DNA from: Octopus sinensis
Taxonomy: Eukaryota
DNA: 64,000 bases
Direction: 5' to 3'
Assembly: GCF_006345805.1 (NCBI RefSeq)
Contig: NC_043008.1
Location: forward strand, 4,278,001 to 4,342,000
Part shown: one piece after another, positions 1-64,000 of the stretch
How positions within the stretch are numbered: position 1 is the first letter of the stretch
Layout: the number at the start of each line of letters is the position of its first letter
Translations under genes and position numbers: made by a program
Notes under the pieces: generated by a model
What the model saw: the letters and a program-made list of their open reading frames with translations, nothing else
Databases searched by the model: none
What the model was told of the DNA's origin: nothing

Positions 1-2750
1 GTAAAACGGTTTAAAATGACTTGCCATTGTCAAATTAATATAGGATTACATCTAACATAGATAGAATTTGGAGATGCTAACAGTTCAGTTGACGTAACAA
101 ATGGATGGTGAAGGCAAGAAAAACATTCAACCACAGGTTTTTATGTCTGACTGATCCCAAACATTTAAGGAAATGTTAGCAAATTGTTAGCCTTGTGATA
201 CTTGTTCTAGCTCTGCATTCTGGGTTCAAATCCAACTAAGGTCAACTTTTGCTTTCATCCTTCAATGGCCAATAAAATAAAATATCAGAATTACAAGAAA
301 ACTCACCAACAAGCAATGTGTTAGTTATTCCATCCCTTATCTTTCTGAGTAATTAGATGTCAAGAATGTGTCTGTCTGCAGCCAACAAAATTTGTCTTGT
401 ATATATATATACCAAAAGAAAAAGGCAATGGTAAACATTTGTTTTACAAAAACGCTAAAGTATGCATATAACATTTCTCAAGGTAATTGTTTGTCAACCT
501 GAGGATGCAAGGAAGAAAGAATGGCTTCATGTTCAAAATTCCAAATAGCTATCTTTTGGCCTCAAATTTCAATTAACAATTTAAATGAAACCAAATGCTT
601 TCTTTGAATGTGAATCAAATAAAGTGATACTCAAACTGAATGTGATAGGAACAGGCTGAACTGGATGCTACAATTTCAGTGCAGGCATAGTAATGTGTCA
701 ACTTCAGCATTTGATCCTCAGAAAAGGAGAGGTTGTTAAAAAAAAAAAAAAGAAGAAGCTTAACTTGCTACCTTTAATTTGATTTTCGTGGTTATCTTCA
801 CCTACGATGACAAATATTGGGTAATGACTAAAAGAATGCGACTTCAAATACAAGCAGTCAAAACAAGGTTTCTCTGAGAGATCTCTGAATTAACATTACT
901 CAGCAAAGTACATAGCTTGAGGATCAAGAGTCTCTCCAGGTCAAGCTGCTATTTCAGCTAAGGACTATAGTAGAAGACACTTGTCCAAGATAGTATGCTG
1001 TGGGAGTGAACTCAAAACCAAATGGTTGCAAAGTGAGCTTCTTGACTACACAGCTATGTTGAATAATTTTCTTTGTTTTTTTATTGGTTTTTGGGCTTGT
1101 TTTTTTCTCTTACAACTGAATCAGCTCTGATTGCTCAGAGCTATGATTAAAGGCATTCCAACAATAGCCACCCTTGTATCTTCAGATATAAGTTAATATC
1201 AGATTATCAACCATATTTTTCTTATTAGATTTAAACAAGGTAGGGTGTAATTTGAAGGCAATTTAGCTGTTAGTTTTAGCAGATTGAGTGCCCGCATAAA
1301 GGATCCTGCATTGGCTTAGCAGGTAATTTCTTTAGTGTCTTAAAGTCAACAAATGTGTTTGTTCTCATGCATATACATACCATGTACTAAGGAAAATAAG
1401 ACTGGATGTTGTTTTCATTGTGTACATGAGCTTCCAATTTTACCCTCTTTTAAATATTTCTTACTTTAATTCCCCGAAAATTTCTTTAGAAATAATTTAG
1501 TGTTCAAATATTATTTTCTCATTTTTGTTTATTCTACAGACTTTCTTGTTTACTTGTTTCTTTCATTAACTTTCTCCCGAAACAGTTTTACGATAACCTA
1601 ATGCAAAGGATTGACACACCGATCGTATTTGTTAATCTGAAGTCTTTACATTACGATTTGTTCATGTGTTCTCCAGGTCCCAAAGTAGAGAGTGTCTGTT
1701 TTATATATTACATTATTTGCACATTGAAATATTTTTTCTGTTCTACCACACCATGAATATCAATGTTATGAATGTTTGAAGATTGTGAAACAACAGAGTC
1801 GTAACAGATTTGATCAAACTGTGTAAACCGCATTGTCTTCAGTACACCTTTTATACAACATCTGCACAGTGACAGCTTTTAGTGTGGTTATGAAGCTTTT
1901 TATGTCTGTTAAATTAGGAATAATTCAGGACATCATAAAATACTCTTTTTTATATATATATATATTTGTACATAGCGAATTTGAGAGCTAGTAGAATTTT
2001 CAAATTTTTTAAAAATTATACTTTGGTGGGACAAAAAGGAGAAACAGAATTCGATACAAGAATATGTATGTGTGTTTGTGTATATATATCTGTGTGTGTA
2101 TCTATGCATATATAATTTTCTAATTAACTAAACAGTTACAAATGCCAAATGTGACTCTTGAGCCATTTTTGCAACTTTCCAGCCAATTAATACATACACA
2201 CATACATACATACACACATGCACACCTGCATGAATGCACACACACATGCACACGTGTGCTCACACATCCACACACACACACACACATATATGCAGTCCTC
2301 AATTTACATCTATTTTTCAAAGCTTGCATTGACTGGACACATACTCTCCCACATAGTGTCCTGTCACATGTTGCATTCAGGGCCCATGGGATCACTACCA
2401 TGAAGCATCACATTTTGTTCACAAACATTACACAGTCTACACTTTGCTCAGAGAGAGTGAATCATCTTGTTTTCAGCCTTTCCTACCCTATTTTTTTTCC
2501 TGGTTACTTTGCCATCCAAACTCACATAAATTCACTTCAAACTGATCAGCACTTTTTTATGGAAGTTATGTACTAGTAAAAAGGCAGCATCAAGAAACCA
2601 TTTTTGTAAAATCCTGTCATATTTTTAAGGAATAAATCCAAGATATTTTACTAATATTGTTATATTACCATCTCCTTGTTTCTGTCAGCCAGTATTCCTT
2701 GTTTAAACTACAAAATTTTGCAAATGCCACAAAGTATTAAATTTATTATT

Positions 2751-2772
2751 TTTCTTTCTTTTTCAGGTAAGT
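2751..2772 (+). other. Candidate recursive splice site (3' acceptor immediately followed by 5' donor)
   Basis: TTTCTTTCTTTTTCAG|GTAAGT: pure pyrimidine tract, CAG at 2764-2766, consensus GTAAGT at 2767-2772. Confidence 0.5.
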
Positions 2773-3679
2773 TTTCTCCATACTTCAAAACCTATATGGC
2801 TCCTGCTGAAAATATAATACACACTACAATAACTTCACAAATATGAAAAGTAAGTCCAAGATAAAAAAAAAAATTCTCTCATAAAAATTATCATTTTGAT
2901 TTATATTTTCTTTTTTCTGCTTGTTTTTTATTATTTAAAAAAATTTCTTACCAGAATGTTGAATCTACCTTATATTATCTCGAGGTCTCATTGGTAACAA
3001 TTTCTGAAGTAAAATATATTGATTAGGAAATGGATTGCATTGCAGTATTAGGTTTCATGCTACATGGCTGATAAAACTAGTACCTTACCTAAAACAAACC
3101 ATCATACTACCTCCTGTACCAAGCCAAGCATAAAAGTAATAACTTCATCTTAAAAGTATTCTGTATATTCATATATGTAAGCTCTTTCTTTTAATGCTTT
3201 GAATTTTTTCCATAAAGAAGGGCCAGGTTTCTTAACCTAAAAACAAAATATCACCAGTGTAATTTAGGTGGTGAACAGGTTGAATTTTAGAAAAGTATAT
3301 TATGGTTTTTTAAGTTTTCTACATACATCTTAACCTTGGATGGTCAATCTTTATCTAGAACACTTGGGTTTTCAAGACTGTAACTTAAATATTTAGTTAT
3401 ATAATCCATTGGGTATAAATTAAAATTTATAATTTAAGTAGGAAATGGTTGCATATGGTGGGTGTTGTCATAGGATGTGCTATCATGTGGTACCTACAAC
3501 TCAGGTATTAGTAAGAACATGCAAATCTTAGCCTCTTTCTGTCATAATTTCAACATGGTGGTTGTTCCAGAGTGTGTTTTATTAGATTTGGAAACAAATA
3601 AATTACCATACATAATATACATGTGTATGCAGATTTTGTCTTTTACTTTTTCTGTCATTAGACTGTGGCCATACTGGAG

Positions 3680-3998
3680 CCCACCTTGAAAGGCGTAGTT
3701 GAACAAATCAACCCCAGTTTAAAGTCTGGTACTTATTCTATCGGTTACTTTTTGCCAAACAACTAAGTTACAGGGCTGTAAACAAACCAGCATTGGTTGT
3801 GAAGCGATGGTGAGGAGACAAAAAGACACACACACACACACACACACCTGACAGGCTTCTTTCAGTTTCCACCAAATTCATTCCCAAGGCTTTGGTCAAC
3901 CCAGTGCTATAGAAGACATTTGCCCAAAATACCAAATTGTGGGATTGAACCTAGAACCATGTAGCTGGGAAGCAGACTTCTTACTACACAGCCACACT
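3680..3998 (-). mobile_element. tRNA-headed SINE (abundant family), decayed copy
   Basis: Reverse complement of the family head GTGGCTGTGTAGTAAGAAGTCTGCTTCCCAGCTACATGGTTCTAGGTTCAATCCC...GGGCAAATGTCTTCTATAGC, also seen at 34488 (+), 21672-21998 (-), 44295-44630 (-) and 59720-59860 (-). Confidence 0.7.
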
Positions 3999-6900
3999 TG
4001 CATATTGTTTGCACATGTGCATGTTTGTGCATGCACATGCGTATGTGTGTGCATGAATGTGTCGGTAGGGAAGTTATTAGAATGCTGGAAAAAATACTTT
4101 GTAGTATATTTTTGTCTCTTTGCACATTGAGTTCAAATCTCACCAAAGTCAACTTAATCTTTCATCCTTTTGGGGTGAGTTAAAAAGAACCATTCCAGTA
4201 TGGTGGATTAGCAGAATTGTTAGAGCATCAGGCAGAATGTCTTGCCATAGCTGTTCAGGCTCTGTACTTTCTGAGTTCAAATCCCAACCCATTACTGAAA
4301 AGCAACAACACTTCCATCACTAGTTGTGAGACATGGTGTATGAAACTTGAAAAACCCCTGAAAACAGATTCTTTGATCTGTATAGAAGATTGACCACCGC
4401 CGTCACATATTCATGTATACACCTATGTGTGATATTGTGTGTGTATTCACAAAAGATGATTTGCTTCATCTAGGCTTCAGCTTTCTTGTTTGCATGAATT
4501 CATTCAGGCTATAAAAAGATGACTGGTTTGGTCAGGATTTAGATTATGGTCACTGAACTTCTTTTCATTGATCAACTTCGGTCAGCTGACAGTGATGAGA
4601 ATGCTGGAGTGCCTTGCATGGATTGAAAATATTATCTGACAAAAGTTGACCAAATAAGAAAGATGGTGACAGAGTTCCAAGCCCCAAACTATTCTATTCA
4701 TCTCTTTGTTGCCTGAACAAACACAGAATTGAGAAATTCAAAGTAACAATGGCTTGAATCATCAGCTTTGAGTAAATTGATAGAATCTACCATATATATA
4801 TATCTGAGTACTTTTCTCATGTTTGCACTCCCAGACAAGTATGTATATGTGTATGTCTACATGCATTCATACATGCACATGTGTGTATAACAGTATGTTG
4901 TAGCAAGACACATAATGAAACTCACAATACACATCTAAATTCCTCTAATCAAAGCATTTATTCACTGAGAGTGCTCTACAGCGAATTTAAAAATTAGTTT
5001 GGTCTGTAATCACTGTCAATGCAAGATAAATAAATGGATAAAATTAATCTAAAAGTGTACTTATGTGAAGATATGTTTATATTTATCTTCTGGTAATATT
5101 CTGTATTCTATATCTAAATGTTTCTGGCATACAAGTTGATATACTGTAAACATGTAAACCAAACATTCAAACATCATCACTATCTTTCTAAATCCTGTGC
5201 TGTTTCACATTGTGTATGAATCAACCTACAGTTTGGCTTTAAATTTGTATATTAAAAATTATAGTATTTATCCAGTGTAAAAGAGATATGTTCCCCAGAG
5301 GCCTTGCTATGAACAGCAATTGGCCATTCAAAGTAGAATATACTTGGATTAAAATTTTAAGGGGAACAAAGTGAATGTATTTATATATACCCCCAAAAGA
5401 ATCTTGCTTTACTTAGCTTGTGAAAATAAATCCAGATTTTTGCCCTGTTAGAAAATAAAGTTAGGAAACTGTCGATGTTGAAATTCCTATGAAGGAACCT
5501 TGGATCTAGGTTAGAAACCAGTTCTTTCTCTATTGGCAAGAAATCTTGAAATAAACTGAATAATGACATACATACTTATATACATACCTACATGGGAGTA
5601 AATGTAAGGATAAGCAAGTTAGTCAAGTCGATATACAAAAAATATTAAATACATTTAATACCAAAAATGTACATGTTTACATATAAGAAGGTCCGGAGTT
5701 GAATGAGAGTTTCACAAGTCCAACAACTGTCTCTTGGGGCCTGGTGGTCCAAAATAATGACTGTAAATATGAAGTGTGCTCTATACAGAGAATATCTGTC
5801 TCTCATCTATAAACAATATATATATATATAATTATAAATTTTCTTTAGAAAAACATAGAAAGCACTTGAGTCAAACCCAAGATGCTAGACAAGTACATAT
5901 ATATATATATATATATATATTAAAATGTATAAAATACCTGTACATCATCTCCTAACTTTCTAAAATATATATGTATGTATGTGTATCATCATCATCATCA
6001 TCATGTATATATATGTATATATAGTATGTGTGTGTGTTAGAGTGTACCCTTGTCTAGACATATTGTGGTGGTTGTAAATGTAATGAGATTATACATTTCC
6101 AGTCTTCCATGTAAAACATGCTTTGTTATTGGAAAATATTACTTTGTTTGGAAATAGATAAGAGTTGGTAACAGGAATGGCACCCAGCCATTAAAAAATC
6201 TACATAAATAAATTCCATCTCAATCATGCAAGCATAGAAAAGTGAACATTGAATGATGATGATTTGCCTAAATAGATGAGTCCAGTCAAATATTTCTCTC
6301 CTGGGTGTAATAATCGATCTGAGAGCCTCCCCTAGTCATTCAGTTGACTGCCTGAGTGTCAAAGGTCAAGTCTGTCAGAAATGACTTGTGGCTGCTACGC
6401 AACATGCATTCCAATAAGTCAGTGTGGAAGCCTTTCTGAAGGCACTTGACCAGCTATAATTAACAGGGAAATTCTTTCAAATCATGCTAACAGCTTAAAC
6501 AGAAAAGACACATTGAACATTTAGGATGGTCTGGGATGGTCAAAACTGGAATGCTTTTGATCATAGATCTACTTGATAAAGGCTGGCCTGGGGGTAAACA
6601 ACAACTAAAGCCAGTTGACAAAAAGTTAGTTCAGTGCTGCCAGTCAGTGAAACCGGTTTCTATTCCATTGTCACCCTGTGCAATCCATATGATCCTGAAA
6701 AACATATTTAAGAGTTTGAGCCAATGATCAAGCTTCTGCATGGCTGCTCCAACTGTTAGAAATAGCAACCAAATCTAATTACTATTCTAAAATAAACAGG
6801 TGAAACATAGAAGGTAATGTAGTTTAGAATAGACTATGAATGAGGAAAAGATGGGAGGATCTCAAAAGAAATGTTCATGATCATAGACCTGTTCTATCGA

Positions 6901-7536
6901 GGTTGACCTGTGGTTAAACAACAACAATCTCCATACTAAATCAAATGTAAAGATGTAATGGGCCATTCAGAGCTAGGGCTGACTTGGTCATAAACGAAGC
7001 ACATTGCCAATGACAGCAACACAAACAAATTTCAAATTCTTTAACCAGTTGTTTGGTACCCTCTTAATTCACAGACAACTATGTCTGATTTAGTTTCTTT
7101 CTCTCTCTCTCTCACTCTTTCAATTTCTCTCTCTCTCTCTCTCTCTCTTTTTTCTTGCTTTTCCTAAAATATATAGCAAAGCCTGAATTATATTTCCCAA
7201 GTGACGCTAATATAAACTTCACTTTAACAGATGAAATAGACTGTTTAGAAAATCTGAAATTTTATATTTTTACACTTCATCTGTTCATGCCCTGACTTGA
7301 TCTATCATTTGATCAATCATTTATAAATCACATATACAATGGAAACTTTAAAGCAAAAATAGAATAAAAGTATTTTATCTGTAATAGCAATATCATTTTT
7401 ATTCATATCTTTGTGTTGAGGCAGAATAATGAAACGAGATTTAGATAGATGTAACTCTTTCTTTTGTTCAATTGACAGTTGTTTAAACTAGTAGGGTCAC
7501 TAGTAAAAAACGTGCTCGCAGACAAAGGACGAAATA

Positions 7537-7569
<33 letters not shown>

Positions 7570-8826
7570 TGTGTGTCTGTGTGTGTGTGTGTGTGTCTGT
7601 GTATATATATATATATATACACACACACACATATCTATGTATTCTCTTATATTATTATTTTACCAATTTCAAGAACTGGACTGAAGCTATGCAGGGACAC
7701 TGTTATAAAGGGGTTTATTTGATTATATCAGCCTCAGTAATTTGACTGGAATATAGTTCAGTCACCTTGTATGCTACAACAGCAAACTTAAACTAGCTAT
7801 AAAAAAAAAATGTAACTAATACAAAACTAAATAAAAGGTATTTTTTGTTTAATACTCAGATTCTGACATATATCACCAATACACACACACACACACACGT
7901 ACATGCACACACATGCATGTGCATATTCACACACACAAATAATGCGTGCTAACATGTGCAATGGGATCTGCTACAATAGAAAACATTTGCTCCAAGTTGA
8001 TGGTGAAGCAAACTTCTTGACCTCGTAACCATGCCTGCAGCTATAAGAATCTAATTCACTCCTATTGCACTGCAACTTGGGCAAGTGACTTCTGTTACAG
8101 ATTCAGGCCGACCAAACTGTGTAAGCAAATATGTTAGAAGGGAAACAGGAAGAAGACCGTAGTGTGTGTGTGTGTGTGTTGTGTGTGTGTGTGTGTGTGT
8201 GTTGTGTGTGTGTGTGTGTGTGTGTCTGTGCGTGCACATGCGTATCCTGTTTTTGTATCTGAAAATGCTTGCACAAAAGTTCAGCAGACATTGTTGTCAG
8301 TTTCTGCTGTCAAGAAATCATGTAGGCACCTCGTGATTCTGATGCCATGTGGAATAAGTGATCCTGTCAGATGGACTGTGATAGCAATTCAAAGGTCCAG
8401 CCTTGTCATTCTGTTGTCATGTAGATTACATTAAGGTCACATGATTCTTCGGAATGCTCAGTCAATATGAATGCCATTTCATCGAGGATATAACTCTTCT
8501 GATTGAACCTCTGGACACTCATACATCAATCTTGCTGAGAGAGTCCAGCTTATGTGTGTGTATGCACACACATGCACATACATACATGTGTGTGTGAGTA
8601 TACACACACACACACACTTGCACACACACACATTCATTATTGGAGACAAAAGCAGTGTTAATTCAAAATAAGTTTCTGTTTATCATACTCAATGCAAGTA
8701 TTATGTTGAAGGCCTTGAAACCTTGAGAAAGCATCTCATACAGATGTATACTTTTTAACTCCAGACATTTATACGAGATACTTTCTAATAATACCACAGC
8801 TTCAAGGATTTCAACAGCATATTTGC

Positions 8827-9084
8827 ATTAAATTGCATGCCATTTTGATATATATATATATATACACTTACAGAGAGAGAGCTACATATATGTGTGTGTA
8901 TGTATATGTAACACTAAATTTCCTTGTTTTAATCTTATGCTTATCTCTTTAACTATCTTGGTTATAACATTACATTTGGCAATCTCGAAGGAGGTTTTGA
9001 GGTTTTGTTGCATTTTTTCCCTCAAGTATTTAACATTTGAAATGTTATTATTTTTTAGCATTTTCCAGTTATTAGGATTTGCAA
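8827..9084 (+). repeat. Copy 1 of a local ~260-bp direct duplication (SINE-free allele)
   Basis: ATTAAATTGCATGCCATTTTG...TTAGGATTTGCAA recurs at 9465-9480 + 9809-10080 with a few small differences. Confidence 0.9.
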
Positions 9085-9415
9085 CTCCAAAATAGATCAA
9101 AGAATCTCTTTCCTGAAATATGTACTTTTGTTTGTTGAAATCAATTAATATTTTTCCTTAAGGCTATTTACGAATGCGAAATAGATGCAGGAAATGCATG
9201 CATACATACATATATACATACATACCTACCTCTGTGTGTATGATAATTTTCAGAGTTCTTAGAACATTAGATAAACAACATTGTGCTATTTATTCTAATT
9301 GCCTACCTACCCAAGTTCAAATCTCACTGATGTTCACTTTGTCTTTCATGCTTTCAAGGTTAATAAAATGTTCTAATATAGTGCTAGTACACCTCCCTCT
9401 CTCTTTCTTTCTCTC

Positions 9416-9467
<52 letters not shown>

Positions 9468-9480
9468 AAATTGCATGCCA

Positions 9481-9808
9481 AGTGAGGGCGCGTGGCTTAG
9501 TGGTTAGGGTATTCGGCTCATGATCGTAAGGTTGTGAGTTCGATTCCCGGCGACGCGTTGTGTCCTTGAGCAAGACACTTTATTTCACGTTGCTCCAGTC
9601 CACTCAGCTGGCAAAAATGAGTTGTACTTGTATTTTAAAGGGTCAGCCTTGTCACTCTCTGTGTCACGCTGATTATCCCCGAGAACTACGTTAAGGGTAC
9701 ACGTGTCTGTGGAATGCTCAGCCATTTGCACGTTAATTTCACGAGCAAGCTGTTCCGTTGATCGTATCAGCTGGGACCCTCGTCGTCGTAACCGGCGGAG
9801 TCTTTAGG
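9481..9808 (+). mobile_element. Young full-length tRNA-derived SINE with 13-bp target-site duplication
   Basis: A-box-like TGGCTTAGTGG, B-box GAGTTCGATTCC, central TTGTGTCCTTGAGCAAGACACTT motif, CpGs retained, flanked by AAATTGCATGCCA at 9468-9480 and 9809-9821. Confidence 0.9.
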
Positions 9809-9824
9809 AAATTGCATGCCATTT

Positions 9825-9872
<48 letters not shown>

Positions 9873-10144
9873 TTACAGAGAGAGAGCTACATATATGTGT
9901 GTGTATGTATATGTAACACTAAATTTCCTTGTTTTAATCTTATGCTTAACTCTTTAACTATCTTGGTTATAACATTACATTTGGCAATCTCGAAGGAGGT
10001 TTTGTTGCATTTTTTCCCTCAAGTATTAACATTTGAAATGTTATTATTTTTTAGCATTTTCCAGTTATTAGGATTTGCAAAAGAACTTTCACCTAATTAA
10101 TTACTTAAATTACTTAAATTATTTTGTCAGCATTTTCTTCATTT

Positions 10145-10191
<47 letters not shown>

Positions 10192-10192
<1 letters not shown>

Positions 10193-10351
10193 TGTTGTGT
10201 CTGGGAAGAGTCATTTTCTTTTTGTGTCTTATAATTTAATACACTCACTGGTAAAATTTCTACTTATTTCTTATTCTTATTTTCCTAAAATTTTACCGGT
10301 GTGTTAAATTATAAGGCACAAAAAGAAAATGTCTCTCCCCAGACACAACAG
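10192..10351. repeat. Fold-back (MITE-like) element next to a (TA)n tract
   Basis: Left arm 10192-10259 (CTGTTGTGTCTGGGAAGAGTCATTTTCTTTTTGTG...GGTAAAATTT) is the reverse complement of right arm 10288-10351 with few mismatches; ~28-nt spacer. Confidence 0.85.
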
Positions 10352-11927
10352 AATATGCTTCAACCCACGAACTTACATAAAGAATCTTGCAAGCCAAATC
10401 CATAAACGAAATATATATATAGAGAGAGAGAGAGACTGTCCCATTTTTGCTACCAGCTTTGACCCTCCGCAAATCCCAAATTTTATTTTGGTTCCCAGGA
10501 GCAACTGCCTTTCTAAGCCTCATATTGTCATTAATTGCTCACAATGAGGAGTAGATGGACAGCCAACAACTGATGAAGGGTCGTTCTTTGTGTTACTCGT
10601 CTTGTTTCCCATTTGTTTCTCTCATTGTTTGCATACCCAGATTTGTCTTCGTATTTCATGTTGTTTACGTTTTGTGACATCCTGTACCCATATATATATA
10701 TATATATATACATATATATATTTATATATATAGCTGTCTGTCTATTCTGCTGGGTTGAGGGTAGGATCATCAGGAAGCTGTCTGTGTTTGATCTTGTCTA
10801 TGTGGGCACTAAAAACAACTAGGAAAAGTATGGTATATATATGATGCTAACTCATACTTGTTTTACAAGTGATGGCGAAAGTTTAACCAGCATTAATAAA
10901 TTTCATAGTAGTTGTAAAGTGATGTAAAAAATATTTGAACAGAGGGTCTCCTCATCTGTTCTCAAGAGGCAACATCTACCAAAACTAAATCATTTGAATA
11001 CAATTATATCTATCCAGGGATAGATTAAAAGGAAAAAAAAAACACACCCCAGTTTTACTCATTTAAATATTTGATCCAAAAGAAATGTAATGATAACATG
11101 AATAATATAAATAGTTTCTAATATATTTTTCTTAGCAGTTAGATGCTTCAACACATCATTGAGTATACAGGAATGTCTTATAACCTACGGATTCTACATG
11201 GAAATTCTTTGTTTATTTAGTCTCTGTAGTATGAGTCTGTTTTGTGGAGCTGATCCGTCTGCAAGAGAAATTAATGATCAGCAATCTAACTTGGCACTAC
11301 AGCTCATACAGTGCTCACTATGCTTACAGTTGTGAGAGTCATTGATGAATGGGTGTCTGTGGGATCTCTTGGTGCCCTAGAAATCGCAACCAAGTCACCC
11401 TTAAACCACATCCAATCATCTTACAAAAATAGAATAAAACTTACCGAATGTCATGTCCCAAAAATGAAGGGGAGATGGTCATAGCTAGAACACCTTTTTT
11501 TTCCATGGCTCAGGTCAGTATTACTCAGTTGGTTGCCAGGTGCTAATCAACAGCAACAACAATTCAGCAAAATTATATTGTTTATTGTTTACTGATAAAA
11601 TTCAACAAATTCTAAATCCAAACAAAAATAAGAATACAAAATAGGAATTATTTTTACCAAAAATAAACAGAAAAGGTTGTTTTTTTTTTCTTTTATGTAA
11701 AATAATACTTTTGTAATTTAAAACTGATTTATGGTTTATAAATATTTTTCTCCGACTTTGTGGAATCTTTCTTTGATTATTTTCATTAAATCTTAATCCG
11801 ATGACATATCATATTTTCCTCTCCTGTGTACTCTGCATCGCATCAATTATTACACAAATATATTATTGCACTACGGTTTCCTATCAAAGAATGGGCTGCT
11901 TTATGTAACAGCCCTGCTTTTATATTA

Positions 11928-11961
<34 letters not shown>

Positions 11962-13390
11962 TCTCACTCACTCATTCACTCTCCCTCCCTCCCCCCTCTC
12001 TCTGTTCTTGTGTGTATTCGTGTATTCTAAATGAAATTCAATATTTACTATTCATGTTCAATATTTTATGGTCAAAATTATAGAGTTTCGAAGAAGAGTT
12101 TGGTAGAAGACTTTGGTCAGTTAATTTGCCATGTTTCTGAGAGACAGTATATATAGAAGTGTCATCACTTTGGTCACAGAATTGCTAATGAAGAAGAGAA
12201 GAGAATAAAAGAGGGATGTGGTGGAGATTAGGGAAAAAGCCAGTGAGAAATTCTGTGTAGGAGGTAACTGAGGTGTGAAGGTGTAAAGGGTGCAGGAAGA
12301 GTAGAGAGGATGGGATATATATTCGCTACATTCAAATATAGATTTTATATTTTCTGTACCATAGATTGTATTATAGATGCATGTATATTTTTGAGTATCT
12401 TACTCCACTATAAGACTTGAAAAAGTTATTGTTCCATCAGAAACCATTCTATATTTTCTTGTTTTAATCCCCTACTTTACTTCTATCAATGGCTTGAATC
12501 TCACTTTTTTTTTTTATCTATCGAGGAAGATTTTTTTTTTATATTCCAGTGCTTGGTATTTAACTGCTGAAATGTTTCTTGATGGTCCTACGGTTGGAAT
12601 CAATTAATATTTTCTCTTCAACTTGCTAGCAATCATGACAAGAATGTCATAAAACCCTGAAGCATGATGTAATAACTGGCTGGATAGGATTCTCCCAGGT
12701 TATTAAATGTATCTTTTTGGCCAATAAAGAAATGCAATTAACTGTAAATCTCCAAATAGTCACAAAATTGTTTCAGGATTTGCACAGAATTTCCCCCCAT
12801 TGTTACTAGCTTAACTCACTGGACTGTGACTATTACAGGGCATTCCTTCAAGGGTTTTAGTCAACCATAACAAACCACATCAATCCTTGTGATTATTCCT
12901 GTCAGATACTTATTTTATATACTATAACCCTGAGCCAACTGAAGCCTTGTGAGTGGATTTGGTAGGCAGAAACTGAGAGAAGTCTGTCGTGTATATTGTT
13001 TGTCATGAGAAAATTTTACAAGGTGAAAGTTGGTGACAGGAAGGGCATCCGGCCATAGAAAATCTGCCTCAAAAAATTCTGTCTGACCCATGCAAGCAAG
13101 GAAAAATGAACATTTAAAAGAACTGATGATGATATTATTGAGTGGCTGGGTTCACTTTTTAACACAGCAGTTTTCGCTACATGTGTAGCCCTGTTTTTAG
13201 AATAGGTATGCCAAATTGTATGGGGAGACTAAAAAAGGCTGATTCATAAAGGGAATCCAGTCTTAAAACATCACCTCAAAATGTCCAACACTAAAAAGTG
13301 AATGTAAAACTGAGGATGATTTGTTTCTATGAAACATAAACTCAAACATAGACACAAACATACTTATATACACAGATATGCATGTACATG

Positions 13391-13422
<32 letters not shown>

Positions 13423-13499
13423 ATAATTCTTAATTATATTAAAGGGTACAGAAAACACCAGCTTACTATAAAGTGGAAGTAAAAACTGCCAACTTAACC

Positions 13500-14865
13500 A
13501 CAAAAGTATCCTTTTTATAAGAATGGGATGGATCATATCTGAAAGTAGCTGCAGCAGTTGCGAAGAATGAATTTGTACGTAGTCTGTTTCTGAGAGCTAT
13601 TCCATTGGACCTCTGTCTAATCATTAAAACATTGATTTAATGATCCAGCATTAAGTGCTGCATTATGTCTTTGCTGATCGTGGGAAAGTCTCATCTTCCT
13701 TCTCTCTTGAGACTCTGTCTGATGTGCTGCATTATGTCTTTGCTGATCGTGGGAAAGTCTCATCCTCCTTCTCTCTTGAGACTCTGTCTGATGTGCTGCA
13801 TTATGTATTTGCTGATCGTGGGAAAATGTCATCCTCCTTCTCTCTTGAGACTCTGTCTGATGTGCTGCATTATGTATTTGCTGATCGTGGGAAAGTCTCA
13901 TCCTCCTTCTCTCTTGAGACTCTGTCTGATGTGCTGCATTATGTCTTTGCTGATCGTGGGAAAGTCTCATCCTCCTTCTCTCTTGAGACTCTGTCTGATG
14001 TGCTGCATTATGTCTTTGCTGATCGTGGGAAAGTCTCATCCTCCTTCTCTCTTGAGACTCTGTCTGATGTGCTGCATTATGTATTTGCTGATCGTGGGAA
14101 AGTCTCATCCTCCTTCTCTCTTGAGACTCTGTCTGATGTGCTGCATTATGTCTTTGCTGATCGTGGGAAAGTCTCATCCTCCTTCTCTCTTGAGACTCTG
14201 TCTGATGTGCTGCATTATGTATTTGCTGATCGTGGGAAAGTCTCATCCTCCTTCTCTCTTGAGACTCTGTCTGATGTGCTGCATTATGTCTTTGCTGATC
14301 GTGGGAAAGTCTCATCCTCCTTCTCTCTTGAGACTCTGTCTGATGTGCTGCATTATGTCTTTGCTGATCGTGGGAAAGTCTCATCCTCCTTCTCTCTTGA
14401 GACTCTGTCTGATGTGCTGCATTATGTATTTGCTGATCGTGGGAAAGTCTCATCCTCCTTCTCTCTTGAGACTCTGTCTGATGTGCTGCATTATGTCTTT
14501 GCTGATCGTGGAAAGTCTCATCCTCCTTCTCTCTTGAGACTCTGTCTGATGTGCTGCATTATGTCTTTGCTGATCGTGGGAAAGTCTCATCCTCCTTCTC
14601 TCTTGAGACTCTGTCTGATGTGCTGCATTATGTATTTGCTGATCGTGGGAAGTCTCATCCTCCTTCTCTCTTGAGACTCTGTCTGATGTGCTGCATTATG
14701 TCTTTGCTGATCGTGGGAAAGTCTCATCCTCCTTCTCTCTTGAGACTCTGTCTGATGTGCTGCATTATGTCTTTGCTGATCGTGGGAAAGTCTCATCCTC
14801 CTTCTCTCTTGAGACTCTGTCTGATGTGCTGCATTATGTCTTTGCTGATCGTGGGAAAGTCTCAT
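13500..14865 (-). pseudogene. Frameshifted N-terminus of a Helitron RepHel-like ORF made of STPR-like 23-aa repeats
   Basis: The repeat reads (MRLSHDQQ[R/I]HNAAHQTESQERRR)n. The frame is broken by 1-nt deletions at ~14650 and ~14512 and by a shift near 13625, after which IRQRSNGIALRNRLRTNSFFATAAATFRYDPSHSYKKDTFVV follows. Confidence 0.65.
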
Positions 14866-14866
14866 C
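13655..14866. repeat. Minisatellite, 69-bp unit, about 17.6 copies
   Basis: Unit GTGCTGCATTATGT(C/A)TTTGCTGATCGTGGGAAAGTCTCATCCTCCTTCTCTCTTGAGACTCTGTCTGAT; 18 GCTGATCGT cores counted. Confidence 0.98.
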
Positions 14867-17800
14867 TCCCTTAAGGAGCCGTTTATGCATCATTGCAATG
14901 TTGTGTTAATTCAAGTGTTAATATGAAACTGTAAATGTAAATAACTTGCAACACTGCAACAGGTGTGATGATTATGAGTTGGTCATTGAATGGTAAATGC
15001 ATAAATTCAATTTAAAAGTGAAACATTGTTATAAACTGATTAGGCTGGTATTTCTAGCACATCCTGCTACCACTGAACAGGTATTTGCGATAAAGGACAT
15101 GCCATTATCACAAATAGCTGTTACATGGTAGTAGCGCGTGCTAGAAATAGCAGCCAAATATTTCATTTTTCTGTAGAAGGGAGCCGTTTATGTGGTGAGG
15201 GACCTCGGACTTTTGGGAGAGAGTCCAAGGTCCCCCACCACAACCCTCTCTTTATTTCTGAATAAAAATAGGCTTGTGGCATATTAGGAGTTCAGGGTAC
15301 TTCACGCAAAATAAATCCCTTTTTTTTTTTGCCCTAGTCAAACACGTGTGGGTGCATTTATCAAAATTTATCCAATTTACAAATGAAAAAGGTTACATAC
15401 CAAATTCAGCAGAATGAATAAATGGGTTTTACTTGATCAGTATTGCTATGTAACAGCGTTGTCATCAATTATAATGGTTGTTGAAATGAATCAATATGAA
15501 TGACTCCATAAGACGAGTGGAGTTAGATTCTGTCCAGTTAGACAGAAGTTGTTGAATAGGACACAACCGTACACCATACAGGGTGTTCGGGAATGAACAA
15601 GGGAAGCACAATATTAAATGTTCATGCAAGGGGTAATATCTCAGTTTGTTTTTGTAAACTCTAGGTAACCTGAAAAGCTTATGGATGAAGTGGAAACACA
15701 TCAATTAAACCTGGCAAAAACCATGTGTTAAATGTGTTAAATGTCACTTTGCATTGTTCAATGACCAAATGATGAAGTCATTTACTTGGAGGAAAATTTG
15801 TGAATCTGTTTCGAATCCCAAACAATGAATGTTTATTTAAGAATGACACCCTGTTATCAGCAATAACTGTTACATGGTAGCAAGGCATGGTAGAAATAGC
15901 AACCAAATCTTCATTTTGTGTGGAAAGGAGCCGTTTACATGTCATTTTGATGTCATGTTAATTTAAGTGTTATTATGAAACTGTAAATGTGCAATAAAAG
16001 TGAAACATTGTTATGAACCGGAAGAATAAAAGGGAAACATGGATGTTATTCCTTCACTTTTGACATGTAATAGCGAACCAGTGTAAAAAAATTGCTCCAG
16101 GCCACATTAGGCAAAAAGTTGAAAACTTCTTTGGCTCATGGCACTCTGTGGATCGTATGTAATGTATGTGTAAAGTTTGAATGAAATCGGTTGTGTAGTT
16201 CTCAAGTTTTAGGGATTCACACAGACAGACTCATAGACAGACACACACACACATTCTCAGTTTTATATATTAATACACATACACACACACACTTATATGA
16301 TATATATGATAAGCTGCTACACATTTCCAAGCTCCTAAATTCCTCTCCATAAGTATTGGCTAACTGGAGCCCAGAGTAGAAAACACTGATAAGGTAGGTT
16401 CCTTATTTGTGAGAACTGAAGCATTCATTGACACCTGGGCTGAAATGAATTTGTGTTTTGGTGGTGTTGATGCCATGTTGCTTGCTAATTCCTTACTTTC
16501 CAAGCATTTGGACTGGACATTTCTTAATCAAGTTAGAAGAATGATTCTTGCTGCTGTTAACAATTTGAATTCTCGTTGGTAAACGAGAGACATTGATGAT
16601 GTTAGGGTTGTGCTGCTCAATGGTCCATTGTTTTACTCTGACAAAATCTCAAAGAGATGTTGGTTGAAGACTGCTGCTGTTGCAAGTATTTCAACGAATC
16701 CCTTGGCTTATTCTTGTCTTGCCAGTGTTGTTCTTGCAGATATTGATCTGCATAGGTTTGGGCAAGATATAACCATCGTCAATCTCTTGAGTTTGCAAAA
16801 CTACTGAGTGATGCTGCTCTTCATCCGCTGAGTCATTTTAATTTCTTAAAATATTAATTTAGGGTATAAAATGGACAATGAGAGTTTTTGGGGTTGTTGC
16901 TGTTTAGCTCCAACTCATCTCTGGAAAAGCAGACTTATGACCAAAGGTGTTTTAGTTGTAGCCATTTGCCATTTTTAATGCATTGTGTATCCAGAACTGC
17001 ATCGTTCGATATGTCCTTCCCCAGCTTCATTTCTTTTTTCTTCCTTTCTCTAAGATAGTGGAAAATTAATCGAGGAAACTCTGGCTACCATTTCAAACTG
17101 GTAGAATAATTGCAGAGAAGCTCACTCATTGGCTCGGTTTAGTAAGTAGTTAAAAAAAAGAGTTTGAGAGCTTGTGTGTTTGAATGAGTGACTTTGGCTT
17201 GAAGCTGGGTAACTTCACAAGGAACCAGTTGGAAATCTGATTGCATCATGGCAGCAACTAACTTCATAAGTGATGTCTTTTCTCTTTTATTAAAGACACT
17301 TTTAAATTCAATTCTGTGTCTTTTTTATAATTTTCTTTTTAAACTGTTGCTGCTGAAATTGGTACATATTTTTAGCTAGAGTTATTTTATCTTTACAAAC
17401 ATCCCTTTCATTTTTAAATTGCAAATTTTCTTTTTTATATTTAAATAGAAAATGTTTTCTTTTGAAATCAAGTTCCTGATTTCATTCATTTGAAGATTCT
17501 CATTCTATACTTTGGTTTTTATCATTAAAAGAGAAGCAAGTTATATTTCTTTTGCTCAATTCTTTGAAGTCTCATTCTATAGACATTCATGGAGCAAATA
17601 TTTTATTAGTTTTATTTCATTGTCAAAATAACAAGCATGATAAAATATACTATATTTAATTTTCTACTTAATTTTATCTTTTTTCAAAATGAATTTTTGA
17701 ATGTTTATTTGCTTTTAAATAAGATAGTATTAACAAATGTTTTTAAATATGTTTGCTTGTAATTATTTTATCTACATATAAAGAGAAGTTACTAATTTAA

Positions 17801-18090
17801 AATCAGGTAAGATAACTGACATTAAGCTGCCACTCCATAGACCGCATGACCATGAGTTCAAATCCTACAAAATCTATTTGCAATTTACTTCTTGATAAAG
17901 TATATATTGATTGGAAATGTCTTTGAATCGCTGAAATCAGTCAAGAAAAGCTTGGTTTGGTGGAGACCTTTGTAGAAAATCTGCACTTCATGAGTTCATG
18001 GTGATCAAGCCACACACAATATTAGCCTTGACGATGTAACTGAGACTACAGGTAAATGTAGACTGGCCAATGTTGACCACAGCATAAGTG

Positions 18091-18135
18091 CAGTCTCCAT
18101 AATAAATAAATGAACTTTATTTATTATGGAGACTG
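18091..18135. repeat. Perfect 20-bp inverted repeat with 5-nt loop
   Basis: CAGTCTCCATAATAAATAAA-TGAAC-TTTATTTATTATGGAGACTG. Confidence 0.95.
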
Positions 18136-18902
18136 AAGAAGATTGATGCTTTGGCACCTTCAGTAAATCCGAGAACAAGTCTCACTCATACTTCATTTTT
18201 TGGTGGCTGAATATATGACTTTCTATGAGAAAGAAAGGTAGAGGTAACAGCCATGTTCTATGGGATCTCTGAGTCTTGTGAATGGATGGGAAAGGAAGGG
18301 CCATTGACTCTTTGAATGTGCTCCAAATGAAAATTAGATTAGTATGTTTGCTGCAAAGTGAGCCCCACTAAAAGCACCTCAAGATGAGAACAAGCCATCT
18401 GAAAGGGGTTCTGTAGTTTCTACCTACTTAAATTCACTCATAGGATTTTGGGTTAACTTGGAGCAATAACAAAGGACACTTTACCAAAGTGCTTCACAGA
18501 AGAATCAACTCCAGAAAGAACCGCATAATTGCTGACTAAACTTGTTTGATCACATAGTCACACTTGCATATCAAACAGTAATTGTTTAACTATTTTAATC
18601 TAATCTGTACCATTGTCAGTAAAATGTTAGAGGTAGATGGAAACTGCAAGGAAGCTCGTAGAAGTGACTGCTTTGATTTGAATGTGTCCAAGGCATGCTT
18701 CTGCTGAAGATTCAGACCATGTCCGTGGATGGACCTTGAATTAAGTTGCATAGTCTAATAACCTTTCACGTGCACACAAGAAAAAAAGCTAAATGAATAA
18801 ATAAAGAAAACCGCTGACCAACTGCACAAACTTAGAAAATAGCACACCAATTGACCCCACAATCCCACACAGATACACATTCTTTTAAAGAACTACAAAT
18901 TA

Positions 18903-18963
<61 letters not shown>

Positions 18964-20500
18964 CACACACACACACACGGTCATTTGTTCAAAATCAGTT
19001 CCATCGAAAATAGATCAAATAACTCAACTGTGAAAAGCACCATACGTTAGAAATACAGGTAGAATACACCCTTACCTTTCCCCAAAAACTTTTTCCAAAC
19101 AAACCCCCTTAAAATATTCAATTAAAAAACCCTAGAAATACATATACCCAAATTAAATAAATAAATAAATAAACCAAACTGGGAAAGTAAACAGACAAAT
19201 AACACCCACCACAAACACACCCTAAACAAATCAGGCAACCAACTAAAAAAAAAAAAGGAAACCAAGGAAGAAACACAAGTATCAGACTACCCACATACAC
19301 CAATGGATATATATGTGTGTGTGTACACGCATGCACATACACACACACACACTCACACATATACACATACACACACACGTGCTTACATATATTTAATAAA
19401 TTAAAATGTTTAAAACAAATGAGGATTTAATATTTTTGCAGTAAAGCATCCGATAGATATTGTTGGTGAGGTAATACATATTGTCTTCATATATTTTAAG
19501 GCTCAGTCAGCAAAAGAGGGCAGCTTTCATAATATATTTCCACGTTCCATCAGATAAAAAGAAAGAAGCTATCTTCAAACTGAAGACTTGCTATGAATGA
19601 TGGCCACAAATTAGACCCCACTAAAGACAGCCACAAGCCAGAGGATGCTGTTAATGAAGTGGGTGACAGACTAAGAAGATAACCACTCAACAACCAATGT
19701 TATCCTTTCCATGGGCTACAAAATCGTTTCTGTCCCCAAATTTTTTCAGATTTTGTCAACCAGGTGCTATCGTGGAAGACAACAGATGTGTTGGGCAGTG
19801 GGATTGAAATATATCAGTTCTCTTTTACTAGTTTCAGCCACTGGACTTTGGCCATGCTTCGGCCATAACTTGAAAGGTTTTAATTAAATGAATAAACCCA
19901 AGTACTTACGTTTTTAAGCCTGGTCCTTATTCTATCAGTCTCTTATGGTTGACTACTCAGTTAGAGAGTCGTAAACAAACCAACACTAGTTTCAAAGGGA
20001 TGGTGGGGGACAAACACAAAGGTACACACACATATATATATGCATATGTATATGTATATGAGAGGCTTCTTACAGTTTCTGCTTATCACACCCACTCACA
20101 AGGTTTTGGTCAACCTAAGATTTACCCAAGGCACCATACAGAAACATAGCCAAGTGTTTTGAAGTTTGGTTTGCAAAAACATGGTTCCAGATGCAATTCC
20201 ACTGCACAGCATTTCTGGCAAATGTCTACGGTAGCCAATGGTTAACAAAGCTTTGTTAGTGAAACTTTGCAAGCAGATATAAGTATCGTGGCATATTGGA
20301 AGGGTTACATCTGTTGAGTGGTAGCCTTACTCTGGTACCACTGTACCACTGTAACTCTTAGTTTTCTTTGATGATGACATTCTGTTGCCATCATTTATAT
20401 CAGTCTGAAGATAATTTCCTTTTTCCAATCTGAGAGTTGGTGTAAAGAAATGTTATCAAAGCTGTTCTCCTTCTGCTGACTAGGACACAAAACATAACAA

Positions 20501-20581
<81 letters not shown>

Positions 20582-21840
20582 CTTTGTCAATAATATATGA
20601 TTGATATTTTACAGTAAAAATATGAAACCTTTGCTGTTTGTTTTAAGCATTTGCAAACATGTACAGAATAATTTTCTCTGATGCATATACACAAAAAAAA
20701 AAACACAGAAAAAAAGATTCAAAAATAGCATCTGAATAGGCTATGACTTGCTTTATTTGTAAACAATAACATCATTAGTTATAGGTCTCCAACAAACCAA
20801 TTACTGGTTGACTGTATTTCCAATAGAATGAGTAACAAAGGAGTGTATATGCAATTAAGATGGATCAGATAGCACAAAGTATTTTTGTTCAATGCACCAG
20901 TTTGCAAGCAATTATCTTGCTGATATGTGCATCTTCGACACACACACACACACACAAGAACACATGTACATACACACATACATATATATAATGTATGCAC
21001 ATACACAAACACATAGCAGTCTTCCACACAGTTTCCATCCTCTGAAGTTCAGCTACAAGGCATCAGTCAGCTTACAGCTAAAATAGAAGATATTTACCCA
21101 AGGAACCATGTTCTAAGCTCAAGCCCAGACCCCACACAGTTGCAAATGGAGACACACTGTAACATGCAACAGGAAAAAGATAAACATCCCACTTACCAAT
21201 TAGTAACATGAGAAAATTGACTGCTTTGTAACTCAAGAAAGGGATCTGTACATGCTCCTTTTTATCTGCTAGCAATAGCAACCAAATATCACAAAAGCCA
21301 GCCTTCCATCTTTAAACATTGCAAATTGTAGTCTTAGATGCACTATGGCTAAAATATAAAGATGGAATGGGTGGTTGAGCTGTTTGTATCATAGATTTAC
21401 TCAATAAAGGCTGACCTGGTGCTAAACAGCTACTTCTATAAATGAAGACAAAGTAGCCCCTACATGGTTGTTTAATCTGCTAGAAACAGAAGACAACTCT
21501 CCTTCATGCTTCACTTAACTATCATTAAAATAAGGATGCATTGTGATTTGGGGCTAAATTCTTAATATTGCAGTGACAAACAATGAAAGAGTGAGTTTCT
21601 CCTTGGTCAGTTCGCCTGTATTTGTCTTTTTCGTTTTTTTTTTAATCATTTACAAGTTTCTGTAATTAAGCTGCAGCCATGCTGGGGCACCACTATGAGG
21701 AGTTTCAGTTGAACAAATCAACCCCTACACTTATTATCTTTTTAAATCTGGCACTTACTCTATCAGTCTCTTTTGCTGAGCTGCTAAGTTACAGAGATGT
21801 AAACACATCAACACCAATTGTCAAGCAGTGGTGGGGTTAG

Positions 21841-21882
<42 letters not shown>

Positions 21883-23731
21883 GGCTTTGATCAGCCTGGG
21901 GCTCTAGTAGAAGATACTTGTCCAAGATGCCATGCCTTAAAACTGAACCTGGCACCATGTATTTGGGAAGTAAGCTTCTTACCACACAGCCATGTCTGTG
22001 CCTGCTAGACATAATAGTCAAATTTCCTTCACATCATACCTTAGCATCTTAAAAAAGTTAACAAAGGCTTTGTGTAATCAGGGTTTATTTGAGATTAAAC
22101 AATAACAACTGTTGTGATGAGAATGGTGGAGTCCAAATTCTAAAATGTGGCTAAACTTGTGGTTATTTTTAGTGCAGATATAAAAGTATTGGATAATTAA
22201 TACATACTTGGTTTCTACTTAATTTGAATTTGATGTTGATATCATTTCCTCAGATTTCTAAGATTCATTTCTGTTGATATTTTTTCATCTTGCGTATATT
22301 TGTTTGATTATTTAAAATTTTATTGCTACTTTGTTTTCCAAATTATTTTTCTTTTATTAAATATCTCTTTTTGTTTATCTGATTTTTAACTGTTAATTTA
22401 TTTTTAAATGAATTATATTTATAATAGCTTTGATAATGTAAAAAAACAAAAAAAAAAAAACAAAGGGAAAAAGAAATGTGAGCCTCTCATAACCAAAATG
22501 ATAATCAGATTGAAATCAATGTAAGAGAGGAGTATTTATGTATTCATTGCAAATAAACATTTTAGCCATTCCAGGCCAATTGATTCTGCTTTTCATGTGA
22601 TTAGTTAGAATCAATATTCAATTATGTAAGCACCTATCTTAGAAAGTTTTAACATCTGGCTGTTATGTCATATGTTAGCAGTCTTTTAGAGTTGCATGAT
22701 TTATGAAATGAGATTTTATGAAATGTCTAGTAATTGAAAGGCAGACATTGATTCATTGTAAAAACGTTGAAACCGCTCATTATCTCTTGCTGCAATATTA
22801 GAAAATAGCTGTTTTCATTTGTTTCTTCTTTTCCCTCATAATAATATTGGGGTTAGATTATATTATAATGCAAGCAATGTTTTCAACATTGATGATGCTT
22901 TTGAGAAAAAAATATAAATAAATAACAATAAAATTTAGAAAAGTAGAAATAATTTGAATGGTTTTTCTTTGAAATAAAACAAATCATTTGAATTTGATTT
23001 TGCCTCAATATCTTCATAACAATTTATATTTCCATCTTATTCTGTTTTATTTCTATTTTCTCTCCTGCCTTGTTTTTAGCTTATAGCTATTGTTATTTTT
23101 TCTGAAAAAACAAAAAGAAATAGAAAAGTCACTTACGAACGTTGAATCTTTCACCTACTTGGAGAAGTGTAAGCATTATTTCCATACCTGATTATTTGGC
23201 CAAATTGCATAATTATAATATGCTTCTTATTTCATCGATACCATAAAGATGATTGTACTTATGATTCAGATTGGAAATCTTTAAGTTCTTTGTACGGTTC
23301 TCTGTCTGAAAACATCCGAATCTTTAGATGTTGTTCGATTGGAGTTACAGACACTGAAACTACAAAACAGTTTTCTTTTTGATATTACTCGGCATTGTTT
23401 TCTTGCTTTTGGAAATTATAGTGAAAGATAAGTTGCTGCTGTTGTTGTTTGAACCTAGGGCAGTCCTAGTCGTACAGAACTTTGAACAAAGGCATTCTTT
23501 TCTAGGATATGATCTGAGAGAGAGATGTGGCTGCTTTTACAGCAGATCTAATAACTCTTTAGAGGCACCGTCATTAGCATTTAGTGAAAGCCATGTTGCT
23601 TTTCTTGCCAATAGCAAAACATTTAACTGAAGCTTCTAGAAAGTTTGCCTGGTTTTAGAAAGATACTATCCATCTCTTATCTGAATTGAAACATTCCTGT
23701 TTAACCATTCTAACATATTAGATATACAAAG

Positions 23732-23806
<75 letters not shown>

Positions 23807-23811
23807 TTCTT

Positions 23812-23850
<39 letters not shown>
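23732..23850. repeat. (CT)n microsatellite
   Basis: Long interrupted CT run. Confidence 0.95.
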
Positions 23851-23851
<1 letters not shown>

Positions 23852-25763
23852 TCTCTTCATTCTGTGTTGGTTTTAGGGAACCTTTAGGTTTGATTTTGGT
23901 TTACACATTTGGTAGCAGTCTCTGTTCATATTTAACTCTGACATCTGTGTAACTCTGTTGTCACTCACCTTACTGGCAGCAGCAACAAAATCTACCTAAA
24001 ATTCCAACCTACCATCTTTAGAAAGGGAGGGGCACACTGGAAAATGTGTTCCTAGATATTCCCAAAACACAGGAAGGTCCTGGTTGGAACACTTTGGATC
24101 ATAGCTTAGCTCAGTCAAGGCTATCCTGGGGTTACACAACAACTGTGTCTTATTGTCTTAAAGCATAATTACAAGGCTTCACAATTTCTAATTACTTCTC
24201 ATGGTAATCTTCCGTATATGACATGAATAAAACTGCATTCCAAAATGTGGAATTCATATTTTGGGGCTGGTACAGTGTGACATAAAGAAGATTTAGCTAC
24301 TATTTCTAATAAACTGAGTGACCTTGTTGAGGCTTCCTTATTGACGTGAGTATCACTCTTGTATCTGAAACAGAGGATGTGTCACACGTATAAATGTTCT
24401 CTGTTGCATTCAAAACACACACCAACACACTGCAATCACCAGTTTGCTGAATGCAACATGTATCTCTCTTCTATTACTGCAAATGACATTTGTGAAGAGT
24501 TGCAATTATGGTTTCAGGTTTTTAATGGGCCAATTACTGGTTTGCTGTAATAACATTAGGGTAGGTGTCAAGAGAGCATTTCAATGCAACTTTGAACAAA
24601 TGTCACAGTACTTTTGTTGGAAAATGCCTGTCTATCAATTTTTCTCATTGAATTTTACATCTGTCACTACATCGGCAAAAGATGTGTGGGTGTGTGTGTG
24701 CGCACATCATCATTTTTCTTCCCCAAAACATGAGACTATATGTCAATGTTAGAAATCTATATAATGTCATCAAATGCAAGTATTGTGAAACTTCCTAAAG
24801 ACACCATATCTCAGAAATCCATCCATCCAGGTCAGCTGACTTGCCAAGCCCATTGTACTTTTCTCTTCTACGCCAGACATTCTGAATGAACATTGTGGCA
24901 TGAATGTTTGGTCTGGGTTTTAGTCAGGTAACAAGAAGAAAAGGAAGAGTTGGGATCACTACTTTGGAAAGTATATTTAGATGTGTGCATGCAAGATGGT
25001 TTGAAATGTATAAATGAATGTTTTCCATGAAGGTAATGATAAATATCAAAAGGTAATTTTTTGGTAAATAAACCTAATTTATTCCTTGATCACACATGAA
25101 GTAGTAGGCACATCAAAGATAAGTGTTCAAGGCAACAGGGTGTAGCAAGACATGAGTTAATTTCTTAATAAATATAAAGGTAGTCAGATCCAGTGCTTGG
25201 CTGCAAATCTAAGATATCCAATGAGTTCTGTGGTGGTTGTGAGGTGAAGTAGAAACCCCGTGGTTATATGAATGCTGTTTTCTGATCAGCAATAATTCAG
25301 CAACGTTTTGTCGTTTGGACAAACAGCTGATGTGTTTACATTTCAATGTCTTCTCAGGAACTGATGATTGCCTTTCAAAACGTATTCTTCACCACTGGGT
25401 CACATATATCCTTCCACGGCCAGCAGCAACTAGATGTTTCAGGCATAGCACAACTGTGTTTTGCCATCACAACAAAATAGTGCTAACATGTCTGACTACA
25501 GTCGCATTCATCTTTCACTAGTGGAAATATTTCATCTGTGTCTGCCACAACTGCAGATAATAATATTAGTTTATTCACCGAAGTGTTTGATCCTGGTCAT
25601 TGGCAGTTTGTTGTCTGATCGTCCACTCAACATCCAGTGATACTCACCATTGACTCAATGAGTTCATCGGCCAAAATAGTTCACATCCATCATGCTGCAT
25701 CCTAAGATTTCAAAATAATCCTGGTCCAGGTGGTGACATGTTATTTAACCCATAGTTATTTGG

Positions 25764-26100
25764 TTGGGTCTAGGGAGGGTCATTAGGCCAATATTATTAA
25801 CACATGCACTGGTTCAATTCCACTCCTTTATTATTTGTCAATTGAATAAATATCCAACGAATCAATTGTTTGTTTTTTAATTTGGTTAAACAGTTAGTCA
25901 TTTGTTTTGTTTTTGCTATTTCCAACCTTTTCAATGAAAAAGCTTTGACAAACAAAAACAAAACAAACGGCTTACTGTTTAACCAAAATTAAACAAACAA
26001 TGGATTAGTTAGATGCATATTTAACGAATTGACTAATAAGGGAATGGAATTGAACCAGTGTATGTGTTAATAATATTGACATGACTCTCCCTGGACCCAA
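25764..26100. mobile_element. MITE-like fold-back element with ~150-bp imperfect inverted arms
   Basis: Arms 25764-25915 and 25953-26100, for example CCAATATTATTAACACATGCACTGGTTCAATTCCA versus TGGAATTGAACCAGTGTATGTGTTAATAATATTG. Confidence 0.8.
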
Positions 26101-27095
26101 CAAAATTTGTTTCAACACACAAATTCACATAAGGAATCTCGCAAACCACATTCAAAAACGAACCCATAGTTAGTTGTCTTAGAAATAGAACTTGTGTTCC
26201 AACATTAAATTTAGGTCACAATATTTAAAGTATTAATAAATCGATAAAGCAGAAATAATTTAGTCCATAATTTGAGAAGAATGGCAATTGTTGTATAGTA
26301 TAATTGGTAACAATATCACCCAGCAAACAACAGGCATATGGTTCAAGTCTTGTGTTGCTTATTCTGTCCAAGATTGCTGCTTAAAATGTCAAATATAATC
26401 ACTAGATTATGTCAATAGATTAAATGAGCTATCTATCACTTACTTAGTATTTTCCTTTTTTAAGTCAAATTACTTCTTGGTAAAATAATATCTTATTTTC
26501 TTCACGACCATCCCTTCCCAACTTTATCTTGTCTTTCTGTTCCTTTTTGACAGAAATGTTCTGGAAGACAACTGAAGCTAAGAATATTACATTCTGGATT
26601 GTTGATTTAATTTTAACATCTCACTGTTTGTCTGCAACTGACAGTCTTTCATTTGCAAGGTTTTTTGGTTTTGTTCCATTTTTTTTTTGTCTTAATCATA
26701 TATAAAAATTGTATGTGATTGAGTATATATGTACACATATATGTGTATGTATATACATATATGTATGTATTTATATATATGTATAATATATATACATGCA
26801 CACACTTATGTATGCATGTGCATAAATGTATATAGATGTAGATGTGTGCGTATGTGTGTGAGTATAATATACTTTCAATTGAGAATCCATTATAAATTGT
26901 AATACTGTAATGTAATAACACAATAAATTGTAATTTTGTAATGTAATAACTTTCGAAAGGTAACTCTCTGTCAATCTGTCTCTCTGGCTCACTCGCTGTC
27001 TGTTTGTCCTTCTGTCTGTCTTTCAATTTGATCAATCAGTTTCTTTCTTTCTTTGCCATTTTCTTAATGTTGACATTAAAGGAGAAACTGTTTCG

Positions 27096-27672
27096 TTTTG
27101 TTCTTTTTGTTTTGATAGATTCTATTTTATGAATTAATCAGAGTCTTAGAGTGGAAGATTCTGTACTTATTTTCATATAAATATAATGCTTTGAGATCAA
27201 GCTGTGTATACCATACATCACATCTAACTCAGCCTGCTGGAGACGGCAACCAAATCTCCTTCATGTGACACACAAACATCTTTAAAAGAAAAAGGTCACA
27301 GGAAAAAAACTAGTTGTAAATAAAGCTCAGGATGATCATGGTTGGAAAGCATTTCATCATAGTTTTGTTCTACATTCTTTTGTTCTTTTTTTTTGATAGA
27401 TTCTATTTTATGAATTAATCAGAGTCTTAGAGTGGAAGATTCTGTACTTATTTTCATATAAATATAATGCTTTGAGATCAAGCTGTGTATACCATACATC
27501 ACATCTAACTCAGCCTGCTGGAGACGGCAACCAAATCTCCTTCATGTGACACACAAACATCTTTAAAAGAAAAAGGTCACAGGAAAAAAACTAGTTGTAA
27601 ATAAAGCTCAGGATGATCATGGTTGGAAAGCATTTCATCATAGTTTTGTTCTACATTCTTTTGTTCTTTTTT
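27096..27672 (+). repeat. Near-perfect 281-bp tandem duplication, followed by a diverged third copy to ~27855
   Basis: GATAGATTCTATTTTATGAATTAATCAGAG starts at 27114 and 27395; a diverged AATAGATTCTGTTTTGTGAATTAATCACAGAG starts at ~27678. Confidence 0.95.
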
Positions 27673-30600
27673 TGTTTAATAGATTCTGTTTTGTGAATTA
27701 ATCACAGAGTCCAAAATTGAAGTATTTCTTTCTTATTTTCATGTCAATATGAAGCTGTACATATCAAGCTGTGAGTAGCACAGATAGCTTGCTCAAGCAG
27801 CAAACACATCTCCCTCAACTCGCATACAACATTACCAAATAGAAAAGGTAGTCTAAGGAAGTTTTGGCTGCTATTTCTTGCAAATCGAGAAATCATATAA
27901 AGGTTTGCATGTGCTAATATAGCAATTCATAGCAAAGGTGATCAGCACAAACAATCTGCTACAAATGGATTTTTTTTGATTGGCTAAAATTACATAAATT
28001 TAAATGCTTGTAACTTCTTTATTATTAATTTCTAGAATAAATGAATATGATTTTCATCATCAGCTAAAACTACAACAGAACTAAATTCTTTGAAAATAAT
28101 CTGGTGAAAATTAGAAAAAACTTCAAGTTGTTGGAAGGAATTTAACTGAATCCAACATTTTATGTCTGTATTTTTAAAGACTCTGTCTTTGACTTTGTTT
28201 ATCATGAGTTTGTATATGAAATTTCTCTTCAAGAAGAAAATATTTGGTCATTTGGGTTTTATTAATGCATTTAATAAATGTAGAATAAAATAGTTATTCT
28301 TACAGTTGGACATTGTCTGTGTGTCGGTTAACACCAACTTACTAAATAGTTAGAGAAGAGATATTTGTTTCTAATATAAGCAAAAGCCCTGAAATTTGAG
28401 GGAAGGGATTAATCGATCATTTGATGTCAATGCTTGACTGACTCTTTATTTTGGAGGAATGAAGAGATGAAAGGCAAAGTTAACCTCGACAGTATTTGAG
28501 TTCAGAGTGTAAAAAGTCAGAAGACGTACCACAGGGCAACAGGTATTGGTGTTCACTCAATGCCTTTGCAATGGTTTTGGATTTTACTGAATCCTCTTTC
28601 ATTAGCCATGGGAATCTACATCTATTATTTCCTGTACTGTTATTTGCCATTAACTTTGAAAAGACAAGTCAGAGACGTTCTGGCCATGACCATCCTGAAT
28701 ATATTTTTTGCAGGTAGAGAGGATCTACCTGATGTGTCTTTTCTTTTGTTGCTGTTGTTGTTGCTTCACCCCAAGATTCAAGTAAACCTATGATCAAAGC
28801 CATTACAACTATGTCCAACTTTTTTTCATTTTTTTTTGTGGTGGGTATGGGTGGCAGTTAGACATAAGTGTATCTCAGACTACATTATACAATGTGTATT
28901 TTTTCTTTTGTTGTTCCATGATTTTTATTTATTCATTTATTCATTGTTATTATTCATTTATTTATTTTATAGGCATAGTGTATCAAGGATACTTTTCAAA
29001 GTGTTCTTTTACTTTGGAAGATGGTATGATGTGATTTAAAGGAAATTTGGCTGCTGTTTCTTGCTTCTCAAGCAAATGCATAGAGACTTCAATGAAATGT
29101 TATCATTTTTAGGTGAATTCAAATGAAAGAAGTTTTAGCTAGCATCCAAATTATTCTTTTAAACTTGACTGCTTTGTAAAAAAAAGAAATTTTAATATAA
29201 AAAATTAACTTCATGCTCTGCTGATAATGCTTTCCTTAACAATGATTAATGTAAATGTGTATATGCCTCTGTGTCTGTTACACTTGAATGGAATCTCTTG
29301 CAAGCACAACTGAAAGTACGAAAGTTGTTATATCAGAAATTGCTCAGCAGGAAGTTTATAATAACAGCAACTGTTGGCGTGACCAGAGAGTTACAACATT
29401 CAATCCACACTCATGAACTCATAGTTTCAATTCCATTGTATAGCACATTGGGAAAGTGGTTTCTTTTGTAGATTCTGATTGAGTCAAAAACTCTACCCTC
29501 CCTTTCCTTCAATGATTTTCCTAGGATTCCTTGCCATCCTTGCCTATCACTCCTTTCTATCTCCTTTCCTTCATAATTTCTGTCCATATTCATCCTTTAT
29601 AATGTTGGTAATTTCTAGACCAGAGGTTCTTAACCATCTTTTATCTATGAACTCCTTTGATTGCTATTTTATTCTGGGGAACCCCCTTAGCCATTCAGTG
29701 TTTTAAAACTAGTTTTATAGAAACTTATTTCAAAATTCCTATTTTGATTTTCTCTTGTGTAAGTTGAACTGAGTAAAATGTTAGAGAAAGAAACCATCTA
29801 AAGCAAAATTTTTTCTGGGCCTTTAAAATACTATCGTGGACCACTCAAAATCTCAAATGGAGTCCAGTTGAGAACCATTGCTCTACACCCTCCCTCTCAT
29901 ACAATCTATGACCTTTCAGTTCTATCCCACCTTTTGGTCAATAACCCCTGTCGCTAATCTCTTCCATCTCCCATCTTTCCATGCCACACCCCCCTCATCC
30001 ACTCTCACTTATAGGAGCCACTTTAGGCCCTTAGCTCTGCAAGTTATGAAGTGATCTTCATTAGCGCTGGTGCCACAGAAAAAGCATCCAGTACACTCTG
30101 TGAAATTGTTGAAGTATTCCAGCCATAGTAACCATGCCAAAGTAGAGATTAAATGATGATGTTGACGATGATGGTGGTGGTGATGTCTCACTTTGTGTCA
30201 TACTGGTTATACCTGGAAATGATATTGAGAGTACAAATACTTGTGATATACTCAGCTACTTACATTACTATAATACAAGAAGTAGGCAGTTCTGAAACCA
30301 ACAAAGAAGGATCCATTTAGCTGATTACATTTACTGGGAAATTTATTGTAGTATTTAACATGAATTGTCAATTAAATGAATTTGAATTCCTTTCTAACAA
30401 ACCAACATTAAAATTTTGTTAGTCATTCACTAATATTATTATTTTCTTTATCTATAAATAATTATTTCTGGTTAGCTTTTTAATGGTCTCTGCATTAAAT
30501 ATATTATCACTTAACTAGATTATTGTTTTACTTGTGGAGGCTACCTTTGAGTTAGACATTTTCGAAACAAAAGCTGAAAGCCTTGTTGAAATTATATTCA

Positions 30601-31884
30601 AAGTGCAAAGAACAGTGTTGCAAGAAATGAGAAGCAATGTATATCATCTTTATTTTACTGTTTTCAGGGTTGCTTTCATTAATTGCAATAAAATGTTATT
30701 ACTTTTATGACAATTCAAATGAAAATGTTTTTAGCTATCATTCATAATTTCTATTTAAAAAATGACTGTTTTGTGAAAAAAATAACCAAAATAAACAAAA
30801 AAGTAAGTTCATGCTCTAGTGATAATACTTTCCATAACAATGGTTAATGTAAGTGGGTTTTATACCAAACTCTCTTGCAGCTGAATGGTGGTTTCATAAA
30901 AAGTAATTGAAATTATCACGTTCCCCCACAGTGGTTGAAGAAAAGTATGATATGCTTTAGAGTAGGACAGTGAAAAACCTGGCAGCTTTTGTTTGTCTGC
31001 TTGAAAAATGTTTTGAATAGTATAACCAGACTGAATGAGTGTTTTAATTTTAGGAATTTTATGATAATGCTTTTTTCCCCCTCTTAATATTTAATGAGAA
31101 AGGGAGGGGCAGTACCAATGACCTTTGGCAGGTCTTCCAGACTAGAGAGATCAATATGGTTTCTATGTTGAGCTTGAACTTTTGCAGACTGCTGCTTGTA
31201 GAAAAAATGTGAGCAGTTCCGAGAAAGGATGTTACAACATCATCTTTTAATGTGAATTTTAACAGGAGTGAGATGGGGCCAAGGGACAGTAGGGATAATG
31301 ATAGGAGGAGACGTGGGTACACTAGGCAGTCTAAGCAGAGAGCATCGTAGTCCTATTTAATTTTGTTGTTGTTGCTTAACCCCAGGTCACGCATAACCCA
31401 TGAGCACTATGATCAAAGATCTAACACCACAACCATTTTATATTTCTTTTTCAGACATGATCTCTGTAGGATCACATTCACTAATATGTTCATTTAAAGA
31501 AAACAGAGCATAAATTGAGAGACTTAACTGCTGTTTCTTGCAGATTGAGTTTCTATGTATGGGCTCCCTCCCTCCCTCCCTCACTCATCTCGTCATAGTA
31601 GATGTGTCTGACAGAAAAAAACAAAAGAAAAGGAAACGACGAGCTGAGGAATTGGTTGTATTTTGCTGGTAAAGCAGTCTGTGTTAATTAGTCATTTGCA
31701 ATGGACATTTTTTAGGATCCATGGTCCGAAAGGCTTGAACAGGTATGGAAGCAGCACTGTCCCAGACATGTGAGCAGTGCTCTCATACAGCTTGCTCTTC
31801 AGTGATCAGATCTAAAATATTTTCCTGGCTCTCGATAATAACCTCAAGTTGTTATTTTGTGGCATTGTTTTATATAATAAATAA

Positions 31885-32035
31885 TAAATGCGCCCTTTTA
31901 AAGCCTAACCAGGCTCATGGGCCCGGTTTCTATGGCGTATGTGTTCCCCAGCTGGACGGGACACCAGTCCATTGCAGTGTTACTCATTTTTTCCAGCTGA
32001 GTGGACTGGAGCAACCTGAAATAAAGTGTTTTGGA
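31885..32035 (-). mobile_element. 5'-truncated SINE related to the 9481 element
   Basis: Contains CCAGCTGAGTGGACTGGAGCAACCTGAAATAAAGTG, the reverse complement of 9577-9612 with one mismatch, but has a different 3' part. Confidence 0.75.
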
Positions 32036-33467
32036 AAATGAGAATATAGTCTCTGATACACACCAATGAAACAGTTGTGTAATTGCCTAAATACCTAGCC
32101 ATAGTTACTCTGTTCTACCTTTAGATTGCAAGTTCAAATCTTACAAAGCAAACCTTGTTTTTTATTCCAGTAGGAATCTACTGAGATTTAATCAATCATT
32201 TATGTCCCCTCCTTGCTTATAAATATGTAATCTTGTTTGAATGCAATAAATCATTATTTAAAGCTGTTGAATATTTTATTTTACCTTGGCTAAGATTAAA
32301 GTTAAATTTATTTTTTTATGTCTCGTGTCATTTACGTTTCTAAGGGAAAAATGATCATAATAATTGTTTATCAATAATTTTTATAAATTTCAGTTTGCAA
32401 TAAATCTTTATAGAAATACAATATTGTCCTTTCACCATTCATCAAAAATGCTTTGTAGATGAAATCTATGTAGGAATTTAAAACTTTATATTTCCTATAT
32501 TTTTGTTCTTGCTCGCTTCTGTTATTCATATATTTCAACTGTTACATCAAGTGAAATATTTTATCTATAATCTATTTATAATATTCATTATTATTATTTT
32601 CTTAATATCTTTCTGCTAAGAGCAGCAGCACATCAAATGTCATCAAAATGTAGATGGAAAAAAAAAAAGAAAATATATAAAATAAGGGAAAGAAAAGAAC
32701 AATTATCTTATCAACTTCAGTATTATAACAATTGAAAGAAAAAATCATTTTAAATCCAATTATCAATTTTTCTCATGCGTAGTATTGTCATGAAACATTA
32801 TAATTATTAGTTGTTGTACCTTATTAAAAATAAAATGTCAGTAACTTTAAAGTGTTGATTTTGAAATTATCAATGCAAAAAAAAAATTGTTTTACAAATA
32901 CTATATCTCCCATCTCTGTTATCATTTCATCTATATCTCTTCTGCTCATTTCTCTAAAGCTTCTCCTATTATTCTCTCTCTCTCTCTCTCTCTTTATCAT
33001 ATACACACACATCCATCACACTCTCTTCTATCTCCCCATTGCTTTCATCCTGCTCTTCTTCTGTTACTCTCTCTCCCACCACCCACTTTATTACTCTTCT
33101 TTCTACCACCCTCTCATTCCTATCACCCTGGCTCTCGGCTGTCACTCTCTTTCTCTCTCCTTTTCACCTCTCTGCCTATGTCAAGGGAAACAGCAATACA
33201 TGACTACTAGTAATGAAATGGAAATTATCTCCCTTGACGCAAACTTGTCATGGGGGGTGGGGGGTGGAGAAATGAACAAAAGCAGACAAAGCAGAAATAG
33301 GAGATTCTCTTTGGTGTCGGTTGAGTGACTGGAAATAGTGTAAAGCAGAGAGGATTGTTTGGTCTTGCCAAGGACAAGACAACATCTATAGTGTTGGCAG
33401 CGGCGGCGGCGGCAACAGCGTATTTTCTTAGATGTTATTCTATCACAAAATAAGTAGTGATAACAAA

Positions 33468-33665
33468 AGGGAGCCTCTACATGGTCTTTCAACTTGCTAG
33501 AAATAGCAACCAAATTTCAATTCATACTTTACCATTTTATAAAAGGATAATTGTATAATGAATTCCTGAATACACAGAGAAAAAAAGATGTAATGATCAT
33601 GGCTGAAATAATTCATGATCACGGGTTTCTTTTACCATTCTGCTCTGGAGCTAAACAATAGCAAT
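33468..33665 (+). mobile_element. Abundant dispersed element with (CAA)n-like tail, probably a SINE
   Basis: Motifs GGAGCCTCTACATGG, GCTAGAAATAGCAACCAAAT, GATCATGGCTG and GGAGCTAAACAA; related copies at ~6480-6610, 6740-6920, 11370-11560, 23405-23550 (-), 31360-31550 (-), 54160-54370 (-) and 55575-55770 (-). Confidence 0.6.
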
Positions 33666-34049
33666 AAACTAGTATAGATTGTTTTCTGATTGCAGTCGGC
33701 TTTCAGCTGTTTGACGACAGCTTTTACCAAAGTAAAATATAAGTAAATCTGATCAACCAAACTTGCACTAGGTAAATCAGTAGGTACCTCTGCCAACATT
33801 CTCAATGAGAGAGTACTTCTCTGTGATTGATCTGCTAAAGATGGATACTAATCCCCCAAATAATACCCAACTGCCTTGGAGGAGAGACGAATGCGTTCAA
33901 TGTAGTAGATGTAGACAGACTTCTAAACCCCCAAATTATGAAATGGTTATGGCAGAAATGCCCTTGATCGTAGGCCTGCTCACTTTGGTTGACCAAGGAC
34001 CAAACAACTACTCTACACATCATTATCATCATCATTATAGCACCCATCT

Positions 34050-34290
34050 TTTGTCCACATTTCATATATTGGAAATCATCTTGACAGCCCTGCTGTGCAT
34101 CACCACTCATGTAACCCTTTTGCCAACAACACATTGATGAGGTTCTACAGCCTAAAATCTGACCTCATTACTTCTTCCTAGATCTTCTGTCATATTCTCT
34201 TGATCCTGACCGTATAATGCTGTTGCCATTCCTATATACCTCAGCCAACACTCTTAATTCCCAATCGAACTCTCATTTCAATATCTTCCT
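34050..34290 (-). mobile_element. Decayed RTE-like LINE 3' coding fragment
   Basis: The minus strand resembles the RTE C-terminus (GAAGAAGTAATGAGGTCAGAT = EEVMRSD); collinear with the RT fragment at 34930-35335. Confidence 0.45.
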
Positions 34291-34487
34291 ATATATTGGT
34301 ATTGCACACCCAACAGCTTTATAATCACCTCTTTTTTTTTTTTTACTGTAGCATCCTTGCACACACTCCACACTCAATAATCACGTTACTTATTAATTCC
34401 AGATACTCCATAGAGTTTGCTTTAGCAAAGAGAAAGATACTTTTCTTTGCCCAGAATTGCATAAACGTTTTTACAGAAGTAGGCATA

Positions 34488-34900
34488 GATGTGGCTGTGT
34501 GGTAAGAAGCTTGCTTCCCAACCACATTCTTTGAGATTCGATCCCACTGAGTGGCACCTTGGGCAAGTGTCTTCTACTATTATCTCAGGTCGAACAAAGC
34601 CTTATGAGTGGATCTGGTAGACAGAAACTGAAAGAAGACCATCATATATATATATATAAGATATGTATATGTATATATCTATGTTGCATGTTTGTGTATT
34701 TCCACCACCACCACCACCATTTGACAACTGATATTGGTGTGTTTACGTCCTTGTAACTTAGCAGTTCAGCAAAAGACACTGATAGAATAAGTAAAATAAG
34801 CCCTAAGGTCAATTTGTTTGATTAAAAAACTTTTCAAGGTTGTACCCCAGCATGGCCACAGTCAAATGATTGCCACAAAAGTCAAAGATAAAAGATGAAG
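34488..34900 (+). mobile_element. Near full-length tRNA-headed SINE inserted in the RTE relic
   Basis: GGCTGTGTGGTAAGAAGCTTGCTTCCCAACCAC...GAGATTCGATCCCACTG...TTGGGCAAGTGTCTTCTACTAT, an internal (TA) tract, and a 3' body ending CCCCAGCATGGCCACAGTC...AAAGATAAAAGA. Confidence 0.8.
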
Positions 34901-34929
34901 TAGTGACCACAGATTTATCAGCTTCATGA

Positions 34930-35335
34930 AGCAAACCATTTAAGCAATTCCAAGGATGCTTCCATTGCAATATACTTTTATCGCAAGATGCTTCTATATT
35001 ACTGTTCTTGTGCAGTTAACACTTGTGAAACCTTTGTCCCCTATCAGTCATATTGCAATAGTATCCTCATTATTTAAACTGACCGTACACTTTTGATCCT
35101 CCCATACCTCCTTTCTAATATTAGTAAAAGTTACTTTTCAGATGACATTCTACTAATTACATCTTTGGTCTTTGTTTTGGAATCTAAGCCATTGTTTGAA
35201 ATCTGGGATTTTGTCTTCAGCATGTCAATAGAACCTGCAATAAAAATTAGGTTATCAGTCTGTAAAAGTTGCTGTGGACATCCAGTTTTAAACTTTTGTG
35301 TCATTGCTTCAAGAAAAAACTGGGGGAAAAGCAAA
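34930..35335 (-). mobile_element. RTE-clade LINE reverse transcriptase fragment (decayed)
   Basis: LEAMTQKFKTGCPQQLLQTDNLIFIAGSIDMLKTK aligns by eye to RTE RT 'AITEEFKTGCPWELLYADDLVLIAES'; the catalytic YADD has decayed to QTDN. Confidence 0.7.
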
Positions 35336-36075
35336 TAACCCTGGTAAACACTTGGCTCTGCCTTTCATTCTTACAAATTTCACAGCCAGTCTTTGACCAC
35401 CCTAATATATGATGTGTGCAACACCCGGATACATTCATCTGTGCTTAATTTCCTCAAATTATAAACTGAAGGGATCCTATGAAAGGTATTTTTCAGATCA
35501 GCTAAAGAGGTTTGTTCTTAACTAAGCACTTCTGTTGCAGCTATTTCTCTAGAAGTATGTTAGCTATGTTCATAATGGTGGCAGCAAGTTCTACATCAAC
35601 ACCAACTGAACAAGTCTTTGATCAAAGGCAATCAGTATTGACCGCTTTATTCTTTTGAACATTCCATAATTAGGACTACTTTATCCCGTGTCCTTCCTGG
35701 GAAGCATTTGACTGCTATTTCTAGCAGATGTAACAACCATGTAGAGGCTTCCTAATTGGTTTGTGAAATTGTTTCTTATTCTGGTTGATGTTGGATGCAC
35801 TATTTAAAAATCTATAATGTAATGCTTTTTTCTCTTTTACTTGACAAGCCTAATGGAAGATGACGAAGTTAGATCCACTCCTGTAGGCATCGTCCTTTTA
35901 TAACAATTTTGATTGGCTGATAATGTTGGCATTATCACTCTTGCTTAGGTTTTGAATTTTAAAATTCCTAATAGGGAGATTTTCTCTATTTATTGCATGG
36001 ATAATCTCACATATATATGACTACACACATACACACACACATGTATAGCACTCTCATATGTGTATAACCACATAT

Positions 36076-36112
<37 letters not shown>

Positions 36113-37799
36113 CCCATATGCCCATGTATAACTCCCAATATGTAAAACCATACTCACATGCATGTATAACCACACACACACATTCAGGCAGAACAAGATA
36201 CACGCATAACGTATAAGCACAAACACACAATGTTGAATCACACAGACACACACATTCACAGCCACAGCACACCACACCAATCCATCAATGTTGAACGACA
36301 CATATGCACGTATACTCACACATTCGTATAGCAATACACACACGTATGCTACATGAATAACTACACACATAAAGAGCTAATGAAGGAGCCGCTCTGCAGT
36401 GATGCTTCCTCCCAGGAACACCGACCAAATTCCTTCAAATCTCCTCCTACCACATCTTAAAAAGGAAAGACCCATTGGCTAATGTCTTCTTAGATCTACA
36501 AAGGGAGAGATTGGTTGTGGATGGAATGTCTTTGATCACGAGTCTGCTGATCAGGGGCTAAAACAGTAATACCAGCAACAACCACAGAGACATACACACA
36601 CATACATATGTATAACCACACACTCAAGTAACTATACATATAAAACGATATATATATATATATATGTATATCACAATACACACGTACACACACAAACACA
36701 CAACACCACACATTCATATATAACCACGCAGTGATGCATAATCATGCACCCATAGAACCATGAATACAAAATACATACATTTATGCATCCATTTATATGT
36801 CATATCAGCTTTATATTTCCTGCTGTATGAATTAATTATTGAATTTTATGCATTTGTATCTATTTTGAAATGTTAAACGTGTATGAGGTGTTTAACTTAT
36901 TCATTTTTGAAGCATTTTTCATTCTGTTAATGAGAACCGAAGTATTTTAGTTGGCTGTATTTGAATAACATCAGAGAAAACTGAAAATAGGCCAAATCGA
37001 AATAGCATCAAAAATCAGCTTTATTCTATATTGTCTTTGAATTTGAGTCCTGTGTTCTTCATAATGTCATGTCTAAAACAAATAAATATTACTTTCTCAT
37101 ATATTGATTTATTTGTCACAAGAGACAAAACTGAATTATACTTAGTTTCCGTATAACACACACATTTATAACATACTAACATACACTTTCATATGTAATA
37201 TATTTGTAATACATACATGCATATGCATATATATATGCATACATACATACATGCATACATACATACATATATATATGCATATATATATATATATAAAACA
37301 TAGCATCCTCATAGACACGCATGCACAAACAGAAAACAGCACACACTCATGCACACACACTTCTACACATGTACAAACACACCCTCATGCACACACATAC
37401 ACAAGCATTCACAATATACACGTGCACGATAGCTTCATACACCCACGTGTACGCATACACAGACTGGGTTTCCTCATATACACACATAAACAGGAAATAT
37501 GGACACATAAGCCTGTTCACAGTTATCCCCCTTGTCACACACCTCTTGGGTCACCTCTCACAGTTTCCTCCCATGCCACTCATGCCTCTAACAACTTCTT
37601 CCTACTTCCAGTCATTTCAGCATCCAGTGACCATCTAATTGAGAATGTTTGTGCTTTTCTCCCTCCTCTTTTTCTCCCCTCCTCTTCTTTTCTTTCTCTA
37701 CATCATCATCATCATCATATGCTCAAAACATAAAAAGACTTTTTCTTCTATCTTTTCTGAGCATAAACCTAATACATGTATTCATGTTCGTAATTTTTA

Positions 37800-38367
37800 C
37801 CTGTTTGTTGTCTACACCACCTGTTTCTCAACTGCTATTCGGCCGTTATATTGACGACTGTATCGGTGTGACCTCACTCTCCCGTGAACATCTACACTCC
37901 TTCCTCTCTTTTCTCAAATCTTTCCATCCTGCCCTCCACTTCTCCTCCACCCACCCTAAACATACCAAGCTTTCCATCTTCTATTCCCAATTCCTCCGTC
38001 TACGCAGGCTCTGTAGTGACGACCATGACTTTGAGACTCAGTCTCAACTCATGGCTCTCCACTTCATCTTACGTGGATATCCCCTCACCACTATCCACAC
38101 CGCCCTTGCCACAGCATGTTCCATGAATCGTGCATCTGCTCCCTCCCCCTGCACCCATCCTGCCATCTCCCGTTTCCCCTCACCTACCACCCCACCACCC
38201 TACCTCTCCAATGCACCATTCTCCGAGCCTTCCGGCAACTCCAGTCCGACCCCTCCACTTTGCACATCTTCCCTAACCAACCCCTCCCCTCCTTCAAACG
38301 AGACTTCTTGGTCCACAGCTTCTTCCTTAACCCAACCTCCCAACCCGGCCTGTTCCCCTGCACCAGG
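37800..38367 (+). mobile_element. Penelope-like retroelement RT C-terminal fragment with internal deletion
   Basis: FGRYIDDCIG (YIDD at 37847-37858), FHPALHF, HPKHTKLSIFYSQFLRLRRLCSD...RGYP, then after a frameshift near 38175 PLTYHPTTLPLQCTILRAFRQLQSDP...FKRD...QPGLFPC. These are typical Penelope RT/thumb/linker motifs; the GIY-YIG endonuclease is absent. Confidence 0.88.
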
Positions 38368-38528
38368 CTCCTATCTGGTCTGGCAGAGTTTCTACAGCTG
38401 GATGCCCTTCTTTATGCCAATCACTCCAAGAGTGTAGTAGGTGCTTTTTATGTGCCACTGGCACAAAGGCCAGTCAGGTGGTTCTGGCAATAGCCATGCT
38501 CAAAAGGTGTTTTTTACTTGCATGGGAG

Positions 38529-38812
38529 CCAGTTTCCTTAAACCAAATTCCTCTTAAAGCTTTGTTCAGTCCAGAGCTATATAGCAGAAGACACTTGCCA
38601 AAGTTCCACACACAGGTACTGGACCTAAAAACCATGGGATTAGGAAGGAAATTTCTCAACCATGCAGCCATGTCTGCACAAAATATGTTTATATAATATA
38701 TTTTTGGTTGACATGGTTCATTCTTTATATTTGACCAATCTAGAGTCATTTTTTTTTTTTTGCCATCATTTATTCTCATAATATATATATATTAATGTCA
38801 AGACTGACTTGA

Positions 38813-38876
<64 letters not shown>

Positions 38877-39459
38877 TATACACACATTATACTGACAAAT
38901 GGATAATAATGTTACTAAACTTAGGTACTGTCTTAGAGCTGAATGTCTGTCTATGAAATACTTAAGGTGTTCACTGATACAATGCACATATTTTGAGAAT
39001 AAGCCAATGATGGATCCTCTTTGTGATTGTTTGAGGTGTTAGAAATACCAGGCAAGTCTCTTTTTCAAATCCCTTTCTACATTGAATACAGTATTGGGTA
39101 TACCATTCCCAACACAAGAGAAACTTGTTCAGAGTTGAAAAGATAGATAAAGAAATAAATAAACCTTTGATCATCCATTTGGTCAACCAGAAATAAAAAA
39201 TGACATTAATATATATATATTATGAGAATAAATGATGGCAAAAGAAAAAATGACTCTAGATTGGTCAAATATAAAGAATGAACCATGTCAACCAAAAATA
39301 TATTATATAAACATATTTTGGCTGCATGGTTGAGAAATTTCCTTCCTAATCCCATGGTTTTTAGGTCCAGTACCTGTGTGTGGAACTTTGGGCAAGTGTC
39401 TTCTGCTATAGCTCTGGACTGAACAAAGCTTTAAGAGGAATTTGGTTTAAGGAAACTGG
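38529..39459. repeat. Long near-perfect inverted duplication (arms 38529-38800 and 39201-39459; 400-bp spacer)
   Basis: The arms are reverse complements apart from a few small indels; each includes a SINE-head fragment plus adjacent unique sequence. Confidence 0.95.
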
Positions 39460-40216
39460 AAGAAGCCTGTTGTGTGTAAGTGTGTTTTAGTGTCTCATTT
39501 TCTTGCCATTGCATAATGGTTGTACATGGGCATCACCACCATACAAACAGTGTCTTTTGTGTCCAGTTTCCTGTGGAATCATGTTTAGCTACAGGGAAAT
39601 ATTGCCTTGAGGGTTGGCAACAGGAAAGGCATCCATAGAAAATCAACCTCCACAAATTCCATTCAAACTTTGCAAGTATAGGAATGTGGAAATTAAAATG
39701 ATGAGGATGATGATGATTCAGTTATTGTAGACATAAGACATTAACTGGAAAAAGATATAATTACAAGGTGAAATGAGAAAAAATATGAAAATCTATGACA
39801 TATCAAAAAATAGCGTAAAATGAATTTCCAAATATATATTTGTAGACATTTGTAATAAAAAATTACTTTTTTAAAAAAGTATCTTCCTTTTAAATGTTGC
39901 AGCTCATGAAATATTGTCTATTATTGGAAATTATCATCATTATAATTATTCATTTTTTTTCCCTGGCATCTAATATTCATTACCATTTTGCATTATAGTC
40001 TTGATAGAATATTTATTTTTCATTTTAGTCGGTCCTTTTAAAAAAAAATTCTTGTCTTTTAGTTTTAATTTTTTCTTTTTTTAAAGAAACAACTGTTATC
40101 TGGATTTATAGCTTGAACAAGAATTTGGAAGCATCTTAGGTTATTCATTTAGATCAATAACTACAGGTTTTTTTCTTTTTTTTTATACTTTTTTTTGTAT
40201 CTTTCTTTACCATCAG

Positions 40217-40240
40217 AATAAAACCTGACCAATCAAAAAC
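40217..40240 (+). other. Candidate 24-nt symmetric microexon (x-I-K-P-D-Q-S-K-T)
   Basis: A long T-rich tract ends ...CTTTCTTTACCATCAG, the donor is AAC|GTATGA, and only the phase 2-2 frame is open. Confidence 0.25.
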
Positions 40241-41647
40241 GTATGAGAGTCCTTTGTTACTGAAACAATGTAGAGCTAATATTGTTGAAGTGGTCATTAA
40301 ATGTTGTTTCTTTCTTCTGCTGATAACACATTAACCAAAAATGAATTCAGAAAATATGAATGTCAGTGAGACTAATTTTCTTTGTGAACCAAATAAAAAC
40401 TTTTTTTCTTTTTTTTTCTTTAAATATCATTTTAACATGTTATATTTTTCTGTTTTATTCAAATTACACTTCAAACTTTTAAATTTCACATTCAATATTT
40501 TATTCATTTGAAATTGGTTTGGAATCCTTTCAGGAAAGGAATGCTTCATAATGCACTTTATTAAGGAAAAAAAAATTGCCTTTTTTTTTTACATTTTACA
40601 TTTGGCAACAAATAATTTATGGTCTGTTGAGACAATTGACACCACACACTTGCAATGTCATTTTCATAATCTGGGTAAAATATTAATTCATTTGATAATA
40701 ATGCATATGAAAAGAATAAATATAGTGTTCTGTGTAAAGATTCTCTTCTGTAGAAAACTAAAAAATAAAAAAAACACAGCATTAATAAAAGTTCTATGTA
40801 ATTGTCAAAAAGCAGAGTTATAGTTATTGGCACCAATAGGAAGTGTTGTCTTGGAACAGTCAAGGCCAAATTATTATTATAAACACGTGCAGTTCAAATA
40901 TAATTTGTAGTATCTTCCTTGGGTGTTCACTGGAAGATGAGAAAATATAAAACATATGAGAAAATGGAAGATATACTTTATGTGAGAACCGTTTAACAAC
41001 AGATCGGCACTGGCCAAGCAGAGGTTTGAACAAACGAATTCTAGCTGTAACGATTCCATCTTTTTTGAGAATAGTTTATCAAAAAATATATTATCTGTTG
41101 AGCATTTGATGGTGAGAAGATATATAAGAAATTGGAAAATATATCTTATATGTTGTTGTTTAACCACAGATCGACAATGATCAAACTGAGACTTAATCAG
41201 GTATATTCTTGCTGTCACCATTCCAACTTCTTTGAGAATAGTGTATCAAAGACATTTTTATTAAATGAGCATCTTTTTATTTTAAAATGTTGGCAGATTA
41301 ACTTCTATTTTGAGTAATTCAAGTAACGATATAAAGTCTCTCCAAAACTAGGGCTTTTTTTGAACGGCACAGCTGGAGCGCTGATCAAACAGACTTATTA
41401 CCACACATCCCAGCTCCAAGCATACGATCATTTTAGGGATTTCTAGGACTACAGTTTCTAATGTGCCCTTCCCTTATTTACAACAATATGTGATCATGTA
41501 TAGGAGATTTGAGTGCTGTTTCAAGCAGGACAAGTTATCATGTAGAAGGTCCCTTTTTTTATAGGATGCTTGTCATATTCTCATATTCTAAATTGTTTCC
41601 TACAATATGGTATTATTTGAGGGTGATTTAGCTTGCTGTTTTTATTG

Positions 41648-41649
<2 letters not shown>

Positions 41650-41713
<64 letters not shown>

Positions 41714-41746
41714 CCTCTCTCTCCCTCTCTCTCTCTCTCTCTCTCA
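41650..41746. repeat. (CT)n microsatellite
   Basis: Long interrupted CT run. Confidence 0.95.
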
Positions 41747-43124
41747 GGTTAGATTTATTGATAGTAGCACTGGCACTATAATCAGGAACATTTCTTGGTT
41801 CAGAAATTACCTTCATTTCACATTTAGTATTTCTTTTTTTTTTCTTTTTTATTATTTCCAAAAAGTTTATGACTCTCTCTACGAAGCATTATTAGATGGA
41901 ATATTTATATTTATGAAAAACTCAGCTAATGTTATATGAAAGTTATACTCTCATCTGTCTATTTACAAATCACAATACATATATCTCTCTATCAGCCACC
42001 AAAAGCAGATTTCCTTTTTGTTACTAAGCTTATCATTATCAATTGTAACCACAAAGTTCTGTAGTTAATCCTTCTGCACAGCATCTCTGAGGGTATGGGT
42101 TCCCTATGGCCCCGGGTTAGTGATCACCTTATGAGCAAATAAAGTATTCAAAAGCTCCTTCTGGATGTGTGTGTGTGTGTGTGTGTGCATGTAGGTGTAC
42201 ATACACACATGCACACACTCATGTACATGCAAGGATGGAGAATAAAGTACTTTACTTTAAACCAAGCTAGTTTCCATCCTGGCTGTAGAATGGCGCCTCA
42301 AAAAGCCTCTTTCAGCCCAAGCATGTAAAAAGTGAGCATAAAAATAATGATGATATGTGGGTGTCCATGTCCATCCCTGTGTTCTTGTTTTACACAAGTC
42401 TTAGAACCGTTGTTGTTGTTGTTGATGTTGTGCACCTTTACGTTCTGTAATTTGGCAGTTCAACTCTTGTTGAACCTTGGTAAAATAATGACCAGAGTGA
42501 AATCAAATCCTGGATTTGAGATGCCCCACTGAAACTCTTGAAAATAGTGCTCCAGCATGGTTCTAGTCTAATAACAGAGAAATCAGTAAAAGAATAAACC
42601 AAACATATCTGTTATTGTTCTCAGTTCTTCATTCACACAGCTCCGGTAGATTTCAAGGACATCGAAATTAAATCAGATACAACTTGTAATTCAATAATTC
42701 ATAATTTTGTAGATTCATAACTTGAAGCCTTCCATATTATCTTTATAACATCTTTTACTTGATAATTACTCAAATTTTCTTGTTAACAATATTTCTAGTA
42801 TTCTCCAGATAAATTGCTACCACCTGATGGTTTTCAAGAACTTCAAATTTAAATCTTTTGTAGGTACTAATTTGATTCCTAATTTTGTAGATTCTTAATT
42901 TGAAACCTTCTCAAAAATTGTTGTTGTAACATTTCTATTAAATATACAAATATATGAATGGAATATCAAGAGAAACCCTGCACGTTGTGAAATGTTTAAA
43001 ATCTAAAGAAACTGAAAGTTTGACAAATTTGTTTCATAGATTATTATAATGATCCATTGAAATATCATCTTGATGATAATTCAATTAATATATATACATT
43101 TTTAATTTTATTTTCGATTTGCCT

Positions 43125-43162
<38 letters not shown>

Positions 43163-43167
43163 GTATG

Positions 43168-43208
<41 letters not shown>

Positions 43209-43445
43209 ATACATACACACACAGACAAAATAGAAATAAAAGCAAAACAACAAAAGTGAATAGGACATACACTGTGAATGTATTCAGTTGACACATTCAG
43301 CTTAAAATAGGAAAAAGAGGAGGGTGTGTAACATTTTGAACATGGCTCTTCTTCAGAAAGAAGAAAGAGGAAAGGTCCAGAGAGAAGAGAAGAAAAAAAA
43401 TAGTCCATGAAAAGTATGTGTGTGGTTATTTGGCTGATATGTCTG

Positions 43446-43631
<186 letters not shown>

Positions 43632-44642
43632 CGTTTGTCTATATCTATATTCTCCTTCATAGTAATAAAACATATGTAATAGTTCATATTGCTTATTGAA
43701 TATTCACATTTAAAGTTTTGTTCATAAAGTTGTATTTCTACACATTTTCATTTTTGCCTAACAACAAGAATATCATTTATTGTGGCTGTACATAAAAGAT
43801 ATTTTTTTAATGTTTAGTCAGAAGAAGAAGGCAAGAGTCTATAAAGTTTTATATGATTTTCTGACACTGGTGGGCATAAAAGGTGGATTATATTATGACT
43901 CATAGACGAGAGGCCTGGTCCAATTGTTTGCAACAGAGCAGATCCTGCTAAAGGTACCAATATGAATATTCTGCTGTTTATAGCATAGATAATTCTTCAA
44001 AGTTTGAATATTTTCACACATCAATACCTTTACCTGCTGATAAAAATTAGAGATATAAGAATTGGAATTCCATTTGGGAGGTACTGGCAACTGTTTATAT
44101 ATTTTGATTCGGCTATATATATATATATTTACATATCACCATCGTCATCATCATCATACAATGTCACTTTTCCCATGCTGGCATACATTGGATGGGTCGA
44201 CATGAACTGACAAACTGGGGAGCTATGCTGAGCTTCAGTATCTACTTAGGTTTCTACAGTTGGATAACTTTCCTCTCCTAATGCCAACCACTAGGACTTA
44301 TTCTTTGCAAGCCCAGTACTTATTCTATTGGTTTCTTTAGCCACACCATTAACTTTCGGGGACGTAAACACACCAACATTGGTTGTCAAGTGATGGGGGG
44401 GGGGGGGGCAAAACACACAACACACACACACACACACACATGTATTTATATATATATATATATATATATACGATGGGCTTCTTTCAGTTTTCATCTACCA
44501 AATCCACTCACAAGGCTTTGGTCAGCTCAAAGCTATAGCTGAAGATGCTTGCCGAAGGTGCCACACGGTGAGACTGAACCTGGAACCATGTGGTTGCAAA
44601 GCAATATTCTTACCACACAGACATACTTATATAATATATATA

Positions 44643-44886
44643 ATGGTATTTATATAAGCTTATAGCAATCAGCATGCAATGACTGGGGAAAATAGTCTAA
44701 TAATGGGGTAGATAAGCCCTCAACAGAAAAAAGTAGGCTTTCCCATCCACATGGGACTTGAACTCACATCCCTTTGTTAACACGACTACATATTGGTGTT
44801 GAGGGCTTATATGCCCCATTATTAGACTATCTTCCCTAGTCATGGTACGGTGATCGTTATAAGCTTTAGGTTTATATAAATACCAT
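44643..44886. mobile_element. Inverted-repeat (MITE-like) element whose loop holds a Pol III/tRNA-like cassette
   Basis: Arms 44643-44725 and 44797-44886 are complementary. The loop on the minus strand reads ...TAGTCGTGTTAACAAAGGGATGTGAGTTCAAGTCCCATGTGGATGGGAAAGCCTACTTTTTT (B-box GTTCAAGTC and T6). Confidence 0.7.
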
Positions 44887-45373
44887 CATAATTATTTACA
44901 GGATTGTAAAAGTCAGCGCCATGTAACAAAACCATATATATGTATATATATATATATTTCCAGATATAACTCACCAACAAGAGTAGTGTAGCTAAGTCTA
45001 TATTAATATTTGTGAGAAAGTTTTGTTTTGTTAAGTTGCTTAGGTGTGATTTGTGAAAAATTTGACTGCTGTTTCTAGCAGTTTATGTACAAGATTGTTC
45101 ATTAGCTCCATTGGATGGATATAATGGCCTGTTTGAATCAACCAGGAAATTGTCTTCGTTTCAGAACCAGTTGACTAAGAATGAAGTGGTCATTACATTT
45201 GGGAATATGTACATCACCCTCACTGTCAACTAACACTTCAGTCATACTTAACTTCTGCTTAAATTTTCTTCTATCAATATTCATCATTTCTGACAAAATT
45301 TAGTCATAAAACAAGTAGAATAAATTGGCAAAATTGATGAGCACTTGATTTTATGAGTCTGAGATGAGGAGAA

Positions 45374-45428
45374 ATCATCATCATCATCATTGTTTAACGT
45401 CCGTTTTCCATGCTAGCATGGGTTGGAC
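45374..45428 (-). mobile_element. Minimal retroposon 3' end (stem-loop plus (GAT)n tail)
   Basis: Reverse complement GTCCAACCCATGCTAGCATGGAAAACGGACGTTAAACAATGATGATGAT; the same end occurs on the longer copy at 54010-54166. Confidence 0.8.
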
Positions 45429-45451
45429 AAATGACTAATAATAATAATAAC

Positions 45452-45497
<46 letters not shown>

Positions 45498-45950
45498 TCT
45501 ACTACAATGGAGAATGCTTCTTATTAATTAGGTATGTAACAATTACTAAAAGCACTAAAAGAAAGCAATTATTTAAGGGTTGACCGTCTGGAAATATTTT
45601 CATAAATTTGTGTTCTAAGCAATATATTTCAATTTCTCAAGCTTATTGAATTTTTTAACTCCAGTTTCTTACAAATTTAAATATTCATTCATTCACTGCA
45701 TCCAATTATTCACAAATTTAAATATTCATTGCATTCACTGCAGAGTATTCCATTTTCATTTGCGAGGTCTCTCAATTTCTCTTTTACTGTTTCAATTTCA
45801 AGTTTTAATTTGCTATTGTATACGTAATGTAAAAACATTATTTATTGAATGAAAATTTGTTTAAATACCCTTGGAATTTTTGTAAAATAATTTAAAAGTG
45901 ATTTTGTTGTTATGGCTGTTTGGAATGCTATAAGCCTTCCAGTAATAACT

Positions 45951-47200
45951 ACCTGGACCGATTTTGGCCATTTTCCTTTTTAACTTAAAAACCATGGGAG
46001 GAGATTTTTTGGTAAAAAACAAATTGTAAATATTATCAGAGGAAAAGGTGAACAATTCAAGGGAGGTTTTGCTGTTGTTTCTAGCACAACCCAACCTCCG
46101 TTTTCACTCTTACATGTATTGATGTTTTTTCAATATTTTTCTCCCATTAAATACATTTTATGGAGTGATGATGCCAAAGTAGCACACACGTGGTCCATTG
46201 GTGGAAGAAAAACAACAAAATAAATTGTAATCTAAATTTTTACCCCACCTCAATTAAGTGGAGCCGTGTGTGTGTGTGTGTGTGTGTGTGTAAGAAAAAA
46301 TATTTTCTGACCGAAAAGTATGCTATTAAAATGAATTAACATTTACATAACTCCTTTTTTAAAATCAACAACAATTGCTGTACGGAAGATGTTTGTAAGC
46401 CATTGAAGAACACACAAAAACTGTTAGATTCACTTCAGCATTTAAATTTCATTTGTGTCAAAATATTTTCACCGCTTTGAAACTACGACCTGTTTGCTGA
46501 CAAAACTTTGTGCTGTATCACTTTTGTGAAGTTTTGTCAGTGAACTGGTGATAGTTTCAAAGCGGTGAAAATATTTTGACACAAATGAAATTTAAATGTT
46601 GAAGTGGAACTAACGGGTTTTGTGTGATCTTGAATGGCTTACAAACATATTTCCCACTGCAATTGTTTTTGTTTCAGCACATGATCTCAGATCAAGTCAC
46701 TTGCTATGCAAGTACATCTTTTTTAAATCACTGTGGATAAATACTGGCAAAGATAAAGAATATGCACACCCAGTATTTAGGGTTAGGGTTTAGGATTAGG
46801 GTTAAGGTTATACCAAAAATGGATGGTATGTGTATTTTTTACCTCCTCCTAAAAATGCCAGCAATGACCTTTTCAGACTCTTCAAAATTTTAATTTCTAA
46901 ACAGAAACAATCAGAGGTAGAGAGTGGGGTTGCAAAAAATTCATAATTTCTCAGATTTTCTTTTTTATAGCATATAAATGTATTTATGGGGGGAAAATAT
47001 TGAAAAACATCAATACATATGAGAGTGATAAAGAAACGAGGAGGGTTATCTTTGGATATGCTAGAAGCAACAGCCAAATCACCCTTAAATCACTTACATT
47101 TCCTTCTGAAAATATTAACAAGTTTTTTTTTAGCATTTTACTGAAAGTGTTCTTTCCATGGTTTTGAAGTGCAAAAAAAATTGGCCAAAATAGGTCTGGA
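45951..47200. repeat. Older inverted repeat (arms ~45951-46160 and ~46975-47200) enclosing a palindromic MITE
   Basis: For example TGTATTGATGTTTTTTCAATATT versus AATATTGAAAAACATCAATACA, and GACCGATTTTGGCCA versus TGGCCAAAATAGGTC. Confidence 0.8.
46370..46667. mobile_element. Palindromic MITE-like element (~140-bp arms, 20-nt loop)
   Basis: Arms 46370-46508 and 46529-46667, including a long perfect stretch ATTTAAATTTCATTTGTGTCAAAATATTTTCACCGCTTTGAAACTA and its complement. Confidence 0.9.
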
Positions 47201-47681
47201 GTGGTGTGATGAGGGAGAGGGGGTGTAAAAACAAAGTTTTCAAAACTTTTTTCATACAAAGATGCCCCACCAAACTCATCATTTCAAAGGCAGTGGTTTA
47301 AAATAAATGGGAAAAATCCCTCAAAATTTTTCCCCACAAATTTCTTTATAATCGTAATCTATGCCATTTGAAAGGGATTTGTATGAATTTTCATTAAAAG
47401 ATACTCATCTTCCTGAAAGTTATGAGGGAAAAAGTCAGATCTTGTGAATTTCCTGAAACTCCTCTCTCTACCCCCTCAGAAAAATTCTTTCCTATAAATC
47501 CCTATATAATCTGAAACCACAACATCTAAGCGATGTTTATTTAAAAGTTTGTTAAAAAGTATCCATTTTCCTGGATGTTATGAAACAACAAAGTCAGGGA
47601 CATTTACATCTGTAGTAATGCCCTTTTTATTTATACGATTTTTTCATTTCATGTTTATTTCATTCATTGTTTGCAATGTTA

Positions 47682-47728
<47 letters not shown>

Positions 47729-50344
47729 AACACACCCACTGCAAAGCTTACAGATGGGCTGCTGAACTGAAATGTCTATGTTGCTTTAAGGGGAAGGTAA
47801 CACTTGACAAATTGCTTCGCCCTATGTTGTTGGACTACCATGATATTTGTTTTAAAAAGAGATTATGACTGCGATAAAATAATGAAAGCAGTATTTACTA
47901 AGCAAGTGAGTACTATTATACAAAGAAATGATTAGACATAAAATATAAAAATTATTAGAATTAGAAATCAAATGTGAAAATATTATCAAGGGGCTAGCAG
48001 AAAACCACCCGGAGGGTGGTCTTTCTGCTAGTAATGATAATAATAACAGCAAAAATTATAGTAATAATGATAATGCTTTCAGGGCTACTGTAGCTCTGGG
48101 CTGACCAAAGCCATGAGTGGATTTGGTTGACAGAAACTGAGAGAAGCCCATTGTGTGTGTGTGTACGTGTGTGTTATCCATTTTCAATGTTCTGTGAAAC
48201 CATGAGGAAATATTAACTTGTTTGGAAATAATTATGAGTTGCTAACTGGAAGACTGTCATAAATTTGCCTCATTACAGTTGGTTGAGGCGATGCAAGCAT
48301 GACAAAGTGGGCATTAAAATGATGATGAATGCAAAGAGAAAATAGAATAGAAAAAAAACAGTAAAAAAGAAAGATCTATACTGAGAAAAGGGTGCGATGA
48401 ATAATATCAACAGATATCAACAATTGATAACAAAAAGAAAAATAATCCCCTCTAATGTGGTGGCAATCACATTAGGGAATTCGGAGCACTCCTTAGCTAA
48501 TCCAAGATTACCCTTCCAAATCTTGTTACCAGCCTCCTGCTTTGTGTATTTAGAGTAGGATTACACCAAATTTATTTAATGTCATTTACTAAAGGGCAGA
48601 ACTCTTGCTCTGGCTTTATGTTCAATTTCAAGTGGTAGTTCCAGAAGCTGATTAAAACTTGACACTTGAGCCCTGATTAGGGTTCCCAACTGTACCTTTC
48701 AACAATATTTGCTATAACTATGGCCAAAGGAAAGTAAGTAGTCTTCTTTTGCATGGTAGTTATTAGGCCAACCTCCAGCATAGACCGAACTGAAAGCAAG
48801 ATCCAAGTTTGTGTGTGTGTGTGTGTGTGTGTGTACAGACACACATAAATCTTCTACCAGGATATCCACAAACATAACAAGCTAAAATAACTGCAACCAA
48901 ATCATCTTCAATTCACATCCTATAGTTTCGAAATAAAATAAAAGAGGATTCAGTGTATAAAGTAATCCTAGATGCACTGAATCTGATAAGAAAAAAAGGG
49001 GTGGGGATTGATGAGGGAGGCTCCAGTTTTATCAGTGTTTATTCTGAGTTACTGCTGTCCTAGAGGGGTTATTTGTGCTGTAGCTAGGAGAGTCCATGTC
49101 TGCTCTGAGTATTAGTCCATCCCTGGAATGATATGTTGGATAATGTAGTCCTAGATACACGAGGCATAGAAAAATACAAGATAGTCATTGTTATAATGCC
49201 TTTCGTCATTGATCAGGGCTGGACTTGCAATAAACAATAACAACAACAACAACGAGGCTATAGAATTAACACTCTGAAGACACTCCAGGATTGGGAGAGT
49301 CTGTTGGTTGCTTAAACCCCAAGTCATCTCTAATCAAGAGTTTTCCAACCATGACCTCACCGTCTTTTCTTTCAAACAATGCAGGTAGAATTACATTATC
49401 CTACACATCCTTTGTAAGACAGCAATGGAGGATGAGGGAAATTTATAATTACAGTTTGTATGTTTTACTGTTATTCTTTACTTTTTATGGGGATGGTGCT
49501 TATTCCCCCCCCCCAGATTCTGTAGTTCTAAGCTAATGATAAATGTTAACTCGACCTTAGAATACAACACCCGTCTATTATGTGTTACAATGTTAGAGGA
49601 TCTGATAGCTTGCATATTTCGATTGTTTGGTTAAACAGAACAGAAATGCAAGCTGCCTTCTGCAAAATCCAAGAATTATTAGCTGTTACCAATATCTTCA
49701 TATAGAGTGGTTTCAAATCTACTGCACACTAATTGGCTGGTTGTATTGAGTTCTGCTATTTATATTGACAAAATATATCTATTTACAGCTATGGGTATCA
49801 GAAGACAGCCAACCAATTAGTATTGTATATGTGTGTGTGTGTGTGTCTCTCTCTCTCCACACGCACACACACACACACGCACACACATATTCACCAGCAC
49901 TAATGTCATCATGGAAAGTGAATGTAAGATAATGATGATAATGGTACTCATAAAACCGTAAACCATAGCAGTCACTTGCAAGCAAACCTGTAACATTTGT
50001 CATGCTTTTGCACATTGCTCTAACTTTGTAGTCAAGAGTAGATATAGACAAGCTTTCAGTTATTTCATCTTTAAATCTAATGGAATATCAAGGGGGGTAA
50101 CAGCTGGAGGGGGGGGAGAGAGCTGTGACAGCAATTAGCTGACTCAAAGACACAATACACCACCCAAAGAAGCAAACCCACTGTCATATGAGCATTAGTC
50201 CAACTCTTTAACCACTATACACGTTTGTATATTAGAAACGTGTGTGTGTGTGTGCAAATAGATGAAAGGGTTGGTTGGTTCCTGTCATTATGGAAATTTA
50301 AACTTTATCAATAAAATGTACAAAATCTTCACAGTTTAATGGAT

Positions 50345-50428
50345 TCTTTTTGTTTTCCTTTTAGGTGAGTCATTTCTTTGAGTTTCTCTTGGCCATACAC
50401 TTTCTATTAATCAAAAATCAAGGTAAGT
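50345..50428 (+). other. Candidate recursive splice site with a 58-nt RS-exon
   Basis: TTCTTTTTGTTTTCCTTTTAG|GTGAGT (AG 50363-50364), branch-like TTTAAT at 50335-50340, and a second consensus donor AAG|GTAAGT at 50423. Confidence 0.5.
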
Positions 50429-50677
50429 GGAAACCTGTTTATCAGAGAAAAAGAAACTGATTGATATTGATATCAGTTGGCAGTCAAAATGCGTTGTAAC
50501 AGAAATGGTCTATTGGCAATGGCAAATCATATTTTTAAAAAATACTATTTGGCAAAAATATTTTAATTGCTTCTAACAATATTGAAACAAAACATTCAGA
50601 TATATTTCAAGAATGACATTTTAAATTCAATCCTACAAGGTTATCAATATCTTCAACACAAAAATATACATACATCA

Positions 50678-50722
<45 letters not shown>

Positions 50723-50834
50723 GATAGGGTTAAAATCCAAATTGTGTTCTTTTGATGCACATATGTTTATTCCTGTAATCCAAAGTAGATGGTGAATATA
50801 TAATACCAAAAAGTTCTTCAAATGTCCTGTTTTG

Positions 50835-50886
<52 letters not shown>

Positions 50887-52339
50887 CATGTTTCTTTTCC
50901 TTATAATGGAAGCTTTATGAAGCAGCAAAAGCAGGCAAAGACATTTCTGTGCTACACAAAATGCTTCTCAGCATTTCTTTTGGTTCTTTACATTCTGAGC
51001 TCAAATGCCAACTGGGTTAGCTTTGCCTTTCATCCTTTCAGAGACAATTAAATAAGTACCAGCTATGTATTGAGGTTGATGTAATCATTTAACACTGCCC
51101 CACCCCCATGCCCTACCTCCAAGATTGCAGGCCTTGTACCAAAATGTGAGATCATTACATTGGAAGCTTTTGTAACATGGCATGGCTGCTTGGTTTAGAA
51201 GCTTGTCTCAGGCTTAAGCCCACAGCAGGACATCTTGGCAACGTGTCTTCTACCATCACCTCAGGCTCAAGTGTAGAAGCTTGGCAGAGGCATCTTTTCC
51301 ATTCTTGAACAATAGACATAATCAGTCGTCTAATTCAACATCACCACCTGATACAGAGGTGACTTTAGCAAATGGCATACAGTTTGCTGCAAGCATTCAA
51401 ACCAGTCTCCAGAAACATAGATAAATTCCTATCTTTGCTGCTGCTGCTGCTACCTATCTCAGAGTTATTTCAAAAGCACACACAAAGAAATATTTCATTT
51501 CTGACTGGTGGCACAAGTAGAGTCAACTGGAATGATGAAATTCTTTTCAAAATTAAACATTTCTTAGAAGTTTATATATTTATTTTATTTGAGATAATTG
51601 TTTATTAACTTGATTTTTATTCCTCTCTGGAGCATATTGTCCCTTGATATTACTACTACTTTATGTACTGCGACAATCATTCTCCGCTTGTGGTAATTAA
51701 GAATGTTCAGAACAACTGTACTATAAATACAGTGTCAAAGAACTATAAAATTCCTGATTGTAATTCTTTTTTCTTCAATGATATTTCTTTCTAAGGAAGA
51801 ATAATTTCTAAATTTAATGGCATTAAAATTTCTTTGGTGAACAATGGAACACATTCCTGTCTTTCTACGTTGTCTTTATACGGAAATGAATAAAAACGAT
51901 ATGAGCCATATTTAGGCCAACATTTTTGCACTTTGTATAAAGAAAGCACTGAGCTATGAATGGTGTTGTTTGTTGACACTTCTCTGTCAACAAATCATTC
52001 ACCAGCTCCTATGCTTTCAAAGAAAAGTGAAATGAAAATTCTCTACATGACAGTGTTAGTGACAGGAAGAGCTTCCAGCTGTAAAGAAACGGTCCTTCAT
52101 AGTATGTATTCATTTGACCCATGCTAACACGAATAGGAGATGTGCAACGAATGAACAAATGAATTTTATAACTGTGTTGTTGCTATTGTTAGTATTTAGC
52201 AAATTTATCGCCAAAGACATTCCAGTCATGACCACCCAGTCTTATTTTGTTTTAACTTTGTTTTTGTATGTGTGGTTATATGGAGGAAGGGCTTTGTATG
52301 TCATAGCTGTTGCTAACATTTCATTGCCTTATTTCGCAG

Positions 52340-52391
52340 ATCACTTACATCAGTCTAGCTTACTGCCTCAACAATTTAGTTAAATAAATAG
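52340..52391 (+). other. Candidate non-coding or terminal 52-nt exon
   Basis: Branch point CTAAC at 52313-52317, pyrimidine tract, GCAG acceptor at 52339 and donor TAG|GTAAAT; stops occur in all three frames. Confidence 0.25.
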
Positions 52392-53478
52392 GTAAATGCG
52401 ATTTTCCCTTCAAAAATCAAAAGTTAGTCTTTGGGAATTGCAACAATAAAGTCTTCCTTTTTGCTGCACTGATTTATGACATGTTCAAATTTCACTGAAG
52501 TACTCAATCCAAGTAAACAAAGGATTACAAATGAAAAGCCTTTCACAATAAAAGAAAAAGACAAAAAAAAAATAACAAACAGACCCATTTGACAAAAAAA
52601 GGATTCTATTGAATATTTCAATAAATATTTTGTTCTAAAAAAAAAGGACTCAGATCCCTAAATATATGGTGTTCAAATATACTTTTCATGTTCATACTTA
52701 GAATTTTTTGGCTCCTTTCTATTTCGCAAATTCTTTTGTAATATCCTGAATGATTTATGTGCATCATGCTGGCAATGTATTTTGATCTATTTTCTTGAAA
52801 GTTTGCAATGGTCTTGTTTTCACATATTCAAGAATTTATTTCATATATATACATATATATATATATAATCAGTGACATAGATGTGTGTTTTGTAAATGTA
52901 TATCAAATATGTAATATTGTATGTTTCAAAGTTTTTCATCTGAATGATTTTCATGATTACCAATTCAAATGCTCATTTCTCTTTACAAATTTACATTTTG
53001 GATTCCAAAGACACAACACCAAAAAAACAACCAACAAAATCGCCAATTCATAAGTTATAAGGTATTACCTAACACGTGCACACACTTTCATTCATTCTCA
53101 CACATAATTACATCCATCCATTACGCATACACACTCTCATGTACAAACACATACACACACACACAGATTGTTTAAAACTTGGAGAATGATATGAATATGT
53201 AATTTATTAATTTAATCTGCTTTTTGCAGATATTTAAAATATACTCTTCCTATTTTTCTAAGTAAATTTAAGTATACAATTATTTATGCAAACAGACAAA
53301 CACGCAAGCACGTAGGCAAACATGTATTCATCTTCGTACGTTTATCACTTTGCATCAGTAATTTTATCAATTGATAATAGCTTCTCTTTTCTTTATAGTT
53401 TTTTTTCAGGGTTTCTTTTTGTCTAATTTAGAATCCTCATTAGCACTTCTTCATTCCTGTTATATATATATATATATA

Positions 53479-53528
<50 letters not shown>

Positions 53529-54009
53529 ATATTATATATATATATATGTATAATGTTAAAGGATGATGATGATGATGATGATGATATATATTTCTGTATT
53601 TCTTGTTCTGCTAACTTTAGAAGGGGAAGGAGGATTTTGGTAATTCAACAGATTTCATTAAGTGATATGAAGTAGCTGAGCTATCCAATATCATCATTAG
53701 AACTGGCCTCGTTAGAGAGGCTATTTCTAATGTACATTGCATTGGCAAATGTGTTGCATTTCAAAGGTGCATTAGCAAATTGTAATGCATGATTTTTTTC
53801 TTTAAGTTTAATTTATTTTGCTGTTTCTGTTATCAATTTTTGTTTATTTTGGGGAGGTGTGGAGTATTTTTAGTACTCTCTGAAAATTTGAAATTGCTGA
53901 TTCGCTTTTCCCCAACATATTTCATGAGGAATCTAAAACAAATGGTAAAGTTTATGCCTTACCCTTATAGAGTTTGTGAGAAAATGGGATATCAACATTT
54001 GTAGTGACA

Positions 54010-54166
54010 TCATTATCATCATCATCATCATTGTTTAACGTCTGTTTTCTATGCTAGCATGGGTTGGACGGTTCGACCGGGGTCTGGGAAGTCAGGAGGC
54101 TGCACCAGGTCCCAATCTGATCTGGCAGTGTTTCTACAGCCGGATGCCCTTCCTAATGCCAACCTA
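54010..54166 (-). mobile_element. Retroposon 3' portion with (GAT)n tail
   Basis: Reverse complement GTTGGCATTAGGAAGGGCATCCGGCTGTAGAAACACTGCCAGATCAG...GTCCAACCCATGCTAGCATAGAAAACAGACGTTAAACAATGATG; relatives at 13020-13135, 38358-38470, 39480-39720 and 60095-60232. Confidence 0.8.
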
Positions 54167-55905
54167 TATTTTAATTAGCTTCAGATGAATTCTAACTGAG
54201 CAGACCTATGATCAAAGACATTTCAGCTGTTACCATCTTGTCTTTTTCCCCATACATAAAGGCATCTAAAACTATACTGCCTAACATGGCCTTTGTTATT
54301 TTATAAATAGAAGAGAGTGTAATATGAGGTAAGTTAACAGCTCTTTCTAGCTAGGGTGATGGCCAGGTTGAGGTTCGTTTGTGGTTCGGTCTCAATATTG
54401 TGAGATGTAACTAAACAAAACTGACTGAACAGAAACATGTTTATGAAGAAACAATAGATCTCGCTTAAGTCAATGAGAGGGAAAGAGAACTTGTACCTGG
54501 TCTCTCAACCTGTTAGAAATGATAGCTAAATGTCTTTCAAATCACACCGTAATATCTTTTAAATAACGGAATAATTGAATAATATGCTATGCCTGAATCA
54601 AAGACATGATGGTCATGCTAGAATGTTGATCATCACAGGTCTACTCTATCAGAGTTGATTCAATACAACAACAGGCAAAAGTAGGTCTAATTTATTCTTG
54701 TAAAAATTGAAACTTGCTCTATTTACCCCATCCACTCAATCTCCTGCTCCAAGCTGGACTCCTTCCAAATGCACTGGCCAAGCTGCACAGTTGTATGTAA
54801 GTTCAAAGGATCAAGCCAAAAGTTCAGAAAACACATAGATATTCAGTATATCAAATATTTCTTCTGAGTTAAATGATTTTTTTTCTTCCTTAAAACAGTT
54901 CTGATGCGAGTGTATTTATTTACTATATGAGCAGGAAACATACCGATATCTAAAATATGAGGATAGATTACATTTCTTTTACAATATCCTACTATTCAAT
55001 ATCCTGTCTGACAAGAAATCACTCATATTGTGATGGAATCAGAAGGGAAGAGCATGTCAAGGATTATTTTTGAAAATTCTTTTGTGATGGACACAAATAT
55101 ATTCAGATAGATTGTTGTTTGAAGTGCACAATTTTTGTCGGAATATCTTCAAACTTATATGTATCATTAAATTCTGTTTTTCTCCAGTAAGCTAACTCAA
55201 AAGCAATTATTCATGTACCGTTGATATATTTGAACAACATTTTATCACTATTTTTACACTTTCTATCACCCTCGTTTCACTCATATCTCTCTACCTCCAT
55301 GACTATCGACCACCACCAACACCACCACCACCTTCATGTCAGTTCGACTGATTTCTCAGTTCCTGATTTGTTCAATAATTTTCTTTTTATTCTATTTTGA
55401 TTAGCATCGTATCTCACTTTGACTTCTCTGCCCCTAGAATAATAAATTCTGACTTTTTGCTCTGCATATTTGATTTCCTCGGTGAAATTTATAGCCTTGT
55501 ATTCCAGCCTGAGCTGATCCATAGGAAACTTTTCCAATTACCAACATCGCAATTTTCACCAGAGTTTTAGTGATTTTCTCTTGTTGTTGTTGTTTAGCCC
55601 CAGGTCAGCCCTCATCAATAACACCCATCATAAAAGATGTTCCAAACTTGACAGTCCCATTTTTCTATATAGAAGACTGCATTTTTTTAATACACCCTTA
55701 CTTTCATCTAAGATTGTAGAGTGTGGTTTGAAGGAGATTTGGCTACTGTTTCTAACAGTTTAAATGACCACATTATTAGTTGATAGTTTGAGATAGCTGA
55801 CAACACTCCCTTGCAAATCTTCTTCGTATTTCACCAACTCAAATCAAATATTTGCCTTTACTGTATGAAACCTTACTTAATTGGAGTTAAAGAAAAGCTT
55901 TGAAA

Positions 55906-56452
55906 ATAATAATAATGAAATTATTGTGTATAGTGCTCAGGTGCACTACAACTCATCAAAGGTGCAGGTACAGTACATAGAATTATGTACAAAAGCGAAC
56001 AGTGTATGAGTCATGATATACATGTGTGCATGTATGTGGTGGAGGAGGATATCAGGTGTAGTGTTGGTGAATTTCAGGAAGCATGGAGATTTTAAAGGAT
56101 GCAATGTCTCAGTAACTAACAACTGATGCTGGTAGTTTGTTCCAGGCTTCAGCAACTCTGAGTGTGAAAAGATGTTTCCAAAAGTCATGGGAGCTCTGCT
56201 GTTTTCTGACTTTGTAGGCAGTGCCCATGTGTGTTAGACACATGGAACTCAAAAGGGTGCTCAAGGTGGTTATTGGCACAATGGTTAATAATTATGTGGA
56301 TGTTTACCAAGTCAGTTGCCAGACACCGGAGCTTCAATGTATGTATGCCCAGGGAAGCAAGGCATTCAGAGTATGGTAGATGCCTGATGGAGGGTATTCG
56401 CTTGGTTGCACGTCTTTGAACAGTTTCCAGGAAGTTAATGTCCTTTGGTGGA
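55906..56452 (-). mobile_element. CR1/L2-type LINE 3' end
   Basis: LETVQRRATKRIPSIRHLPYSECLASLGIHTLKLR, then after a frameshift ...FTLRVAEAWNKLPASVVS, a 3' UTR and an (ATT)n-like tail at ~55906-55925. Confidence 0.88.
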
Positions 56453-59166
56453 TAATTAACAGGGGATTTTAATTAGAATATTGCAAAGTTTATTCCCAAT
56501 ATCCATAATACTTTCATACAAAGCACAAGGCCAGCAGTTTGGGGAGAGGAACACGTGACTTATATTGATGCCAACTTTGGATTGGTACTTTATTGAGTCT
56601 GGAAGAATGAAAAGCAAAATTGAACTCAGAATATGTGATAAGAGGTTTGCTTCCCAAGCACATGGTTCTGGATTCCAAAGTCTGTGGAATGGTAAAAATG
56701 CTAAGTATACTGTCTGGCAGAGGAACAATTCTGTCAGCTCACCATCAGGTGTTTAATAATGGTATCTAATATTGGCATGAGACACCAATTTGTCGACAGA
56801 ATCTAATCAATAAGATTGACACCAGTATTTCACTGGTACATTTTTTTTATAGATCCCAGGAGGATGATACCCAAATTATTTTGAGCAAGATTTAAATTTA
56901 GAAATGTAAAAGGAGGTGATTAAACAAGGCAAGGCATTTAAATCACCACTCTACTAATTATTCTCATTCATCACTCTTGCTGATACAAATAATATTCTTT
57001 CTGCAACATTGCCCCAAGATCTTGTTTGTTTGCTGGAGGAGTAATAAAGCTTGTAACAGCCAGTTTATCTTTCCACATTTTACATTTTTTTAATAAGGAC
57101 CACTGGAAAGATGAGAGACAAAACTCTGATTTAAAATCAATGCTGACTGATCCAACAAGAGATGCTGCAGAGAAATTTACTTCCTCAATTTGCAAATCCA
57201 CTACTTTTGTCCACAAAAGTTGATTTCAAATATAGGCACAAGTCCCGTAAATTTAGTGGGAAGGAATCAGTTGATTACATCAACCCCAGGGGTTAACTAG
57301 TACTTGTCCTATTAACCCTAAAATAATGAAAAGTAAAGTCAACCCTGGCAGAATTTGAACTCAGAAATATAAGTTGGGAGGAATATGTTCAAGCATTTTG
57401 TCCTGTGTGGTACCAAACTCATCAGAATATGCTGAGTTTTATGTCAGTTGATTACTCATTTGGTTTCTATAGCAAGGAAGAGAATCCTCTTGCAAGGAAT
57501 CCATTAGTTTTCCATAAGTGAAGTGATAAGAACATAATATATTATCTTTATGAATTTATTCAATTTTCTTTTATTTCAACCTCTAGAGCCTTGGTGTTTG
57601 TGCATAGCTGCTGTTTCAATCTGTTTGACTCTCTTCAGTAGAGAATAACCAAGGACATCAGTCTACTAACCATATTTTATTACATAAAATTATTTACTTT
57701 CATTTGGAGGAAAGTTAGGGGAAATATGTAACAAAGCCGTTGCACCAGAAAGTTCTTGTTTGTATCATTCGTAGTTCATTAGATGTGTGAGAAAGAGAGA
57801 GGGGTGAGGAGTGAGTTTAATTTGAAATTTACATACATATTGAAATATTGTTCACAATAATCCCTATTAAGTTTCTTTCCAATGAAAATAATTAATGCAG
57901 TTATTTTTGAAATTGCATCTGCAGTTATATTGTAGGCCACCTGCAGTTGTGCTGTTATAAGATATTTAATTCCAGCCATTTCCAATGGTGTGTTTGAATA
58001 TGTGTTTTCATATCTATCTGCCTATCTATTCAGCTTTCTATCTATCTTGTGTGTGTGCATGTGCACATGTATGCATGTTTGTGTACTTAGCCACTTAAAT
58101 ATATTCAGAAATAATATCAATCAAAATGTAATAAGAGAGAAAAAGCCACAAAATTGATGAGTTATTAAGTTGGAAAATTCACTCTACTTCAACAATAATT
58201 TAAAATATATATTTTCTGCATGGTAACTTGAAAATAAATTTAGTTATTATGATATTTATTATTTATGGCTTGAAGGGCAGTTTGCAGTATTTTTTTTTTT
58301 TTTGTGTGTCTTTACAATCTGAGTTCAAATCACACCTAGAGCAATATTGAATTTTATTCTTACAGAGCTGATAAAGTAAAGTACTAGTCGAGTATTGAGG
58401 ATTGATGTAATAGTTTAAACCCTTCCTTTCAAGATTGCTAGCCATATACCTAATCCTTTAGCATTTAAACTAGCCATATCCAGTGCAAATATTCTACCTC
58501 TTTTGTGTTCGTACCAGTTATATCTGGCCTCTGACACTTACCTTACAATGTTACAATGTCATTCTAAAACTAAAGGATCACATTATTGAAATGTCAGTGC
58601 TACAAGATAATGCTTGATTAATTCAAAACAATATGAATATGCATTAGATTTGACAGAGGAATCTGAATTCTGAAGAACTGAATTAGAAACCGTTATTTAT
58701 AAATTGAGGAATACATCAAGTTTCTTTTCTTGAAACAAGACTTCAGTAAATCTTCATGACTAAGGTTAACAAGTACATTCAATAGAAAACTTGCATTGAA
58801 CTCTTCAGGGTTAAATGTTCTGTAAGAATTCTCTAATAATCTTGCCTGGCATTTTCACAATGTCAAAGACAGATGTGGTTGATATCTGTCCTAAAGAGTT
58901 TTTCCTTCAAGTAGTTGAAACTTGGTGACTAAGCAGATGTTGAGTGGCTTTGCTATGTTATTATGTCTTTGAGTATATTTTATCACAGCCAGTGTGAGAC
59001 TTCTTCATATAGTGTGGTGTATTGTCTCATGGAATGCCCTCTATCGATAACATTTGTCATCTCTAACAGGAGAGTTGTCTATATTACTTTCTATTTATTT
59101 GTTTATTGTCGACTTCTATATCACAAATGTTCCTGCTTTTGTCCCATTCACGCCAGCAATAGTTTG

Positions 59167-59283
<117 letters not shown>

Positions 59284-60898
59284 CATCCTCATCATCCTAA
59301 TTATCATCATCATTTGGCATCCATTTTTTTGCTTCCATGAATCAGACAGAATTTGTTGCGGCAGATTTTTCTGACTGGATGCCTTTCCTCTGCTCAACCC
59401 TTAATTGTTTCCAAGCAAGGTAATATTTCCTGATAACCAGACAGATTTTCCATGAAAGATGGGAAACAAATAGCATTTTTTGTTTAATGATGAGGCTTGT
59501 TTACAACCATCATATGATGTCAAAGGTACAAACACATATACATCCATCTTCCTCCAGTTTTAGAGAGGTATGTTCCTTCAGCTATTTAAGTCTGACGAGT
59601 CACCTACACTGTTAAGCACTTTATAGCTACAAAACCAATGGTCACCCTATGACTGGGCGCAACATTTGACTTCCTAAAAATCATATTTATATACATATGT
59701 ATATATTAGGTTTATTTCTATTTTTGTCAATTAAATTCACTCACAAGGCTTTGGTTGGCTTGGGACTATAGAAGAAGGCACTTGCCAAAGTATCACACAG
59801 TGGGTCTGAACCCAAGACCACGTGGTTGCAAAGCAAGCATATTAACCACACAACCAACACCTACATCAATTATGTGGCCTCAGATGATGAAACACACTGG
59901 CCTCGGCTTTGAAGGTCAGGCTGCAGTTCTGGAAGCCTAACAAATAGAATAAATAAGTAACAGAAACGTTGCAAAACGTTTGACTCAACACAAGATGAAT
60001 ATAAAAGCACCTGTCGAAAATATGAAATATGAAATAAAATATAAAATAAAATAAAAATATAAAATAAAAAATATAAAAAATATAAAAATATAAAAGCACC
60101 CCTGTACGGTGCCATGTAAAAGCACTCAGTACACTCTGTAAAGTGTTTGGTGTTAGGAAGGGCATCCAGCCATAGAAACCCTGCCAAATCAGACTGGTGG
60201 TGGTGGTGGTGGTGGTCGTGATGATGACGATGACACACGAAGCTTCCAGTTTGTGAAAATATTGGTCATGATTATTTGCTGTGTTTGGGTCTGGTTTTGC
60301 TGCTTCAGATTCCGACTGGAGATGTTTGAAGTCTCAACCAATTTGTCATGAAAAATTTGTTGCTGCAGATATAGAATCAATTTGCTTATCCTTTTTGTTC
60401 TTATCTTAGTCAACAAAGACACAAAGTTGGCCTTCTTGTCTGATGAAAAGCTACTAAGCAACATTAATGACTGCTTTTTCATAATGTTCCCTGCTGCTGC
60501 TGCGTAGTCTCCTACCGCCTACTTTTTTAGGGATGTTCTTTTTTTTTATTTTCCGTAATTAACTCTGTGTAATCTCCTGTTGTTTTTACAATTTGTTTGT
60601 ATAATGTCTGTTTCATCCATTGTCTTTGTAACAATAAAATGAATCATTGTTCTTATTCATTTTCATTTCATTTCACATCTGCTTTTTTTTCTTATGGCAA
60701 AACTTTTAGCACGCTGGGTAAAAATGTTTACTAGCATTTCATGCTTCTTTATGTTCTAGGTTCAAATACTGCCATGGTCAGCTTTACCTCACATCATTAC
60801 AAGCTTGATAAAATAAGTACCAGTTAAGTACTGGGGTTGATCTAATTGACTTAACTCCTCCCTCTCGAAATTGCTGGCCCTGTGCCAAAATTCGAAAC

Positions 60899-60899
<1 letters not shown>

Positions 60900-60948
<49 letters not shown>

Positions 60949-60975
60949 TATTATTATTATTATTATTATTATTAT
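60900..60975. repeat. (ATT)n microsatellite
   Basis: Visible run with one interruption. Confidence 0.97.
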
Positions 60976-61249
60976 GGCAGCAAGCCAGCATGCCAGGCTG
61001 AATGTTTGGTGACATTTCATCCATGTTTATGTTCTGAGTTCCACTTCTGCTGAGGTCAACTTTGTCTTTCATCTTTATTGACCCCTGAAAAAATGAGAGG
61101 CAAAGCCCTCTGGTCTCAGTCACTTTCTGGGTATCTCTCTCTCTGTACAAAATAACTTTTCACACCCATTATCACAGAACCAACAGTGTCTTCCATGTTT
61201 AGTTACCCTCTACCATCTTCCCTCCTTGCAGACAGAGTTGGTCAATAAT

Positions 61250-61655
61250 ACTTTTAGGATAGCATGGCGTTGTGTGCCTTCTTAGTAGCTTTCCAGTTCA
61301 TCTGTCCAAGATCTGCAGTTCAATCTTTGTCCACTTCAGAAAGGAAGCATTGCCCATGTATTTAGGACTTTTAATGATGTTTCTTCTGTCTAATTTTATT
61401 TCAAGCATCTTCCTAATTCTCTCTTTAGTGACTTTTTTATTTCATTTCTTTTTCCATTATCTTATCATCTTGCAGTACCCCTGGGTATCTGTAGCCTTCA
61501 TTATTCCATAGTAATTGAAATATGTTGTCTTGTAATTTTATGCCATCAGACATTATCTTCCATCCTCTTTACATAGTGCTGTGCACTTATCTACCCCAAA
61601 CTGCATTCCAATATCTTTAAGAACACTCTCGCTGTTTGGATCACAGAATCCAGGT
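61250..61655 (-). mobile_element. R4/Dong-like non-LTR retrotransposon RT fragment (decayed)
   Basis: DIGMQFGVDKC at 61615-61583 and WTKIELQILDR*TGKLLRRH resemble R4/Dong RT motifs (DIGMEFGLDKC; W...EL..LDR.TRK.L..H). Confidence 0.65.
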
Positions 61656-62320
61656 CTGTCTTACTTTTTGTATATACATATTAAGGTCATCCATATTATT
61701 TTGTATATATTAAGGTCATCCATATTATTTTATATAAGGTCATCCACATAAAGGAGGTGATTTATTCTTATCTTGGTTTTGGTAATCTCTTATAGGCAGG
61801 CCTGGATTTTCCCAGTCCTCTCACTCACCAGCTGCTGTTAAATCATCCAATCCATGCTAGATGATGATGATGATGATGATTTTGAGTGGTTGTAATGGTT
61901 GCTTGATGGATTAAATGCCTTGCCATATTTACATATGCACCTTTACATTTGAATTCAAATCTCACTGGGGCTCATACTAACATTGATTCTTCTGAGGTTG
62001 ATATTCAGATATTCACCTGTGATTTGCCTGTGCACCTCCTCCAAACTTGTGAACTTGTTCTTCTCTTTGAGATCTTAATTGTTTCGTTCTTATTTCCGTT
62101 AATGTTATAAACTAGAAAATAGATCTAATTAAAGGTGTTGATGGTATTGTTGCATTATGATGCTAATAAAAAGAAATTAAGAGGCAAGTTGCATTAAGCT
62201 AGACTTGAAAGATGGTTAAATTCAAAGATATATTATTTTACTTGGAAAAAGAATGAATACCACAACAGCCAGTATACACCCAAAGACCAGTAACTCTAAG
62301 GCCATTTAAGTGGCTTATTC

Positions 62321-62372
62321 GTCCAACCCATGCTAGCATGGAGAACGGACGTTAAACGATGATGATGATGAT
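62321..62372 (+). mobile_element. Minimal retroposon 3' end (stem-loop plus (GAT)n tail)
   Basis: GTCCAACCCATGCTAGCATGGAGAACGGACGTTAAACGATGATGATGATGAT. Confidence 0.8.
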
Positions 62373-64000
62373 TCAGAAGGGGAACAGCAGTAGCTATTTC
62401 CTTCTTCAGGCTTTTGAGTCTAGCTGAAGTTATCATCAGATCTGATACCTTGGCTAAATACTTGCAACAAATAAGAATCTACAGAAAACATACAAGCACT
62501 AGGCAGGTATTAAAGCAGGTACAAATGAATCAAGTCTACTTACCACCTGAGAACTAGAAGCCTCTTTTAAACAGGCTTCTGCACAAACTACCAAAGTCCC
62601 TTAAATTTTCATTTGCAAAGCTTTGATTAACCTAAAGTCAAGGTAGAGAGCAGTGGATAGAAACTCCAAGGACATTGTTATGAAATAAACTTCTTAACCA
62701 AATAACAATACTTTGGAAAAGGAATGAATATCTCAACAATCGGTACCCACTGCACAAACTATGAATCTAAAGATTTGTACCTTGTCAAAAGAAATCAATA
62801 TTATGCTTTTCCCAATATATATTAGCCAAAAGGAATGGTATTCTTGGTTAATATGAAATAATTTAAAACAGAACATGCTATCCAAAAATAGATGTTTCCA
62901 TGAGTTTTAGTTTCTTTTTGTTTGCTTTTTTGTTGTTATTTTTTAAACAAATCAAGTTTGAAAAATGCTCTTTCTAAAAATAGTTACTCAATAATTCAAA
63001 TATACTGACTTATAAAAAATTTAGTGAGATTCACTAATAATAGAATTTTGTTATCAAGAAGCAGCCTGCAATTTTGGAAAGATAAGGATAATAAATCTTG
63101 TATATTTTTATGTTAATATGTAATCTAAAATTTGGGTAAATCTTACTAATGTTGATGCGATGATATTTAATATTAAACTAATCCACATGTAACACATTTA
63201 GATTAAAGATGGTGTCTATAATGTTTAGCTTCTGCTCACCTGCCCAGAAAAATGTGAGAAATGTGCATTATATCATACACACACACACACACACCACACA
63301 CACACACACAATGACTTTTCAAAACATAAATCAATAAAACTTTCTATTACAGAAATCTAAATTGGAAACAAAAATTCATTTTGTTTTTACTTCCAATCCT
63401 CTTATCGGTCGCATCAAGCGCCACGGGCCACAGAGATAAAAATATAATACTTTTACTGCAAGTGAAGATTTTTGAAGAGGTCACTCTTCTAAAAGACCTC
63501 TTACAAAATGGTACAAATTTTTATTCTTTAAAACTATAATATGTTATAAAACTAAATATTAATCTAGATTGTTCTAATCCTACATTTTCAGTAGAAATGA
63601 GGATAAATTATTACTGAAGTAATCTTTATCATATTTGAAATATTTTAAAATGTAAAGTGTTTGGAGAGCAGTTGAGGATTCTTGGCTTTGAAAGAATTAA
63701 AATAAAGAGCAGACGGTAGACTGTTTCAATGTTGACAAGACTTTTCCAATCAAGGCACTTTGAAGCCTGGCAGACTTAAAATAATTGACAGGTTTTATGA
63801 CTTAAGACCTATCAACAGAATGTGTGTTTAATGAGTGAAGAGATTATCTTGGAGCAAAATGGTGACAGTTTTCATATTTGTATTCAAACGTCTCAGCTGG
63901 AATAGAAATCAATAAAGATGCAAGTGGATGCGAACTTCATTAGTCATGTCTTTGGTTGTTTCGTGTCACACTTAGTAATGAAATCAATGAAATCATTAGT

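What the first reader, a model, noticed from the sequence alone, without database searches (positions are those of the whole stretch)
13500..14866. Helitron ORF start expanded into about 18 near-identical STPR-like 23-aa repeats
The 69-bp unit encodes ESQERRRMRLSHDQQ(R/I)HNAAHQT. This has the 23-residue period and E-[ST]-x-E-x-R-x-x-R-L pattern of the STPR DNA-binding domain, which has four repeats in silkworm FMBP-1 (established). It runs, via a frameshift, into FRYDPSHSY...VV, like the start of Helitron RepHel cores, and a Helitron-like 5' end lies 1.4 kb upstream. About 18 homogenised copies is far more than four. I infer a transposon-borne, copy-number-variable DNA-binding array, either a feature of the family or raw material for exaptation.
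Basis: partly seen in the sequence, partly recalled or inferred. Interest (0 to 1): 0.72.

Follow-up and report, generated by a model that had tools for sequence, protein, structure and literature searches.

The report
Dead Helitron fragment with repeat array
The 1.2-kb array is real and descends from the repeated DNA-binding-type start of a Helitron transposase gene, but this copy is a broken fragment with no enzyme part, and Helitrons were already known to carry such repeats.

Summary
Observation confirmed. Window 13655-14866 holds 17.6 head-to-tail copies of a 69-bp unit at 98% identity. On the minus strand it reads ESQERRRMRLSHDQQ(R/I)HNAAHQT.

The reading frame is ancestral, not fortuitous. 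Its relatives are the 23-residue repeat arrays at the N-termini of Helitron transposases. Many of these pass Pfam STPRs (PF21107) and carry Helitron_like_N and PIF1. One close relative matches the N-terminal domain of the active bat Helitron Helraiser.

The peptide just downstream of the array matches the conserved pre-zinc-finger motif of those proteins. The window's own unit, however, does not reach the Pfam STPR model or silkworm FMBP-1 directly. Only the first half of the unit fits that pattern.

The copy is dead. Three single-base frame breaks interrupt it, and the window contains no nuclease or helicase. The missing zinc-finger piece lies 34 kb away on the other strand (47734-47865) and abuts exactly, which suggests an inversion or a misassembly.

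Helitron relatives carry 4-11 units, and one related family varies by exactly one unit. Repeat-number variation is therefore a family trait, and STPRs in Helitrons were published in 2024. This is a new member of a known kind, of modest interest.

The parts
13655..14866 (-). 69-bp tandem array, 17.6 units, encoding the 23-residue STPR-like repeat ESQERRRMRLSHDQQ(R/I)HNAAHQT. The first in-frame ATG is at 14865-14863, inside the first partial unit.
   Evidence: TRF; unit list and variants; homology of the translation to Helitron N-terminal arrays.
14649..14651 (-). First frame break inside the array: the TTT run is shortened to TT in the third full unit (14612-14679).
   Evidence: Unit-by-unit alignment to the consensus.
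14509..14511 (-). Second frame break inside the array: the CCC run is shortened to CC in the fifth full unit (14475-14542).
13617..13654 (-). End of the array frame (stop TAG at 13617-13619). It also holds the place where the frame must change, at a T4 run (13626-13629), to reach the junction peptide. Together with the next part it forms one degenerate last repeat unit, as in relatives.
   Evidence: Translations; sequence; alignment with P0004 and P0008.
13469..13624 (-). Junction peptide IRQRSNGIALRNRLRTNSFFATAAATFRYDPSHSYKKDTFVVKLAVFTSTL. It is homologous to the segment between the repeats and the zinc-finger-like motif of Helitron N-terminal domains. It ends in TAG TAA at 13463-13468.
   Evidence: tblastn of P0004 residues 104-148 gives E 0.011, and of P0008 E 0.049. 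With my own profile it ranks 2nd of 3872 six-frame fragments, per-fragment p about 5e-5. It is collinear in the alignment.
47734..47865 (+). Zinc-finger-like piece THCKAYRWAAELKCLCCFKGKVTLDKLLRP..., on the opposite strand 34 kb away. It continues the junction peptide without a gap. It is probably the other half of the same ORF, separated by an inversion or a misassembly.
   Evidence: Profile E 2.5e-7. tblastn hits from nine different relatives. The joined peptide aligns as one domain, profile positions 12-77, at 46.2 bits, against 9.8 and 29.8 bits for the pieces apart.
14867..16215 (-). Non-coding leader upstream of the array. It is unique in the window apart from an internal duplication (14873-14938 = 15925-15990; 15105-15190 = 15854-15937) and a 58-nt inverted repeat (15039-15096 / 15102-15159). 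A candidate Helitron 5' end, A|TC, lies at 16216|16215-16214 next to a microsatellite. It is unverified.
   Evidence: No coding similarity to relatives.
47994..48031 (+). Strong 17-18-bp hairpin, CTAGCAGAAAACCACCC-GGA-GGGTGGTCTTTCTGCTAG. It ends in CTAG followed by T and lies about 130 bp after the zinc-finger piece. It is a candidate Helitron 3' terminus, unverified.
   Evidence: DNA fold -17 kcal/mol, z -7.0.

Best explanation
The array is the N-terminal repeat region of a Helitron (HLE1-type) transposase gene, preserved in a dead, truncated copy.

In intact relatives, a run of 23-residue E-[ST]-x-E-x-R-x-x-R-L units sits at the very start of the transposase. A zinc-finger-like C-x2-C...CC-x2-GK motif follows, then the Rep nuclease and the PIF1-type helicase.

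The likely role of such arrays rests on two analogies and is an inference. [quoted passage not shown] In Helraiser, the N-terminal 489 residues are required for DNA binding and cleavage. On that basis the array most likely helps tether the transposase to DNA.

The unit is 69 bp, a multiple of three, and the copies are nearly identical. The array therefore behaves as an in-frame minisatellite that gains and loses whole units by slippage or unequal exchange. This is shown for a related family and inferred here from the RRI higher-order pattern.

In this window only the leader, the array, the junction and a short zinc-finger piece remain. The frame is broken three times by single-base changes in homopolymer runs, and nuclease and helicase are absent. 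The zinc-finger piece now lies 34 kb away in the opposite orientation, most simply through an inversion with one breakpoint inside the relic. The sequence here most likely has no protein function and persists as a minisatellite.
For: 1. An exhaustive HMMER search with the 278-aa ORF found 36 proteins at E <= 1e-3. Pfam scans of all 36 gave STPRs (PF21107) above its cut-off in 14 and below it in 6. Helitron_like_N, DUF6570 or PIF1 appeared in 7. Examples are P0005 from Leptopilina, P0003 and P0045 from Branchiostoma, and P0006.

2. P0004 matches the window array at 44% identity over 105 ungapped residues, in the 23-residue register. P0004 passes PF21107 (36 bits). It matches Helraiser chain 7lcc_A residues 13-384 at E 1.2e-25.

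3. A unit-level shuffle test removes the inflation that repetition causes. The window unit beats composition-matched shuffles against nine Helitron arrays (0-109 of 20000 shuffles reach the observed score). The best match is always in the same register, with 10-13 of 23 residues identical to units of P0004, P0008 and P0010.

4. The junction peptide lies directly downstream, on the same strand and in the right order. It matches the pre-zinc-finger segment of these proteins.

5. The zinc-finger piece at 47734-47865 completes the junction with no gap in the profile.

6. Relatives are named by their sources as Helitron helicase-like domain-containing protein and ATP-dependent DNA helicase.

7. In the P0010 cluster, 2 of 9 copies that are 98-100% identical carry exactly one extra 23-residue unit.

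8. STPRs are reported as a domain stably present in HLE1 Helitrons (PMC11417382). The Helraiser N-terminal domain is needed for DNA binding (PMC4778049). The mode of STPR binding to DNA is described in PMC4856987.

9. Signs of decay: two frame breaks inside the array, one after it, and no Rep or helicase anywhere in the 64 kb.
Against: - The window's repeat gives no Pfam STPRs hit even at E <= 10. It gives no PDB hit. It is not above chance against FMBP-1 units.
- Residues that contact DNA in the second half of the FMBP-1 unit (Tyr16, Arg20, Met13, Ser14, Ala17, Leu21) are not conserved. DNA binding by this type of unit is therefore an extrapolation.
- Five of the 36 hits are clearly unrelated proteins (WD40 NTPase, ATP-grasp, kinase, M56 peptidase). 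E-values from the repetitive query are therefore inflated.
- Taken alone, the junction match is weak (E 0.19 over the whole window).
- No other copy of this family could be found. The termini, family membership at DNA level and the age of the copy are therefore untested.
- All three frame breaks lie in homopolymer runs and could be assembly errors.
- The inversion rests on one abutting pair of short peptide matches.
Confidence: 0.85

Rival explanations
1. It is an ordinary non-coding minisatellite whose unit happens to be 69 bp and open. The STPR and Helitron resemblances are chance.
For: Three of the six frames are open, and openness is cheap at about 0.19 per frame. There is no direct Pfam or FMBP-1 match. 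Some hits of the repeat query are spurious.
Against: In the unit-level shuffle test, 0 of 20000 shuffles reach the observed score against P0004, P0008 and P0010, always in the same register. The adjacent junction peptide and the zinc-finger piece match the same protein family in the right order. The other two open frames have no relatives above any Pfam cut-off.
Confidence: 0.03
2. It is a live coding sequence. Either it is a host gene exon, or it belongs to an active element that encodes an STPR-type DNA-binding protein. The three frame breaks would then be homopolymer errors of the assembly, and the rest of the gene would be reached by splicing or would lie elsewhere.
For: All three frame breaks are 1-nt changes in T or C runs. 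The array has no stop codon in its own frame. It starts with an ATG (14865), just as relatives start right at their arrays. The sequence at the break, TA|GTAAGC, resembles a splice donor.
Against: No further exon of the family lies on the minus strand. The only continuation is on the opposite strand 34 kb away, and after about 45 codons it stops too. All five kinds of substitution seen among units change the amino acid (G47T R->I, G20A R->K, G26C and C28T giving RL->TF). The numbers are too small to prove neutrality.
Confidence: 0.06
3. The two Helitron pieces, at 13.5 kb (minus) and 47.7 kb (plus), are independent fragments of two insertions. They are not two halves of one copy split by an inversion.
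For: Both ends sit next to microsatellites. No inverted repeat that could have mediated an inversion was seen. Each piece is short. Old Helitron debris can be common in a genome.
Against: The pieces abut at the same residue of the profile with no gap or overlap. Joined, they score more than the sum of the parts (46.2 against 39.6 bits). Their strands and positions are exactly those that a simple inversion of about 13466-47733 would produce. Nothing else from the roughly 840-residue relatives matches anywhere in the window.
Confidence: 0.4
4. The expansion to 17.6 nearly identical units happened in place, after the copy died, by pure minisatellite dynamics. It was not inherited from an active master element with a long array.
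For: The window array is longer (17.6 against 4-11 units) and more uniform (0.97 against 0.43-0.88 mean unit identity) than any relative examined. Private variants sit at the 3' edge, as in arrays that are homogenised in place. The rest of the relic is decayed.
Against: Intact relatives also hold identical neighbouring units and 9-11 units. Unit gain is seen among coding-competent copies of a related family. Without other copies the two histories cannot be told apart.
Confidence: 0.5

Closest known systems
N-terminal STPR-like repeat arrays of Helitron (HLE1) transposases. Examples: Leptopilina heterotoma XP_043468040.1 (P0005), Branchiostoma XP_035663607.1 and XP_078620002.1 (P0003, P0045), and the unnamed fragments P0004, P0008 and P0010. 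The association was reported by HELIANO (PMC11417382).
   Same: - Strict 23-residue period.
- E-[ST]-x-E-x-R-x-x-R-L in the first half of the unit, and D-Q-x-x-H-x-x-A in the second half.
- Placed at the very start of the ORF.
- Followed by a degenerate last unit, then F-x-Y-x-P...Y, then the C-x2-C...CC-x2-GK motif.
- Units often nearly identical, with variable number.
   Different: - More units (17.6) and more uniform units than any relative examined.
- Frame broken three times.
- No Rep or helicase.
- Does not itself reach the Pfam STPRs model.
Helraiser, the reconstructed active bat Helitron (PDB 7lcc; PMC4778049).
   Same: The relative P0004 aligns with Helraiser residues 13-384 (E 1.2e-25). 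This region includes the degenerate repeats and the zinc-finger-like motif of the N-terminal domain, which is needed for DNA binding and cleavage.
   Different: The window's own peptides are too short or too diverged to hit Helraiser directly. Helraiser's repeats are few and degenerate.
STPR DNA-binding domain of Bombyx mori FMBP-1 (PDB 5d23; Pfam PF21107) and its animal homologues such as ZNF821.
   Same: The unit has 23 residues with Glu1, Ser/Thr2, Arg6, Arg9 and Leu10. It is predicted to be all-helical.
   Different: - FMBP-1 has four units, the window 17.6.
- The second half of the unit lacks Tyr16, Arg20, Met13, Ser14, Ala17 and Leu21.
- There is no significant direct similarity.
- FMBP-1 is a host transcription factor, not part of a transposase.
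Coding minisatellites, meaning in-frame tandem repeats that evolve by unit gain and loss.
   Same: - The unit length is a multiple of three.
- Identity between units is 98%.
- A recurrent variant forms a three-unit higher-order pattern.
- Edge units are the most diverged.
   Different: Here the coding frame is no longer intact.

Membership tests
STPR domain (Pfam PF21107; FMBP-1 type) | Tandem units of exactly 23 residues | tested here: met
   Period 69 bp, 17.6 copies. The unit translations are 23 aa long.
STPR domain (Pfam PF21107; FMBP-1 type) | Conserved Glu1, Thr/Ser2 and Arg9, which stabilise the N-terminal half-helix (PMC4856987) | tested here: met
   The unit has E1, S2 and R9, and also R6 and L10.
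STPR domain (Pfam PF21107; FMBP-1 type) | DNA-contacting residues of the second half: Tyr16, Arg20, Met13, Ser14, Ala17, Leu21 (PMC4856987) | tested here: not met
   The window unit has D13, Q14, R/I16, H17, A20 and H21 (compared).
STPR domain (Pfam PF21107; FMBP-1 type) | Score at or above the Pfam gathering threshold of PF21107 | tested here: not met
   hmmscan of the 12-unit and 4-unit peptides gave no STPRs hit even at E <= 10.
STPR domain (Pfam PF21107; FMBP-1 type) | Significant direct similarity to a solved STPR (FMBP-1, 5d23) | tested here: not met
   phmmer against the PDB found nothing. BLASTP gave E 0.18. In the unit-level shuffle test, 10674 of 20000 shuffles did as well.
STPR domain (Pfam PF21107; FMBP-1 type) | Homology through intermediates to proteins that pass PF21107 | tested here: met
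   14 of 36 relatives pass PF21107. Window to P0004 is 44% identical. P0009 matches FMBP-1 at 8.4e-8.
STPR domain (Pfam PF21107; FMBP-1 type) | Binds double-stranded DNA along the major groove | not testable with these tools
   The AF2 model is one long helix with pLDDT 94.8. This is compatible with binding but not diagnostic.
Helitron (HLE1) transposon | RepHel ORF with a HUH Rep nuclease and a PIF1-type helicase | tested here: not met
   tblastn and HMM or phmmer searches of all six frames of the window found only the array, the junction and the zinc-finger piece. Relatives up to 2069 aa were used as queries.
Helitron (HLE1) transposon | N-terminal domain with a zinc-finger-like C-x2-C...CC-x2-GK motif upstream of Rep | tested here: met
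   Junction at 13469-13624 and zinc-finger piece at 47734-47865. The relative P0004 matches the Helraiser N-terminal domain at 1.2e-25.
Helitron (HLE1) transposon | Termini 5'-TC...CTRR-3', a hairpin near the 3' end, and insertion between A and T | tested here: inconclusive
   The candidates are A|TC at 16216|16215 and a hairpin ending CTAG|T at 47994-48031. The hairpin contains the CTAG instead of lying about 11 nt upstream of it. No other copies are available to define the ends.
Helitron (HLE1) transposon | Multiple dispersed copies sharing the same ends | not testable with these tools
   There is no second copy in the window. None was found in the reachable collections.
Minisatellite | Head-to-tail array of a 10-100-bp unit with high identity and variant patterns that indicate unit turnover | tested here: met
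   The order of R/I variants is RRI RRI RRI RI RRI I RR.

The most novel reading that the evidence does not exclude
Helitron transposases carry their STPR-like DNA-binding module as an in-frame minisatellite. Its unit number changes quickly between copies and so tunes the length of DNA that the N-terminal domain can grip. The 17.6-unit array here would be the extreme of that range, about 70 bp of footprint at 4 bp per unit. It would have been inherited from a master element that was active with such a long array, and not grown after the copy died. A corollary is that host STPR transcription factors (FMBP-1, ZNF821) and Helitron arrays share an origin by capture or domestication.
Probability: 0.25. 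Interest if true: 0.5.

Novelty: new member of a known kind. Interest (0 to 1): 0.3.

Why it matters
It matters little for this locus, which is a decayed transposon fragment.

There are three points of modest wider interest:

- The STPR-like array lies in the same reading frame as the transposase N-terminal domain in several animal Helitrons. The 2024 survey (PMC11417382) had listed STPRs among domains encoded in a separate ORF.
- The arrays gain and lose whole 23-residue units between nearly identical copies. This gives a simple natural series for testing how unit number affects DNA binding by a Helitron transposase.
- The relic marks a possible 34-kb inversion or an assembly error, which users of this genome may want to check.

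Tried and rejected
- **Word-indexed protein searches.** A chimeric query and the 278-aa ORF both found nothing, because relatives share no exact 5-residue words with the query. The exhaustive HMMER search was needed.
- **Other copies.** An exact look-up of the ORF found nothing. Neither did scans of metagenome and viral contigs by peptide pattern and by a 40-nt exact DNA pattern. Termini and per-copy unit numbers for this family therefore remain unknown. Repbase and Dfam are not available here.
- **Direct search against solved structures.** The repeat found nothing. The joined junction peptide gave only chance hits at E above 0.7.
- **Rfam.** No family matched in the whole window.
- **AlphaFold2 model of five units.** It is a single 110-residue helix. 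I did not run a fold search, because a lone helix matches anything.
- **Possible third zinc-finger-like match at 45715-45756.** I judged it to be chance: E 0.63, in AT-rich sequence of low information.
- **An intron at the break.** I considered it because of the donor-like TA|GTAAGC. I rejected it as the link between the two pieces: they lie on opposite strands, and there is no acceptor before 47734.
- **A search for Rep or helicase remains downstream of 47.9 kb.** It found none.
Full report
**1. The observation**

Tandem Repeats Finder reports one array at window 13655-14866, with period 69, 17.6 copies and 98% matches. A 28-nt core of the unit occurs 17 times, only in this array, against 0 expected from shuffles.

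Read on the minus strand, the array is a 49-nt partial unit, 16 full units and a 61-nt partial unit. The units encode ESQERRRMRLSHDQQ(R/I)HNAAHQT.

Variation between units is minimal:
- One G->T change (R->I) recurs in six units, in the order RRI RRI RRI RI RRI I RR. This indicates turnover in blocks of up to three units.
- There are four private substitutions, all in the two 3'-most variant units.
- There are two private single-base deletions, one in a T run near 14649-14651 and one in a C run near 14509-14511.

They break the frame inside the array, so the longest open stretch is 12 units (ORF 13617-14453).

Three of the six frames are open over the array. A random 69-nt unit of this composition is open in a given frame with probability about 0.19. 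An open frame is therefore not evidence of coding here.

**2. What the repeat is related to**

Direct tests of the STPR idea fail:
- The peptide gives no hit to Pfam STPRs (PF21107), even at E <= 10.
- It gives no hit to any PDB chain, although the FMBP-1 STPR chain 5d23 is in that set.
- BLASTP against the FMBP-1 repeats gives E 0.18.

Two word-indexed searches of the large protein collection also found nothing.

An exhaustive HMMER search of 1.84 billion representative proteins found 36 proteins at E <= 1e-3. I scanned all 36 against Pfam:
- 14 pass PF21107 and 6 more hit it below the cut-off.
- 7 carry Helitron_like_N, DUF6570 or PIF1.
- Where both are present, the STPR array lies at the N-terminus of the same predicted protein. 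Examples are P0005 (Leptopilina XP_043468040.1), P0003 and P0045 (Branchiostoma) and P0006.
- 5 hits are clearly unrelated proteins, so E-values from this repetitive query are inflated.

To correct for that inflation I ran a unit-level test. The single 23-residue unit was compared with the units of each relative in all 23 rotations, against 20000 composition-preserving shuffles.
- For nine Helitron arrays, 0-109 shuffles reach the observed score, always at rotation 0.
- For P0004, P0008 and P0010, 10-13 of 23 residues are identical and no shuffle comes close.
- For FMBP-1 the score is below the shuffle mean.

The window's unit is therefore a genuine member of the Helitron-borne repeat family. 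It is tied to the founding STPR domain only through intermediates. P0009 matches FMBP-1 at 8.4e-8 and the Helraiser N-terminus at 2.3e-6. P0004 matches FMBP-1 at 0.019.

Measured against the published STPR criteria (PMC4856987), the unit keeps Glu1, Ser2, Arg6, Arg9 and Leu10. It lacks Tyr16, Arg20, Met13, Ser14, Ala17 and Leu21.

**3. The flank**

In relatives of the Helraiser type, the last repeat is degenerate. It is followed by ...SFF...A-F-x-Y-x-P-x3-Y-x3-5-V-x-I-G-x-[LM]-x3-C-x-F-C-x-A-x-K-[FW]-x2-E-x2-G-x-CC-x2-GK-[VI].

The window has IRQRSNGIALRNRLRTNSFFATAAATFRYDPSHSYKKDTFVVKLAVFTSTL at 13469-13624. This lies immediately after the array on the same strand, one frame off. The frames would meet through a one-base change in a T4 run at 13626-13629.

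The evidence that this junction peptide is homologous:
- tblastn of P0004 residues 104-148 gives E 0.011.
- A profile that I built from nine relatives ranks this fragment second of all 3872 six-frame fragments of the window. The per-fragment probability is about 5e-5.

P0004, which carries this segment, aligns with Helraiser residues 13-384 at E 1.2e-25. That part of Helraiser is required for DNA binding and cleavage (PMC4778049).

The motif belongs to the N-terminal domain, however, not to the RepHel core.

**4. What is missing, and where the next piece went**

I searched the 64 kb with relatives of up to 2069 residues by tblastn, phmmer and profile. Nothing resembles the Rep nuclease or the helicase. 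The ORF ends in TAG TAA at 13463-13468, just where the first cysteine of the zinc-finger-like motif is due.

The best hit of the junction profile in the whole window is elsewhere. THCKAYRWAAELKCLCCFKGKVTLDKLLRP lies at 47734-47865 on the plus strand (E 2.5e-7), and nine relatives hit it by tblastn.

The two pieces fit together:
- The first piece covers profile positions 12 to about 48, and the second starts at position 49.
- Joined, they align as a single domain over positions 12-77 at 46.2 bits, against 9.8 and 29.8 bits apart.
- The strands and positions are exactly those that an inversion of about 13466-47733 would produce.
- The window contains no N, so there is no scaffold gap to blame.

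I conclude, with moderate confidence of about 0.5-0.6, that one relic was bisected by a 34-kb inversion or by a misoriented stretch of the assembly.

After about 45 codons the second piece also ends. About 130 bp further on lies a strong hairpin, 47994-48031, with free energy -17 kcal/mol and z -7. It ends in CTAG and is followed by T. It could be a Helitron 3' end, which would make the element a roughly 3-kb deletion derivative. This is unverified, and its geometry differs from the usual hairpin about 11 nt before CTRR.

Upstream of the array, the leader at 14867-16215 is non-coding. It contains a local duplication and a 58-nt inverted repeat. An A|TC at 16216|16215, next to a microsatellite, is a possible 5' end.

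**5. How it most likely works**

- Shown: the array is homologous to the N-terminal repeats of Helitron transposases.
- Shown for a related family: unit number changes between nearly identical copies. In the P0010 cluster, 2 of 9 members at 98-100% identity carry exactly one extra 23-residue unit.
- Inferred from FMBP-1 structures and from Helraiser deletion experiments: in live elements the array helps the N-terminal domain hold DNA.
- Inferred: in this window the array is no longer translated and persists as a minisatellite.

Relatives have 4-11 units in register, with mean unit identity 0.43-0.88 and some identical neighbouring units. The window has 17.6 units at 0.97. It is the extreme of a known range, not a different thing.

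Without other copies I cannot say whether the extra growth happened in an active master element or in place after the copy died.

An AlphaFold2 model of five units is one continuous helix with pLDDT 94.8. This is compatible with the model but not informative.

**6. Comparison with what is known, and novelty**

The HELIANO survey (PMC11417382) already lists STPRs among the domains stably found in HLE1 Helitrons. One relative is even annotated "Zinc finger protein 821" by its source, and others "Helitron helicase-like domain-containing protein".

The finding is therefore a new, decayed member of a known kind.

**7. Limits**

- No other copy of this family was reachable, and no transposon library is available here.
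- The source organism is not identified. A dispersed SINE-like repeat in the window (for example 12920-13143) resembles, from my memory only, an abundant cephalopod SINE. I did not test this.
- The top hit (P0001) carries stonustoxin-like Pfam domains in its N-terminal half and matches the array in residues 831-1056. I did not print it or follow it up.

Noticed in passing
window 47734-47865 (+): A short fragment of a Helitron zinc-finger-like motif (THCKAYRWAAELKCLCCFKGKVTL...). It starts exactly where the junction peptide at 13469 (-) stops. The geometry fits a 34-kb inversion, or a misoriented assembly segment, with breakpoints near 13466 and 47733. Both breakpoints lie next to microsatellites.
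   Followed up: yes
window 47994-48031 (+): A strong 17-18-bp hairpin (CTAGCAGAAAACCACCC GGA GGGTGGTCTTTCTGCTAG; -17 kcal/mol, z -7). It ends in CTAG followed by T and lies about 130 bp after the zinc-finger fragment. It may be a Helitron 3' end, but no other copies are available to check.
   Followed up: partly
window 14873-16018 (-): The leader upstream of the array contains a rearranged local duplication (14873-14938 = 15925-15990 at 83%; 15105-15190 = 15854-15937 at 83%). It also has a 58-nt inverted repeat (15039-15096 / 15102-15159, 79% complementary). The motif AAACGGCTCC marks the joins, including the join to the array.
   Followed up: partly
window 12920-13143, with partial copies near 20052-20106, 39613-39722, 44464-44538, 48086-48146, 54124-54154, 59322-59389 and 60147-60185: A dispersed SINE-like repeat with at least seven partial copies in the window. 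From memory it resembles an abundant cephalopod SINE, which would place the window in a cephalopod genome. I did not test this.
   Followed up: no
window 37649-38437 (+): A 262-aa ORF containing FGRYIDDCIGV, a reverse-transcriptase-like YxDD motif. It is probably a decayed retroelement. It has no Pfam hit at E <= 0.01.
   Followed up: partly
window 27096-27704: A 281-bp unit repeated 2.2 times at 98% identity. Its nature is unknown.
   Followed up: no
window 43442-43631, 41650-41745, 59170-59247, 23733-23856, 13391-13425: The window is unusually rich in long microsatellites: (TCTA)47, (TC)48, (TC)39, (CT)n and (TA)18. GC content is about 34% throughout.
   Followed up: no
relatives P0003, P0005, P0006, P0045: In these predicted proteins the Pfam STPRs domain is in the same polypeptide as Helitron_like_N and PIF1. 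In several it co-occurs with DUF6570. The HELIANO paper lists STPRs among domains encoded in ORFs separate from RepHel, and lists DUF6570 as nearly exclusive to HLE2.
   Followed up: partly
relative cluster P0010, P0037-P0044: Nine copies that are 98-100% identical differ by the presence or absence of exactly one 23-residue repeat unit. This is a clean case of unit-number variation in a Helitron N-terminal array.
   Followed up: yes
relatives P0015 and P0001: P0015 is annotated by its source as "Zinc finger protein 821" but carries the Helitron junction motif, so the name was probably carried over from the STPR match. P0001, the top hit, joins stonustoxin-like domains to an STPR-like region. 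It is probably a fused gene model. I did not examine it.
   Followed up: no
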